A stretch of 64,000 nucleotides of DNA from Cyanobacteriota bacterium (GCA_046045965.1 JBJOKS010000001.1:64001-128000); one strand, 5' to 3'; positions 1 to 64,000 are shown, numbered from the stretch's first letter. Program-made: numbers and translations. The notes: generated from the sequence alone by a model not told the origin.

Positions 1-127
1 TAATTAACTTAACTTGCTGTTTGGGGATCACTATCACATTAGCTACATCAATTATTTCTCCTGGCTCAAAATCTTTCTGAGCAAAAACACCTCTACCTTT
101 TATTTCTGTATCACGAACTACTAACAT
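1..127 (-). CDS. SET-domain protein, N-terminal part (runs off the window)
   Basis: Manual translation MLVVRDTEIKGRGVFAQKDFEPGEII carries the SET N-terminal GxGVFA...GE.I motif; not in the ORF track. Confidence 0.7.
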   Translation of the reverse strand, partial: MLVVRDTEIKGRGVFAQKDFEPGEIIDVANVIVIPKQQVKLI

Positions 128-336
128 AATGCAATTCTATCTGATTAATAATTACCACAGATAGACGCAGAGAAAATTAAGACAAATTTTTGTCACTGAA
201 TTACGGCTGCTATAGTCACTATAAAGTCAAGGATTAGAGATGTTATCAAAATTTCCGTAATTTTTAATTTTTTGGTTAATTTTTTGGGGAATATTATATG
301 CAGAATGAATGATATTCATGTTATTATAAATATCCC

Positions 337-810
337 ATGCTAACTATCATTGGTTGTGGCAATCTCAATCGTAATGACGACGCTGTAGGCGTAATCATCG
401 CCCAACGTTTACAGCAATATCTCGCCCAAAATTCTCACCCCCAAGTCCGCGTTTTTGATTGTGGTACTGCGGGAATGGAAGTGATGTTTCAAGCGAGAGG
501 AAGCGAAAAATTAATTATTCTTGATGCTAGTTGCACAGATTCCGAAGCAGGTGCTATATTTAAAGTCCCAGGGAAAGAATTAGAAGCACTACCAGAACCT
601 AGTTATAACCTGCATGATTTTCGTTGGGATCATGCTTTAGCTGCGGGGAGAAAAATCTTTTTAGATGATTTTCCCCAAGATGTGACTGTCTATTTAATTG
701 AAGCTGCAAATCTTGATTTTGGATTAGATTTAAGTCCTGCTGTTCAACATTCTGCTGATTTAGTTTTGGCAGAACTAATCACAATTATAAACCAGAATGT
801 TATGGCTTAA
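337..810 (+). CDS. hupW: Uptake hydrogenase maturation protease
   Basis: IIGCGNLNRNDDAVG, DCGTAG and LHDFRWDHA motifs of the cyanobacterial HupW type. Confidence 0.85.
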   Translation: MLTIIGCGNLNRNDDAVGVIIAQRLQQYLAQNSHPQVRVFDCGTAGMEVMFQARGSEKLIILDASCTDSEAGAIFKVPGKELEALPEPSYNLHDFRWDHALAAGRKIFLDDFPQDVTVYLIEAANLDFGLDLSPAVQHSADLVLAELITIINQNVMA

Positions 811-821
811 TTAACAATCTC

Positions 822-854
822 AAATCCAAAATCCAAAATCCAAAATCCAAAATC
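822..854. repeat. STRR-type heptamer tandem repeat (AAATCCA)n
   Basis: Direct reading, between convergent genes. Confidence 0.85.
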
Positions 855-857
855 TAG

Positions 858-1262
858 TTATGCCCAGTCACGGTAAACTGAGAGTTCATCTACCCTCATT
901 TCAAATGGTATAGCATTAGCATCAGGAGGACAAACGCGAATTTTTGCACTGCTAACAATACCATAAAGTATACTAGCCATTGGTACGATTTTTTGCAAAA
1001 TTTTCCAATTGCTCAGTTGATCTGGGCATTCGATTATTAATGTCAAAACACTAGCATGAGTTGTCATATACCAACGACAATGAGAGAGTAGATTTTGAAT
1101 GGTGCGATCGCATCCTTGATAAAAGTAACGACTAATAGAATACTCTAGTTGTTGTCGCAGGATAATATCGGCTGATGTTGCTTGCATAGGGTGCTTATCA
1201 TCAGCATTGAATTCTGATTCTCTTCTGGCCATTTCTGTTGATTTTCCTATTTTACTTACCAA
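858..1262 (-). CDS. Hypothetical protein (true start may be further downstream)
   Basis: 134-aa ORF overlapping the end of the upstream gene. Confidence 0.6.
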   Translation of the reverse strand: MVSKIGKSTEMARRESEFNADDKHPMQATSADIILRQQLEYSISRYFYQGCDRTIQNLLSHCRWYMTTHASVLTLIIECPDQLSNWKILQKIVPMASILYGIVSSAKIRVCPPDANAIPFEMRVDELSVYRDWA

Positions 1263-2538
1263 TTGCCATTACATAAAGAACATCCTGATTGGTTCCTAGA
1301 AATTCTTGGGCTTCATCATCATAAAAAGCGCCAATACCACTACAATCTATTCCCCAATAATTGCTGGATAGATATACTCTTTGTCCGATCAAACCAGCTA
1401 ATTGCATAGCAGTTTGATAACTCAAATAATCGGACACAAAAAACAAAGTTACAGCGCAGTCTTTAGCGATCGCCTGATTAATGCACAAGTAACCTGTTTT
1501 TTCGCTAAATTCACCCGACCGAATGAGATTCCTACCGTGATATAAACCAGGTGTCATACCTTCAACACGATGCACCACCGAGTAGATTTCTATTTCCTCA
1601 AAGTTTTCCGTTGGGATTGGTTGCTGAATATCTTGCCAAATTCGCCAATAGATTTCTTGATCAATAGACTGTCTTTGAAAACGTCGAATAGAACGCCTAT
1701 TCCAAACGTTCTCAAAAAACCGTTCTCGGTGAAAATTAAATTGAGGATGTTCTAGCTTTTGCTGGTGACTAGGTTGCATTGATGTTGCTTGATAAGCATC
1801 TTCAATGAATTGATTAGCTTGAAAATAGTCAGTCCCACAAACAAAAGGAATTGATAACCTCAAGTGTCTGACTGGATTTTCTTGCGTCTCTCCCGATATC
1901 GCACAACTACTAATAAACTCCTTATTCTCAAATCCTAAATCAGCATTGAGAGAGAGTTTATCAAAGTCAAAGATTAATTTGATGTTTTTTTCATGAAGAT
2001 ATGCTGAAGCTGCAATAGCGCCTAAATGGTGTCCGCTATCCAATAAGCAATATCTAATGCTCCTGTCTTGATATTTCCAGCTAGACCTATAATAAACACA
2101 ACTAACTAAAAAAATGAAGCCTTTGATACGTTTATTTGGTATAACATAAGCTTCCAATCCATCATCAATTAATTCATAAATTAACGTCAGACAATTATTC
2201 TCAACTTCTAGATGATAGATGCCGTTTATAAAACCTTCAACACCACGAATTTGGACATAAACTTCCGTCGGATATAACGCCCCTGCTGAGGGATTTACCC
2301 GTAATTGATAGGGTTCATTGTTGTAAATCTTCTCAAAAGTAATGGCGCTTGTTAACCTGATAAAAGCATGAATGGGATTATCGGGAATTAATTTCACTCG
2401 CCGATAAAATTTAGGATAAACTTTAAAGGCGCGGGGTTGAGTTGACCCATCCACATAATTGGGATTCATCTGCACCGATAGGTAAGAATGCTTGGTAGCC
2501 TCGTGCAAGGCTTTTCCAGAAAGCTTACTGTGTGGCAT
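1252..2538 (-). CDS. SagB/ThcOx-family dehydrogenase (double nitroreductase fold)
   Basis: LRVNPSAGALYP, WKYQDRSIRYCLLDSGH, RRSIRRF and GIGAFYDD motifs. Confidence 0.85.
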   Translation of the reverse strand: MPHSKLSGKALHEATKHSYLSVQMNPNYVDGSTQPRAFKVYPKFYRRVKLIPDNPIHAFIRLTSAITFEKIYNNEPYQLRVNPSAGALYPTEVYVQIRGVEGFINGIYHLEVENNCLTLIYELIDDGLEAYVIPNKRIKGFIFLVSCVYYRSSWKYQDRSIRYCLLDSGHHLGAIAASAYLHEKNIKLIFDFDKLSLNADLGFENKEFISSCAISGETQENPVRHLRLSIPFVCGTDYFQANQFIEDAYQATSMQPSHQQKLEHPQFNFHRERFFENVWNRRSIRRFQRQSIDQEIYWRIWQDIQQPIPTENFEEIEIYSVVHRVEGMTPGLYHGRNLIRSGEFSEKTGYLCINQAIAKDCAVTLFFVSDYLSYQTAMQLAGLIGQRVYLSSNYWGIDCSGIGAFYDDEAQEFLGTNQDVLYVMAIGK

Positions 2539-3004
2539 TTTTTAGTAACCTTAAAACTTCTCTATTGCTGGCAAAGTCAATTGCTTTATAGTCATCCAAA
2601 TTTTGTAAATTCATGTTAGGATTATGTTGTAATAGCAATCTCACTACTTCTGTCTTTCCAGCGGATGCACCATACATCAGGACGGTTGCACCATTATCAT
2701 TTTGATTGTTAATATCTATGTTGGCTTCTAGCAACAAATTGATTAAATCATAGTGATTGCCAAAACAAGCAAACCACAGAGCATTATTGTGATCATTGTT
2801 TGTAGCATTGATATCTACACCTGCATCTATAAGTTCTTTGACAACGGGATATAATCCCTCCCTGGTAGCTTTCATTAAAGCTGTATCACCATTTTTACCT
2901 CGCTGATTTAAATCTTCGGCGTTGTAATTATTTGCTATTAGCCATTGGCTAGTTGCTGCGCTCAAATTTGGTTGATTTTTTTGACTCATAATTTTTTGAC
3001 TCAT
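2525..3004 (-). CDS. Ankyrin-repeat protein
   Basis: Repeated GDTALM / NNALW / GATVLM ankyrin units. Confidence 0.9.
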   Translation of the reverse strand: MSQKIMSQKNQPNLSAATSQWLIANNYNAEDLNQRGKNGDTALMKATREGLYPVVKELIDAGVDINATNNDHNNALWFACFGNHYDLINLLLEANIDINNQNDNGATVLMYGASAGKTEVVRLLLQHNPNMNLQNLDDYKAIDFASNREVLRLLKNATQ

Positions 3005-3278
3005 AATTATTGCTGGGAAAATAACTCAAGAAAAAATTTACGAAACAGCAAAAAGCTGATAGCTAAATACTTACTAACTAAAAACGTAATGGTGAGCAAA
3101 GCCCACCATATTTAAAAACATTATTAGAATTCTGAAAAACCAGCAGTAGCTGATGAACAATTACAATACCAATTCTCTATGATGTTGACACAAATTAGAT
3201 GCACCCAACCCCTTGAAAATTGCGGCTAAGAGGTTATTTATCACTCTAGAAGAGAAAAGGTATTAACTTGTAAGATTG

Positions 3279-3875
3279 TTATCCTACAGCCGCTGGTTTT
3301 CGCTGTTCAGAAAAAATCTCTCTTGCAGTTTTTTCTGGTTTTGGTATACCATAAAAAGTAGCCTCTGCTTCGAGTTCATCTACTATATCCCAAGCTTCAA
3401 TTGCCCGTTTAGAATCTGCTCCATAGTTAGCAGCAATTGAGCAAGCTTCAGAGACAGCTTTTTGCATTTCTGTGCGTAAGAATTTTAATTTTGGTTTATC
3501 GACAAAGTTACCCTTGGTGAGAATATCAGTGACAGAAATAATGCCTAATAATTCACCTTGGATAACTGGCGCACGCCACACACCAGTATTAGCAAATAAC
3601 CGCGCCACATATTCAATTTCGAGATCAGGATTGACAACAACGCAGGGTTTAGTCATCACTTCGTAGACATGAACCCGTTCGGGATCTTTACCAAAAGCAG
3701 CAACTTTGCCTACAATATCCATTTCAGTAATCATACCGTAAGCATCGCCACTGTGACGAGGTTCAACAACTAAAGCCCGCAGTTCTTTGAGCCTCATTAG
3801 TTTGACTGCTTCTGCTACGGTTGCGGAACCGCGAATGGTAGCAACATCTTGAGTCATAATTTGTTTGGCTCTCAT
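3279..3875 (-). CDS. CBS-domain / CP12 fusion protein
   Basis: Two CBS domains followed by a CP12 core motif AWDIVDELEAE. Confidence 0.8.
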   Translation of the reverse strand: MRAKQIMTQDVATIRGSATVAEAVKLMRLKELRALVVEPRHSGDAYGMITEMDIVGKVAAFGKDPERVHVYEVMTKPCVVVNPDLEIEYVARLFANTGVWRAPVIQGELLGIISVTDILTKGNFVDKPKLKFLRTEMQKAVSEACSIAANYGADSKRAIEAWDIVDELEAEATFYGIPKPEKTAREIFSEQRKPAAVG

Positions 3876-4470
3876 AATTCCTGCTCCTTAAATTCGGTTT
3901 AGCGAATTAGTTAATTACTTCTAAACTGCTGCGATTTTTCCTCAACTTTATCGCTGTAACCTGCACCTTAATCAATAGATATTGAATTGTGAGGCGTTAT
4001 ATTTACTGGCTAAAAAAGCAATTACTTTAATGATAGATTCCTGTGAGCCGGAGTATTAAAAATCTGATATATTTTAATGATTCCGGTGATTTTAGGAATA
4101 AGATTTACGCAGTTTCCTATATTTGTATCTAGCTGTCTTACTCTTTACCTTTGTTATAGGTTTAACCAGGAATCAAGTAAGAATATTTGTGCTAACTCTG
4201 TAATCGCTTTTTGTTGAGGTTTAGGTTCACTGCCAACAATTTAGCTTACTTATATAGTATCACTCTGATAAGCTGGAATTATGAATGATTTATAAAGATC
4301 CACCCATTTTTGACCATAAATCTGATTAAAAAATTGTTAAGTGGACTACAGAAGCAGAAAATTATATTTCATGTTTTGGATATTGAATATTACATTTTAT
4401 GATGTTGTTTGATAGCGATGCAATAGGGGAATTACCATAAAATAAATATGAACTTTTTTGGAAAAAACAA

Positions 4471-4501
4471 AATCCCCGACTTCTTTAATAAGTGGAGGAT
4501 C
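4471..4501. repeat. Small dispersed palindromic repeat (ATCCCCGAC...GGATCT family)
   Basis: Imperfect palindrome; related copy at 55709-55741. Confidence 0.6.
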
Positions 4502-4649
4502 TAAATTTTTGCCAAATATAGTTATAACTTGTAGTCAAGTGATACCGTTTTTGGTGATTTTACTTGTAAATTAGGTATTAATAATCTGGGCTAACTGATC
4601 AATATATTGAATACTGACCACGTACACCTGCAATTGCAACTGTGAGTCT

Positions 4650-5138
4650 ATGCTGTTACCAGTAGAATTAGCAAATCAAACTTTATATGACCAAGATTAT
4701 TATCTTTGGTTGCGGACAACTATTAATCAGCTTCGTGCTGGTCAATTTTCATCTGTGGATTTAGAGAATTTGATTGAAGAATTAGAAACTATGGGGAGAA
4801 GTCAAAAGCGAGCTATCGAAAGTTTATTAATTAGACTGCTCGAACATCTGCTCAAACTTAAATATTGGGATAGTGAAAAAGAGCGTAATGAGGGACATTG
4901 GAAAGGGGAAATCAGGACTTTACGCAGACAGATAAAAAAAGAATTGAAAGATAGTCCTAGTTTAAAACCTTACATTTTAGAAATCTTTGAAGAATGTTAT
5001 GAAGAAGCAAGAAAAGAAGCAAGCGATATCTACGATGAGCTACGCTAACGCTCTCAACTTCCCCTGGATACATTTCCCATCAATCCCATTGGTTCTTTAG
5101 AGCAGGTTTTAGATGATAATTGGTTTGTTGGAGTATAA
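4650..5138 (+). pseudogene. DUF29-family gene truncated by a 21-nt insertion containing TAA
   Basis: LYDQDY..W, LIEELETMGRS and SPSLKPY motifs; the frame continues past the stop at 5048 as RSQLPLDTFPINPIGSLEQVLDDNWFVGV*. Confidence 0.8.
5028..5048. mobile_element. 21-nt SDR5-like element inserted in a HIP1 site
   Basis: GCGAT[ATCTACGATGAGCTACGCTAA]CGC; removing it restores both GCGATCGC and the open frame. Confidence 0.75.
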
Positions 5139-5255
5139 AAGAAGAGCGATCGCTCTTTTATCCATCAATTCCAGATTTAAACTTTTTCTCATAATAGGAT
5201 ACATAAAAATTAGCATTATTATAGTTTAGTAGATTTGTAATAAGAAGTACCATGA

Positions 5256-5507
5256 TCACACTTCAATTACACGCACATAAATAGCCCGTGCTGTTTCCCG
5301 ATCTATAGTCATAGGTATATTAGCAGCTTTAATCAAAAAAGCCGGAAACTGCTGTTCAACAATAATATTAGTTCCCGTCTTTATACCCATTGAGATCAGT
5401 TTTTTTCTAATGATTTCATCCTGAGTTTTACAGACAGTGACAATTCCTTTTTCACCAGGTTTCAGCAATTCTAAAGAACAACCCATTATACTAAAAGGAG
5501 TAAACAT
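5256..5507 (-). CDS. feoA: FeoA-family protein
   Basis: LELLKPGEKG...KLISMGIKTG; start set at MFTPF; usual position after fdxH. Confidence 0.8.
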   Translation of the reverse strand: MFTPFSIMGCSLELLKPGEKGIVTVCKTQDEIIRKKLISMGIKTGTNIIVEQQFPAFLIKAANIPMTIDRETARAIYVRVIEV

Positions 5508-5624
5508 AGAACGATAACAATTAAAAGTGAAAATAGAAACCTGAAATGATGAAAGATGATAAACATCCTCCATCATTGTTAAAGTAAAGGTACGGGTTTA
5601 GAATTGCTAAACCCTAATATTGTA

Positions 5625-5924
5625 TTAAACGAGGTAAGGTTCTTGATGGGTTTTGATTGTGCAGTTAGAACGAGGGTAGGTAACACACAATAAAGCGAAA
5701 CCTTTAGCTACTTGCTCATCATCCAAGAAGTTTTGATCGTCTTGGTTGATTTCACCTTCGACAATCTTACCTACACAGCTAGAGCAGGAACCAGAGTGAC
5801 AAGAAAAAGGTAATTCAATACCAGCTTCTTCTGCACCATCGAGAATTGTGGTTTCTTCATCGATTTCAATTGTGGTGTCGATGTTTTCTTTTTTGCTGAT
5901 CAATCTTACTTGATATGCAGCCAT
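5625..5924 (-). CDS. fdxH: Heterocyst 2Fe-2S ferredoxin
   Basis: [13 protein letters not shown] motif; start MAAYQV with GGAG upstream; downstream of hesB. Confidence 0.92.
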
Positions 5925-6070
5925 TTTCTGGTTCTCCTCAAAAGTGAATAGAATTACTTTGGTAAATTTGTTAAGTCTCCCCCTGTGAGGGCGGGGAAAT
6001 TCTCCCTTCCGCACACAAAAAAATGTAGAGTATGTCTACGGAAAACTTGTAAAGTTGTAGGTGATTGAAA

Positions 6071-6112
6071 GGAACTTGGGAAAGTTTCTACATTTATTTT
6101 TCCCTAAGTTCC
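6071..6112 (-). terminator. Stem-loop downstream of hesB
   Basis: GGAACTTGGGAAA...TTTCCCTAAGTTCC imperfect inverted repeat. Confidence 0.45.
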
Positions 6113-6120
6113 AAATTATT

Positions 6121-6495
6121 TTAGCTGCAAGGTACACCGTTAGGTGAACAATCACCAGCTTTAAAAGATTTGCCACAACCGCAGGTGTCAGTTGCATTGG
6201 GATTGGAAAACTTAAAACCGCTATCCATTACTCCCTCAACAAAATCGACAACCACACCTTCTAATAACGGCGCACTTTTAGCATCTACGTAAACCAACAC
6301 ATTTCCTTGTTGGCTGACAATATCATCTGGTTGCGGCTTACTGGTAATTTCAATTCCATACTCATAGCCATTGCAACCACCGTCTTTAACCGAGATGCGG
6401 ACACCTTTTGTAGCGTTATTAGTGTCTTCAGTTGCGGAACCTCTTAAAAAAGCCCGCAGACGAAATTCTGCCTTTTCTGTTAAAGTAACAGTCAT
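6121..6495 (-). CDS. hesB: HesB/IscA Fe-S assembly protein
   Basis: GGCNGYEY and CGCGKSF motifs. Confidence 0.92.
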   Translation of the reverse strand: MTVTLTEKAEFRLRAFLRGSATEDTNNATKGVRISVKDGGCNGYEYGIEITSKPQPDDIVSQQGNVLVYVDAKSAPLLEGVVVDFVEGVMDSGFKFSNPNATDTCGCGKSFKAGDCSPNGVPCS

Positions 6496-6566
6496 TTTGT
6501 TTCCTGTTATGTAGCGATTATTCTGATTTTCAGATGTGGGTTATTTATTGCTGTTGTGGTGCAAAT

Positions 6567-7346
6567 TCACACCGACACAGATTGAGATTGGGAATATCGC
6601 CAAGGTGCAGTATTACCGCAGACAGGACAATTGCGATCGCGTTGAGAACGGCGTTTAGCAAACTCCATCCGCTGCAAATCAATTGTTAGCAACTCTGACA
6701 AAAGTGGTTGACTAAAACCGGTAATTAGCTTGATAGCTTCCAAAGCTGTTAAACAAGCCAAAGTCCCAGACACAGCCCCTAAAACTGAAAAAGCACGTCG
6801 ATCCCAATCAGGCTTTTCTGGAAATAGACAGGACAAACAAGGAGTCACACCCGGAATAATCGTGGTTAGATAAGCCTCCATCCCGTCCATCGCTGCTTCT
6901 ACCATCGGCTTACGCCAACGCACACAAGCTTCATTTAACAAATTGCGTTCAGTGAAATTGTGAGCGCAGTCCAGAGCCATATCAGCAGATTGCACCAACG
7001 AGTCTACATTTTCTGGGGTAATGTAATCATGAATTGCTTCAATTTGCACATCAGGATTAATCTTTTCCAGAGTTTCTTTAGCTTTGAATACTCTCGGTTT
7101 TCCCACCCAATCATCAGTCATTAAAACTTGACGATTCATATCATCCAGCCGCAAATCACCACCCCGAACTAGGATGAGCCGCCCAACACCTGCTACTGCT
7201 AAGTAAAGCGCCGCTGTCCCACCTAATCCCCCCACACCAGTCACCAGAACCGTCGCTGACTTCAGGCGCTTTTGAGCCACTTCGCCAAAATTAGGGAGCA
7301 TCATTTGGCGACTATAGCGTTCTAATTCGGTAGGCGTTAGGTTCAT
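6567..7346 (-). CDS. hesA: HesA/MoeB/ThiF-family protein
   Basis: ERYSRQ, GVGGLG and CxxC motifs; nif synteny. Confidence 0.92.
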   Translation of the reverse strand: MNLTPTELERYSRQMMLPNFGEVAQKRLKSATVLVTGVGGLGGTAALYLAVAGVGRLILVRGGDLRLDDMNRQVLMTDDWVGKPRVFKAKETLEKINPDVQIEAIHDYITPENVDSLVQSADMALDCAHNFTERNLLNEACVRWRKPMVEAAMDGMEAYLTTIIPGVTPCLSCLFPEKPDWDRRAFSVLGAVSGTLACLTALEAIKLITGFSQPLLSELLTIDLQRMEFAKRRSQRDRNCPVCGNTAPWRYSQSQSVSV

Positions 7347-7359
7347 TAATTTATACCTC

Positions 7360-7677
7360 CTAATCAGAAGTGATTTCTGTCAGCGTGACTACATTTTTTG
7401 GCTTATCGTTAAACACCTTGAACAGCTTTTGTTCGTGGGGTGTTGATTCCATAAAAACCTGATAAGCTTTTTGTAAAGCTAAACAATATTGAGTTAATTT
7501 TTCTTCTGCACTCAAGTTAGGAAATTTATCATCAACTTCATACATATATTGAGAAAATTTCTTCAATATATGCAGACGATTGACATTGACAAATTTTTGG
7601 TCATAAGGCAGTTGAAAAAAGATAAAAAATTCTTCTGCATCTACGAGTTTATTGAATTCTTCAATAGTTCTACTCAT
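7360..7677 (-). CDS. nifW: Nitrogenase-stabilising protein NifW
   Basis: AEEFF...VNRLHILKKF motif. Confidence 0.93.
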   Translation of the reverse strand: MSRTIEEFNKLVDAEEFFIFFQLPYDQKFVNVNRLHILKKFSQYMYEVDDKFPNLSAEEKLTQYCLALQKAYQVFMESTPHEQKLFKVFNDKPKNVVTLTEITSD

Positions 7678-7874
7678 TTTGCACTCTCCATTTGTTTTAG
7701 CTGTTGCTTGAGTTCATCCAACTGGCGGTAGATTTCGTAAGTCTCAGCCGCAACATCCATAAGTGTTTTGTAATCTGTTGGTAGTCCTTCAGCTAAATCA
7801 TGCAGATCCATTTTCATTTGACCTGCTTTACTATTTAGCTTTCTAATTTTTGCTGTAAGTTCCTCAATTGTCAT
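7674..7874 (-). CDS. CCE_0567-family (Rop-like) nif-associated protein
   Basis: KMDLHDLAEGLP motif; position before nifW. Confidence 0.85.
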   Translation of the reverse strand: MTIEELTAKIRKLNSKAGQMKMDLHDLAEGLPTDYKTLMDVAAETYEIYRQLDELKQQLKQMESAK

Positions 7875-7950
7875 TGGTGATAGGAAATGGGAATAGGGAA
7901 TAGGGAATGGGGAACAGCAACAACTAATTCATCTCCCCAATTTCCAAGGA

Positions 7951-8427
7951 TTAAATATTGCCTACTTCGGGAAAACGTTTAGCTAAATCAATGCCTTTTT
8001 GCACAAAGTTTTCTCCCTCTTCATTTAATTTTTCTAGGGAGTCAAAACCGTAACGATGAGCATCGCGCAAAGTTTTTACAGCTAACAATAAACGACCAGA
8101 AAATACTAAAGCCCAGCCAAAACCTTCATGACCTAAATCAACTACCACATTAGAAATTAGTCCGGTTTCTTTTTCAATGCTGGCAGCTACAGCACGGAAA
8201 AAGGCATTTATCCGAGAAATAGTTGCTGGATCAACTTCACCTTCAACGGAAATTTCCCGTTTCTTTTGTTTAGTAACAACAAAAGGTTTGAGAATCAATT
8301 CATCAGACCAACTCCGGTAAAAGCCATAGCTATCTTGCGCCCGGATTTGTTGGACTAAGCTCTTGAGAAAAGGTGAAGTTATTGGTGTACTTGTAGTAGT
8401 TCCGTTGACGCTGTTATTTTCACTCAT
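7951..8427 (-). CDS. NifX-associated protein (DUF269)
   Basis: RAQDSYG, HEGFG and LRDAHRYGF motifs. Confidence 0.88.
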   Translation of the reverse strand: MSENNSVNGTTTSTPITSPFLKSLVQQIRAQDSYGFYRSWSDELILKPFVVTKQKKREISVEGEVDPATISRINAFFRAVAASIEKETGLISNVVVDLGHEGFGWALVFSGRLLLAVKTLRDAHRYGFDSLEKLNEEGENFVQKGIDLAKRFPEVGNI

Positions 8428-8843
8428 ACTGTTGCTTCGTTCTCAAGTTCTTCGGCAAAATTTGATGTTTTTGGTTGTAAAGCTTTACGCAACCAAGGTG
8501 GGGGATTACCTTTCAATGTTTTGACTAATTTAGTCAAAATTTCTTCAATCTTTTCTTCTTCTGATTTCGCCTTGACTGGTGTTACACCATGCTTAATTAA
8601 TCGAGCCGCTGCACTACCACCAATAGCGACTACATAAACAATTGTACAATCTTTTAAAGCCTCAAGTTTAGGGGTAATTTTATCTTCATTACCATCTTCT
8701 TTGAGGTCGCCTTCAAATTTCAAAGTTTCTAGAAATTCATATCCATGATCGGAAATTTCATAGACATCAATTTCTTTAGCCCAACCAAAATGAGCATTAA
8801 CATGAATTCGGTCGGTTGTTGTAAACGCAATTTTCACTTTCAT
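8424..8843 (-). CDS. nifX: NifX
   Basis: KIAFTT..VNAHFGWA and PPPWLRK; the ORF track's N-terminal extension comes from an upstream STRR. Confidence 0.93.
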   Translation of the reverse strand: MKVKIAFTTTDRIHVNAHFGWAKEIDVYEISDHGYEFLETLKFEGDLKEDGNEDKITPKLEALKDCTIVYVVAIGGSAAARLIKHGVTPVKAKSEEEKIEEILTKLVKTLKGNPPPWLRKALQPKTSNFAEELENEATV

Positions 8844-8852
8844 TTGTCCTTT

Positions 8853-8893
8853 GTCATTAGTCATTAGTCATTAGTCATTAGTCATTAGTCATT
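8853..8893. repeat. STRR heptamer repeat (GTCATTA)n
   Basis: About 6 tandem copies between nifN and nifX. Confidence 0.9.
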
Positions 8894-8916
8894 GGTTATT
8901 AGTTATATTTAGCCAA

Positions 8917-10248
8917 TCACCAATTACCCATTACCTGTTTCCAATGATTCATCATTAATGACTCTTCATGTTCTATAAACAGGTTTCCCATACCAAATAA
9001 AACTTCCATAGTGCCGCGATAGCCTACTTTAGTAAATTGACCATTTCCTAAACGGTCATAGATAGGAATTCCTAAACGATAATGGGGAATTTTGAGGCGT
9101 TTTGATATGGTATTTACATTAGAATTACCAATCAACAAATCAGAACCTACTGCTAAATCTTCCAAATCTTCCAAATCGCCGATAGTGACATTTTTGATAG
9201 GAAGATGTTCTAATAAAGGCGATCGCGTTGTAGTTACAGCAGCATGAATAGAAGCCCCCATTGACTGTAAAAACTGCACAGTAGACCACATTAAATCGGG
9301 TTCTAAAGCCAAAGAAACCCGTTTAGCACCAAAATAAAAATGAGTATCCAACATCGCATCTTGCAACTGACGACGTTGACGGCGATATTTTTCCGGTACG
9401 GGATTACCACTCAAAACAGATAAAGCTTGAAGAAATTCATCTACAGCTTCTAAACCTGTTAAATCACGAAAAACTTCGTAATCTGTATTAAACCGTTCTT
9501 GGAGAATTTTTGCAGCACCGCGCATACTTTCACCTAAAGCCAAAGTGAAAGCAGAACTACCCAAAGAACGCAGTTGTTTAAGAGTTGTACCGCTAACAGT
9601 TACTGCACTATAATCATCTTCCAAATGACCATCTAAAGAAGCACCCAAGTCAGGAACAAAAATAGGTTCCATTCCAAAAGATGTCACCATCTCTCGAATT
9701 TCTTGAACATCTCCAGGAGTGAAAGCTGAACCTGCCAAAATCGTAATTTGTTCAGGTTTAATTCCTCCAGCTTTAGGAACTTCCTTCACAATACTTTCTA
9801 CAGCAACCGCAAAACCATCTTGCAACGCACCTTTAAAATCAGGAGTCGGCGCAAAAATAATTGCTAAATGGTCTAATTCTGGATGACGTTTTCTAATTTC
9901 TTTCAAAAAACGTTCAATATCATCTCCTCTAGTTTCTGTTAACCCAGTCGTACATAAACCAATAATTTCTGGTTTGGCTTTTTCTACTAAAGTTAAAATA
10001 GCTTGCTCAACATTTTCTTCACCACCCAAAATGGTAGTAACTTCCGTCATTGCTGTAGTAGCAAGAGGAATTGCTTCCCGAAAATGTCGAACCAAAACCA
10101 CCTTAGCAAAAGCAGTACAACCTTGAGAACCATGAAACAAAGGCATAGTTCCTTTCAAACCCAAAAAAGCCAAAGATGCACCTAAAGCTTGACTTTGTTT
10201 GAGAGGATTAACAGTAACAGACTTATTGGGAACAGTGACAATTGCCAT
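8917..10248 (-). CDS. nifN: FeMo-cofactor scaffold NifN
   Basis: NPLKQSQALGA and HGSQGCTAF. Confidence 0.96.
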   Translation of the reverse strand: MAIVTVPNKSVTVNPLKQSQALGASLAFLGLKGTMPLFHGSQGCTAFAKVVLVRHFREAIPLATTAMTEVTTILGGEENVEQAILTLVEKAKPEIIGLCTTGLTETRGDDIERFLKEIRKRHPELDHLAIIFAPTPDFKGALQDGFAVAVESIVKEVPKAGGIKPEQITILAGSAFTPGDVQEIREMVTSFGMEPIFVPDLGASLDGHLEDDYSAVTVSGTTLKQLRSLGSSAFTLALGESMRGAAKILQERFNTDYEVFRDLTGLEAVDEFLQALSVLSGNPVPEKYRRQRRQLQDAMLDTHFYFGAKRVSLALEPDLMWSTVQFLQSMGASIHAAVTTTRSPLLEHLPIKNVTIGDLEDLEDLAVGSDLLIGNSNVNTISKRLKIPHYRLGIPIYDRLGNGQFTKVGYRGTMEVLFGMGNLFIEHEESLMMNHWKQVMGNW

Positions 10249-10269
10249 AAATTAATCTCAATAATTTAT

Positions 10270-10338
10270 AATTGACAATTGACAATTGACAATTGATAAT
10301 TAATAATTTTCCATTATCAATTATCCATTATCCATTAT
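10270..10338. repeat. STRR-type repeats (AATTGAC)n / (TATCCAT)n
   Basis: Direct reading in the nifE-nifN spacer. Confidence 0.7.
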
Positions 10339-10349
10339 CAATTTCTAAT

Positions 10350-11717
10350 TTACTCCCAAGGTGCTGGTTTACGAATTTGTTGCCAAATGGGACTATACAA
10401 AGCCTCATACAATTCTCTGGCCATTTCCACCATTCCCATATAACCAGCATAAGGATGATGACGTTCTTGGTTAATATCTAAAAAGGGAATTCTTGCCTTT
10501 AAAGCCGTGTACTGATTTCGACCACCAGCGATTAACATATCGGCTTTAGTATCTCTTACCAACTTCAGCAATTCTTGAGCATTACCTTTTTCTAACATAA
10601 TGCCATCATTGCCCAACAAATTCTTGATTTTGGCTTTATCTTCTTCTGTACTTTTGCGGGTACTTGTGGCAACAACTTCAATTCCTAAATCTTTAGCAGC
10701 GGAAATAATTGACCAACTTTTCACACCGCCAGTATATAAAACCACTCGCTTACCTTTCAGACGTTCTCGATAGGGAGCAAGAGCAATATCTAAAGCCGCA
10801 GTTTCATCGGCAATTAACTTTTCTGTCCGGGTTTGTAAATCAGGATCACCTAATTTAGCAGCAACAGTTCGCAGACAACGATTAATATCATCAATACCAT
10901 AAAAAGACTCTTCAATGTAAGGAATGCCGTAACGTTCCTCCATTTTCCGCGCCATGTTTAATAATGCCCGTGAGCAAATCATCACATTTAATTTAGCGCG
11001 GTGAGCATAACAAATTTCTTGATAGCGAGCATCACCAGTAATTTTTGATAAAACGCGAATGCCTAACTTTTCAAATAAAGGCAAAACGCCCCACATTTCA
11101 CCAGCAATATTGTACTCACCAATCAAATTAATATCATAAGGTGTAGTATATTCAGGTTCAGCAGTACCAACTACATAATCTAGTAAAGCTTCACCACCAA
11201 AACGATTCCCTAGATTTTTACTACCAATAAAACCCGGAGCAATGACAGGAACAACAGGAGTACCAATTTTCTCCGCCGCCACCTTACAAACTGCATCAAT
11301 ATCATCACCAATTAAAGCAGTTACGCAAGTAGCGTAAACAAAAACAGCCGCAGGTTTGTAGCGTTCATTAACTTCCAAAATTGCCTTATAAAGCTTTTTC
11401 TCACCACCGAAAATTACATCATTTTCACCAACATCAGTGGTAAAACCAGTCTTATAAAGCATTGGTCCTGAAGAAAGACTTCCACGACTTCCCCAAGAGT
11501 TACCAGCACAAGCAATAGGTCCATGAACCAAATGAGCAGCATCGGTAATAGGTACTAATGCAATCATTGCACCATCAAAAGCACAACCCCCTTGAGCAGC
11601 ACCTGGTTGAGCTTGTTGTGTACAAGATTTATTTTTCTTTTCTCCTTGTTTTTGTTGATTATGTTCGCATCCTGACTCACTAAGTAACTCGTTAATTTTG
11701 CTTTGGGTAATTTTCAT
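10350..11717 (-). CDS. nifE: FeMo-cofactor scaffold NifE
   Basis: [14 protein letters not shown] and YTGGVKSWS; start set at MKITQ. Confidence 0.96.
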
Positions 11718-11956
11718 CTCTCTTCTCGCGCTCAATGGAAGTTGTTAATTGAAATGTGAGCAAACCTAAATAGACTTCCTGCAAAACTCCTCTTTACACA
11801 AGATTCACACAGATGAAGTTTCAGAAAAGATGTCTATTTATCTGTAACGGAATTTTCATAACATCAATCCTTGATAATTGTCATTTTTGTTTCTTCAATA
11901 ATAATGACCAATGACTAATAACCAAAGAGTAAGGGGTAATGAGTAATAACTAATCT

Positions 11957-12283
11957 TTAGCAAATATATCTAGTCACATCTTCGCCACATTCATCAGCAA
12001 GATATGACAAAGCCCGAAATCGTAGAGCTACAACCTCGTTATACAAAGGATTGATTTTGCAAAGTGCTGGAATATGGAAAGTGCGACCAAATAAATTAAT
12101 GTCTCGCTCGAAAGGACAGCAGCAGGGAATTACCTGACAAATGAGATGAGCTAGACGATCATTTTTGATTTGGATTCCATCTAACAACCGTCGCAGAGGA
12201 TAGAGGATATCGAAAGAGCCGGGTTTTTTATAGTTAGGTGGATGATAGTTAGGGTGAGGATGGGAGTGATGAATAGATGCCAT
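11957..12283 (-). CDS. Mo-dependent nitrogenase C-terminal-domain protein
   Basis: CPFERDI.LFGR..HIPALCKINPLY...LRFRALSYLADECGEDV motif. Confidence 0.82.
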   Translation of the reverse strand: MASIHHSHPHPNYHPPNYKKPGSFDILYPLRRLLDGIQIKNDRLAHLICQVIPCCCPFERDINLFGRTFHIPALCKINPLYNEVVALRFRALSYLADECGEDVTRYIC

Positions 12284-12444
12284 AAGACAAACCTAAGATA
12301 ACTATAATTAAGAAAAGATTCAGTGAGGTAGAATTTGGGAAGTATTGGGAATTGGGAATTGGGAAATAATACCCAATCCCCATATATTCTTGAATCTTGT
12401 TTGTAGGTGGGGGAAACCCCAACCCTACATACTGACTGAAGAAA

Positions 12445-13980
12445 TTACCGAACTAAGTCGTAAGAAATATCGGTCTTACCAGCAACATTTGTGGTGCGAT
12501 CAATTTCTTCAAATACTGTGTTAACAATCCAGTTCAACAAGTTGATTACACCTTTGTAACCAACGGTAGCGTAGCGGTGGTAGTGGTGACGATCCATGAT
12601 AGGATAGCCAATTCTGACCAAAGGTACACCGCAATCACGCCATAGGTACTTACCGTAGGAGTTACCAATTAACAGGTCTACGGGTTCAGTGAACAACAAG
12701 GAGCGTAAGTGCCATAAGTCTTTACCACCCCAGATTTTAGCTCCCTTACCGAAGTCGCTAGAATCTAACAATGCTTGCAGTTCTTTTTCAAATACTTCGT
12801 TGGTGTTGTGAACCAAGATGTGTACTGGTTCAGCACCCATTTCCAACATGAAACCAACTACGCTGTAAACTAAGTCAGGATCACCGTAGATAGCGAAACG
12901 CTTGCCATGCAACCAAGCATGGGAGTCGGTCATAGCGTCAACTGCACGACCACGTTCGATTTCTAATTCTTCAGGAATAGCCTTACCAGTCAATTCGCTG
13001 AGTTTCATCAAGAACTCATCAGTTCCCTTGATACCCCAAGGACGAGAAACACAAACGTCTTGCTTCCATTCCTTAGCGATGTATTCACGGGTCTTGGAAG
13101 TGGAGTAAGCTTGGAGAGCAACAGTAGCCTTAGCGTTGATGGAATCTGCTGCATCTTCTAACTTAGTACCACCTGGGTACATATTGAATTCACCATCGTT
13201 AGGTGAGTCAACATAATCGCTGTTGTCAGATAACAAGGTGTAGTCAATACCCATCAAAGAAGCAATCCGCTTAATTTCGCGGTTGTTTTCTACGTAGGTG
13301 TCAAAACCAGGAATGAAGTTGATTTTACCGTTGCTCTTAGCTGTCTTTTTACCTGCGGTCAAGGTAGAAAGAATTCCCTTCATCATGTTGTCATAACCAG
13401 TGATGTGGGAACCAACGAAGCTAGGTGTGTGAGCAAATGGTACTGGTAAATCTTGAGGAACTGAACCAGCTTCCTTAGCATTACCGATGAAAGACTGTAA
13501 GTCATCACCGATAACTTCTGCCATACAGGTGGTGCAAACAGCAATCATTTTAGGATTGTATAGCTTGTAGGAGTTAGCCAAGCCATCAATCATGTTTTGC
13601 AAACCACCGAACACAGCAGCGTCTTCAGTCATGGAAGAAGAAACGCCGGAGAATGGTTCTTTGTAGTGACGGGTTAAGTGTGTACGGAAGTAAGCCACGC
13701 AACCTTGAGAACCTTGAACGAAGGGAAGAGTGCCTTCAAAACCCACAGCAGCGAACATAGCACCTAAAGGCTGACAACCTTTAGCGGGGTTAACGGTCAA
13801 AGCTTCACGAGCGAAGTTCTTTTCACGATATTCCCAGCTTTTTGTCCATTCTGCAACCCGTTGAACTTCTTCGGGGCTGTGACCATTCTCGAATTCTTTC
13901 TTGTTTTGGAATAATTGTTGGTATTCTGGCTGCTGGAATAGCTCAACGTGATCCTTAATATTTTCTGGATTCTGAGGCAT
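12445..13980 (-). CDS. nifK: Nitrogenase MoFe protein beta chain
   Basis: [21 protein letters not shown] and SYDLVR end; start MPQNPE with GGAG RBS. Confidence 0.97.
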
Positions 13981-14192
13981 TTCTAGTTCTCCAAGCTTGC
14001 TGTGTGTTGTGTTTGCGGTCGGTGGGGTGTCTCTGCCCGTTTTTGGTGGAGAGTGGGGAATGTGGCTCAAAATTCAGAATGCAAAATTCAAAACTTAGAA
14101 TTTTTAATTTTGAATCTTGAATTCCCAACTCCCCCCTGGGGACAAACCCCAGGCTTTCCCTGTACGGGCAGGGTTTGCCCCTATTCTGTTTC

Positions 14193-14339
14193 CTAGACGG
14201 CTGCTTTAGCTCTTAATGCTTTCTTTGCAGACTTGTTCCAGGGAGCGCCGATTAATCCCCAGGTTGGGCTGTTGAGTGCTAAATCCATGTCACGAGCGAA
14301 GATTGCGAATCCGTCGTAACCGTGGTAAGGACCGGAGTA
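14193..14339 (-). CDS. nifD: nifD 3' segment (48 aa), joined to the 5' segment after excision
   Basis: Manual translation [48 protein letters not shown]. Confidence 0.95.
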
Positions 14340-14370
14340 TTTATTTTTTTGGTTTAATAGTTTTTAATTC

Positions 14371-14447
14371 TGCTATGTTTGCAGTGAGCAATGTTAGCAC
14401 TAAACTATGTTTGCATTTGACATATTTATTTTGAGGCTAAACATAGT
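14371..14447 (+). promoter_or_regulatory. Putative NtcA and/or XisA sites upstream of xisA
   Basis: TGT-N9-ACA at 14408-14422, CTATGTTTGCA twice, and inverted CTATGTTT / AAACATAG. Confidence 0.4.
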
Positions 14448-14504
14448 CTAAAGGATTAAGAATTAAGTTTCGCGCAAAGGCGCGGAGGAGCAAAGGCGCA
14501 AAGG

Positions 14505-15809
14505 ATGATGAAAGAATTATTATGGGAGTTGGAGCAAGTAAATCTGCGTTTGAAGTCTGCAAAGACCAGAGTTACCATTCGAGAATCTAATAGATGTCTG
14601 CAATTACGGGCAACTTTACCTATGAAACCAGGTGACGCAGATATCAGGAAAACAGGTAAAAAGCAATACAACATCAGTTTAAACATTCCCGCTAACCTGG
14701 AGGGATTAAAAACCGCAGAAGAAGAAGCTTATGAACTAGGAAAATTAATAGCAAGAAAAACTTTTGTTTGGAATGAGAAATATTTAGGTAAGGAAGCGAT
14801 AAAAAGTGATGTAGCAACTATTGGGAAATTATTAGCACAGTTTGAAAGTGAATATTTTAAAACCCATAAACGTACAACTAAAAGTGAGCATACTTTCTTT
14901 TATTATTATACTCGAATCAAACGTTATACCAAAGCTGATGATTTAGCAATTGGGGAAAATTTTATTCATGCGATTGAGAAAATAGATAAAGAATGGGCAA
15001 GATATAACGCTGTGAGAGCAATTTCTGTATTTTGTCAACTTTTCAAGATTGAAATTAATTTAACTAATTATGCTAAAACGCCAGAAACTAACTCTCGTAA
15101 TATTCCCACAGATAAAGAAATAGTCGCAGGATTTTACAAATTTGAGGAATATGAAAATAACAGAGGTAAACAAGTTAATCCAGATGTCAAAGATAGCTGG
15201 TTACTTTGGCGATGGGTTTATGGAATGTTGGCGGTTTTCGGTTTACGTCCTCGTGAACTTTTTATCAATCCTGATGTTGATTGGTGGTTGAGTAATGAAA
15301 ATATAGATTTAACATGGAAAGTTGATAAAGATTGTAAAACTGGAGAACGGGAAGCTTTACCTTTATATAAAGAATGGATTGATGAATTTGATTTAAGGAA
15401 TCCTCAGTATTTAGAAATGTTGGTGACAGCGATTAGTAAAAAAGATAAAAATAATCATGCAGAAATTACAGCTTTAATTCAAAGAGTTAGCTGGTGGTTT
15501 AGAAAAATTGGTTTAGATTTTAAACCTTATGATTTACGGCATGGTTGGGCAATTAGAGCGCATATTTTAGGGATTCCCATTAAAGCAGCAGCAGATAATT
15601 TAGGTCATAGTGTGCAGATTCACACGAAAACTTATCAACGTTGGTTTTCTTTGGATATGCGGAAGTTAGCAATAAATCAGGCTTTGAGTAAGCGGAATGA
15701 GGTTGAGGTGATTAAGGATGAAAATTTGGTTTTGAAGATGGAGAATGACAGGTTAAAGATTGAGTTAGAAAAGTTAAAGATGGAAATGATTTATAAAGGT
15801 AGCTTTTAG
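14505..15809 (+). CDS. xisA: Tyrosine recombinase XisA
   Basis: GLRPRE, YDLRHGWA and LGHS...HTKTY catalytic motifs; adjacent to the nifD repeat. Confidence 0.93.
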   Translation: MMKELLWELEQVNLRLKSAKTRVTIRESNRCLQLRATLPMKPGDADIRKTGKKQYNISLNIPANLEGLKTAEEEAYELGKLIARKTFVWNEKYLGKEAIKSDVATIGKLLAQFESEYFKTHKRTTKSEHTFFYYYTRIKRYTKADDLAIGENFIHAIEKIDKEWARYNAVRAISVFCQLFKIEINLTNYAKTPETNSRNIPTDKEIVAGFYKFEEYENNRGKQVNPDVKDSWLLWRWVYGMLAVFGLRPRELFINPDVDWWLSNENIDLTWKVDKDCKTGEREALPLYKEWIDEFDLRNPQYLEMLVTAISKKDKNNHAEITALIQRVSWWFRKIGLDFKPYDLRHGWAIRAHILGIPIKAAADNLGHSVQIHTKTYQRWFSLDMRKLAINQALSKRNEVEVIKDENLVLKMENDRLKIELEKLKMEMIYKGSF

Positions 15810-15857
15810 TATTTGATATGTTATGATTACAAGATATCAAAAAATATATTTTCAGGG

Positions 15858-16808
15858 ATGAACTACCAAAGAAACTCAGATTATGACAGCGCATGGAAAG
15901 AAGCGATTACAGTTTATCTTGAACAATTCATAGAATATTGTTTTCCTGAAGTTTATCAAGATATTGACTGGGAAAAAGGATATGAAACTCTAGACACAGA
16001 ATTACAAGAACTAATTAGAGATGCAGAAACAGGAAGACGTTTAGCGGATAAACTGGTAAAAGTCACCCTGCGAAATGGAGAAAAAGCTTTAGTTCTTATC
16101 CACATAGAAATACAAGGACAAGAACAAGACGATTTTGCAGAAAGGATGTATATTTATAATCATCGTTTATTTGATCGCTATCGTCTTAAAGTCTTTAGTT
16201 TCGCTGTCTTAGGAGATGATAACCCCAATTGGAAACCAACATCTTATGGTTATAGTCAGTGGGGGTTTACAACTAATTTACAATTTCCCAGTGTTAAACT
16301 ATTAGATTATAGCCATGATACCCTAGCACAAAGTAATAATCCTTTTGCTATCATCATTATGGCACATTTACAAACCCAAGCCACTCAAGGTAATTCACAA
16401 CAAAGATTTCAGTTAAAATTAAGTCTAGTGAAACGACTTTATGACTTGGGTTATACCGGAGAAATGATTCGTCAATTATTCCGGTTTATTGAATGGATGA
16501 TGACATTACCCCCAATACTGCAATCTGATTTCAAGACTGAATTAAACCGTTATGAGGAGGGAAAACGTATGCCATTTTTGACTAGCTTTGAAATTGATGG
16601 AATCAGGAAAGGAAGTTTACAAACTTCTCGTGAGTTAATGATTGAAGTTCTAGAAATGCGATTTGGCAATGTATCAGATGAGTTGAAAAATCAGATTAAT
16701 TCTTTGGAAGATTTGCAATTGTTAAAAAGTCTTCATAAACAGGCAATTACTATTGCTTCCGTGGAGGATTTTGAACAGTTATTAGTATCAAGTCAAGAAG
16801 ATAATTAA
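15858..16808 (+). CDS. Rpn/YhgA-like PD-(D/E)XK protein
   Basis: DSAWKE, ADKLVKV, HIEIQGQ and FAERMYIY. Confidence 0.75.
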   Translation: MNYQRNSDYDSAWKEAITVYLEQFIEYCFPEVYQDIDWEKGYETLDTELQELIRDAETGRRLADKLVKVTLRNGEKALVLIHIEIQGQEQDDFAERMYIYNHRLFDRYRLKVFSFAVLGDDNPNWKPTSYGYSQWGFTTNLQFPSVKLLDYSHDTLAQSNNPFAIIIMAHLQTQATQGNSQQRFQLKLSLVKRLYDLGYTGEMIRQLFRFIEWMMTLPPILQSDFKTELNRYEEGKRMPFLTSFEIDGIRKGSLQTSRELMIEVLEMRFGNVSDELKNQINSLEDLQLLKSLHKQAITIASVEDFEQLLVSSQEDN

Positions 16809-16889
16809 TTATCTGTGGGTTGGGTGGATTTAGGTGAAACCCAACCTGATAACCAAAAAATAAAAAACCATCAAATTATTTGAAGGCTT

Positions 16890-17099
16890 CGATTTGATCA
16901 GAGTAAACATCAATTTGGCTGCAAATTGCATACAAGCATAAATATCTTCTCGGTTTAAAGATGGGTATTCTTCCAAAATTTATTCTATAGAATCACCTGC
17001 TCCTAAAAATTCCATAATTGTTTGTACAGTAATTCGAGTGTTAGTAATAATCGGTTTACCGTTGCAAATGTCTGGATGAATAGTTATTCGCTGTTGCAT
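16890..17099 (-). pseudogene. DUF433 antitoxin-like pseudogene
   Basis: MQQRITIHPDICNGKPIITNTRITV...GDSIE*ILEEYPSLNREDIYAC with an in-frame TAA at 16980-16982. Confidence 0.75.
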
Positions 17100-17279
17100 A
17101 ACTGTTTTTCCTTTTTATAAACCTAGTTTTAAGTTAGCTAATAATATTATTTTACGTGATTGTTAGCAAATTGTCATCATTTTTGAATAAAAGATAACCG
17201 GAGTTAAGTTTAATTAATCAAGAATATGACTTTTGTGAGGTGTGGTATCATTTATTAATGAACAATCATCAAAATCTTT

Positions 17280-17381
17280 ATGCAAGCCACCGATATTGGA
17301 ACACTGATTATTAAGTCACCAGAAACTTTAGGAGGTCGCCCTCGTATTACTGGTACTAGGGTTTCTGTACAACATTGTTAA
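17280..17381 (+). pseudogene. DUF433 N-terminal fragment
   Basis: MQATDIGTLIIKSPETLGGRPRITGTRVSVQHC*. Confidence 0.65.
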
Positions 17382-17461
17382 AATATATTTAGCTAAGTAA
17401 TAATATCAAAAATTTTAGAGTATAAATTAAGGATAGTAATTTTTCGTAAAACTCTAAAATC

Positions 17462-17896
17462 ATGAATAAACCTTTACTAGCCCTAATCGTTGCGGCTACA
17501 ACTAATTGCCCTTTAGTAAGCGTGGCGGGACACTATTCGTTTGACTTACGCACAGAACAAGCTTCATCTTGGCGTACAGGTTCTAAACCTGGTTGTCGAA
17601 AAACTGGTGAAACTGTTACTAGTGGTATTGCCAATGGAATAAAAGTTAACCCTGATGGAATTATGGAAGCTGATAAAGTTGTTTGGTCAGGAGGACGCGA
17701 AAGCGGAGGAGTATTTGGAGGACGAGTAGAACCAGATTCTGAACCAATGCAGTGGTTTGCAAGTGCTGGAGATGTTGAAATGAAAGGCACTTGGCGTAAA
17801 GGACAACTATCTGGTGAATTTGTCCAACGCTTTATTGAAAACGGCAAAGAAATTGAATGTCGCGGCAAAGTTAGTGGGTTTAAAAAAAGCAAATAG
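17462..17896 (+). CDS. Secreted hypothetical protein
   Basis: Signal-peptide-like N-terminus; first of four co-oriented ORFs. Confidence 0.7.
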   Translation: MNKPLLALIVAATTNCPLVSVAGHYSFDLRTEQASSWRTGSKPGCRKTGETVTSGIANGIKVNPDGIMEADKVVWSGGRESGGVFGGRVEPDSEPMQWFASAGDVEMKGTWRKGQLSGEFVQRFIENGKEIECRGKVSGFKKSK

Positions 17897-17909
17897 GCGT
17901 CAATTAATC

Positions 17910-18650
17910 ATGTTTAACTTTCGATTTTTTTCTCAAAATATTATAGCGGCTTCTACTATTTTTTTATTAGGGGCAATATTTCCAGTGAATGCTGTAGAGG
18001 TTTTCGGCGAAGTTAATAATCCTCTTGCCAAAGTTCCTCTTATTCACCAAAAAGAATTAAATTCGCAATCCGTCCAATTAGCTCAAGGTTATAAAAATCA
18101 ATCTGTGACAGTCTTTGGCAGGACAAATTGCCCCATTACTCAACTATTAATGAAGGAATTAAAATCAAAGAAAATTCCTTATACCTTCAAAAGTGTTGAT
18201 CTTAAAGCAACAGATGAAGAAATTGCTCAATTATCTTTTGAAAATAATACTAATTTGCCCAGTAGCTACCGTTTACCAGCCGTAGAAGTTAATAACACAA
18301 TAATGATTTCATCTAATGGTGTAAGGATTGATCAGGTGTTAGCAGAATTATCTAGATCGCCTAAATCGTCTCAATCTGCTATCCGAAATTCTCAAGTAAA
18401 TCCCGTCATTATTTACACAAAGCAAAATGATAACTACTCGCAGAAAATAATCAAAGGGTTGCAAAGAAGGGGAATCACTTTCTCTGTCAAAGATTTAGAA
18501 AATCCAGCCATAGAAAAAGAATTTTGGGCTTTACTAAAACAAAATAATTACGGGGCAAAAAAAGTAGATATACCTGTACTTTCTGTTAATAATCAGACGA
18601 TGATATACCCGAATTTTCAAGAGATTTTAGCAAAATTATCTCAGAATTAA
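17910..18650 (+). CDS. Secreted protein with two glutaredoxin-like domains
   Basis: VTVFGRTNCPIT...IPYTFKSVD...LPAVEVN and IIYTK...GITFSVKDL...IPVLSVN; hydrophobic N-terminus. Confidence 0.7.
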   Translation: MFNFRFFSQNIIAASTIFLLGAIFPVNAVEVFGEVNNPLAKVPLIHQKELNSQSVQLAQGYKNQSVTVFGRTNCPITQLLMKELKSKKIPYTFKSVDLKATDEEIAQLSFENNTNLPSSYRLPAVEVNNTIMISSNGVRIDQVLAELSRSPKSSQSAIRNSQVNPVIIYTKQNDNYSQKIIKGLQRRGITFSVKDLENPAIEKEFWALLKQNNYGAKKVDIPVLSVNNQTMIYPNFQEILAKLSQN

Positions 18651-18666
18651 CTTGGAGTAAAAGGAC

Positions 18667-19374
18667 ATGAAAAATTTCTCTATTTTACTATTGACAATCT
18701 TAGGGTTCATGTTGCTGCAATCCTCTCCAACCCTAGCATCTGGTTTTGTTTATTATCGAGAGGTAAAATCCAATAATCTTTTAGAATGTTCTACTAATCA
18801 GCAAATTGAAGTCAATAGAGGTGGGGGAGATGCGTCTCATGTCGGTGCAGGCCACTTATTAATTTGTTTAGATGGCGATCGCCAGGCCAAGTGGATCATT
18901 TACTCGTATTTGACTTGTCAATCCTCAAATATAAGATCCCAAAATTGTCCAATTTCTAACTATTTAATTCCTGGTAATCGAGCTAATCAATCTCAAGATA
19001 ATTCCTATATTTTTAAGCCATCAAAAACTGGCATTGGATTCAACTGTAAAACTGTGAAAAATGAGGATAAATATGGCTCAATTTCCTATAAATGGTCTTG
19101 TGAAAAATATACTGCAAAGCAAAATTTAACGATAAAAACTAAAGGAAGCGATCGGCTGCAAGGAACTCGTGACCTTTTTCAGAAATACGGAAAAATCCCA
19201 GATATATTTCAATTAGATACATCCTCAGATAATCCTAGTTGTAAACAATCAGATTCTTGCTCAGAGGACTATTCTGAATTAGGAGAAAGTAAAAGAAATC
19301 CTGATCCCAGAATTTATACTGACTGTCGAGGTGACGCTAAATTTTGTAATTATTACTATAATCTTTCTCCATAA
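18667..19374 (+). CDS. Secreted Cys-rich hypothetical protein
   Basis: Signal peptide, 10 Cys, GGAG/AGGA RBS. Confidence 0.72.
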   Translation: MKNFSILLLTILGFMLLQSSPTLASGFVYYREVKSNNLLECSTNQQIEVNRGGGDASHVGAGHLLICLDGDRQAKWIIYSYLTCQSSNIRSQNCPISNYLIPGNRANQSQDNSYIFKPSKTGIGFNCKTVKNEDKYGSISYKWSCEKYTAKQNLTIKTKGSDRLQGTRDLFQKYGKIPDIFQLDTSSDNPSCKQSDSCSEDYSELGESKRNPDPRIYTDCRGDAKFCNYYYNLSP

Positions 19375-19424
19375 AGAGTCAATTTTTACAAAGTCATAAC
19401 AATCCAAACATAGGGTAAATCAAC

Positions 19425-20165
19425 ATGGCATCAAATACATCTCCCTCCGATTTAAGTGAAAAATATCAACTAACATTTATCACAGGAGAAGCTCAAGGAA
19501 CAACAACTTGGTCAGAAACCCATGTGAGTGGTTCTGGTTATTCCCATGTTTATCAAGGAACTGGTAGTGGATCAATGCACGTTTCCTCAAAAGTTAATAC
19601 TCGTCATCGCTTTTATTTAATTGCTGATAATGGTGGTGAAGTAGAGATGGATACGACAGGTCTCGATTTTAATGTTCGTGATAGTCATCGTGTGACTGGA
19701 GTATGGTGTCGAGAGTTAAATGATAAAGAAAATAAGTTAATTTTTTTATATAATTACAACACAGGAATTAAAGTTATTCCTAAAAATTATCGTTCACTGT
19801 TAGAGGTTAATAAAAGTAATCCTAAAGTGGTTGCTGCTTGTCTTTTAGCAGTTTGTGAATTAATCGTCATACCCTTATCTTTTGTGATTGCTTCCCTAGC
19901 TGTTAGACCACTGATTTTTCTCTTATCCTTTGTTTTGCAGATTCCTGTAATATCGTGGTTATTAATGGCAATTATAGCTTTAATTAGTTTGGGAATAACA
20001 GCTACTATTGCCTTTATTGCCTCTAGATTTCTTTGGTATAAGATAATTCAATATTTGATCAACTCAAAAAGAAATCATAACGAAGTATGTGAATGGATAA
20101 CTAATAGTATTGATAATCATATCAATACTGAAATCATCCGTGTGAATCAGAATCAGCCAGAATGA
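19425..20165 (+). CDS. Membrane hypothetical protein
   Basis: Ser/Gly-rich N-terminal region followed by a long hydrophobic stretch. Confidence 0.72.
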   Translation: MASNTSPSDLSEKYQLTFITGEAQGTTTWSETHVSGSGYSHVYQGTGSGSMHVSSKVNTRHRFYLIADNGGEVEMDTTGLDFNVRDSHRVTGVWCRELNDKENKLIFLYNYNTGIKVIPKNYRSLLEVNKSNPKVVAACLLAVCELIVIPLSFVIASLAVRPLIFLLSFVLQIPVISWLLMAIIALISLGITATIAFIASRFLWYKIIQYLINSKRNHNEVCEWITNSIDNHINTEIIRVNQNQPE

Positions 20166-20242
20166 TGTTTGACTTATTGAAGCTTCACTAACGCACAATC
20201 ATAAAAATTGTGGAAAAATAGAAATATAAAATTCTCTCTACC

Positions 20243-20467
20243 ATGACAATTATGAACGCCATAGAACTATTTCCCACCCTGCGAAATTTAACTCGTGCAG
20301 ATAAGCTAAAAGTTATGCAGTTTCTAGTATCAGAATTAGCTAAAGATGAAGAACCATCATTAGAACAGGGAGCAACTTATTCTATTGTATCCCCGCTAAA
20401 TTCTCATGCAGCAGCACATCAACTTGCCCAACTACTAGAAGCTGATAAACAAAAGGAATATGAATAA
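20243..20467 (+). CDS. Small hypothetical protein (antitoxin-like)
   Basis: L..LTRADKL.VMQFLVSELA pattern seen in small cyanobacterial TA-associated proteins. Confidence 0.6.
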   Translation: MTIMNAIELFPTLRNLTRADKLKVMQFLVSELAKDEEPSLEQGATYSIVSPLNSHAAAHQLAQLLEADKQKEYE

Positions 20468-20711
20468 AGTCATTGGTGTATTAATTGAAAATTATGAAAA
20501 TGAACATATTCCTGAATTATTGTGATTTATAAAAATAATTAGCTGTAATCATTTTATCTGAGTGAAGAAAATTACAGAATTGAAAGCGATCGCACTTCCC
20601 AAACTCCAAACCCTAAAGAGCGATCGCACGGTAAGCTCTGCTAACGCACCTTTATAATGTCAGTTTAGAATAAAGTGCTACAATGTAGATACGGAAATTA
20701 CATAATTTTTT

Positions 20712-21017
20712 ATGGCAGACATTACCTTCATAGACAAAAATCAAATCACCGAAATCATCAACACATCCAACCGCTTGAAATATCTGATACTGTTTACTTA
20801 TCAAGTACCTATAGAAGATATCGTTGAAACAGGAGAAATAATTCAAGTCAAACGCCAAACAGCCAAAATAATGTGGGGACAAATTAAATTTATTGACACC
20901 CAAGCAGAACCCAGAGAAGCATTTTCCAGAATTTGTATAGGTTTAGGTTCTAATATTCAATGTTTAATTACCTTTGATTATTGGGCGGATCAAGCAGAAC
21001 AATTAACACCAGTTTGA
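20712..21017 (+). CDS. Hypothetical protein
   Basis: 101-aa ATG ORF co-oriented with the element cargo. Confidence 0.55.
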   Translation: MADITFIDKNQITEIINTSNRLKYLILFTYQVPIEDIVETGEIIQVKRQTAKIMWGQIKFIDTQAEPREAFSRICIGLGSNIQCLITFDYWADQAEQLTPV

Positions 21018-21108
21018 CATGAAGTGATGCGGAGTTTAACACTAGGTTTATATATTCGTGATCCGCGTACTGGTTTAGCTTATCCTGATTAGAGGAAAAC
21101 AAAATCAA

Positions 21109-21858
21109 ATGAGAGCAATTTTTCAAGAAATTCGCCAAAAATTAGCACTAATGCAAGAAAAAGATCCCCGATTTTATCATGCAGTGTTTGGTTCACAAAA
21201 ACATAAATATCGTCTAAATCCCTGCTTAACAAAAGCAGAAATAATTGCATTTGAGGAACGTTATCAAATCAAATTACCAGAAGATTATCGAGACTTTTTA
21301 ATGTATGTAGGTAATGGGGGAGCAGGTCCCCATTATGGATTATTTCCTTTAGCAGAATCAGTTCGGGAATTTCAAGAGAAGATGATTGAAGTACCGGAAG
21401 AATACTGGAATAGATTAATGGTATTACGTACTGGGAGAAAACTTACAGAAGATGAATATTTAGAAATACAAGAAATTCATCAGAAAAGGAGGAAATTTGT
21501 AGAAAATAAATTGCAACAAGGAGAAGTAAATTATGATTTTTTAAAAGAGGAATTTCCCTTAACTAATACAGATGCTTTAGACGCAATTTATAGAAGAATA
21601 AATGTAGAAACAGATGAATATTATTTTATCGAAACTGATTATCCTCTTAATGGTTGTTTCCCTATTAATGAGCGAGGATGTGGTTGGATGACAGTATTAG
21701 TTATTAGTGGTGAACAACGTGGTAAAATCTGGGTTGCTGGAGAGGGTTGGTTGCCAGAATTTGATGATAAATCTGCACAACAAAAGGATTTTCTTAGTTG
21801 GTATCAGCAATGGTTAAATAATGCTATGGATACCCTGACTAAATGGCAAACAGAGTGA
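21109..21858 (+). CDS. SMI1/KNR4 (SUKH) family protein
   Basis: FEERYQIKLPEDYRDFL...GNGGAGP.YG, GCG...LVISGEQRGKIW and FLSWYQQWL. Confidence 0.85.
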   Translation: MRAIFQEIRQKLALMQEKDPRFYHAVFGSQKHKYRLNPCLTKAEIIAFEERYQIKLPEDYRDFLMYVGNGGAGPHYGLFPLAESVREFQEKMIEVPEEYWNRLMVLRTGRKLTEDEYLEIQEIHQKRRKFVENKLQQGEVNYDFLKEEFPLTNTDALDAIYRRINVETDEYYFIETDYPLNGCFPINERGCGWMTVLVISGEQRGKIWVAGEGWLPEFDDKSAQQKDFLSWYQQWLNNAMDTLTKWQTE

Positions 21859-22200
21859 TGATATTTTAGGAAACATAATGATTGGAAAAGTAAATTTTCT
21901 CAACCTGTGACTAGAGAACAGTTAAAAGAAACTTTGTCTTTATCAATCTGACGCACCCTAGTATTTAGTCTAGAAAAACCAACCTACAAAAAGTTATTCA
22001 ATTTAACCAAATTACCAAATATCAAAAATTAACAACTTCCTCAACCACTGATAAAATCAGACATTTAAGATTTGCAGTTATCTATAAACAATGTTATGAT
22101 AGAACATAATTAAATACATTTAGTCTAAAAATCCATGTCTCTTAATTCCCCAACAAAAAACCCTTAAACTAACGCACATTTCAACCAACATGATCAAGTT

Positions 22201-23563
22201 CGGAGTAATCCCAAGAGTGCATTTGACGGAAAGGAAGACCCATCTTTTGGAAGACATACTTCTCTTTGACACCGGAAGCAACTAAATCTGGCTTCAATGC
22301 TTTGATGAATTCTTCAAATTCAAAAGCGGTAACGTCGTCATAAACGATAGTTCCGTTTTCGATGTAGTGAGTAGTACGTTTATAGTCGTCATTATGAGCG
22401 AACTCATAACCAGTACCAATCATCTTCATTCCTAAATCTTGGAAAGCGGGAACAACGTGACGAGGACGTAGACCACCAACCATCATTGCAACTGTCTTAC
22501 CTTCCAAACGGGGGCGATATTGCTTAACGATCGCATCCATTGTGGGTTGGTACTTAGCAATTACCTTCTCAGCGTTTTCTTGGATCTTGGAGTCAAACTT
22601 AGAAGCAATTTCGCGTAAAGATGCAGCAATCTTGGTAGGACCGAAGAAATTATACTCTAACCAGGGTATACCATAAGCTTCTTCCATGTGACGGCTGATG
22701 TAGTTCATCGAGCGGTAACAGTGGATGAGGTTCATCTTCACGTTGGGGGTCATCAACATTTCGTTGATAGTACCGTCACCAGACCATTGAGCAACAACAC
22801 GCAAACCGATTTCTTCTAATAAGATACGGCTGGCCCAAGCGTCACCACCGATGTTATAGTCACCGATGATTGCTACGTCGTAAGGGGTAGACTCAAACTT
22901 GAGAGTACCGTCTTTCTTAGCTTTGTCTGCTCTGGGGAATACCCAGTCACGAATCATGTCGTTAGCGATGTGGTGTCCTAAAGACTGAGACACACCACGG
23001 AAACCTTCGCAACGCACAGGAATAACTGGCTTACCGATGGTTTTGGCTGTCTTCTTAGCTACTGCTTCGATGTCATCCCCAATTAGACCGATGGGACATT
23101 CAGATTGAATAGAAACCCCACGATTTAAGGGGAATAATACATCTAATTCTTCAATTAACTTGGTCAGTTTCTTGTCTCCACCAAACACGATGTCGCGTTC
23201 TTGGAAGTCAGAAGTGAAGTGCATGGTACCGAAGGTATCAACACCTGTTGTACCTAAGTAGTAGTTACGACGACCAGACCAAGACCAGTAACCGCAACCT
23301 ACAGGACCGTGACTGATGTGGATCATGTCCTTGATAGGACCCCAAACCACACCTTTAGAACCTGCGTAAGCACAACCACGAGCGGTCATTACACCAGGAA
23401 GAGATTTGATGTTAGATTTAACACCGCAATCTGCCTTACCTTCTTCGTATACGTTTAAGTGCTTCTCGCGCTTTTTAGCAGCTTTTTCGGGGTAAGCTTT
23501 AAGAACTTCTTTAACTAGTTCTTTTCTTTGTTCAACAATCTTCTTGTCGTCTGGAGGAGTCAT
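22201..23563 (-). CDS. nifD: nifD 5' segment (MoFe protein alpha chain, interrupted)
   Basis: [18 protein letters not shown] and [10 protein letters not shown]; the ORF-track tail ELDHVG is element-derived. Confidence 0.96.
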
Positions 23564-23709
23564 TGTTAGTCTCTCTTGCTCCTAAAGGAACGGAAATAGG
23601 GATTAGGTTTTTGGGAACGGGGACTTAATGTCCCCTGTGGGGAGGGGAAGGAAGGTAAAAAGGAAATTATGTAGAGTTTTCCTTTTTCCTGTTCCTTATT
23701 TACTAAATA

Positions 23710-24711
<1,002 letters not shown>

Positions 24712-24770
24712 CTACCAAAAATAGAGTTGTGTTCATAGTGTTTATTGGGTTGTAAGGAATTTTTTTGAGA

Positions 24771-24873
24771 AGGAGTCAGGAGTCAGGAGTCAGGAGGGAG
24801 AATAAAAATCAAATCAATATTTCTTTTTTCTGTTCCCTGTTCCCTGTTCCCTGTTCCCTGTTCCCTGTTCCCT
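24771..24873. repeat. STRR repeats (AGGAGTC)n and (CTGTTCC)n
   Basis: Direct reading in the nifU-nifH spacer. Confidence 0.88.
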
Positions 24874-24879
24874 CTTGTT

Positions 24880-25794
24880 CTAAACTGCTTCAACGATGAT
24901 GTCTTTGCTGATGCGATCGCGTAACCTAGATTCAATCGCTATCTTTAAAGTTGCAGTGCTGCTAGAACATGAACCGCAAGCACCTTTGAGAATAACTTGG
25001 ACTTTATCGCCTACTATATCGTAGAGTTCCACATCTCCCCCGTCGGCGATTAATACGGGTCGGACTTCTTCATCTAATACTTTTTGAATCAGGGCAATTT
25101 TTTGAACATTAGTTAATGGTCTTTGTTGCCCTTCATTAAACATTGAACTAGGAATTTCTGTAGAATTTTTCGCGCCGTTGGTGTTGAGATTTTGTTTGGC
25201 GGTTTCCTGCTTTACTTCTCTTATTATATCATCGATTTTCGCTAAACAGGAACCGCATCCGCCACCAGCTTTTACATAATTTGTTACTTGTTCTGCACTG
25301 AGAAGATTATTTTGAGCAACTGCCTTTCTAATCTTAGTATCAGTAATACTAAAACAAGTACAAATTAGAGTTCCTTCATCATCGTCATCATGAGCAGCTA
25401 AAGGAATGCCTCTATAATTAAATATAGCAGCTTCTAAAGCTTCTTGACCCATAACTGAACAGTGCATTTTTGCTTCAGGTAAACCACCTAAATATGCAGC
25501 AATTTCCTTATTTGTAACTTTCAAAGCTTCATCTAAAGTCAATCCTTTAACCATTTCAGTCAAAGCACTGGAAGATGCGATCGCACTGGTACAACCGAAA
25601 GTTTGAAACCGAGCATCAAGAATTTTATCAGATGCAACTTCCACTTTCAAATGTAATCTTAAAGCATCACCGCAAGCAATACTTCCGACTTCACCAGTTG
25701 CAACCTTCACACCAGCTTCACCAGTTTCTTCAATTGCACCTTGGTTTTTAGGATCGTAAAATAACTCTAATACTTTATCAGTGTAGTCCCACAT
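24880..25794 (-). CDS. nifU: Fe-S scaffold NifU
   Basis: IACGDAL, FGCTSAIAS, GGGCGSC and GACGSC. Confidence 0.96.
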   Translation of the reverse strand: MWDYTDKVLELFYDPKNQGAIEETGEAGVKVATGEVGSIACGDALRLHLKVEVASDKILDARFQTFGCTSAIASSSALTEMVKGLTLDEALKVTNKEIAAYLGGLPEAKMHCSVMGQEALEAAIFNYRGIPLAAHDDDDEGTLICTCFSITDTKIRKAVAQNNLLSAEQVTNYVKAGGGCGSCLAKIDDIIREVKQETAKQNLNTNGAKNSTEIPSSMFNEGQQRPLTNVQKIALIQKVLDEEVRPVLIADGGDVELYDIVGDKVQVILKGACGSCSSSTATLKIAIESRLRDRISKDIIVEAV

Positions 25795-25898
25795 AGTTGA
25801 TTGTAGATTTTGGATTTTAGATTGTTGTTCTTAGATTTCTGTTTGGTAATTGATGATTGGGTAGGGATGATTAGGACATGAGGTAAATTGAGATTTTT

Positions 25899-25931
25899 CC
25901 CAGTCCCCAGTCCCCAATCCCCAGTCCCCAA
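25899..25931. repeat. STRR1-type repeat (CCCCAGT/CCCCAAT)n
   Basis: Direct reading. Confidence 0.85.
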
Positions 25932-25932
25932 T

Positions 25933-27150
25933 CTACCGATTTACTAAAGTATGCTCTTGCTGTTGTAACCAACCTGCTTCATCATTTTTGAAGGGAGATA
26001 AAGCGCGGAGACGTTCAACAATTTCCGGCATTACTGCAATTACTTGGTCAATTTCAGCTTCGGTGGTGTAGCGACAAAGACTGAAGCGAATGGAACCATG
26101 TAACGTAGTGTAGGGTAAACCCATTGCTCGTAAAACGTGAGATGGTTCCAGAGAACCCGAAGTACAAGCAGAACCAGAGGAAGCACAAATACCATGCTTA
26201 TTTAGAAGTAACAGAATTGCTTCACCTTCGATATATTTGAAACCGATATTTGTAGTGTTTGGCAATCTATTTTTCACATCACCATTGACTGCACAGTCGG
26301 GAATTTTAGCAAGTAAACTTTGTTCGAGGCGATCGCGCAATTTTCTTTCTCTCTTTGTCGCCTCTTCTAAGTGTAACAATTCCAGTTCCGCAGCTTTGCC
26401 TAAAGCGATAATTCCGGGAACGTTTTCTGTACCTGCTCTGCGTCCTCTTTCTTGGTGTCCACCAATTAATAAAGGACGGAATCTCACTCCACGTCTTACA
26501 TACAAAGCACCAATACCCTTGGGAGCGTGAATTTTATGACCAGATATAGTTAACATATCAATTGTGCTGGTCTTCATATTCAAGGGTACTTTACCTACCG
26601 CTTGTACTGCATCGACGTGAAAGATAGCTCCATACTCTTTTACTCTAGCACCAATTTCTTCAATGGGAAAAATTGTGCCGGTTTCGTTATTGGCATACAT
26701 CACTGTTACCAAAGCGGTGTTACCAGTGAGAGAAGCTTCTAACTCATTCAAGTCTATTTGTCCCTTATCATTCACAGACAAATAAGTAACTTGATAACCT
26801 TGAGTTTCTAATTGTTTGCAGACATTTAAAACTGCGGGATGTTCTACCTGAGAAGTGATGATGTGGCGTTTTTCTGGTTGAGCTAATAACGCTGATCTAA
26901 TAGCTGCATTATCACCTTCAGTTCCACAACTGGTAAAAACAATTTCTGATTCATCTGCACCCAGTAAAGCTGCAACTTGTTCTCTAGCTACTTTCACACT
27001 TTTGCCAATTTGTCCACCAAAGGTGTGCATACTAGAAGGGTTAGCGTAGTAGTCCGTTAGATAAGGTAGCATGACCTCAACAACTTCAGGATCTACTTTG
27101 GTTGTTGCATTATTATCGAGATAGATGCAATTCTTTAACATTTCACTCAT
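25933..27150 (-). CDS. nifS: Cysteine desulfurase NifS
   Basis: YLDNNATT, SGHKIH and SSGSACTS. Confidence 0.96.
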   Translation of the reverse strand: MSEMLKNCIYLDNNATTKVDPEVVEVMLPYLTDYYANPSSMHTFGGQIGKSVKVAREQVAALLGADESEIVFTSCGTEGDNAAIRSALLAQPEKRHIITSQVEHPAVLNVCKQLETQGYQVTYLSVNDKGQIDLNELEASLTGNTALVTVMYANNETGTIFPIEEIGARVKEYGAIFHVDAVQAVGKVPLNMKTSTIDMLTISGHKIHAPKGIGALYVRRGVRFRPLLIGGHQERGRRAGTENVPGIIALGKAAELELLHLEEATKRERKLRDRLEQSLLAKIPDCAVNGDVKNRLPNTTNIGFKYIEGEAILLLLNKHGICASSGSACTSGSLEPSHVLRAMGLPYTTLHGSIRFSLCRYTTEAEIDQVIAVMPEIVERLRALSPFKNDEAGWLQQQEHTLVNR

Positions 27151-27259
27151 TAGTTATTAGTTTTTTAGTTATTACTTATTGAGTTTTGGTAACGGGTAAT
27201 TGGTAATAGGTAATTTGTAGAAACCTCTTCCCAGTCACCAATACCCAATCCCCAGTCAC

Positions 27260-27598
27260 CTAAACTATTGCTTGTTGTTTTTTCAATTGTTCCGCTAACT
27301 TTTGGGAATAAGTGTTATACCAGCGTTCCCAATAATCTTGTTTATTGGTTAATTTGGCGATGACGCGGTTGTATGTGGCAAACCAATTTTCCCAATAATC
27401 ACTGGGTTGTTTTACGCAACCACTAGCAGTAGGACAAACTGCTTTACATTGAGGTACTGTGTAAATACTATCAGCACAGTTTGTACAAAGTTCAGAGTCG
27501 ATCAGGTGTTTACCTTCAACTTCTTGAATTGCACCATTAGGACATACAGACACACACAGGTTACAGGAAATACACTGGCTAGTAATTGTGTAAGCCAT
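27260..27598 (-). CDS. fdxN: 4Fe-4S ferredoxin FdxN (uninterrupted)
   Basis: CxxCxxCxxxCP motifs; between nifB and nifS. Confidence 0.92.
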   Translation of the reverse strand: MAYTITSQCISCNLCVSVCPNGAIQEVEGKHLIDSELCTNCADSIYTVPQCKAVCPTASGCVKQPSDYWENWFATYNRVIAKLTNKQDYWERWYNTYSQKLAEQLKKQQAIV

Positions 27599-27713
27599 GA
27601 CTATTCTCCTTGAGGGGCATTGGGCTGTAGTAATGGGTGAATAGAGAAGGCAAAAGTGAGAAGTGAAAAGAACAGAATTCTTTTGACTTTTGACTTTTGA
27701 CTTCCTATATTTA

Positions 27714-29147
27714 TTACTGATTAGCCTTTACATACTGCTCGTAAAACTCTAAGGCAACTTTCTCGATTACGTCGTAAGATTCAACAGTCTGTATGCCGGC
27801 TGCGTGCAGTTTCTCTTTAGGACAATTACCTATTTTGGAAACTAAAACTGCTTTACAATCTGCAATTGATTTCATTATATTGTCTGCGGTCGCTTCTTCA
27901 CCGTATCCACCTTGACAATATTGATCAATTTTGCGATGACTGACAAATTTTACTTCATTACCATCCACTTCGTAGACTTGAAATTCTTTAGCATGACCGA
28001 AGTGTTGGTTAACTAATCCACCACCTTTGGTTGCAACTGCAATCAGGATTTTAGGACTATTAGCAACTGTCTTGCCAGCTTGTACCTTGGATTTTGCTAG
28101 TTGAATTTCTTCTCTAAATTTCTCAATTCCTTCATGAACTTCTTGGCGTGTTTCCAGGTTGTATTCTGGAGACATTTCCATGAATTTATCTTTAGTGAAT
28201 TCTTGGCTGCGGTCTTCTCCTAATAATCCTACCGCATCTGCTCGACACTGGCGACAGTGGCGCATCATTTTCATGTTACCAGAACAGTTATCTTGAACTT
28301 CTTTAAGTTCTTTACCTGTTGGTCCACGTTGACCAGTTAAACCAAAGTGTGTACCATGTTCTGGTGCAGAAATTAGCGGCATGATGTTGTGCAGGAATGC
28401 ACCTCTTTCACGAATTGCCTTGTTAACTTCTACCAAATGTTTGTCATTAATTCCGGGAATCATCACAGAATTAACTTTGCATAAGATATCAGCTTCTTTC
28501 AAAGCTTGCAATCCTTCCAACTGCTTTTCTAGGAGAATTTTCGCCCCTTCAATTCCTCTGTAACGCTTGCGTTTATAGTGAACCCAAGAATAGATTTGTG
28601 CGCCTATTTCTGGGTCAATGGTGTTAAGGGTGATAGTAACGTGATCTATATTTAATTGTTTGATGCGATCAACATATTCTGTTAACATCAAACCGTTAGT
28701 AGATAAGCACAGTTTAATATCTGGTGCTTTATCTGCAATCAACTCAAAAGTACGGAATGTTTTTTCTGGATTTGCTAAAGGATCACCAGGTCCAGCAATT
28801 CCCAAAACTGTCATTTGGGGAATTTTACCTGCTATCACCAATACTTTATGTGCAGCTTCTTCTGGTGTGAGTAATTCGCTTACTACTCCAGGACGGCTTT
28901 CATTTGCACAGTCATACTTGCGGTTACAATAGTTGCATTGAATGTTGCAAGCTGGGGCAACTGCAACGTGCATCCGGGCATAATGATGGTGAGCTTCTTC
29001 GCTATAACAGGGATGGTTGGCGATGCGTGCTTTGAGTTTTTCGTCCATTTCTGGGGTTGTGCTGCTATCGCAACCGCAACCACCAGATTTACCTTTGAGG
29101 GGTTCCTGTTCGGAGGAGGTGAGGAGTCCTGTAGCCGGTAGTGTCAT
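27714..29147 (-). CDS. nifB: Radical SAM FeMo-co protein NifB
   Basis: [13 protein letters not shown] and C-terminal NifX-like domain. Confidence 0.97.
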
Positions 29148-29589
29148 TGAATTTCGCAAGGGTTCGGTGGACTAGATGGCCACTGTGGGAGATGCCGTTG
29201 CTACTTCCAATGCCTATGAACTGAAAGTCACGTCTGATACTCACTTTGCCCGCATGAGTATGATACAAATTTTGGATGATTTTAGTGTTATTTGAGATGA
29301 TGGCAACAGTCTATTAATTAAGACTTTGAATCCAAAATCTAAAATCTAAAATCCAAAATTTCTGCAAGGTTCGGCTGGTGTGTGTCAACTGTGGGTCTTG
29401 GGTAGACTAAGTTTGTACAGCCGCGACTTCCATTCACTTCAGGCATGGTGCTATCTCATCCCTCCACTCACTTTTAACTTCTAACTTTGTTAAGGAGCGT
29501 TAAGTGATTGGCGATAAATGATTTATAGCAGCACTTTCTAGATGGGTAAATGGTTGTATGAAGATAGGATTTATTGGATTTATTATGTA

Positions 29590-29797
29590 TGTACTCAAAT
29601 CTATAAATCCCAATCTTTGTCAGGATTACAAAAATTAAATAATATTTTTTCGGGTAGGGGTGCTAGTATTTTTCGATTGGGGTACGAGTATTTATGATGT
29701 GGGGTTCAGGATTTCGTTGTACTCATTCAAAACCCAATACCTGTCAGGGATTGGGTGATATTTGGGTTGATTTTGCGTTACATTCATCATGTACTCA
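29590..29797 (-). promoter_or_regulatory. nifB upstream region with three TGAGTACA motifs (putative CnfR sites)
   Basis: TGTACTCA at 29590, 29718 and 29790, plus a box shared with the nifP upstream region. Confidence 0.7.
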
Positions 29798-30241
29798 ATT
29801 AACCCTCAAATCCTGCTAAAAGCTTTAATTTGCAAGGGATTGGAGGTGGAAAACTGGAGTAGGATAAGCCTTGCTAATCCAGTAACGTGCGAAATTCTAT
29901 TCTGTATACAACATATCATTTTTTTTTAGATAAAAATGCAGTTTATATTCTTTTAACTTTTCGCTAGTCAATGATGTTAATTGCATTTCTAAAATGATGC
30001 TGGTTCAACATTAGGGCTTTAATAAAAGCATAACTCTTAATGCAGATAATTTGCAAGTAATCTCATCTTTATTAGGGCAGGAAATAGGCAAGAAGGAATA
30101 GGGAATCAGGAATAGAGAACAGGGAATGAGAAATAATGTCAAATTAGGGAATAGGGAATAGGGAAAGAAATTAATCGCCCTGAACTTTTAGCAATCGCTA
30201 CACTTGAATTATGGTGAACAAGTCAAAGGAGGGGAAAGTCC

Positions 30242-31204
30242 ATGAAAGCTGTTGTTATCCGTCGCTATGGTGATGCTGAGGTGTTGCAGTATGAAGAGGT
30301 GGAACAACCGAAAATCAAACCAGACCAGTTACTTGTCAAGGTTCACGCTAGTAGTGTTAACCCCATTGACTGGAAAACCCGCAAGGGAATGCTGAGTATT
30401 TTAACTGGAAACAACTTTCCCCTCATTCTCGGTTTTGATGTCGCTGGGGAAGTGGTGGAAGTTGGTTCACAGGTAACGCGCTTTAAAGTTGGAGATGCTA
30501 TTTATGGCAGTACCAGCTTTCCTGGGGGCGCTTATGCAGAGTTCGCCGCTATCCCAGAAAATTTGGCGGCTCCCAAACCAAATAATTTGACTTATGAAGA
30601 AGCAGCCACTGTCCCTTTAGCGGCGCTAACGGCTCTCCAGGCGTTGCGAGACTTGGGAAATATCAAATCAGGTCAAAAGGTATTAATTAACGGTGCTTCG
30701 GGCGGTGTGGGCATTTTTGCGGTGCAAATTGCTAAGGCGTTGGATGCCGAAGTGACTGGTGTTTGCAGTACCAAAAATTTGGATTTGGTGAGGTCTTTGA
30801 ATGCAGATTTAGTTATTGACTATACGCAACAGGATTTTACAAAAGGTAATGTGCAGTACGATATTATTTTGGATGCAGTTGCTAAACGAGCATTTTCTAA
30901 TTGCAGAAAAGTTTTAAAGCCAAATGGAGTTTATATTTCGACTCTCCCCACACCGGAGGTAATTATACAGGGTGTTTTAACAGCGTTTCTTCCTGGTCAA
31001 AAGGCAAAAATTGTCTGGGAAAAGCCGAATAGTAAGGATTTGGTTTATTTAAAAGAGTTGATTGAAAATGGTAAACTGCGGACTGTGAGCGATCGCACCT
31101 ATCCTTTACAAGAATTAGCAGCAGCTCATCAGTATAGTGAGGGTGAAAGGACAGTAGGGAAAATTGCGATCGCTATCAATGTGCCAGTGCTTCAGACTGC
31201 ATAA
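30242..31204 (+). CDS. NAD(P)-dependent MDR-family (quinone oxidoreductase-like) oxidoreductase
   Basis: VNPIDWK, GFDVAGEV and INGASGGVG. Confidence 0.9.
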   Translation: MKAVVIRRYGDAEVLQYEEVEQPKIKPDQLLVKVHASSVNPIDWKTRKGMLSILTGNNFPLILGFDVAGEVVEVGSQVTRFKVGDAIYGSTSFPGGAYAEFAAIPENLAAPKPNNLTYEEAATVPLAALTALQALRDLGNIKSGQKVLINGASGGVGIFAVQIAKALDAEVTGVCSTKNLDLVRSLNADLVIDYTQQDFTKGNVQYDIILDAVAKRAFSNCRKVLKPNGVYISTLPTPEVIIQGVLTAFLPGQKAKIVWEKPNSKDLVYLKELIENGKLRTVSDRTYPLQELAAAHQYSEGERTVGKIAIAINVPVLQTA

Positions 31205-31232
31205 ATCGTGTAAATAAACAGATTCTTAATAT

Positions 31233-31266
31233 CTGACGCACCCTACCAATGTGCTAGTTGCGTCAG
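31233..31266. terminator. Inverted repeat between convergent genes
   Basis: CTGACGCA...TGCGTCAG; the left arm ATCTGACGCACCCTA also occurs at 21946. Confidence 0.45.
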
Positions 31267-31281
31267 TCCCGATCCTCTGCG

Positions 31282-33237
31282 CTAAAACAGTCGTTCTCCT
31301 GAAGAGTTGTCATTTCCTTGAGGCCATAGCGGCGGCTTTTTAGTAGGGGTAGGTTGTGTACGAACTCTACTCCTTGAAGGCTGTTTTCTCTGTGGTGGTT
31401 GCGTCTGAGGTGCAATCCTCTGTCTAGGTTTTGGTGTACGTTTAGGTAAATTGCTAGTTGATTTTTGATTGACTGTTAAATTAACATTATTTCGTTTAGG
31501 TGTTGGCGAAGATGGTACTGGCTTAGGTATAACTGGAACTACTTTTCTTTCAGCAATTATTTTCTGAATTTTCTGATCAATTTCTTGAATTTTACTGTTG
31601 TATTTTGCTTTGATTTGGTTTACTTTCTCAATTACAAAAGCATCATTAGGAATTTCTGCTAGTTTTACTCTTAACTTTTCCCACTCAGATTTTACTCGCT
31701 GTAAATCTTGAATATTTTTAGCACTTTTAGCTGTTTCAGTCCAATTAGTAAGAGTTTGAGCAGATGCCTCTATTGAAGCTATTTGTGTTTCATAAATTTC
31801 TTCTTTTGCCAACTTATCATCTATAGCTTTAATCTGTGTTTCATATTCTTGTTTTAAAGTTGTTACCTGGGGCTGAATTTTAGCATTATCGGGAATTTTA
31901 TCAAGCTCAGTCAGTGTATTTTGTAATTGAGCGCGGGCATTTTGGAGTTGGTTAATATTCTGAGCTTGTTCGGCTAAAGTCTTGCTTTCTTTACCTTTTT
32001 TCTCTACTTCGTTATAGAGATTGGTGTACTCGGTACAGTTACCTTGAGAACGACATAAAAAACTAATATTAGCAGACTGCCAAATTACTAAACCTGCAAT
32101 TCCTCCAGTAACCAGTATAGTTGCTAAGACACTGATTATCAATTTCCAGTTACGTCTTTGATTATTTGAATTGTTTTTTTCTTCATTTTTTTCTATCTGT
32201 GTAATTTCTTGATGGTTTAGAGGTACTTCTTCTGGTGTGAACTCAGTCAATAATTGAAAATTAGCTACTACTTCTAAATTCCTGTCAATTTTCAATGTAA
32301 CAGTATGATCAGATCCATTTACTGCACCACTCCAGTGAGTAAACCGCCAATTTTGTTTTGCTATTGCTTTTACAGTCACTTGTTCATCTAATTCGTACAA
32401 ACCATCACCTTCAATTTCGCCGCTTCCTGACGGTTTTGCTGTGACGGTTAAAGTATATTTCGGAATCAGCGGAGAACCAATATTTTTAGTTGTTTTTTGC
32501 TCTACTGGTGATTCTGGATCTAGTTTTTCTAGTTCTGCTTCCAGGCGATCGCCTATCTCCCGTATTCTGAAGTTGCGCTTATTTGGGTTTGGATCAGTTA
32601 CTTGAAGATACCAATCTGTAGCTGTTAATTTTGGCTGCAAATCAGCAATAATTTTGGCAAAAGCATAAATATCAGATGCCTTTGTTAAATTATCTGTTCC
32701 TACTTCTGGTGCAAGATAATTTTTGTATTCTTTTTTCAAACTCTTTATAACGGATTGATTTCGCGAATTAATCAATGGTGCATAGCCAAAACCCCTTAAA
32801 TATACTTTGTTTTCTACCACTACAAAACTAGACGGATTGAGGTTGCCATGTATTTCTTGTTGATGCAAAATATGAATGATTTCGGTAGCCTGTTTCCATA
32901 ATTCTTTTGCATTTTCTGGTTGCTGATCTAAAAATTCTGCTAGGGTTTTGGTTTTTTCAGACCAAGTTGAATAAACTGAAACTATGGGAGAATTTAGCTC
33001 CTTACGAGTAGTTTCTGGGACAACAAAGCCAGACTTATTTTTAAAATCATTCAAAGATGCAAAGTGTTCAAATAATAAGTTTGCTTCTGCTTCCGATACT
33101 TGAGTTTGTAAAACTTGTAAAATTACAGTCTTGTTGTCCTTAGTAGCCCTAAACCATTTATAAATAGAATCCTCACTAATGCTTGCTACTAGTTCATATC
33201 CACAAATTGATTGTTTTTCTTCCATTTGATTAACCAT
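31282..33237 (-). CDS. Membrane pseudokinase: degenerate Ser/Thr kinase domain, InlB-B-like repeat, TM helix, coiled coil, Pro/Lys/Arg tail
   Basis: HGNLNPSS for HRDLKPEN, GFG for DFG, YLAPE and SDIYAF retained; YTLTV...F..WSG...VVANF repeat; TM LIISVLATILVTGGIAGLVIW. Confidence 0.75.
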   Translation of the reverse strand: MVNQMEEKQSICGYELVASISEDSIYKWFRATKDNKTVILQVLQTQVSEAEANLLFEHFASLNDFKNKSGFVVPETTRKELNSPIVSVYSTWSEKTKTLAEFLDQQPENAKELWKQATEIIHILHQQEIHGNLNPSSFVVVENKVYLRGFGYAPLINSRNQSVIKSLKKEYKNYLAPEVGTDNLTKASDIYAFAKIIADLQPKLTATDWYLQVTDPNPNKRNFRIREIGDRLEAELEKLDPESPVEQKTTKNIGSPLIPKYTLTVTAKPSGSGEIEGDGLYELDEQVTVKAIAKQNWRFTHWSGAVNGSDHTVTLKIDRNLEVVANFQLLTEFTPEEVPLNHQEITQIEKNEEKNNSNNQRRNWKLIISVLATILVTGGIAGLVIWQSANISFLCRSQGNCTEYTNLYNEVEKKGKESKTLAEQAQNINQLQNARAQLQNTLTELDKIPDNAKIQPQVTTLKQEYETQIKAIDDKLAKEEIYETQIASIEASAQTLTNWTETAKSAKNIQDLQRVKSEWEKLRVKLAEIPNDAFVIEKVNQIKAKYNSKIQEIDQKIQKIIAERKVVPVIPKPVPSSPTPKRNNVNLTVNQKSTSNLPKRTPKPRQRIAPQTQPPQRKQPSRSRVRTQPTPTKKPPLWPQGNDNSSGERLF

Positions 33238-33319
33238 AAATTTTGCTTTTAGTAAATTGACAACATTTCTCTTATTTAATCATGTTTATGCTTACTTTTG
33301 GCAGTTGAGCAATTAAGTT

Positions 33320-34804
33320 CTAGGAAAAATGAAATCCATCGTTTCTCTTAAATCCTTCACTTTCTAAAGTAACAGATACTCTTTGTTCTTCGCTCACTTT
33401 GAAAGTAACTTTAATGTCTCCTCCTTGAAGATGCTCAGGTAATTCGGTAATATTAATAGTTCCTACTAAGGAGTTATCTTTAACTAGTTTGGATGACCCT
33501 TGATAGACGTTGATATCTAAAGCATCTACATTATTGCTAATAGTAAATATTTGACTTCCTTCGCAGGGGGTTTTCCGATTTGCGGCAATTAACGGATGGA
33601 ATTTACCACCGATTATTTCAATACCTAAAGCATGGCAAGTACGCCTAAAGATTTTCACTTCTCGCCCGAAAACTTCTCTGTCATCAAGATAGGCTGCATA
33701 GATCGCTGCTCCCTCGGCTACACAGAGGGACAAATTACTATTAGCATAAATCTTTTGATCACCGAAAATATCACTCAATAAAGCTCTCATGCAGGGAATA
33801 TTACTGGAACTGCCAGCTAAAATTACGCGATCTACAGCTGATGAATTTAAATTAGTATCATCCCAAATTTTTTCAATTATGCCCTTGATTTTATTAACGT
33901 AAGGCTGAAGCAAATTTTCAAGTTCTGAACGAGTTACAATGGTATCTGTTGGCTGTCCAGGAATTGCTTCAAATATGACATCAGCTATTTGTGCGGCGCT
34001 GAGGGTATGTTTCGCTTCTATCGCTACTTCTGTAAGTTTGTGTTGAGCTTTGCGTAATGATTTTTCATCTAAGTTAGATAAATTTAACTTACCTTTATTG
34101 ATGAATAATTTTACTAGTTCTTGATCAAAGTCCATTCCTCCTAGTCGATCATCTCCACCTGTTCCTAACACTTCAAAAAGTAGATTATCTGGTGTTTGTT
34201 CTAGTCGAAATAGAGTTAAATCAAAAGTACCACCTCCTAAATCAAATACCAAAATATTTTCTGCATGGGTTCTGTCTGGATAGTCTTGAACCAACTGCCA
34301 AGTATATGCAAGAGAGGCAGCAATGGGTTCTTGTAAGATGTCGGAAAAGTTAATATCAGCTAATAAGGCTGCCTGGCGGGTATTTTCACATTGATGGGCT
34401 TTAAAATAGTAAGGTACAGTTACAACTGTGCCACGACTTTGGAGTTTACCTGCATATTGCTTATCTTTGATATCACTGTATAGATACTGGAGAATTTTGG
34501 CTGATATTTCAATTGGGGAAAATTCTTGTCCTCCTAGTACAATTCTTTGTGTAGCATCATCCATCAAACGTTTAACACCTTGAATCATATTTTCTGGAAA
34601 TGTAAAACCTTTGCGATATGCAGTGACTCCTACTAAAGATTCTTTTTTTGTTGGATCATTGTAAAATACTGATTGCAGAGTAGAACCAGCAGGGCTAAAT
34701 ATTTGATAAGCTCTTGGTCCTCTACCATCCCAACGAGCGATCGCACTAAATGTTGTTCCTAAGTCAATACCTAAAACGGGATTCAATTGATGATCAACAG
34801 GCAT
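33320..34804 (-). CDS. Hsp70-family protein C (494 aa, no lid)
   Basis: GIDLGTT, TVPYYF, FDLGGGTFD and GGMDFD; LAGSSSNIP replaces LVGGSTRIP. Confidence 0.88.
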   Translation of the reverse strand: MPVDHQLNPVLGIDLGTTFSAIARWDGRGPRAYQIFSPAGSTLQSVFYNDPTKKESLVGVTAYRKGFTFPENMIQGVKRLMDDATQRIVLGGQEFSPIEISAKILQYLYSDIKDKQYAGKLQSRGTVVTVPYYFKAHQCENTRQAALLADINFSDILQEPIAASLAYTWQLVQDYPDRTHAENILVFDLGGGTFDLTLFRLEQTPDNLLFEVLGTGGDDRLGGMDFDQELVKLFINKGKLNLSNLDEKSLRKAQHKLTEVAIEAKHTLSAAQIADVIFEAIPGQPTDTIVTRSELENLLQPYVNKIKGIIEKIWDDTNLNSSAVDRVILAGSSSNIPCMRALLSDIFGDQKIYANSNLSLCVAEGAAIYAAYLDDREVFGREVKIFRRTCHALGIEIIGGKFHPLIAANRKTPCEGSQIFTISNNVDALDINVYQGSSKLVKDNSLVGTINITELPEHLQGGDIKVTFKVSEEQRVSVTLESEGFKRNDGFHFS

Positions 34805-34840
34805 AGTATCAAACCACTAATTTACTAATTTACTAATTAA

Positions 34841-35968
34841 CTAATTTTTCACAACGATGACTTCAGCACAGCGCAAAACTATTCGACTATCTGACGCTAA
34901 TTCATATTCATATCCGGCTCTACTAACTTCTTTGATGTCTTCAGTTGTTAATGTTTCATCTGGTTCAATATCTATAGGTTCATGTCGGTCATAATCAATT
35001 GGATTTCCTTTTTCAACTTGCATTCTATAAACACCAAATTTGTTTAATAAAGATAGAATCTTTTCCTGTAATTGAGCGTAGGTATCAAACCATAGTTGTA
35101 AATTCTCTGCTTGTTCTGGCTCTGCTTGTTCTGGAACTTCTTTTTCCATTGACTGAATTAGTGGCTCTGAAAATTGTTTACCACTATCTAAGGCATCTAT
35201 AATTGGTAGCATTTTTTTCTCAAGAAATTGCAGGAAACGTTTGCGTCTATTTTGGGCTGTTTCCCGCATTTTTCCCACTAAATGCCAGCGTTCATTTCCG
35301 CGTAGTTTCAATTGAGAGTCTAAAACTTTTTTGGCTGATGCTTCATCTACTTCCTGAACAATTAATTGACTCAACTCCTGTTCTGTAATTATCAAATGAT
35401 CTATAGATTCTCTGACTACGGTTTCTGTAATTTCTTGTGCTTGTTCTCGCAAGCGTTCTACCATTCTGCCAATAATTTCTAACCCTTCATTTCTACCTTG
35501 AATTTTTGCTTGTAATTCCTGTGGTAGAGATAATTTTAATTCTTGACTATTCGTTAATATGGCTTTGGTATCCTCAAGAAATAATGGCAACTCGTTGAAA
35601 ATTTCTTGTCCTTTCTGTTGCCATTGACAAGCTTGCTCGTAGTATTGTTCTAATTCTTGAATATCCGATTCCTGACTTTCTTTTTCCTGTTGCCAAGCTA
35701 AAGTAACTAATGCTGATAAGTCTTTAATCTTGGGAATATTATGCAGTGGCTGTTCTGTATTTGTTTCTAAATTAGCTGGTTCAGTGTTTGGTTGTTCACT
35801 GTTTTCTAACAAATTTTCTAATCCTGTTGATGTCTCTGTTGAATTAGGATCATTAGATCCAACCTCAATTGGATTATCTGGGTTTTGTTGATCTTGATCA
35901 GTTGCTAGAGTATCGTTATCCTGTGCAGAAGAATTCGATTGGATAGGGTTTGCAGAATTGTTTGTCAT
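34841..35968 (-). CDS. Extended GrpE-like nucleotide exchange factor
   Basis: MLPIIDALD and C-terminal GNPIDYDRHEP...EVSRAGY...VLRCAEVIV match the GrpE beta domain. Confidence 0.75.
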   Translation of the reverse strand: MTNNSANPIQSNSSAQDNDTLATDQDQQNPDNPIEVGSNDPNSTETSTGLENLLENSEQPNTEPANLETNTEQPLHNIPKIKDLSALVTLAWQQEKESQESDIQELEQYYEQACQWQQKGQEIFNELPLFLEDTKAILTNSQELKLSLPQELQAKIQGRNEGLEIIGRMVERLREQAQEITETVVRESIDHLIITEQELSQLIVQEVDEASAKKVLDSQLKLRGNERWHLVGKMRETAQNRRKRFLQFLEKKMLPIIDALDSGKQFSEPLIQSMEKEVPEQAEPEQAENLQLWFDTYAQLQEKILSLLNKFGVYRMQVEKGNPIDYDRHEPIDIEPDETLTTEDIKEVSRAGYEYELASDSRIVLRCAEVIVVKN

Positions 35969-35996
35969 TTTATTATTGTTTTTATCACTAATTTGC

Positions 35997-37610
35997 TTAC
36001 GCGCGAGTTATTTCTAATTCATCAGCAGAACTTGAACTAACCGCCTGAACTTTCAGTAAGTTTTGTTGATCGATAGCAAAGGTAACTGTAATCTTTTCTT
36101 GTCCTTTGGATTTCGGGGGAATTTTAGTTAAGAAAAACTCACCAATACACTTGACTCCTTGATCATTGACGTATTCTACAAGTTCTGTTGACTGATAGAT
36201 ACGAATGACTAACTCTGTCATATTATCGCGGGAAGTAGTATAGTCTTTCTTTTCAATCAGAGGCTGATCTGTGGGAATTTCTAAATCTTTTTTTAGTAAA
36301 CAACTAAATTTACCACCTGCTATTTCAATACCTAAGAAATGTGTAACAATGTTGTTGATGGTGACTGTGCCTTTAAATTGGTCTTCAGGATTAACATTTT
36401 CTGTTTCTGGAATTTTGTCTGATGGTACTCCTAAATTAGCTCCAAAAATTGCTGCTCCTCTGGCTACTGCTGTATCTGGATCTGTGTCGGCATACGGCTC
36501 TTTACCAAACATTTCTGTGAGCATGGTTCTCACTAATGGAACTCGACTAGAACCACCAATCATGATGATCCGATCAATATCACCAATTTCTAATTTGGCA
36601 CTAGCTAAAGCTTGTTGTAATGCTTGTTTTGATTGCAAAATTAAATCTTTAATAGCAGTGTTGAAATCTTCACGAGTAATTTCTAATTCCAAGTTATACA
36701 TATTGCCTGATTCATCTGCAATCAAATTAGGCAGATCAATTTTTGCTGTTTGAGCTTCGCTCAGTTCCCATTTAGCTTTTTCTGCTTCCTCTTTTAATTT
36801 CTGTTGAGCGTTACGAATTTTATTGGGGCTAATTCCTTGATCTTTTTTGTCGTCTAAAAGATTAATGCCAGAAGTTTCTAGCAGTTTGGCGGCGGCAATT
36901 TTCATAATTTCATAGTCGAAATCGTCTCCACCTAATTGAGAGATTCCTGCTTTAGCAAGAATTTCAAAACAACTGGTTGATTCAAGGGAGGAATTGAGTT
37001 TAAGTATACAGACATCGAAAGTTCCACCACCAATGTCGTAGACTAAAATTGTCTGATTTCGTTGTTTTTCCATGCCATAGGCGATGGCTGCGGCTACGGG
37101 TTCTTCTAATAGGTAAAGTACCTCTAAATTCGCCAGTTCACTGGCTTTGATAGTGGCTGTTTTCTGTGCATCGTTAAAGTTGGCAGGAATGCAAATCACC
37201 GCATAGCGGGGTGTACCCCTGAGCTTATCAACATCTTGGGCAGCTTCCGCAGTTAACTTTGACAAAATTTCCGCGGAAATATCGACTGGTGTATATTTTT
37301 TTCCAGGGGATGCGGGAAACTCTTTTGTCCATTCCGTTCCCATCTCCCTTTTGATTGATTTCACCAGATTATCTGGATCGATAAGTAAGCGTTTACGCGC
37401 TTTCTTTCCCACTACCATTTCCCCAGCTTCTTGATCTTTAGGGATGTAAACCACAGAGGGACACATTTTTTCCCCTTCTATGGGTAGGATTTCAGCTACA
37501 CCTTTTCTAAAGATAGCGATCGCTGAGTTAGATGTACCTAAATCAATACCTAAAATATAAGGACTGTTTTTCGGTGCTATTGTCATAGATTTAAACAAGT
37601 CAATGGTCAA
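35997..37610 (-). CDS. Hsp70-family protein B (537 aa, no lid)
   Basis: GIDLGTSNS, YDIGGGTFD, GGDDFD and IGGSSRVP. Confidence 0.9.
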   Translation of the reverse strand: MTIDLFKSMTIAPKNSPYILGIDLGTSNSAIAIFRKGVAEILPIEGEKMCPSVVYIPKDQEAGEMVVGKKARKRLLIDPDNLVKSIKREMGTEWTKEFPASPGKKYTPVDISAEILSKLTAEAAQDVDKLRGTPRYAVICIPANFNDAQKTATIKASELANLEVLYLLEEPVAAAIAYGMEKQRNQTILVYDIGGGTFDVCILKLNSSLESTSCFEILAKAGISQLGGDDFDYEIMKIAAAKLLETSGINLLDDKKDQGISPNKIRNAQQKLKEEAEKAKWELSEAQTAKIDLPNLIADESGNMYNLELEITREDFNTAIKDLILQSKQALQQALASAKLEIGDIDRIIMIGGSSRVPLVRTMLTEMFGKEPYADTDPDTAVARGAAIFGANLGVPSDKIPETENVNPEDQFKGTVTINNIVTHFLGIEIAGGKFSCLLKKDLEIPTDQPLIEKKDYTTSRDNMTELVIRIYQSTELVEYVNDQGVKCIGEFFLTKIPPKSKGQEKITVTFAIDQQNLLKVQAVSSSSADELEITRA

Positions 37611-37660
37611 ATAATTAGTCGTTAAATAAATCGAAAGCTATCTCGACTCTTGATTTATGG

Positions 37661-39193
37661 TTAAATGTTAGTATCAATAGTCACGGTTTTTGCATTAATC
37701 CTCCCAGTATTAATCAACTGATTTACCAGTGTTATGTGCAAAGCACCACCATTTTCGGCTGCATACTCTAAAATAGGTGTGATCACTTCACTTCTTGGTA
37801 ATTCCACCATCGTAAACTTGAGGATGCCATCAGCGTCTAAATTAAAGATCACTCCCAAAGGTACTTCTTCAGACTGAGGTGTAATTGGGAGAATTAGCTG
37901 CCCCAGTTGAGTATTTTTCTGGGGATCAGGATGTTCACCGCGAAAGACGCTAACACGTACTCGTTCTTGCCAAGGGCGAGATGTAGTAGCAAATCTGCCA
38001 TATTGGCAGGGATAGGGAGTTTGGCGAGGAATAACGGCTACAAATACTAGTTCTTCTTCACCATTGTTTTCCTGAAGCATATCTACGCCATAAGTGTGCG
38101 GTGTGACATCTGTCACTTCCACAGGCAAATTATCTACTATGCTTGCTGCCACAATTGCTGCCCCATGTGCCACAACTTCATCTACTCGGTCTGCGGTAAA
38201 GGGGTCTTTAATTTCCTGGGAAACAATTTCTCTAACTGCGCGGTTTCTGGTTGAACCTCCAACTAAAATTACGCGATCAATATCCCCTGCACTCATCCCC
38301 GCATCTCGCAGTGCATCGCGCATACACTGGATAGTTTTTTGCAGCAAGGGTTCTATCAGTTTGTTGTATTGAGATAATGATAATTCCAGTTCTAAAGGAT
38401 GACCCAAACAATCAGAGATTTCGATCAAGGCGGTTTCTGCTTGGGAAAGTTCTATTTTGGCTACTTCTGCGGCTTCTTTCAATCTCTGTCGAGCAATTTT
38501 TCCCTTGCGGCTAGAGTTATTGAGCAAATCAATCCCGGTTTTTGCTTGAAATTGGCTACTTGCCCAAAACATAATGGCTTCATCGAAGTCATCTCCACCT
38601 AAGCAACTGTCTCCACCTACTGCTTTGACTTTAAACTCATTTTGTTGGACTGTGAGGATGGAAACGTCAAATGTGCCGCCACCTAAGTCATAGACCATGA
38701 GAGTTTGGTCTTTACCTTTATCAAAACCGTAAGCGATCGCAGCTGCTGTTGGTTCAGGAATCAGTTTAAGAACATTCAAACCAGCTTTCTCCCCTGCTCT
38801 TTTCGTATCTTCCTTTTGAGCTTCTGTGAAGTAAGCAGGAACTGTAATTACTACATCTCGGATCGGCTGTCCTAGTTCTTTTTCCGCACATTCCACTAGA
38901 CGTTTTAGTATCATACTACCGATGTCCAATGGGGTCAGAGTCTTACCACCTACACGGTAAATTTGACTGCGATCGCCCATAAACCTCTTCGCTGAAGCAA
39001 CGGAATTCTCAGGATCTATTAATAACTTCGCTTTTGCAGATTGTCCCACCAACATACTTCCATCGTTACGGAAGGATACCACAGAAGGTAGAGTCGGACG
39101 ACCATCAATTAATAATGTTTCTACTACTCCTCTACGAAATACAGATATGACGGAATTAGTAGTTCCCAAATCAATACCGACAGCGTAAGCCAT
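37661..39193 (-). CDS. Hsp70-family protein A (510 aa, no canonical lid)
   Basis: GIDLGTTNS, TVPAYF, EPTAAA, YDLGGGTFD and LVGGSTR; AAGGA RBS. Confidence 0.92.
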   Translation of the reverse strand: MAYAVGIDLGTTNSVISVFRRGVVETLLIDGRPTLPSVVSFRNDGSMLVGQSAKAKLLIDPENSVASAKRFMGDRSQIYRVGGKTLTPLDIGSMILKRLVECAEKELGQPIRDVVITVPAYFTEAQKEDTKRAGEKAGLNVLKLIPEPTAAAIAYGFDKGKDQTLMVYDLGGGTFDVSILTVQQNEFKVKAVGGDSCLGGDDFDEAIMFWASSQFQAKTGIDLLNNSSRKGKIARQRLKEAAEVAKIELSQAETALIEISDCLGHPLELELSLSQYNKLIEPLLQKTIQCMRDALRDAGMSAGDIDRVILVGGSTRNRAVREIVSQEIKDPFTADRVDEVVAHGAAIVAASIVDNLPVEVTDVTPHTYGVDMLQENNGEEELVFVAVIPRQTPYPCQYGRFATTSRPWQERVRVSVFRGEHPDPQKNTQLGQLILPITPQSEEVPLGVIFNLDADGILKFTMVELPRSEVITPILEYAAENGGALHITLVNQLINTGRINAKTVTIDTNI

Positions 39194-39452
39194 AATTTTT
39201 CCTTATTTAATATTTAAATGTGCGTTGCTTAATTCCAGATTAATTGTCTTGTCATACCGCCCCTATCCCATAACAAAGATACGATCATGATATAGCTAAT
39301 GTTTGAGTTAATATCTATACCCACATGAAAATTTAAATGTTTTAGCTGCTTATTTAAATTTATTATAAAGTAGTTATATTTTACAAGTAATTTTGGGTAC
39401 ATTTAAGATTAAACTCGTAAAGTACACAGTATAGAACTAACAGTGGTTAGCT

Positions 39453-40013
39453 ATGAAAAACCAGCTACTGAATACGATTCTGACAGGAACAGCTATTACA
39501 TTAGCCTCTAGTTTACTGTCAAGCACTCCCGCTCAAGCTCAAGCAACGGCTTTTGTTTGTGGACAAAGCAACAATGTTCCAGCAACAATGGCTCAAACAG
39601 CAAGAGGTAATGTCCCCGTGATCCGTTGGAATTCTGACTATTTCGCAGCTGCTGGATATGATCCACAAACACGCTGTGAAATGGTATCACAAAGATTCCA
39701 AACTTTCCTCCAAAAGAAGGCTTTGAACTATATCACCACTGGACTCATCAATGGACAAAAAGTTGTCTGTGTTGCTCGTTTTCAAGGAGGTGACTGCGCT
39801 CGTGACCTTCCAGAAGCAGGATTATTATTCACACTCAAACCAGAAAGCAATCCCGGCCAAACTCTACGACAGTTAATGCAAGTAAGAGTAGGTGCATCTG
39901 GACCATTGAATGAAAATGATGCCCGTGTTTATATCAACGTCAATGATTTTCTGAATACATCACCAGTAGAGGAAAACACTATGAATCCACCGGTTGAAAA
40001 AAGCCTCTTTTAA
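39453..40013 (+). CDS. COP23-domain secreted protein
   Basis: Signal peptide; FVC...VPAT...VIRW.S.YF...GYDPQTRC..VSQRFQ...VVCVA...LLFTLKP. Confidence 0.85.
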   Translation: MKNQLLNTILTGTAITLASSLLSSTPAQAQATAFVCGQSNNVPATMAQTARGNVPVIRWNSDYFAAAGYDPQTRCEMVSQRFQTFLQKKALNYITTGLINGQKVVCVARFQGGDCARDLPEAGLLFTLKPESNPGQTLRQLMQVRVGASGPLNENDARVYINVNDFLNTSPVEENTMNPPVEKSLF

Positions 40014-40941
40014 CTTCTTATTAATCTGTTCAACCATGCTAAAGAAGCTAGAACTTTTGATGAATAATCTTGAAGTTACCAAAGGAAAAGGTATGCTTTG
40101 GCTGACAATTACCTTGCTTATTTCTACTGCTGGATTATTCATAGGAGAGGCAGAACAGATCAAAACTCTAGCTTCTGCTGATTTAAATACTATTCAAACT
40201 GATTTTTCTGACAACACAGAGGTATTGACAAAAGAAATAATCCAGCAGTCTAATTTATCAAATACCATACCTGAATCCTTGGCAATAATCGCCAAATCAA
40301 TTACCGTCAAAGTCTTAGCTGGTGAGGGTTCTGGTTCAGGAATTTTAATTCAACGACAAGGAGATATTTATACTGTTCTGACTAATGATCATGTATTAAG
40401 CTTAGGTAATAAGTATCAGATCCAAACACCAGATGGAAAAATATATGCGGCTTCTCGTTATTCAGTAGAGTTGGAAAACAATGATTTAGGATTAATCCGT
40501 TTCCAAAGCAGCAACAAATCTTACAGTATTGCCTCTTTAGATAGTGGCAAAGACTTAATGGTTGGGGATCAGCTGTTTGCTGCTGGGTTTCCCATAGATA
40601 TCAAGGTTTTTGCTAATCAACAAGGCGATTATATGATCTCTCATCCAGAGGGGTTTGTACTTACTTATGGACGGGTATCATTAGTCAATGACAAAATTTT
40701 AGCAGGAGGGTATCAGCTAGGTTATACTAATGACATTCAAAAAGGAATGAGCGGCGGTCCTGTACTTAATTATCAGGGACAGGTAGTAGCAATCAACGGA
40801 ATGCACGCTTATCCTCTCTGGGGAGATCCTTATGTATATAAAGATGGTTCAAAACCTTGTACATTTATGCGAGATTTCATGATCCACTATAGTTGGGGCA
40901 TTCCTATGGAAACATTTATCAAAATAGCGCCCAAACTTTAA
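39994..40941 (+). CDS. Trypsin-like serine protease without PDZ (start uncertain, probably 40036-40093)
   Basis: GSG, LTNDHV, DLGLIRF and GMSGGP catalytic triad motifs. Confidence 0.88.
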   Translation: MKKASFNFLLICSTMLKKLELLMNNLEVTKGKGMLWLTITLLISTAGLFIGEAEQIKTLASADLNTIQTDFSDNTEVLTKEIIQQSNLSNTIPESLAIIAKSITVKVLAGEGSGSGILIQRQGDIYTVLTNDHVLSLGNKYQIQTPDGKIYAASRYSVELENNDLGLIRFQSSNKSYSIASLDSGKDLMVGDQLFAAGFPIDIKVFANQQGDYMISHPEGFVLTYGRVSLVNDKILAGGYQLGYTNDIQKGMSGGPVLNYQGQVVAINGMHAYPLWGDPYVYKDGSKPCTFMRDFMIHYSWGIPMETFIKIAPKL

Positions 40942-41003
40942 CTATTGCAATTATCGTTATCCATTATTTTGGCAAAAAAATTTATCAGTTAATGGAGATT
41001 TAG

Positions 41004-41639
41004 TTGATGAAAAGATTGAACAAACTAACATCCATATTCATCGGTACAGTAATGGTTCTAGCATTTTCCTCCGCAGGGTCAGCATCATCACAAGAAGCCA
41101 ATACTATTAATCAGGATGCTATTAAATTTGAAGGTTCTGACTACTTAACAGTAATTCAAGCCAGAATATTGATAGCCCAAGGACAGGCACTCTTGAATAT
41201 GGGCAGATACAGAGAAGCACTAGCAACATCTGATCGAGTCTTAGCAATTAAACCTACTGATTATCAGGCTTGGGAAATCAGAGGTAATGCTCTGAATAAA
41301 TTAGGTAGAGACAGGGAAGCTGTGACTGCTTATGAGCAAGCTTTGAAATTATTACAACAACCACAACAGAAATCTGTTCCAGGCAATAATACAGCCAAAG
41401 TAGAAAAACAATCAGAAATGTACCTGGGATTAATGCTGGATGATATTTGTAATCAAAACCAGAAATCCTATCCAATTCAGGGAAATAGATTGTCACAAAC
41501 TGAATCTGAATCTGTGAGTTTACCTGTATTTCCGAATATTAACTCAGGTTCAATCATCCCCAATTCAGAACCACAACTTAACATTCAGCCTTCCCCTATC
41601 ATCCCGCTAACTGAACCATTAAGACCTGCGCTTTGGTAA
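41004..41639 (+). CDS. Secreted TPR protein
   Basis: Signal peptide, two TPR units, Pro-rich tail. Confidence 0.8.
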   Translation: MMKRLNKLTSIFIGTVMVLAFSSAGSASSQEANTINQDAIKFEGSDYLTVIQARILIAQGQALLNMGRYREALATSDRVLAIKPTDYQAWEIRGNALNKLGRDREAVTAYEQALKLLQQPQQKSVPGNNTAKVEKQSEMYLGLMLDDICNQNQKSYPIQGNRLSQTESESVSLPVFPNINSGSIIPNSEPQLNIQPSPIIPLTEPLRPALW

Positions 41640-41695
41640 AATTGATAGGAATTATTTGAATATTAAATACATACATTTTGGTTGAACAAAAACTT

Positions 41696-42595
41696 ATGAA
41701 TCTGAAAAAACGAATTCCAAAAATAGTGAGTAGTGCAGGATTAGTAAGTACAATTTTCTTGATGATGCCAAAAATTGTAGTTGCACTACCCGGTAGTGAA
41801 GTCAGCAAAATTGCTGAACAGATTACGGTTCTTATTGATGGACAGAACCCTGGTTCTGGAGTAATTATTGGCAGAAAAGAAAAGTCTTATTACGTACTCA
41901 CTGCTAAACACGTGGTAGAAACACAGGATGAATACACAGTGCAAACATCAGATGGAAGCCGATATCAATTAAACTACAGCACTGTCAAAAAATTACCTAA
42001 TGTAGATTTAGCTGTTCTCCAATTTACAAGTAATAAAAATTATAACGTTGCCAAATTAGCTGATTCCGACCAAGTGGGTGTAGGTGTAAGTGTTTATATT
42101 GCTGGGTTTCCTAACCCTGGAAGAGAAATCACTCAGCGAATTTATCAGTTCACAAATGGAGAAGTATCAGGAAGACCAAAACCTGCTCTTAGAGATGGAT
42201 ATGCAATTGTTTATACTAATGTGACTAGAGCCGGCATGAGTGGTGGACCAGTATTAGATGCCAATGGTCGTGTCGTCGGTATTCATGGACGTGCTGAAAG
42301 TGAATCAGTTCCTACCAACGAATCAGGAACATCTGTTTCCAAACTTGGCTTTAATTTGGGAATCCCCATTAATACTTTTTTGAACTTAGCAAATAAAGTA
42401 GGAGTGAATCTAGGAGTACAAGCTGAAAAATCGCCCGTTGTTACTCAAACAAAGCCTCCCACTACTGTTTCCAGTCCTGTGTCAGAACCAAGTTCCACTC
42501 CTTCCTTTTCTCCGGGGACAATTCCACGACGACCGACACCCATACGTCCTACAAATCTACCACAAGCACCGGTTTGTGCTGGTAGTAAGTGTTAA
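41696..42595 (+). CDS. Secreted trypsin-like serine protease without PDZ
   Basis: LTAKHV, DLAVLQF and GMSGGP; Pro/Thr tail ending CAGSKC. Confidence 0.9.
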   Translation: MNLKKRIPKIVSSAGLVSTIFLMMPKIVVALPGSEVSKIAEQITVLIDGQNPGSGVIIGRKEKSYYVLTAKHVVETQDEYTVQTSDGSRYQLNYSTVKKLPNVDLAVLQFTSNKNYNVAKLADSDQVGVGVSVYIAGFPNPGREITQRIYQFTNGEVSGRPKPALRDGYAIVYTNVTRAGMSGGPVLDANGRVVGIHGRAESESVPTNESGTSVSKLGFNLGIPINTFLNLANKVGVNLGVQAEKSPVVTQTKPPTTVSSPVSEPSSTPSFSPGTIPRRPTPIRPTNLPQAPVCAGSKC

Positions 42596-42640
42596 TGCAA
42601 ATATGGTTTTTGAGTGAAATATACATAATCAAAACGAGGT

Positions 42641-43891
42641 ATGAAAATAATGCTAAAACAAATTTGTCAATCTAGCTTTTTAGCTCTGGCTTTAGTTCCA
42701 TTATTACTTAACTTCAATGCAGAAATCGCTGATGCCGCACCTGCAATTTATGAAGATGAACTCACAACTACCCGCGGGCTAAGATGGGGCGCTCCAGGAT
42801 TACCTTATAACGAAGCTGCTGATATTAAAGACAGTCTGGTAGATACAGTATTAGGAAAAGTTGTACCAGATCGTCATGGTATTGGTGCTAGTAGTTTAGG
42901 ACTTTTTGGTCCATTTCAAGGTCCACAATATGGCAGATTGGTATTTGTTTCCTTGTGGGGGAGTAAGATTGAAGGATGTTTTGTAGAAATGATTATTCAA
43001 TATTCTCCTAGTGATGGCCAAGCTAATGCCAATGAGATAGTTCCTAAATTGTTAGAAGTGGGAATTGGTTCACAGGCGATCGCATTACCTCCACAAGCAA
43101 ATACACAAAAAAGTTTCAGCCAAGGTTATTCTTACGAGATTGAAAGAGAGAAAAGGAAATATATCGTCAATAGCACTTGGTACATGACGCGTAATACATT
43201 TGCGCTCGATTCTAATATTGCGAGCATTCTCAGCAATGCACCAGTAAAACAGACTCGCGCTCGTCTAACCCTTGCTAATGGTGAGACGATGATTATCCCT
43301 ATAGGAGAAGGGACAGTCAAAAAGTGGAAGGAAGCATATAGTTTTAATCCCTATTGTACTAATTTAAATCAACCCCAACCTCAACAGCCGTCCACAACTC
43401 CACCGGTAAGTACACCATCAAAATTACCCTCTAAACCAGCTGCAAAACCGTCGCAGAGGTCTTCTAATCCTCAAAAAATGGCTGGTGGAAAAAAACCACC
43501 TGCTACTCAGTCACCTGCTCCTACACAACGCACAGTGGGAAATGTGGCTTTAGCAGCGACACAAACTTTAGATAATGTGTTGATTCAACTAGATGGAGCG
43601 AATGTAGATTCTTTAGGTAACTTCACTGCTAATTTGATTATTGAAAATCGCAGTCCTTATTTATTTGGCTTTGTGCCAGTATTTGCTAGAGTATATGATG
43701 CTAATGGACAAAGGGTATCTGCACGGATTTCTTTTAATCCTGGAGAAGATGCAACTATCGCACCTGGAGTTATACAAAAAGGCAAATTATCGATATTTGG
43801 ACAAAAGTGGCAAGAAACTGGCTCTCAAAATTTAATTTTGGAAATTCGGGAAAATTCAACTAGGGGTAGACTTTTTCGAGTTCCATTTTAA
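42641..43891 (+). CDS. Secreted two-domain hypothetical protein with Pro-rich linker
   Basis: Signal peptide (ADA-A), GAGGT RBS, beta-rich Ig-like C-terminal domain. Confidence 0.78.
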   Translation: MKIMLKQICQSSFLALALVPLLLNFNAEIADAAPAIYEDELTTTRGLRWGAPGLPYNEAADIKDSLVDTVLGKVVPDRHGIGASSLGLFGPFQGPQYGRLVFVSLWGSKIEGCFVEMIIQYSPSDGQANANEIVPKLLEVGIGSQAIALPPQANTQKSFSQGYSYEIEREKRKYIVNSTWYMTRNTFALDSNIASILSNAPVKQTRARLTLANGETMIIPIGEGTVKKWKEAYSFNPYCTNLNQPQPQQPSTTPPVSTPSKLPSKPAAKPSQRSSNPQKMAGGKKPPATQSPAPTQRTVGNVALAATQTLDNVLIQLDGANVDSLGNFTANLIIENRSPYLFGFVPVFARVYDANGQRVSARISFNPGEDATIAPGVIQKGKLSIFGQKWQETGSQNLILEIRENSTRGRLFRVPF

Positions 43892-44162
43892 AACTAAGTA
43901 GAGGCAGATATTAGAGCTTGTTGAGAATTTTCATCTTAATTCTTAATTTAAAAGCAAGGTTTTTGGTATCTAAAAAACAACTAGAATAAAAGTCAAAGGC
44001 GAGTTGATTTTCATAATCAGCTTCAAGACCAAAGGTAAAGTCAAGACGTAATCCCAGGTTTTGAGGATTTAAAGAAATACCAACTAAATCAGCACTTTTT
44101 AAATCTTCAAGAAAATATGATATCATAATATCATTGTTAATGGATTGAAAAATTGAAAAGAT

Positions 44163-44381
44163 ATGATAGAACAAGAACTGCTCAACCGTATTTTCATAGA
44201 TCCAAAAGTAATGGTAGGAAAACCTACTATTAAAAGTACAAGATTAACTGTTGAATATATACTTAATCTTCTGGCACACGGTGCAACAGTCGCAGAAATT
44301 ATAGAAGAATATGAAGGTTTAGTAGAAGCTGACATTCGAGCTTGTTTAGAATTTGCTGCTGTAGGTGCTGTTGGATGGTAA
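44163..44381 (+). CDS. DUF433 protein
   Basis: DPKVMVGKPTIKSTRLTV...EEY.GL...DIRACL. Confidence 0.82.
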   Translation: MIEQELLNRIFIDPKVMVGKPTIKSTRLTVEYILNLLAHGATVAEIIEEYEGLVEADIRACLEFAAVGAVGW

Positions 44382-44424
44382 ATGTTAATATATAAATAGT
44401 CTAGTTAAACCTTAGTTAAACACC

Positions 44425-44712
44425 ATGACTAACATCAATCTTAATATACCTGAATCACTGCAAGACTTTATTACAGAACAAATTGCTGAAGGTGGTTATA
44501 ATTTAGTAAGTGAATATTTACAGCAGTTAATTATTCAAGAAGCAAGAAGAAAAAACAAAATAAATACAGCAACCTTTCTGATCACCGAGGAAGAGTTTGA
44601 ATCTACTTTAGATGAATTAGCCGAAAATTTTGCAGCCTGTGTTGGAGAAAATTCACCTATTTTGTCTGATTATGCTGTCAGTCGTGAAAGTATTTATGAA
44701 GATCATTTTTAA
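44425..44712 (+). CDS. RHH antitoxin-like protein
   Basis: ParD-like N-terminus (NIPESLQDFI..QI..GGY..VSEY) and C-terminal LSDYAVSRESIY. Confidence 0.65.
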   Translation: MTNINLNIPESLQDFITEQIAEGGYNLVSEYLQQLIIQEARRKNKINTATFLITEEEFESTLDELAENFAACVGENSPILSDYAVSRESIYEDHF

Positions 44713-44723
44713 AGATTAATAAC

Positions 44724-44978
44724 ATGGAATATTTAGTAGATACTGATAATAATAGTAGTAATATATTTGAAATTAGCTGTATAAAAGTTGGTTCTAAACA
44801 ACCTAAAATTAAATCAGATAAAAATAATTCTAGTAATTCTCAATTAAAGCAGCGTAATAAGAATAAAATTCAGATAGAAAAAGTGGATAAATTACGGTAT
44901 TTTGGTTTAAGTGATGAGCAAATTGCAGAGGCGCTAGATTTACCTTTGGAGGTTGTCAAGCAGGTAGACTCGGAATAA
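44724..44978 (+). pseudogene. Chimeric remnant (PIN-like start fused to an Rpn-like C-terminus)
   Basis: Begins MEYLVDT and ends GLSDEQIAEALDLPLEVVKQ. Confidence 0.4.
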
Positions 44979-45073
44979 TCAAGCTTTTAATTTTTACGGT
45001 AATTTTATCTTTTGCATTTTTCTACTTTACACAATCAATGTTATAATAACACTAATTGTTAAGTATCTTGTTT

Positions 45074-45358
45074 ATGAGCCAAATTCTAACTCTAGAACTG
45101 AGTGATAAAATAGCGATCGCTATTCAGCAACAAGCTAATAATGTCGGTATTTCTCCAGAAAGTTTAGCAACAGCATTGCTAGAACAACATTTTAGTCAAC
45201 TTTTGGTAGTACCTACAGATGCACAAAAAGAATTAGCACGGGCAAAATTTGAGCATCATTTTGGCACACTCAATATTAATGATAGTCACAATATTGATAA
45301 TGAAAGCATTGATGCAGATTTAGCTAAAGAATATGCTAATAACCACGAGGAGGATTAA
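45074..45358 (+). CDS. Putative antitoxin
   Basis: DNESIDADLAKEY C-terminus; TAATG overlap with the PIN gene. Confidence 0.7.
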   Translation: MSQILTLELSDKIAIAIQQQANNVGISPESLATALLEQHFSQLLVVPTDAQKELARAKFEHHFGTLNINDSHNIDNESIDADLAKEYANNHEED

Positions 45359-45759
45359 TGCTCATTGATACCTCCGGGTTACTTTGTTTACATTATCCAA
45401 CTGAGCCACTTCATAGTCTAGCTTGTACTGCATACAAAAAGGCTACAGTTAGACTAACTCACAGTTACATCATTGCTGAATATGTTGCTTTAGCAAATGC
45501 CAGACGCTTTCCTCGCTCATCTATACTTGCTTTTGTTATTGACTTATTGGATAACCCAGATATTGAAACGGTTTGGATTAATGAATCATTGTATAGAAAA
45601 GCAATTGATCTATTGATGATAAGGCAAGATAAAAGTTACTCTTTATGCGACTCTATCAGCTTTGTACTGATGCGTGAACGAGGTATTAATGAAGCTTTGA
45701 CAACAGATAAACACTTTGAGCAAGAAGCTTTTATTCGCTTACTGCATCCTGAATCATAA
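45358..45759 (+). CDS. vapC: VapC/PIN-domain toxin
   Basis: LIDTSG, SLCDSISFVLM and LTTDKHF. Confidence 0.87.
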   Translation: MLIDTSGLLCLHYPTEPLHSLACTAYKKATVRLTHSYIIAEYVALANARRFPRSSILAFVIDLLDNPDIETVWINESLYRKAIDLLMIRQDKSYSLCDSISFVLMRERGINEALTTDKHFEQEAFIRLLHPES

Positions 45760-45792
45760 TAAACATATTCATTATTTTAACATATCATAATA

Positions 45793-46329
45793 TCATCTTT
45801 GCTGAGTCATTGCCATCACATTTGTAACAGTTAATTCTAAAATATTATCCAGGCTAGGGAGTATATCATTATCAGCATAAATAAGTGGTAATTCTTGATT
45901 TTCCCACACCCAAATTTGCTTTCTTTGAATATCAATTAACCAAGCAAGTTTTGTCTCATTACTCAAACAATGCAGGATTTTGTATTGTATATCTAAGGTA
46001 CTTTGATCAGGAGAACGAATTTCAATTAACCAGTCTGGTGAACCTTGTAGGGGTCCATCTTCATTAGAAAGACGCGCACTTTTAACAACTGCAATATCAG
46101 GTACAGGAGACATAGGAGGTACAATACACCGCAATTCTTGAATAGCTTCGTAGGCGGTAGTTTGGCTGTTGATGGCGTTAACAAGGTTACGTTGGAGGCG
46201 GGAATGAAACAGCGTTGGCATGGGTTTTTGCTGGGCTTTTCCCTGGATAAACTCCCAAGCAGGAGAGGCTTCAATATTGGGTTGTTGAAGAAAATTGTCT
46301 AATGGGTTGGTGAGGGTAGTAAATTGCAT
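45793..46329 (-). CDS. Uma2-family endonuclease
   Basis: VPDIAV, PDWLIEIRSPDQ and WLID. Confidence 0.88.
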   Translation of the reverse strand: MQFTTLTNPLDNFLQQPNIEASPAWEFIQGKAQQKPMPTLFHSRLQRNLVNAINSQTTAYEAIQELRCIVPPMSPVPDIAVVKSARLSNEDGPLQGSPDWLIEIRSPDQSTLDIQYKILHCLSNETKLAWLIDIQRKQIWVWENQELPLIYADNDILPSLDNILELTVTNVMAMTQQR

Positions 46330-46418
46330 AGTTGCTGTTATTTATTATTCACATTTTTGGGTATTTCAGTAAATTCAATCTTTCCTTTTCAATAAATTTA
46401 AAATGGAATATTCTCATC

Positions 46419-46457
46419 CTGTAAATCCTTTAATCCTGGACATCCTGATTCAGACAA
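46419..46457. repeat. Small dispersed repeat with ATCCTG subunits
   Basis: ATCCTGTAAATCCTTTAATCCTGGACATCCTGATTCAGACA. Confidence 0.5.
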
Positions 46458-46652
46458 AAATTATAACACAAGATAACTCAATAACATCCATCTCCCTATA
46501 TTTCTATTTTGTATTCCCCCATACAGAAAACGAAATCCTAAAACAAAATAAAGAAATCGGTTTTTCGACTACCAAAACTCTACACTAATAATAGTAACAG
46601 CAAATACATAAAACCTATTTTTCCTGTCATTAGCACAACTTTTTTCGACAAA

Positions 46653-46850
46653 TGAGTACAACTTAATATATCTCAAAATATCTTGCTTAAATCGCTGCAA
46701 AGTCTCACATACCAATAGATTATCTTGAGTACAAAAAAGCTCAAACCCTACCCTAAAAATACCCGTACCCCGATCATAAAACACTAGAACCCCTAACCCC
46801 ACAGAAAATGTAAACTTCTGTTAAATAGGGGTTTAAACCTATTGAGTACA
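46653..46850 (+). promoter_or_regulatory. nifP upstream region with three TGAGTACA motifs (putative CnfR sites)
   Basis: TGAGTACA at 46653, 46726 and 46843; shared box at about 46757-46799. Confidence 0.7.
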
Positions 46851-46959
46851 ATCTTAATAAATTCAATATATCTAATCGGTATCTGTGGTTTTGTCTGCTT
46901 TCAAGTCACCTGATATAAGCAGAAAAACACAACATGGCTCTTTTAACCAGACAGTACCG

Positions 46960-47688
46960 ATGCAACAGTCTCTAGACAGTATTAAAACCCAAACTGCAAA
47001 TACAGACTCGCAGAAAAATCAACGTTCTGGCGGTTTTTTTGAGCCATTAATGAGTGATTTTCGCATCATATTTGAGCGTGATCCAGCCGCACGTAATTGG
47101 TTGGAGGTTATATTTTGTTATCCTGGTTTTCATGCTCTTTGTTTACATCGTCTCGCACACTGGTTACACATTCGTAAAGTGGGTTTTATTCCCCGTTTAA
47201 TTTCTCATTTGGGACGATTTTTTACAGGTATTGAAATTCACCCAGGTGCAAAAATTGGTAAAGGTGTATTTATCGATCATGGTATGGGAGTTGTCATTGG
47301 TGAAACTGCCATTGTCGGCGATTATACGCTTATTTATCAAGGTGTAACTCTCGGTGGAACTGGGAAAGAAAGCGGTAAACGTCATCCTACTTTGGGTAAT
47401 AACGTTGTTGTGGGTGCGGGTGCGAAAGTGTTGGGAAATATTCAAATTAGCGATCGCGTGCGGATCGGTGCAGGTTCAATTGTCTTGCGTGATGTTCCTC
47501 CAGATTCTACCGTGGTTGGTATTCCTGGCCGCATTATTTCCCAAAAACAGAAAAAACGCATTTCTCCTTTAGAACATGGAAAACTACCCGATGTGGAAGC
47601 TGGTATAATTCGTTCTTTACTTTCCCGAATTGAAGAACTTGAAAAACAAGTTCAAACTCTCAAAAATCATCACCAAAATGATGAATGA
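46960..47688 (+). CDS. cysE: Serine O-acetyltransferase (NifP/CysE)
   Basis: [31 protein letters not shown] and GKRHPT. Confidence 0.93.
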
Positions 47689-47727
47689 TTCAATCTGTAA
47701 ACTTTGCCTATCAACGTGCAGTTATTT

Positions 47728-47985
47728 ATGTCACTTGATGATAACTTTTTCGCTTTAGGTGAACAATTTTTGGAAGTTCCTTTGAGCGATCGCTCAGAAA
47801 TTTTTCACCGCTTGCAAGAGTTAATGATTATCTGTACTTATGAACCGGATGGTTCTTTAAGAGTGCAAGTCAATAGCTTCAAAGAAGCAGTTCTTATTCA
47901 AAGTACAGTCATGCAATTTTTAGGTTCTCGTGAGGAATTAGTAGAATGGCTAGAAACTTGTTGGTATTGCGGTCATAATCACTAA
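47728..47985 (+). CDS. Asr1405-like hypothetical protein
   Basis: R..IFHRLQELMI.C...SREELVEWLETCW; nifP-nifV synteny. Confidence 0.7.
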   Translation: MSLDDNFFALGEQFLEVPLSDRSEIFHRLQELMIICTYEPDGSLRVQVNSFKEAVLIQSTVMQFLGSREELVEWLETCWYCGHNH

Positions 47986-48279
47986 TTTCCCAAATGGATG
48001 TGAGTGATACAATTCAAGACTTATCTCAGGTTTAATCACCACAATATCAGAAGTAAGTTCATGATGCAACAATGATTTATCTTCTGTAATAGTCAAAGTT
48101 ATTGTTCACTCACAATTTAGCTTGCAAAATCACTAAAATTAACCTAAGCTTAGGTTTCGCTCACTTTGCTCAATCTGCTAAATCTCAATTTTCTCTGACA
48201 TATTTCATGCTTTAAAAGAGTCTAATTAGCAGGTAAATATGGCGTATTTTGTTTATTGTGATATTTTCAACTTCAAATT

Positions 48280-48477
48280 ATGGTACATCGGAACAGCGAA
48301 AAGAAATTATTGCATTTTTTGCATAGTGAACTGGAACTTTCCAAAGCGGATATTGCTGTTGCTTTGCGACATCGTGAATTTGATAAAGGACCCATTCCCA
48401 TGCTGCTTTGGCAGTATGGTTTGATAGATTTACAACAGTTAGAAAAGATTTTTGATTGGTTAGCAGAACAGACTTAA
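48280..48477 (+). CDS. DUF2949 protein
   Basis: PMLLWQYGLI.LQQLEKIFDWL. Confidence 0.82.
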   Translation: MVHRNSEKKLLHFLHSELELSKADIAVALRHREFDKGPIPMLLWQYGLIDLQQLEKIFDWLAEQT

Positions 48478-48575
48478 TCAATTAAAAATTAAAAATTAAA
48501 AATTAAAAATTATCAGGACATTTTACAAGTATTCTGACTCCTGACTCCTGAATTCTTAATTATGAGGTAAAAACT

Positions 48576-48695
48576 ATGATTGCTAGTTTAATTGCTGGAC
48601 TGAGTATTTTATTACTTACAGGATTGACTAATAGCTATATTAGTTACTGGCTATTTATGGAGCGTCCAAATCATGACAGAAAAAAATCTTCATAA
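48576..48695 (+). CDS. 39-aa single-pass membrane peptide (below the ORF-track cutoff)
   Basis: GAGGT RBS; MIASLIAGLSILLLTGLTNSYISYWLFMERPNHDRKKSS*. Confidence 0.5.
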   Translation: MIASLIAGLSILLLTGLTNSYISYWLFMERPNHDRKKSS

Positions 48696-48897
48696 ATTAT
48701 ACCAAAATTTGGTTTTCTATCATACAGATGTGCTGTGAGTTATTGAGCAATAATTAAATATTAGAAACTGTGTTTAATAACTTGTTCTATTTTTAGCAGT
48801 TATCTAGAAATTTTTAATGTTTTTTTTATATTTATGAGAGCCAGGAATTGTAGCGTTAAATGGTATTAGTAAAAACTCGGCTAGAGGGATATTTGAG

Positions 48898-50031
48898 ATG
48901 AATCAAATTAGTATTAATGATACTACGTTACGTGATGGTGAACAGGCTGCGGGTGTTGCTTTTAACCTAGAAGAAAAAGTGGCGATCGCCAAATTTTTAG
49001 ATACCATTGGTGTTCCCGAATTAGAAGTTGGTATACCGGCAATGGGAGAAGAAGAAATCCATGCCATTCAAGCAATTGCTGATTTAAATTTAGACGCTAA
49101 ATTATTAGCTTGGAACCGCGCTGTTATCTCAGATATTAAAGCCTCCATAGCTTGTGGACTAGAAAGAGTACATATTGCTATTCCCGTTTCTGGTATCCAA
49201 ATTGCTGCTAAATTTCATGGTCAATGGAGAGTAAGTTTACAAAGACTGAAAGACTGTATCAACTTCGCTGTTGATCATGGTCTTTGGGTCGCAGTAGGAG
49301 GAGAAGATTCTTCTAGAGCAGATGAAAACTTCCTCGAAGATGTTGCATTATACGCTCAAGAATGGGGTGCGTCAAGATTTCGTTTTTGTGATACAGTTGG
49401 AGTTCTTGATCCCTTTGGAACTCACCTAAAAGTTAAGCGATTAGTATCTACTTTATCAATTCCTGTCGAGATTCACACTCATAATGATTTTGGACTAGCA
49501 ACTGCTAACGCTATTGCTGGTATTAAAGCTGGAGCAGTTTCTGTAAATACCACCGTTAATGGTTTAGGTGAAAGAGCAGGAAATGCAGCTTTAGAAGAAG
49601 TTGTCATGGCCATAAAATGTATCTACGGTGTTGATTTAGGAATTGATACTCGACACTTATTAGGACTATCTCAATTAGTTGCTGCTGCTTCCGGTGCAAA
49701 CGTGCCACCTTGGAAAGCAATTGTTGGTAAAAATACCTTTGCTCACGAGTCAGGAATTCATGCTGATGGTGTACTAAAAAACCCCGAAACCTATGAACCA
49801 TTTTCACCAGAAGAAGTAGGTTGGGAACGTAGTTTAGTAATAGGTAAACACTCTGGAAGGCATTTAGTATCTAACTTATTAGCACAGTATGGCATCTTTT
49901 TGAATTCCGAAGAAACTCAATCTATTTTAGATGCAGTACGTCAAGAATCAACACTAAAAAAACGCAGTCTCACCACAGAAGAATTGTTGAATTTAGTAAG
50001 TGAACAGAGGTATTCCCATGCAGCGCGATGA
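48898..50031 (+). CDS. nifV: Homocitrate synthase
   Basis: [23 protein letters not shown] and HESGIH. Confidence 0.95.
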
Positions 50032-50305
50032 AATAGAACTTAACTCTCAACCAGTTTTTGAAATTGGTGAAAAAGTCCGAGTTAAGAAACTCATCAAAAA
50101 CGATGGTACTTTTCCAGGTCGAGAAATTGGAGAAGTTTTAGCAAGAATTGGAGACGTTGGTTACGTATCCAGCATAGGAACTTTTCTACAAGCTTACTAT
50201 ATCTATGCTGTGCATTTTTTAGATACAGGGTACATCATCGGTTGTCGAAAAAGAGAACTAGAATCTGCTGAGGAAACACATGAAAGTAATGCTACGGATG
50301 AATGA
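50018..50305 (+). CDS. nifZ: NifZ
   Basis: IKNDGTFPG...GYV..IGTFLQ...GCR.REL. Confidence 0.93.
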
Positions 50306-50483
50306 TGCTGGAACTTTGGTTGTCTACGTCGCTAAAAAAGACCTAGAAGAAGAAGTTGTTAAACAAACAGATAGTGATGCAGGTAAAGTTCTCACTTTAG
50401 CTAATGGTTGGGAATTAGAATTTAGTGAAATCCCAGCTAAGGAAAGTTTACCGCTAACTGTGGAAGCTAAACGCCTAGCTTAA
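50280..50483 (+). CDS. nifT: NifT/FixU
   Basis: MKVMLR, YVAKKDLEE and LANGW. Confidence 0.93.
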   Translation: MKVMLRMNDAGTLVVYVAKKDLEEEVVKQTDSDAGKVLTLANGWELEFSEIPAKESLPLTVEAKRLA

Positions 50484-50722
50484 AATTATCTAAGCATTCA
50501 GCATTCAGCGGTCAGTCATCAGCTAATGTCTAAAGGCTGTATATGACCTAATCCCGCATGGCTTTACAGCTTTCAAGGCTTAAATACAAAGAGTTAGAAA
50601 TAATGAATAACTTGTAATTTTCTGGAAATTCATACTTCTGAATTTTTGCCATTCCTGTTCTTAGCTGACTGCTGATGGCTGAATGCTGACATTATTTTCT
50701 ATGGGAAATTTGGGTTATCAAT

Positions 50723-51280
50723 ATGGGTGAAAAGTACCAGACCTTATCGGAATTGAATCTGGAAGGACAGTTTTTAGGTTTTGTTGGTAATAAATCGCAA
50801 AAATCTAAACATTTGCGGTTAGCAATTCCTTCAGGAAATGTGAAAATTAAAATACCTAAAGATTTACGCTGTTCTCTGGTTTCTGCTTTAGTACCTGGTG
50901 AACAAATTCGCGTTGATGCTATTAGTAAGTTAAACCCACGGACAAGTAAACTGAAACTCATAGCTTATGGAGTTCAAGCAGTTGGTTTTTGTCCGCTTCA
51001 TCATCAACTACCGGAAACTACAGCCAAGATTATGGTCTGTCAAAAATCTGGTTGTATGAAACGGGGTGGCAAAGGTTTATTATTAGAGTTAGAAAAAACT
51101 TTGTGCGATCGCGGTTTGTTAGATCAGGTAAAAATTGAACACACCGACTGTCAAAAACGTTGTAGCAGCGCCCCCAATTGTGTTTTGATGTTGGGTAAAA
51201 AGCAATACAAAAAAGTTCATCCAGAAGCGATCGCTTCTTTGTTAGAGAATCATTTATCAGGATATTTTAAAACTGAATAA
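50723..51280 (+). CDS. Thioredoxin-like (2Fe-2S) ferredoxin-domain protein
   Basis: VCQKSGC.KRG and CQKRC..APN; follows nifT. Confidence 0.8.
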   Translation: MGEKYQTLSELNLEGQFLGFVGNKSQKSKHLRLAIPSGNVKIKIPKDLRCSLVSALVPGEQIRVDAISKLNPRTSKLKLIAYGVQAVGFCPLHHQLPETTAKIMVCQKSGCMKRGGKGLLLELEKTLCDRGLLDQVKIEHTDCQKRCSSAPNCVLMLGKKQYKKVHPEAIASLLENHLSGYFKTE

Positions 51281-51503
51281 ATATTGTAACAATGCTCACA
51301 ATTTGTAATTTTAAAGTTGAAAAATATCAGCTTTAAAAGTTTTTCCGGAGATATCTAATCAAGGTTTGTACAAATGTTATATTAGAGGATATTTTTGAAA
51401 GGGTTTTTGCTATAAAAATTAGCACATTTTAGCATCTCTGTAATCGGTAGGAAATTGATTTTCAGTTGCATTTCACCCCAGCAATAAAAATGAAATCTAC
51501 CTT

Positions 51504-52706
51504 TTGGTACTTTATAAAAATCCTCTTAGTTCAATAATTAATAAATTGTATAAGAGTGTGAGGACTAGAACTTTGACCAAACGCCAATTTGCCAATGTAA
51601 TTTCCGCTAATTGGCTACTGTTGATTGGGATAAATCTCTTAGGTTTTCTGTTCCTATCTACATCTTTTGCCATTAAACCTTCATCGGCAATTGATAAATC
51701 AGTTTCTGATGCCGCCAGCAAGGAATTAGCGACTGATAAAAAAGCAACATCCACTGAAGAAATTAGCCAAGAATCCCAACAACTAGCTGTTGAACTTAAT
51801 CAACCTTTGATTCAGATCAAACAACCACAAACTATCAGCCAAAAGATAGATGCTTCTGGTAGTGTAGGTGATACCTTTGGTGAAGCCAAAAAACTTTTGC
51901 TGACTCAGCCTCAGACTATCACTCAACAGATAGATACCTCTGGTAGTACAGGTGATAAATTAGAAGATGTTAATCAATTACGCAAAGATTTATTAGTTGA
52001 ACCCCTTTTTCAAATAACTCCTCCACCCAAACGAACCTATCAACCTGGACTTAGCTTTGGCGCTCCCAGTGCTTTCGGGGCGGGTTGGGGTGACTTATTT
52101 CTAGCAGCATCAGGCGCTACAGCAGGTAAAAGTAGGGCTGGAAATCCAGACGCAAGTATGAGCGCAGGTTTTGGTATAGGAAATGCCCGGAAACTAATTG
52201 CTCTAGAATTTACCTTTAACAACGGTAGTATCAACAACTTCGGTTACAATGGCACTTTTGACTTCAAAGCTCACCGCGTTGTCTATGCTCAAGGCAACAC
52301 ACAAGTTGCTGTAGCTGGTGGCTGGAATGCCTTTGCCCAGTATGGTAATGAAGGTATTAGACCTTCCAGCGCCTATGGTGTACTCACAACATACTCTCTT
52401 TTACAGCCTAACAATCCTGTCAATCCCATGGCCATCTCCTTTTCTCTAGGAGCCGGTGGTGGCGACTTCCGACAAGGTACTGAGAGTACAGGCATATTTA
52501 CTGGCGTGGGTCTGCAAGTTCATCCCCAGGTAGGTATAGGTGTAGGTTGGAGTGGAGTCGGTTTAAATGCTGGGGTTTCCTTAGTCCCTGTGCCTACCAT
52601 TCCTTTAACAATTACTGCCCAAGGTGCTGACCTCACAGATAACAGTTTCGGTGGAACTATATTTGTTCTGACTGTCGGCTATGGTTTCAATTTCCTGCCT
52701 AGATAG
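51504..52706 (+). CDS. Putative outer-membrane beta-barrel protein (start uncertain)
   Basis: N-terminal hydrophobic segment, Gly-rich amphipathic strands, C-terminal VGYGFNF. Confidence 0.65.
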   Translation: MVLYKNPLSSIINKLYKSVRTRTLTKRQFANVISANWLLLIGINLLGFLFLSTSFAIKPSSAIDKSVSDAASKELATDKKATSTEEISQESQQLAVELNQPLIQIKQPQTISQKIDASGSVGDTFGEAKKLLLTQPQTITQQIDTSGSTGDKLEDVNQLRKDLLVEPLFQITPPPKRTYQPGLSFGAPSAFGAGWGDLFLAASGATAGKSRAGNPDASMSAGFGIGNARKLIALEFTFNNGSINNFGYNGTFDFKAHRVVYAQGNTQVAVAGGWNAFAQYGNEGIRPSSAYGVLTTYSLLQPNNPVNPMAISFSLGAGGGDFRQGTESTGIFTGVGLQVHPQVGIGVGWSGVGLNAGVSLVPVPTIPLTITAQGADLTDNSFGGTIFVLTVGYGFNFLPR

Positions 52707-52797
52707 GGCGGGTTGATAGCGTCGCTACTCCTCACGAAAAAACGTTTTCAGCCAACCCAAAATCAGCACTTCAATATTTACTATCTAGAGAATCACC

Positions 52798-53604
52798 ATG
52801 TTAAAAATCAGAACCTTTTTTATTGCTCTCGCTTTCGCGCCTTTAATTTCACTTACTTGGCAGTTAACGAATCAAGCCCAAACTAATTCACCAAGTAGAG
52901 GTACAGCGGGATCTGCCAGTGGCGGCGGATCTACAGGTTCTGGTGGCACAGTTTTTACATCACCAAGTAGAGGTACAGCGGGATCTGCCAGTGGTGGTGG
53001 AAATACAGGCTCAAATAATAACCCTGTTTCATCACCAAGTAGAGGTACAGCGGGATCTGCCAGTGGCGGTGGAAATACAGGCTCAAATAATACAGAACCT
53101 GAATCACCTAATATCAGTGTTACACGAGAACCAAATGGCTCTCTACGTATTACGCTGCCACCTGTGGTTGTACAGCAACTGAATACTGCTGCTGCTGGTA
53201 TACTTGCTAGTGATAGTCGTAGTATATTTTCACCTGCTAACGCCGCTTCATTGACCGCATCCTTAACTTCAAATGGGCTGCCTCCACAATTAGCACAAGC
53301 ATTAACAGGTGCTGTATCTAATATTTTGATCCAGTCCCGTCCTTCTACTACACCCAGTTTTCCTTCAGTTCAGTTACCACAAGAACGGCTAGTAGCCAGC
53401 ATTAAAGCTTCAAAAGCTGGTTTAACCATCGCTGAAACTAATGAAGCAGTAACTGTGAACGTTGACAAACTCAACGAATCTATTAATATCTACAACAAGA
53501 TTGTACTAGAAACCGATCCAGCAACTCTTCAAAAGCTTTCACGCAACTCAAACTTTGTGGCAATTGGTAAGGCTCTCAACACATTGAGGGCGACAATTAA
53601 GTAG
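52798..53604 (+). CDS. Secreted Ser/Gly-rich repeat protein
   Basis: Signal peptide (AQ..), three SPSRGTAGSASGGG repeats. Confidence 0.78.
   Translation: MLKIRTFFIALAFAPLISLTWQLTNQAQTNSPSRGTAGSASGGGSTGSGGTVFTSPSRGTAGSASGGGNTGSNNNPVSSPSRGTAGSASGGGNTGSNNTEPESPNISVTREPNGSLRITLPPVVVQQLNTAAAGILASDSRSIFSPANAASLTASLTSNGLPPQLAQALTGAVSNILIQSRPSTTPSFPSVQLPQERLVASIKASKAGLTIAETNEAVTVNVDKLNESINIYNKIVLETDPATLQKLSRNSNFVAIGKALNTLRATIK
52888..53091 (+). repeat. Intragenic 72-bp tandem repeat x3
   Basis: TCACCAAGTAGAGGTACAGCGGGATCTGCCAGTGG at 52888, 52960 and 53032. Confidence 0.9.
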
Positions 53605-53694
53605 TATTTTTTTCACGTCTGTAGGGTAAATTAGGGGTTACTCTGTCCCTAACTCACCCTACTAGACCTCTTGCATTCCCATGCTTTCTTCTTC

Positions 53695-55095
53695 CTAAGT
53701 AACCAACCCTTCCAACACCTGCTGCAAATCATTTGTTAACTCAGCCACTCCTTGTCTGGCACTCACTCGACTAGCTTTATAAGTGGGATAACGTTCAGAA
53801 ACAGATATAGGCTTACCTACAGTAATTTTGACCTTTTGTTTACCCAACTCTGGACGATTTAAAGGATTATTACCTTGAATTTTATTTACCATATCCCATA
53901 AAAGTAAAGTTGTTTCTGCAAATCTTTCTACTGTTGGTTTTTCGCGGATATAAGTACCAGAAACAGCTACAAAACTTTCTACTAATCTCATGTGCCACAT
54001 CCGAAAATATGCTTCTTCGGCGATTCTATCACCTAAATTTTTCTCGATGCTCGATAATGTTTTAATATCTTTAAACTCTTCTCTAAATATATAATTCCAT
54101 CCTGCCTGTTCTACCCGTCTACATCGATCATTCCAATTACCTCTAGATGGTAAATCAAAATATTGTTCAGCAATGAATAAGGCTGCATTCATCACAGCTT
54201 GTAACCGATAAGCTAAGGCTTCATTTCTGTCTTTAATTTCCCCATTAGCAATCTTTTCATCTGGCAATGTTTGATGATAGAATCGGGTGTAGAATTTCTC
54301 CATTATAGATAATAAATGTTCTGCCAAAGTCAATAAACGGCTATAAAGCACCTCAAAAGAAGTGGCATTACTGGCTGATTGAAAATGCAAACCACTGGTG
54401 GTTTCTAATTTAGTTAATAAATTAGCGATCGCTCCCCAAGGTTCATCAACATAACTATATTTCAGTCCAATAGGTACAATAAAAACATCCTCATTTCTGC
54501 CCGCTTTTTGCAAATCTTCCGCACACCAAAAACCCATTTGTGCAATACCTGGTTCTAAAGGGCTAATTATCTCAGATAACCCATTAGTTGCACCTTCTGG
54601 AGCCGCAGCCATTGGGAATTTACCATTAATATACAAATCCCGTACAGAACGCAACCCCATCCAGTCAGCTTTCCCCCTCTGAATAGGAGTACCACCTAAG
54701 TTAGAAGCAAGCCAACCTATATGTTTACCTGCCCAGAGAGGAATACCCCGATCATAGATAAAATGGGCATGAATTGGCTGCTGTATAGCTATATTTTGCT
54801 GTTTTGCCACCTTTGGCACAAGTTGAGAAAACAAGTAAGTTAAACAAAGAGGATCTTCTGTTTTTGGATGACGAAACGCCAACATAAACCGGATCTTACC
54901 AGCTTGAAACTGACGATAAAGATCCGCCAAAACTTCCACATTTTCTGCTTCAATTTGGCTAATGGGAGTTTTCCAGCTGATCCAGTTGGGTAAGAACAGA
55001 TGCACAAATCTTAACAACAACGGGTTAAATGCTGGGGGGATAAATTCTAGGGGTGGTTGTGCCTGATACATGAAATATGAAAAGATAGAGGACAA
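53695..55095 (-). CDS. PlsC-like glycerolipid acyltransferase
   Basis: FRHPKTED (HxxxxD) and APEG motifs. Confidence 0.8.
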   Translation of the reverse strand: MSSIFSYFMYQAQPPLEFIPPAFNPLLLRFVHLFLPNWISWKTPISQIEAENVEVLADLYRQFQAGKIRFMLAFRHPKTEDPLCLTYLFSQLVPKVAKQQNIAIQQPIHAHFIYDRGIPLWAGKHIGWLASNLGGTPIQRGKADWMGLRSVRDLYINGKFPMAAAPEGATNGLSEIISPLEPGIAQMGFWCAEDLQKAGRNEDVFIVPIGLKYSYVDEPWGAIANLLTKLETTSGLHFQSASNATSFEVLYSRLLTLAEHLLSIMEKFYTRFYHQTLPDEKIANGEIKDRNEALAYRLQAVMNAALFIAEQYFDLPSRGNWNDRCRRVEQAGWNYIFREEFKDIKTLSSIEKNLGDRIAEEAYFRMWHMRLVESFVAVSGTYIREKPTVERFAETTLLLWDMVNKIQGNNPLNRPELGKQKVKITVGKPISVSERYPTYKASRVSARQGVAELTNDLQQVLEGLVT

Positions 55096-55343
55096 ATAAA
55101 TTCAAAATTATCAAAATTCAAAACTTTGGTGCTGTTGATACCTTACTCATAGAACCTTTACCTCACCAAATTACCGCAGTTGATGGAGAAATACTACCAC
55201 GCCAATCACAGCCTTTTTTCCTTACCTTCTCCTTCTGATAGCGTAGCTTCAGCCATACTCCTGTAACTTCTAACTGATAACAAGCGATCGCAAATGGCAC
55301 AATTGCGGGAAACTGAGAAAAGAGATCAAGAAAGGAGAACTCT

Positions 55344-55697
55344 ATGGCCTGGACAAAAATTCTCGAAGCCAAAGCCCTATCCCCTGGTGCGCGAGAAGTG
55401 GTGAAAGTAGGTAACAGAAACATTTTAGTGTTAAACCACGAAAATCAGTTTTATGCTGTGGAAAATAGCTGTCCTCACCTCAAATTACCCATGAAATCCG
55501 GTAAAATTAAAGACGGAGCCATTGTTTGCTCTTTCCATCGCAGTGCTTTTGACTTGAATACAGGTGAAGTAAAAACTTGGTGTCCCTGGCCACCTGGAGT
55601 TGGTAAATTACTATCAATGGTATCCGAAGCCAAAACCCTGCCAGCATTTCCTGTCCGTGTGGAAGATGGCAATATTTTGATTAACGTGCCAGAGTAA
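55344..55697 (+). CDS. Rieske (2Fe-2S) protein
   Basis: CPH...CSFHRSAFDL.TG. Confidence 0.88.
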   Translation: MAWTKILEAKALSPGAREVVKVGNRNILVLNHENQFYAVENSCPHLKLPMKSGKIKDGAIVCSFHRSAFDLNTGEVKTWCPWPPGVGKLLSMVSEAKTLPAFPVRVEDGNILINVPE

Positions 55698-55708
55698 ACA
55701 TACCTATC

Positions 55709-55741
55709 AGATCCCCGAATTCTTAAATAAGTTGGGGATCT
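55709..55741. repeat. Palindromic dispersed repeat / possible terminator
   Basis: AGATCCCCGA...TTGGGGATCT; related to 4471-4501. Confidence 0.6.
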
Positions 55742-55890
55742 TGAGGAATAATAGAAATATTCAACCTATCCCCTGCCTCAACAAATATGAAACTGCAACA
55801 AACGGACATAACATGATATGAACTACTACGTAATTTATTTGTAGAAGATTATTATAGGATGGACGGAGTGTTACAAAATGTGGGGCTATT

Positions 55891-56238
55891 ATGGCTCGCT
55901 ATACCTGTTCTTTTGTTGTTTCTGTTCCCATTGACCATCTGCAACCATTACTGATAGAACTACTACAGTATTGTGGTTTGGAAGTTCAATACTACACAGC
56001 AGACTATATTATGGCTCGTGAAATTCCCGGTAATGTATCCTTCTCGAAGTTAGTTTCTGTGGAAGTGCTGATTGATAAAACCAATGCTACGGAAACGGAA
56101 ACGCGGATGAGTATTGTCATCAAAAATGAGGAATTACCACTCAAATTAGATAATCACTGCCGACAAGTCTTTGATTTTGTCCGCCAGGAAATTGAACATA
56201 GTCGAAATTGGCATTTAATTGAAAGTATAGCAGGTTGA
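55891..56238 (+). CDS. Conserved cyanobacterial hypothetical protein
   Basis: MARYTC...KNEELPL..DNHC motif. Confidence 0.75.
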   Translation: MARYTCSFVVSVPIDHLQPLLIELLQYCGLEVQYYTADYIMAREIPGNVSFSKLVSVEVLIDKTNATETETRMSIVIKNEELPLKLDNHCRQVFDFVRQEIEHSRNWHLIESIAG

Positions 56239-56340
56239 CTCTCTCCCGACTGGAAAAACAAGCAATAGCAAAATTTTTATCAAGTCGGGATATTTTTGCT
56301 GGTATCAGTTGACTGAAACTGGATTTTCAAAATATCCTGG

Positions 56341-57039
56341 CTAAGATTTATCACCAAACAAACCCAACAATGGACCAAGAATAGCCCCAAAAATAAAACC
56401 ACCTGCGTGCGCCCAGTAAGCAATACCGCCACCTTCCATGCCAATATTAGTAGGTGCTTCTAAACTGGCTATTCCGTAAAAAGCTTGTTGGATAAACCAA
56501 AATCCTAAAAAGAAATATGCAGGTACTCGGAAAGTCGGGAAGAAAATACCCAAAGGCAGTACAGCGAGAATTTCTGCTTGGGGAAAACGGAGAATGTATG
56601 CACCCATCACCCCGGCAATAGCTCCACTTGCACCCAAGGAAGGAACGTTAGAATTTTGAGCAAAGTACCATTGGGTTAAAGATGCCAAAACACCGCAAGA
56701 TAAATAGAAGACTAAATATTTAAAATGACCTAATTTATCTTCTACATTGTTACCAAAAACCCAGAGAAACAACATATTTCCAGCTAGATGCAAAAAACCA
56801 CCGTGGAGAAATTGGGCAGTAATTAAAGTTGCCCATTCTGGAACTGGTTGATGTACAGGAATACCTGCAAAGCTTAACGAAAGTTCTCTAGGAACTACAG
56901 CCGCTAAATGTAGAAACTCATTTAATGCTTGAGGAGGAAGACTTGCTGCATATAGAAAAGCGAGGATATTGGCAATAATTAACCCATAAGTCACATAAGG
57001 CGTAATTTCTGTAGGATTATTGTCTTTTAGGGGAACCAC
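56341..57039 (-). CDS. Rhomboid intramembrane serine protease
   Basis: HGGFLHLAGNM, GASGA and AHAGG. Confidence 0.92.
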   Translation of the reverse strand: MVPLKDNNPTEITPYVTYGLIIANILAFLYAASLPPQALNEFLHLAAVVPRELSLSFAGIPVHQPVPEWATLITAQFLHGGFLHLAGNMLFLWVFGNNVEDKLGHFKYLVFYLSCGVLASLTQWYFAQNSNVPSLGASGAIAGVMGAYILRFPQAEILAVLPLGIFFPTFRVPAYFFLGFWFIQQAFYGIASLEAPTNIGMEGGGIAYWAHAGGFIFGAILGPLLGLFGDKS

Positions 57040-57071
57040 TGAATTTATTCCTTATTTTTGAGCAACTATAG

Positions 57072-57098
57072 CAGGAGTCAGGAGTCAGGAGTCAGGAG
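57072..57098. repeat. STRR repeat (CAGGAGT)n
   Basis: Direct reading. Confidence 0.85.
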
Positions 57099-57314
57099 TA
57101 AAACCCTCTTGTAGTGGAAGTTTCATTATCAATTGATGTCCTAACCCACATTCCGCAGCTATAGCTTTAAGATAACGAATTTTCTCAGTAATTTCTTCTG
57201 CCAAGTGGATGGAACTTTAAATCTTCTACAGTTTTATCACATTCTACTTAATAGGGTTTATACTATATTAATCTGGATACTTTCCTCTATAGGGTTTGTA
57301 GGTGAAATTGAACT

Positions 57315-59369
57315 ATGCAGCTAGGTGGACGTTACGAAATTATTGAAGTATTAGGAAATGGTGGTTTTGGCATTACCCACAAAGCTACAGATACCCAAAA
57401 ACCCAGTAAACCTATATGTGTGGTGAAGGAACTTTTACCTCAACACCATAATACCTTCGCCGCCAATTTCTTTGAAAAGGAAGCGAGAATTTTGGAAGTC
57501 CTGGGTACACATTCCCAAATTCCTCACTTATTAGCCTACTTTGAGGAAAACCAAAAATTTTACATTGTGCAAGAATTTATTCAAGGACAGTGTTTAGATA
57601 AAGAAATTATTCCTGGTAAGCGACTCAGTGAAGGTTATGTTGCTAAATTATTGCAAGATGTTTTAGAAGTTTTAGCTTTTGTTCACCAGCAACAGGTTAT
57701 TCACCGAGATATCAAACCGCAAAATCTCATCCGCAGACAGCAAGATGGGAAAGTTTGTTTAATTGACTTTGGCATAGTCAAAGAAATTGCTTCGCAAATA
57801 ATAGATAGTCGTGGTAGTATGCAGACTTCAATTATGGCAGGTACTCTTGGTTATATGCCAGCAGAACAAGTCAGAGGTAAACCTGTTTTTGCTAGTGATA
57901 TTTATGCTTTAGGAATAACTGCTATTCAAGCTTTAACAGGTTTGCGATCGCAAGACCTAGAAGAAGATCCACAAACAGCAGAGTTATTATGGCAAAAACA
58001 AGCCCAGGTAAATGATAATTTAGCGGCATTTATCACAAAAATGGTGCGTCGTCACCATAGTTTACGTTATCAAAATGCTCAAGTAGCTTTAGAGGATTTT
58101 AAAAAATTAACTGCTTCTCTACCTACAGCTATTTTAGGCTCTTCATCTGTCACCCCTTCTGCTAGAGATATATATTATCAGGAAGCTGCTAATCTAGCTC
58201 AAAAATGTAAGGGACAATTTTCTCCTGTAATGTTGAAAGTATTGGAAACAAAAAGACTCGATTTAGGTTTATCTGAACAAGAAGCAAAGGAAATTAAACA
58301 AGCAGTTTTAAAACTATATGATCCCCATCAACAGCAGCCGCAAAATACAGCACAAAAACCGCATCAAAATCAACCAGTAAGCACCACAATATCCGCTAAA
58401 ACACCTGTTAATAGAAAAAACCATAGATTGCAATTTCCACAAACATCAGCACCAGAAAACCAATCAGTTTCTCAACCACAAACATCATCTATTATTAAGA
58501 CTCAAACCTTTGAGTTTGAAACAGCACAATTGGTTTTAAAACCAGGATTTTTGGGTTTGGGAAAAACTTGGGAAATTCAACGCAGCCAAAAAACAGCACA
58601 GTTGTTTTTAGAACAATTAAAAAATGGCATAGTTTTAGAATTAGTTGCCATTCCTAGTGGTAATTTTTTAATGGGTTCAGCAAACAATGAAATAGAAGGC
58701 ACGGATAGCGGAAGTCCTCAACATCAAGTTACTATTCAACCTTTTTTGCTAGGCAAATATCCTGTTACTCAAGCACAATGGCAAGCTGTTTCTAAATTAC
58801 CAAAGATTAAAACTGATTTGTATCCAGATCCATCCCATTTTAAAGGAGCTAACCGACCTGTAGAACAGGTATCATGGCATGATACACAGGAATTTTGCGC
58901 CAGATTATCACGAGAAACAGGTAAATTATATCGTTTACCTAGTGAATCTGAATGGGAATATGCTTGTCGTGCAGGAACAACTACACCTTTTTATTTTGGT
59001 GATACTATTAACACGGATTTAGCCAATTACAATGGTGAATATATTTATGCTAATGGTTCAAAAGGAATTTACCGCAAGGAAACAACAAATGTCGGAACTT
59101 TTCCAGCAAATGCTTTTGGTTTATATGATATGCACGGGTTAGTTTGGGAATGGTGCGAAGATGGCTGGTATGATAATTATATAGGTGCGCCAGCTGATGG
59201 TAGTGCGTGGTTAACTGGCAGTAATAATAACCCTCGTCGCGTGTTGCGTGGTGGTTCTTGGTCCTATCGTCCAGTTTATTGTCGTTCTGCCTATCGTGTC
59301 AATTACCCCGCAGTTAGTAGAGACTTTAACCACGGTTTTCGTGTTGCTTGTTCTGCTAATTGGAATTAA
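57315..59369 (+). CDS. Ser/Thr kinase with C-terminal FGE-sulfatase (CLec-fold) domain
   Basis: GNGGFG, HRDIKPQN, DFG; RLPSESEWEYACRAG, NAFGLYDMHG, RGGSW and GFRV. Confidence 0.92.
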   Translation: MQLGGRYEIIEVLGNGGFGITHKATDTQKPSKPICVVKELLPQHHNTFAANFFEKEARILEVLGTHSQIPHLLAYFEENQKFYIVQEFIQGQCLDKEIIPGKRLSEGYVAKLLQDVLEVLAFVHQQQVIHRDIKPQNLIRRQQDGKVCLIDFGIVKEIASQIIDSRGSMQTSIMAGTLGYMPAEQVRGKPVFASDIYALGITAIQALTGLRSQDLEEDPQTAELLWQKQAQVNDNLAAFITKMVRRHHSLRYQNAQVALEDFKKLTASLPTAILGSSSVTPSARDIYYQEAANLAQKCKGQFSPVMLKVLETKRLDLGLSEQEAKEIKQAVLKLYDPHQQQPQNTAQKPHQNQPVSTTISAKTPVNRKNHRLQFPQTSAPENQSVSQPQTSSIIKTQTFEFETAQLVLKPGFLGLGKTWEIQRSQKTAQLFLEQLKNGIVLELVAIPSGNFLMGSANNEIEGTDSGSPQHQVTIQPFLLGKYPVTQAQWQAVSKLPKIKTDLYPDPSHFKGANRPVEQVSWHDTQEFCARLSRETGKLYRLPSESEWEYACRAGTTTPFYFGDTINTDLANYNGEYIYANGSKGIYRKETTNVGTFPANAFGLYDMHGLVWEWCEDGWYDNYIGAPADGSAWLTGSNNNPRRVLRGGSWSYRPVYCRSAYRVNYPAVSRDFNHGFRVACSANWN

Positions 59370-59410
59370 GAATAATGCGGGTGACAGGAGTTACTTGATT
59401 AATATTGTCC

Positions 59411-60043
59411 ATGACAAAATCTATGTTTTTTACCAATTCTTTAGAAAATCAACTGCAACGTTGGAACGAAACAATTATTAAACAACCAAATAACCCTAAT
59501 GTTTACATTCGTCGGGGGATGGTTTATTTTCAATTGGGGAAAATTGAGGAATCAATTATAGATTTTGACACCGCAGAAAAATTAGATGATCGAATTACTC
59601 CCTATTTGTGGCAAAGGGGTTTATCTTATTATTATGCAGCGCGATTTGCTGAGGGTGCTAAACAGTTTGAAATTGATTTAACTGTCAATGCACAGGATGT
59701 AGAAGAAACCGTTTGGAGATATCTTTGTATAGCGCGTTTATCTGGTGTAACAGAAGCGCGTAATTCTTTGTTACCTGTGAAAAATGATCCCAGGAAAATC
59801 ATGCGGTCTGTATATGATTTATTTGCAGGAAATTGTACAACTGATGATGTTTTGAATGTTGGTAAATTTGAAGGTTTAAAAGGAAATTTTTACAGTCATC
59901 TTTATTTGGGTTTGTATTACGAAGCTGAGGGTAATTTGGAGTTAGCACAAGAGTATATTGTCAAAGCTGCGGATAATTTTAAAATTGATGATTATATGTG
60001 GTATTTAGCGGTGGTGCATAAACAGGTGAGAGGGTGGGTTTGA
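59411..60043 (+). CDS. TPR protein (NlpI-like)
   Basis: RRGMVYFQLG, YLWQRGLSYY and HLYLGLYYEA. Confidence 0.8.
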   Translation: MTKSMFFTNSLENQLQRWNETIIKQPNNPNVYIRRGMVYFQLGKIEESIIDFDTAEKLDDRITPYLWQRGLSYYYAARFAEGAKQFEIDLTVNAQDVEETVWRYLCIARLSGVTEARNSLLPVKNDPRKIMRSVYDLFAGNCTTDDVLNVGKFEGLKGNFYSHLYLGLYYEAEGNLELAQEYIVKAADNFKIDDYMWYLAVVHKQVRGWV

Positions 60044-60075
60044 TTTGTGTTAATCAAAACTCGCAAATTTACTGT

Positions 60076-60732
60076 TTATAAATAAAAATTTTCTAAAAAA
60101 TAAATGATGGTAGCGCAAAATGGTTTGTATCTACCATCATCATCTAATTCTAAATAGTCCTTAATAATATTCTTAATTTCCTCTTCATTAAAATCCTCAT
60201 CTGCTAATAATTCTAATTCTGCATCAATAGCAGCTTGACGCATTCTTTGTAACTTAGGAATATTCAAGGCTAAATTTTCTATTGTTGTTTCAGCAGCAAG
60301 TTTTTTACTGGTTTCTTCTGTAGGTAAAATTTCCCCCGCAGCAGAATATCTAAAAAACTCCGTACAATTTTCTATTAATGGAGAAACTAACAAATTTTCA
60401 TCGTACCAATTATCTTTTTTATGTCCACAATGTACGGGAATTTTTGGTTGAGTTTCATCTTCTCCTTGACAGGAAACCATCAGATTAAAATAATCAAATC
60501 TCACAGTTTCATCTGTACCTTGAGGTTTAAAATGTTCAATATGACAACTTCCTTTATCTATAGCAACACCACAGTAACAACAAATATAACCCTGTTCTTT
60601 TAATAAAGTCTCTAAAAGCTGATCTTTAACTACCGTTCTTCTAAAACTTTTCCAACTAGGAATTTTATCACCTTGTTTAATTTTCCACGCAGATAAACTA
60701 TTAAGTTCGACACCCTTTTGAATATATTTCAT
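60076..60732 (-). CDS. HNH endonuclease, PtuB/TIGR02646-like
   Basis: EQGYICCYCG, HIEHFKP and NL..SC...HCGHKK; 4-nt overlap with the ATPase gene. Confidence 0.85.
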   Translation of the reverse strand: MKYIQKGVELNSLSAWKIKQGDKIPSWKSFRRTVVKDQLLETLLKEQGYICCYCGVAIDKGSCHIEHFKPQGTDETVRFDYFNLMVSCQGEDETQPKIPVHCGHKKDNWYDENLLVSPLIENCTEFFRYSAAGEILPTEETSKKLAAETTIENLALNIPKLQRMRQAAIDAELELLADEDFNEEEIKNIIKDYLELDDDGRYKPFCATIIYFLENFYL

Positions 60733-61979
60733 TTACGCGAAAGTCCTTTTCTCCTCATTAAAATATCTGCTTTGACAAACTGCGCTTCATCTTCACCAAT
60801 TTTTGCTGCTAATTCTTGTCGTAATTGTTTAGCAGCGTCTAAATTTCCTGCATCAATTAAACGAAATAATCTTAAAAGTTCCTGTTTTATTTCCTGTGGA
60901 CGTTCAGGAACATTCATTAAATCTTCTAAAATTTGATTACTATCTCGACCATAGGAACTTTCAGGACGTTTAGCAATTATACCATCATTGGTTTTTTCTA
61001 AAATGTAAATTCCTTGGGGTTTAACTTGACTAATTACTTGTGGTGAATGGGTAGTAACTATAAACTGACAATGGGAAAAAGTTCTAGTTAAAGCTGGGAT
61101 AATTTCTCTTTGCCATTTTGGATGTAAATGTAATTCAATTTCATCAATTAAAACTACTCCATAACCATCTAGAGGATTTTCTAAACCAGGGTTAGCAATA
61201 GCTAATCTTCTCGCTAAATCTCCTACCATTGCTAATAAGCATTTTTCCCCATCTGATAATTGATTAACTATTAATTCTTCACCATCTTTTTCTACTGTCA
61301 TTCTTAAAGGAGAACGACGAACACGCAGTTTTTTAAAATTAGGAATTAGTGAAGATATTGCTTGTCTAACAGCTTCTAATTCTTTATCTTTATAATCATG
61401 TAAATCTCGGAGTGTTTCGCTTTCTATATCTTCTCGATTTCTAAACCATTGGAAAAATTTAGAAAAACTAATTTTTACACCTATTAAGGATTCTTCATAA
61501 GCGTCTATTTGTTTAAATTCTGACTTGTGAGGAACTTCTAAATCAATATCAATAACTGCTCGATTAGTAGGATAATAAACTATTAGGGGTATGTTATACA
61601 AAATATTACTATACCAATTTCTCCAAATAGCATTACAAGCTGCTCTTATTTTTTCATGTCCTGATTCTTCAGATATTCCATGACGATTTCTAAAAATTGT
61701 CCAATTATTTTCACCGGGAGATAATATTGTAATATCTAATATTGTGCCATTACTTTTATTAGAAATATCCAGTTCATTAAATACTTTTACTTCTTGAGTA
61801 TCAGCAACCCCTCCTATCCATTCCATATAACGAGAAAGCAATAAACAAAGAGCATCAAGAATACTTGATTTACCCACACCATTAATACCAATAAATACTG
61901 TAGGTTCTATTTCATCAAAGTCTATTATTAAATTATCAATTCCGCGAAAAAATTGTATTTTTAGCTGCTTAATTCTCAT
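60729..61979 (-). CDS. ABC/AAA ATPase, PtuA-like (Septu)
   Basis: GINGVGKS, LSDGEK, LIDEIELHLHPKWQ and TTHSP. Confidence 0.87.
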   Translation of the reverse strand: MRIKQLKIQFFRGIDNLIIDFDEIEPTVFIGINGVGKSSILDALCLLLSRYMEWIGGVADTQEVKVFNELDISNKSNGTILDITILSPGENNWTIFRNRHGISEESGHEKIRAACNAIWRNWYSNILYNIPLIVYYPTNRAVIDIDLEVPHKSEFKQIDAYEESLIGVKISFSKFFQWFRNREDIESETLRDLHDYKDKELEAVRQAISSLIPNFKKLRVRRSPLRMTVEKDGEELIVNQLSDGEKCLLAMVGDLARRLAIANPGLENPLDGYGVVLIDEIELHLHPKWQREIIPALTRTFSHCQFIVTTHSPQVISQVKPQGIYILEKTNDGIIAKRPESSYGRDSNQILEDLMNVPERPQEIKQELLRLFRLIDAGNLDAAKQLRQELAAKIGEDEAQFVKADILMRRKGLSRK

Positions 61980-62067
61980 AATTCCTATAGTTTTACTATG
62001 CTGTAAACCTTCCCTCTTTCTCTCTGCGTCCTCTGCGTCTCTGCGGTTCGTTCAAAAAAATCCATAA

Positions 62068-62124
62068 TCACCTACCCAACATTTTATCCCTTAAATGTTT
62101 AATGCGATCGCCAATTTTCACCGC
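62068..62124 (-). repeat. Relic duplicate of the uvrB 3' end
   Basis: Encodes [18 protein letters not shown] versus Uvr[19 protein letters not shown]; 25 bp identical. Confidence 0.8.
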
Positions 62125-62126
62125 CT

Positions 62127-62687
62127 TTAAACCTTCCTCAAAAAATCCATAATTGTAATTTCACACTCAGGAAAAGCTAAAGGTGATATAGTTAAATTTT
62201 CCCCTAAAATACTTTCACTTTGATAACCTGCGATACTCGGATCATGATAAACACATAACTTACGTCCATTAACGTCTAAAACCCAATAATCAATAATACC
62301 CGACTTAGCATAAGCTAAACTTTTAACTTCCCGGTCATATTTCAAACTAGAATCAGCAACTTCAATCACTAAAAACACTTCCGATGGTTGAGGATGATGA
62401 TCTTCATAATCTAAAACATTCGTTTTCACAACCGCAACATCTGGTTCAGGTTCAGAAAAATCATCAAGAGTAATAGGTGATTGAGTCCTAATTAAAACCT
62501 GATCACCCAAACGTTGATTTAAAATTCTTTGTATTCTAGTAATAGCTGCTTCGTGTGCAGTTCCTTTAGCTGCCATTTTAAGAATTTGTCCTGATAGTAA
62601 CTCTAGACGTTCTTCCGGGTGAAAAATCCCCATTTCCACCATTCTATGGTATTCTGTAACACTAATTTGGCGAATGTTAGTTAACAT
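62127..62687 (-). CDS. Uma2-family endonuclease
   Basis: SEPEPDVAV, IEVADSSLKYDR.VK..YA..GI.DYW. Confidence 0.9.
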   Translation of the reverse strand: MLTNIRQISVTEYHRMVEMGIFHPEERLELLSGQILKMAAKGTAHEAAITRIQRILNQRLGDQVLIRTQSPITLDDFSEPEPDVAVVKTNVLDYEDHHPQPSEVFLVIEVADSSLKYDREVKSLAYAKSGIIDYWVLDVNGRKLCVYHDPSIAGYQSESILGENLTISPLAFPECEITIMDFLRKV

Positions 62688-62703
62688 AAAAATTCCTTTA
62701 TTA

Positions 62704-64000
62704 TTACTTACCCAACATTTTATCCCTTAAATGCTTAATCCTATCCCGTAACTTTGCAGCTTCTTCAAACTCCATCTTTTTCGCTGCTTCCTTCATCTGT
62801 TTTTCCAACACAGTAATTAACTCAGGAATATCCTCCAAAGCAAACTCATCAATATGTTCATCAACCACCTTTAAATCACTAGCATTCAACCTGCGAGAAA
62901 CATCCAAAAATGATAAAATTGCATTACTTGATTTTTTCACAATCGGTTGCGGAGTAATCCCGTGCATTTTATTATAAGCCATTTGAATACCCCTTCTTCG
63001 ATCAGTTTCCTCAATAGCTTTAATCATGCTATCTGTTAATTTATCAGCATACATTATCGCTTTCCCGTTAATATGACGCGCAGCACGGCCAATAGTTTGA
63101 ATTAACGAACGTTCCGCACGTAAGAAACCTTCCTTATCTGCATCCATGATAGCAACTAAAGAAACTTCCGGTAAATCCAAACCTTCTCGCAATAAATTTA
63201 CACCCACCAAAACATCAAATTTACCAATTCTTAAATCTTGTAGAATTTCAATTCTCTGAATAGAATTAATCTCAGAATGCAAATATCTAACTTTAATTCC
63301 CCTCTCTTCCAAATATTCAGTTAAATCTTCCGCCATGCGTTTAGTTAAGGTGGTAATTAACACCCGTTCTTTAAGTTCAACTCTATCTTTAATTTCTCCT
63401 AATAAATCATCAACTTGTCCATCTGTGGGACGCACAAATATTTCTGGATCAATAACTCCAGTTGGTCTAATTACCTGTTCTACTATATTATCTTCTGAAA
63501 TTTCAATTTCCCAATTTCCCGGAGTAGCAGAAACGAAAATACATTGATTAACTTTTTGCCAAAATTCTTCAGCTTTTAAAGGACGATTATCAGCAGCACT
63601 AGGAAGACGAAAACCATGATCAATTAAAACTTTCTTCCGTGCTTGATCACCATTGTACATTCCGCGAATTTGGGGAACAGTAACGTGAGATTCATCAATT
63701 ACTAATAACCAATCTTTAGGAAAATAATCAATTAAACATTCTGGTGGTTCTCCTGCTTGTCTACCTGCTAAATGACGAGAATAATTTTCTACACCGTTAC
63801 AATATCCCACTTCTCTTAACATTTCAATATCATAACGAGTGCGTTGATCTATTCTTTGTGCTTCTACTAATTTTCCTAATTCTTCTAAGTTTAATTTCTG
63901 TGCTTTTAATTCAGCGGCGATATCTGCACAAGCAATTTCTAACCTTTCTTCTGGGGTGACAAAGTGACGCGCAGGATAGATATTGACTGTTTCTAAACTG
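62704..64000 (-). CDS. uvrB: Excinuclease ABC subunit B, C-terminal part (5' end outside the window)
   Basis: [31 protein letters not shown] and a C-terminal UVR domain. Confidence 0.96.

Follow-up and report, generated by a model that had tools for sequence, protein, structure and literature searches.

A rarely found but conserved gene module of three lid-less Hsp70 paralogs, a long GrpE-like protein, and a pseudokinase in a nitrogen-fixing cyanobacterium

The window analysed here is a 64,000-nucleotide stretch (C1:64001-128000) from a nitrogen-fixing cyanobacterium, whose genome carries nif genes. Five co-oriented ORFs lie on the minus strand at 31282..39193, in the order HspA, HspB, GrpE-like protein, HspC, and pseudokinase (PsK), with intergenic gaps of 50, 28, 36, and 82 nt, and thus the gene order and spacing described in a first-pass annotation were found as given. 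That annotation took these five genes as the extent of the locus, but they are only part of the unit. A genome of the same genus, G107, lacks the entire 31171-43982 region and has about 235 bp in its place. Blastn of the window against G107, together with alignment of the junctions, delimits a 12.8-kb island (31171..43982), in which the HspA-PsK operon and a divergent operon of exported proteins are both contained within one indel. The left junction of the island is crossed by contigs of two other DNA runs (records 17 and 26). Inspection of the island borders revealed no flanking direct repeats, tRNA-like ends, or integrase.

The two operons are separated by a divergent intergenic region between HspA and COP23 (39194..39452), which is presumed to be shared promoter space. 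A single NtcA-type GTA-N8-TAC motif is present in it at 39387; this motif occurs 11 times in the window, with 10.97 expected, and so is not above chance. The promoter and terminator scan of 31000-44200 was likewise at chance, with 39 found versus 38.2 expected. HIP1 sites are located exactly at 32545, 34737, 37516, 38733, and 38969, where they had been reported, and the window contains 30 of them versus 0.15 expected by chance. Their density in the genes is that of the window background, which fits the long residence in cyanobacteria that had been proposed from these sites, but the module also occurs on non-cyanobacterial contigs.

HspA (37661..39193, minus strand, 510 aa, with a short C-terminal extension), HspB (35997..37610, minus strand, 537 aa, with a TTG start), and HspC (33320..34804, minus strand, 494 aa, the most divergent of the three) match the Pfam HSP70 profile (PF00012) with E values of 1e-117, 7.6e-106, and 1.1e-76, covering positions 1-484, 1-495, and 1-484 of 599, respectively. 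Because the matches stop at 484-495, the helical lid is missing. Alignment to E. coli DnaK places the ends of HspB and HspC right after the last strand (beta-8) of the peptide-binding beta-sandwich (SBD-beta), while HspA is about 45 residues longer. The beta-sandwich itself is kept in all of the paralogs, and the catalytic residues D8, K70, E171, D194, T199, and D201, in E. coli DnaK numbering, are intact in the alignment of A, B, C, and their orthologs. The interdomain linkers, VEVTD, VTINN, and VKIFR, are degenerate in comparison with DVLLLD of DnaK. The J-contact position is basic (Lys) in HspA, and the J-contact Arg167 is lost in HspB and HspC. HspB alone keeps the full exposed IIB loop and both of the salt-bridge pairs that mark GrpE-dependent DnaKs, whereas HspC has lost the upper salt bridge although its catalytic residues remain; a pairing of HspB with GrpE is thus a reading of the alignment, with residue roles taken in part from the DnaK literature.

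Are these proteins simply recent copies of dnaK that have lost their 3' ends and are decaying? They are shorter than DnaK, and their best NCBIfam DnaK equivalog scores (407.5, 367.8, and 256.2 bits) are below all of the cut-offs (648-1019 bits), as might be expected of such duplicates. However, all of the frames are open, and the three proteins are only 29-36% identical to each other, as divergent as had been noted, and 29-42% identical to the genome's own DnaKs. Furthermore, their orthologs in other phyla-level lineages are 52-71% identical and have the same end points. In the phylogenetic tree, A, B, C, DnaK, and a fourth paralog, A', found in fuller copies of the module, form separate clades with support of 98-100 (HspA 100/100, HspB 100/99, and HspC 100/100 with a stem of 1.56). 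This well-supported separation of A, B, and C from DnaK and from each other shows that none of them is a decaying duplicate. The conservation of catalytic residues and the orthologs contradict that explanation as well, and we give it practically no weight.

The third gene of the operon (34841..35968, minus strand) encodes a long GrpE-like protein of 375 aa, which matches Pfam GrpE (PF01025) with a score of 34.2 bits versus a curated cut-off of 25.8. In the predicted structure (pLDDT 85.7 overall and about 98 over residues 85-375), residues 1-77 are disordered, residues 85-181 fold into an additional helical hairpin, and the remainder is of the GrpE type, a long helix followed by a bundle of small helices and by a beta domain at the C-terminus. 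The disordered N-terminus and the hairpin set it apart from canonical GrpE. A Foldseek search with this model gave GrpE or GrpEL1 as the top 7 matches, with TM scores by target of 0.48-0.58. These predictions support the assignment of a GrpE fold, although family profiles A1 and A3 did not find a solved GrpE by sequence. With the family profile, 298 representatives were retrieved from 1.84 billion proteins.

The last gene of the operon encodes PsK (31282..33237, minus strand), a membrane protein of 651 aa. It consists of a kinase-like domain (residues about 10-240), an InlB B-repeat beta-sandwich (260-330), and a TM helix (about 367-385). The part after the helix is predicted to be periplasmic and contains a pair of Cys residues, a coiled coil, and a tail rich in Pro, Lys, and Arg. 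The model has the Hanks-kinase fold (pLDDT 84.9; top matches Stk1, PknB, and PknI, E about 1e-10). The VAIK Lys is replaced by Gln, the catalytic (HRD) Asp by Asn, the catalytic-loop Asn by Ser, and DFG by GFG; therefore, it is a pseudokinase. The catalytic Asp is missing from 15 of 16 module-linked kinase-like proteins, which have Gln in place of the VAIK Lys. The orthologs fall into two subtypes, transmembrane and soluble. Thus, the transmembrane receptor proposed in the first-pass annotation holds for the window protein, which does have a TM helix, but not as a general feature, as about half of the orthologous pseudokinases are soluble. Nor is PsK universal, because bacterium UASB270 and metagenome locus L035 have no pseudokinase.

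The divergent operon, on the plus strand, encodes a COP23-family protein (39453..40013; Pfam COP23, 2e-41) with a signal peptide read at its N-terminus; Tryp1 (39994..40941), a trypsin-like serine peptidase with an N-terminal membrane anchor and the His/Asp/Ser triad; a TPR protein with a signal peptide and the C-terminus PALW (41004..41639); Tryp2 (41678..42595), a second trypsin-like serine peptidase with the triad, an N-terminal anchor, and a Pro-rich tail; and an exported protein of 416 aa (42641..43891). All five have a signal peptide or an anchor. The 416-aa protein has no family assignment, with zero matches in Pfam, NCBIfam, PADLOC, and PHROGs, and a search of the Atlas gave weak leads (feature scores of 0.77-0.81, TM by query <0.5). 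Tryp2 is 39-43% identical to the three Trypsin(-TPR) genes that follow PsK in metagenome locus L025. The catalytic triad is present in 11 of 11 peptidases, and a Trypsin_2 gene is located directly upstream of HspA in 8 of the 10 loci that have that region. The five genes are thus not all of the unit; trypsin-like peptidases also belong, as do vWA proteins elsewhere.

A whole-genome search for the J domain (PF00226) gave 11 matches, none of them inside the window, in agreement with the first-pass annotation. The 105 distinct ORFs read around related loci likewise gave no DnaJ match. One of the 11 J-domain proteins encoded elsewhere in the genome may act in trans. In metatranscriptome data, contigs extend over both operons and span the A/B, B/GrpE, and GrpE/C junctions; such RNA-library contigs may contain DNA, and a single transcript is not provable from them. 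In run X3, the RNA contig depth is 4-8 for the flanks, 11-22 for the Hsp70 module, and 53 for the divergent operon. These differences are a hint of more than mere DNA carry-over in the library; contig depth cannot rank the genes.

Is this gene arrangement found elsewhere? The order HspA-HspB-GrpE-HspC-pseudokinase is seen again in 6 other genomes (three Pseudanabaena, Snowella, bacterium UASB270, and G280), as (Trypsin)-A-(A'-vWA)-B-GrpE-C-PsK, and in 16 of the 45 loci in the metagenome set. HspC follows the GrpE-like gene in 14 of these 16, and the other 2 contigs end less than 400 nt from it. HspB directly precedes the GrpE-like gene wherever upstream sequence is available, including 8 of 8 loci with at least 500 nt of it. 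HspA orthologs are 59-63% identical in most of the other loci, and 54% in one (L040). The fuller modules have one to three vWA genes, which often flank the module, and the fourth Hsp70 (A') fused to vWA. They are wholly cytoplasmic, with leaderless peptidases and vWA proteins and a soluble PsK. Neither the vWA genes nor the leaderless 195-aa peptidase of the fuller modules is present in the window copy, whose own peptidases are only about 30% identical to theirs. Two flanking proteins of UASB270 (188 and 192 aa) appeared TerD-like by eye, but this was unsupported by Pfam at E <= 0.01 or by a PDB sequence search.

The distribution of the module is very patchy; the long-GrpE marker was found in 1 genome among 301 from the window's family and in 2 among 301 from the phylum. 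The GrpE-like protein gave zero tblastn matches at 1e-8 in plasmid and phage collections. Conflict-type neighbours are present in only 2 of about 20 loci, namely EAD8 and nSTAND3 in one (L027), and a TRADD-N-associated TM protein, NACHT/TPR, and transposases in the other (L030). The module is conserved but rarely found, and A, B, and C are ancient paralogs in three separate clades. These results bear out the earlier expectations of a conserved gene order and a patchy distribution.

Hsp70 is a member of the actin fold, and the HSP70 matches are accompanied by weaker ones to the profiles of MreB, FtsA, and ParM; in PHROGs, only generic Hsp70, GrpE-like, and ParM-like families are matched. Since the named hosts (Pseudanabaena, Snowella, UASB270, and the nif-bearing cyanobacterium) are mostly filamentous or colonial, these could be actin-like or scaffold ATPases for cell shape, septa, or filament integrity rather than chaperones, and assemblies of tubulin and HSP70 are suggested for some systems in the available text of Kaur et al. 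(eLife 2020). However, the retained peptide-binding beta-sandwich and the GrpE-fold exchange factor point to a chaperone-type cycle. Furthermore, none of the other 300 species genomes searched in the window's filamentous family yielded the marker, so that a basic morphogenetic function is excluded. We regard an actin-like role as improbable.

The module resembles the canonical DnaK-DnaJ-GrpE system in the catalytic residues of the NBD, the peptide-binding beta-sandwich, the adjoining GrpE-fold partner, and the DnaK-type IIB loop and salt bridges of HspB. It differs in that the helical lid is absent, the linker is degenerate, neither the operon nor the window encodes a J-protein, and three to four paralogs are inherited together, which branch outside DnaK and do not reach the NCBIfam cut-offs. 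Cooperation of divergent or truncated Hsp70 paralogs, some of them as regulators or exchange factors rather than foldases, is a feature of eukaryotic RAC (Ssz1-Zuo1 with Ssb) and Hsp70-Hsp110. The module may be analogous to these, with homology only at the Hsp70-family level; RAC needs a J-protein and is not known to have a bacterial counterpart. MoxR-vWA ternary systems and TerY-P triads follow a similar logic, in which a chaperone driven by NTP is combined with vWA proteins that bind peptides and with a peptidase or kinase, whereas the module has Hsp70 with GrpE instead of MoxR, PP2C was not found, the kinase is dead, and the window copy has no vWA.

A literature search found no description of a system with this layout, as the first-pass annotation had supposed. 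The closest published theme is that of the GAP1-N2 GTPase-centric conflict systems, which recruit HSP70 and GrpE (Kaur et al., eLife 2020). As far as that paper's available text describes them, they contain one full HSP70, sometimes with an NBD-only copy, and occur mainly in actinobacteria and firmicutes. They share with the module HSP70 and GrpE in a multi-gene accessory system, TPR, kinase, and vWA themes, and hosts of multicellular habit; the module differs from that description in its three or four SBD-bearing lid-less Hsp70s, a pseudokinase instead of an active kinase, and trypsin-like peptidases. A TerY-P-like cluster (vWA, PP2C, kinase) is located elsewhere in the same genome, on contig C17, with vWA genes whose identity to those of the fuller modules is 43-44%. 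Nevertheless, membership of the locus in either of these described systems is very improbable, given that GTPase, GAP1, FNIII, MoxR, and PP2C families were not found by Pfam in the 14 window proteins and 105 flanking ORFs, in addition to the dead kinase and the different HSP70 number and hosts.

Lid-less bacterial Hsp70 derivatives linked to proteases are also described in the accessible portions of two recent reports, on DnaK-like domains fused to EACC1-protease (protease-effector) modules (2025 preprint) and on DnaK derivates of Myxococcus (FEBS J 2026). As presented there, those are single fused domains or scattered genes, whereas the module is a three-paralog operon with its own exchange factor and a pseudokinase. 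No PADLOC 2.0 anti-phage system matched the module proteins; weak single-protein matches were PDC-M61B (6.4e-7 and 1.6e-3) and PD-T4-6 (1.1e-5), and generic trypsin matches were LmuA and RT-Protease.

What could such a module do? We suggest, as a quite possible though not yet probable reading, that it is a J-protein-independent, ATP-driven Hsp70 switch, in which a pseudokinase scaffold is remodelled to control peptidases during stress or conflict. HspB would be the GrpE-dependent motor, because it is the only paralog with both salt bridges and a IIB loop of the DnaK type. The other two, HspA and HspC, may be partners with specialised and possibly regulatory roles, like those of Ssz1 or Hsp110 towards eukaryotic Hsp70. 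The pseudokinase, with its B-repeat, would serve as a scaffold or sensor, and its remodelling by the Hsp70s would control the peptidases, with proteolysis as the putative output. The predicted compartments of the PsK tail and the peptidases match, a cytoplasmic tail occurring with a leaderless peptidase and a periplasmic tail with signal-peptide peptidases, although the two clades amount to effectively one evolutionary change. Since the tail is in the compartment of the linked peptidase, we read it as a candidate docking site or substrate of that peptidase.

The same proteins could instead be private housekeeping chaperones that maintain the solubility or export competence of their neighbours (pseudokinase, vWA, peptidases, and exported proteins), with no part in signalling or defence. 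This would agree with the SBD-beta and ATPase residues of the paralogs, with the signal peptides or anchors throughout the divergent operon, and with the presence of both operons inside one indel. There is also a precedent in Nostoc, where, according to the part of the source available, a DnaK1-DnaJ3-GrpE system is devoted to one cellular machine. However, the fuller modules are wholly cytoplasmic, and therefore holding proteins for export is not a general role. Three to four co-inherited paralogs with a pseudokinase exceed the need for such a function, and the gene set is extremely rare. Thus, we consider private chaperones unlikely.

Hsp70-like NTPases have been proposed as immune-system switches, in the source as available. 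An extension of the switch reading, which is speculative and rather doubtful, is that the module represents a new class of prokaryotic conflict system, in which a hetero-oligomer of three or four lid-less Hsp70s and their GrpE replace the STAND or MoxR NTPase as the thresholding switch, the pseudokinase acts as a decoy sensor, and trypsin-like peptidases are the effectors, in cytoplasmic and envelope-spanning forms. If the module proves to be a defence or stress system, the NTPase-switch immune systems, so far built on STAND, MoxR, and GTPases, would gain a type centred on a chaperone.

What lid-less bacterial DnaK derivatives do is called an open question in the accessible part of a 2026 review. 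The module is a compact, defined case, in which three paralogs inherited together are combined with an exchange factor of their own, a dead kinase, and peptidases, and a J-protein is absent. It lets one ask whether Hsp70s can function in the absence of J-proteins, whether the Hsp70 paralogs of bacteria assemble into hetero-complexes like eukaryotic RAC and Hsp110, and whether the Hsp70 cycle can serve as a signalling switch.

The five co-oriented genes described in the first-pass annotation, with gaps of 28–82 nt, lie on the minus strand at 31282–39193, and their intergenic gaps are 50, 28, 36, and 82 nt. The three lid-less Hsp70 paralogs, HspA (37661–39193), HspB (35997–37610), and HspC (33320–34804), are as divergent as had been claimed, with 29–36% mutual identity and 29–42% identity to the host's own full-length DnaKs, for which there are four genes elsewhere in the genome. 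HspA, HspB, and HspC have 510, 537, and 494 aa and match Pfam HSP70 with E values of 1e-117, 7.6e-106, and 1.1e-76, respectively, in each case over profile positions 1 to 484–495 of 599, and all score far under every NCBIfam cut-off for DnaK or HscA. In an alignment to E. coli DnaK, HspB and HspC end directly past the final strand of the peptide-binding β-sandwich, HspA continues for about 45 residues beyond it, and no helical lid was found in any of the three.

The alignment also showed that the phosphate-binding and catalytic residues are kept in all three paralogs and their orthologs; in the numbering of the DnaK literature these are D8, K70, E171, D194, T199, and D201. DnaK segment 76–101 is missing from all paralogs. 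The hydrophobic interdomain linker, which is DVLLLD in DnaK according to a review, is degenerate in the module Hsp70s. The position of the J-domain contact Arg167 is basic in HspA only, and is occupied by Tyr, Ser, or His in B and by Asp or Gly in C. The adenosine-binding motif of the window's HspC (about residues 327–334, 33807–33832) reads ILAGSSS, a private change from the V-G-G-S-S of 17/17 orthologs. HspB alone keeps the full exposed subdomain-IIB loop and both of the charge pairs that bridge the nucleotide cleft, features that the literature associates with slow nucleotide release and a need for GrpE.

The Hsp70 phylogeny that the first-pass annotation had proposed resolved A, B, and C into three distinct clades. 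In this maximum-likelihood tree of 31 Hsp70s, A, B, C, DnaK, and A′, an extra paralog fused to a vWA domain in some other loci, are separate with support of 98–100, and the A, B, and C clades resemble each other in internal branching. Could the three be recent dnaK duplicates in decay? The kept ATPase residues, the HspB features, and the separate, supported clades exclude this. The module Hsp70s are ancient and look functional.

The 375-aa GrpE-like protein (34841–35968, minus strand) scores 34.2 bits with Pfam GrpE, for which the cut-off is 25.8, and profiles of its family did not retrieve solved GrpE structures by sequence. A structure model based on 60 relatives is confident at residues 85–375, and Foldseek ranks E. 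coli GrpE and human GrpEL1 structures as its seven best matches. Residues 1–77 are predicted to be disordered, and in the model residues 85–181 form an additional helical hairpin that packs on the long helix of GrpE. The family has few members: 15 proteins came from a word-based search of 5.8 billion clusters and 298 representatives, 108 with E ≤ 1e-30, from a full profile search of 1.84 billion proteins.

The 651-aa pseudokinase (31282–33237, minus strand) has no Pfam kinase match itself, although some orthologs do. A model of its first 340 residues, for which 13 orthologs were used, shows a Hanks-kinase fold and, after it, a sandwich of the InlB B-repeat type (pLDDT 84.9), with S. aureus Stk1/PknB and M. 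tuberculosis PknB/PknI as best matches. Gln stands in for the VAIK Lys and Asn for the catalytic Asp, and the DFG motif reads GFG. The catalytic Asp is missing in 15 of 16 module-linked kinase-like proteins, the sole exception being a second kinase fused to FGE-sulfatase on one contig. Across the module-linked pseudokinases this position is variable (N, Q, R, F, G, C, or L), whereas the Gln at the VAIK Lys site and the surrounding motifs are conserved. In one related locus, L034:4477–7642 holds an additional kinase-like protein between HspC and the pseudokinase, with an HGD...N catalytic loop and an FGE-sulfatase fusion, and also an IS200-type transposase gene.

There are two pseudokinase subtypes. 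In the soluble form, B-repeats number two to four, as do the [LIVP]GxAF motifs of the tail. The membrane form, to which the window's protein belongs, combines a single B-repeat with a TM helix, a conserved pair of Cys residues, outside parts that vary, and a Pro-rich tail with PPLW motifs. Low-complexity tails with repeated short motifs occur in ten related loci (L003, L005, L006, L008, L009, L028, L030, L032; L025, L027) and at 31282–31400 of the window. Membrane-form tails carry PPLW(G) repeats, with ...PLW at the extreme C-terminus in L025 and L027; the window's tail has a single PPLW and ends in ...ERLF. An aromatic last residue is also seen in three proteins of the surrounding island, COP23 (SLF), the TPR protein (ALW), and the 416-aa protein (VPF).

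The absence of a J-domain gene from the window was confirmed, as all 11 genome-wide matches fall elsewhere. Furthermore, no DnaJ, GTPase, MoxR, or PP2C family member was found among 105 distinct flanking ORFs of the related loci. A second, different Hsp70/GrpE cluster of the same genome (L011, G000:C5:100000–118000, genes 3725–13067) encodes a 310-aa J-domain protein, an S26 signal peptidase, a 169-aa short GrpE, a 211-aa protein without assignment, an 817-aa TPR protein, a 160-aa LysM protein, and a 738-aa Hsp70. This pairing is seen again in metagenome loci: L050, L053, and L054 have an Hsp70 of about 735–759 aa (36–38% identical) a few kb from a 149–161-aa short GrpE; L065 has an Hsp70 of the same type, its GrpE match coming from the metagenome scan only. 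The genome also has a TerY-P-like cluster (L010, G000:C17:24000–40000, 6346–14549) in which two vWA-TerF-like genes accompany genes for a CAP-domain protein, a VWA protein, a PP2C phosphatase, a kinase whose catalytic loop reads HxD...N, and a 498-aa protein without assignment. Its vWA genes are 43–44% identical to those flanking the Hsp70 module in other genomes.

The gene-neighbourhood comparison suggested earlier showed a conserved order. The long-GrpE marker was found in three Pseudanabaena assemblies, Snowella, bacterium UASB270, and the cyanobacterial genome G280, where tblastn gave the order Trypsin_2, HspA, often an A′-vWA fusion, HspB, GrpE-like, HspC, pseudokinase. Ortholog identity is mostly 52–71% for the Hsp70s and 29–41% for the pseudokinase. 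A metagenome scan gave 45 loci, 16 with the module and 29 with ordinary short GrpE-DnaK pairs or a different Hsp70/GrpE cluster. HspC follows the GrpE-like gene in 14/16 module loci, the other two contigs stopping <400 nt from that gene, and HspB precedes it in all eight loci with sufficient upstream sequence. HIP1 content and G+C place several of the module contigs outside the cyanobacteria, and UASB270 is also a non-cyanobacterial host. At the HspC position, L035:1910–3652 encodes an HspC-type NBD (Pfam HSP70 1–376) with a GUN4-like domain replacing the β-sandwich, and no pseudokinase follows this gene. Three Pseudanabaena-type loci (L005:12097–12555, L006:12541–13002, L032:11492–11953) have a DUF29 gene inserted after HspC and before the pseudokinase; the window's genome has >20 DUF29 copies by tblastn. 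In a comparison of L006 with L007/L008, HspB and HspC of Snowella and Pseudanabaenaceae are almost identical (end branches 0.013–0.025) although their assigned families differ; either the genes were transferred recently or one of the assemblies was wrongly binned.

The marker was present in 2/301 genomes sampled phylum-wide and in 1/301 genomes (68 genera) of the window's family, the window's genome being counted in each, and had no match in plasmid or phage collections. Neighbours include EAD8, an nSTAND3 NTPase, and an SPFH protein at L027; a TRADD-N-associated TM protein, a NACHT/TPR protein, and transposases at L030; and IS elements or toxin-antitoxin-like genes at L032, L034, and L035.

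In an alignment to a same-genus genome, window positions 26943–31170 and 43983 onward match at 87–93% identity, while 31171–43982 is absent, with about 235 bp in its place. The left junction of this 12.8-kb island is crossed by contigs of two unrelated DNA runs and is thus no assembly artefact; no border repeats were found at the island ends. The HIP1 sites listed in the first-pass annotation are at exactly the stated positions. The 12.8 kb of the island contain six sites, a density equal to the window mean. Adjoining the island outside are a nifS-like aminotransferase, ferredoxin, and nifB (radical SAM and FeMo-co domain) genes (25933–29159, minus strand), with only a zinc-type alcohol dehydrogenase (30242–31204) between. 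Another stretch of about 0.7 kb (44178–44895) is missing from the same-genus genome; of two small ORFs in or beside it (44425–44712 and 44724–44978), the first is, by eye, a candidate ribbon-helix-helix antitoxin.

Besides the five-gene operon, the island contains a divergent operon encoding COP23, a trypsin-like peptidase (Tryp1, 39994–40941), a TPR protein, a second trypsin-like peptidase (Tryp2, 41678–42595), and a 416-aa protein of no family, all five with a signal peptide or N-terminal anchor. The catalytic triad is present in 11/11 peptidases examined. In modules with a soluble pseudokinase, a 195-aa peptidase and the vWA proteins all lack a leader. The L025 pseudokinase is laid out like the window's (Cys pair, coiled coil, PLW tail), although its hydrophobic segment scores lower, and is followed by three signal-peptide Trypsin(-TPR) genes with 39–43% identity to Tryp2. 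This pairing of leaderless peptidases with soluble and signal-peptide peptidases with membrane pseudokinases suggests, from two clades, that tail and peptidase share a compartment in both forms.

Contigs of a freshwater metatranscriptome that are identical to the window span both operons; one of 3.6 kb joins the A/B and B/GrpE junctions and another joins GrpE/C. These hint at expression, although contigs cannot prove a single transcript and RNA libraries can hold DNA.

We conclude that the genes form a conserved, mobile or often-lost module without a J-protein, in which apparently ATPase-competent lid-less Hsp70s are combined with a partner of GrpE fold and a conserved pseudokinase, and to which serine peptidases are linked. 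As the first-pass annotation had supposed, no characterised system with this layout was found in the full-text literature searched, although supplementary tables of comparative-genomics papers could list such neighbourhoods. The Nostoc DnaK1-DnaJ3-GrpE system differs in that its DnaK is full-length and has a J-protein. Several published ideas point in the same direction but do not cover the module layout: a switch role of Hsp70-like NTPases in immune systems, the fusion of lid-less DnaK-like domains to protease-effector modules (2025 preprint), HSP70 and GrpE inside GAP1-N2 GTPase systems (Kaur et al., eLife 2020), and Hsp70-like units with TerY-P in CoCoNuTs.

What might the module do? Judging from sequence, models, and context, HspB would be the motor served by the GrpE-like protein. 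HspA and HspC may be specialised partners, the pseudokinase a scaffold or sensor, and the peptidases the output. Together, these parts would make the module an ATP-gated switch that serves in stress or conflict.
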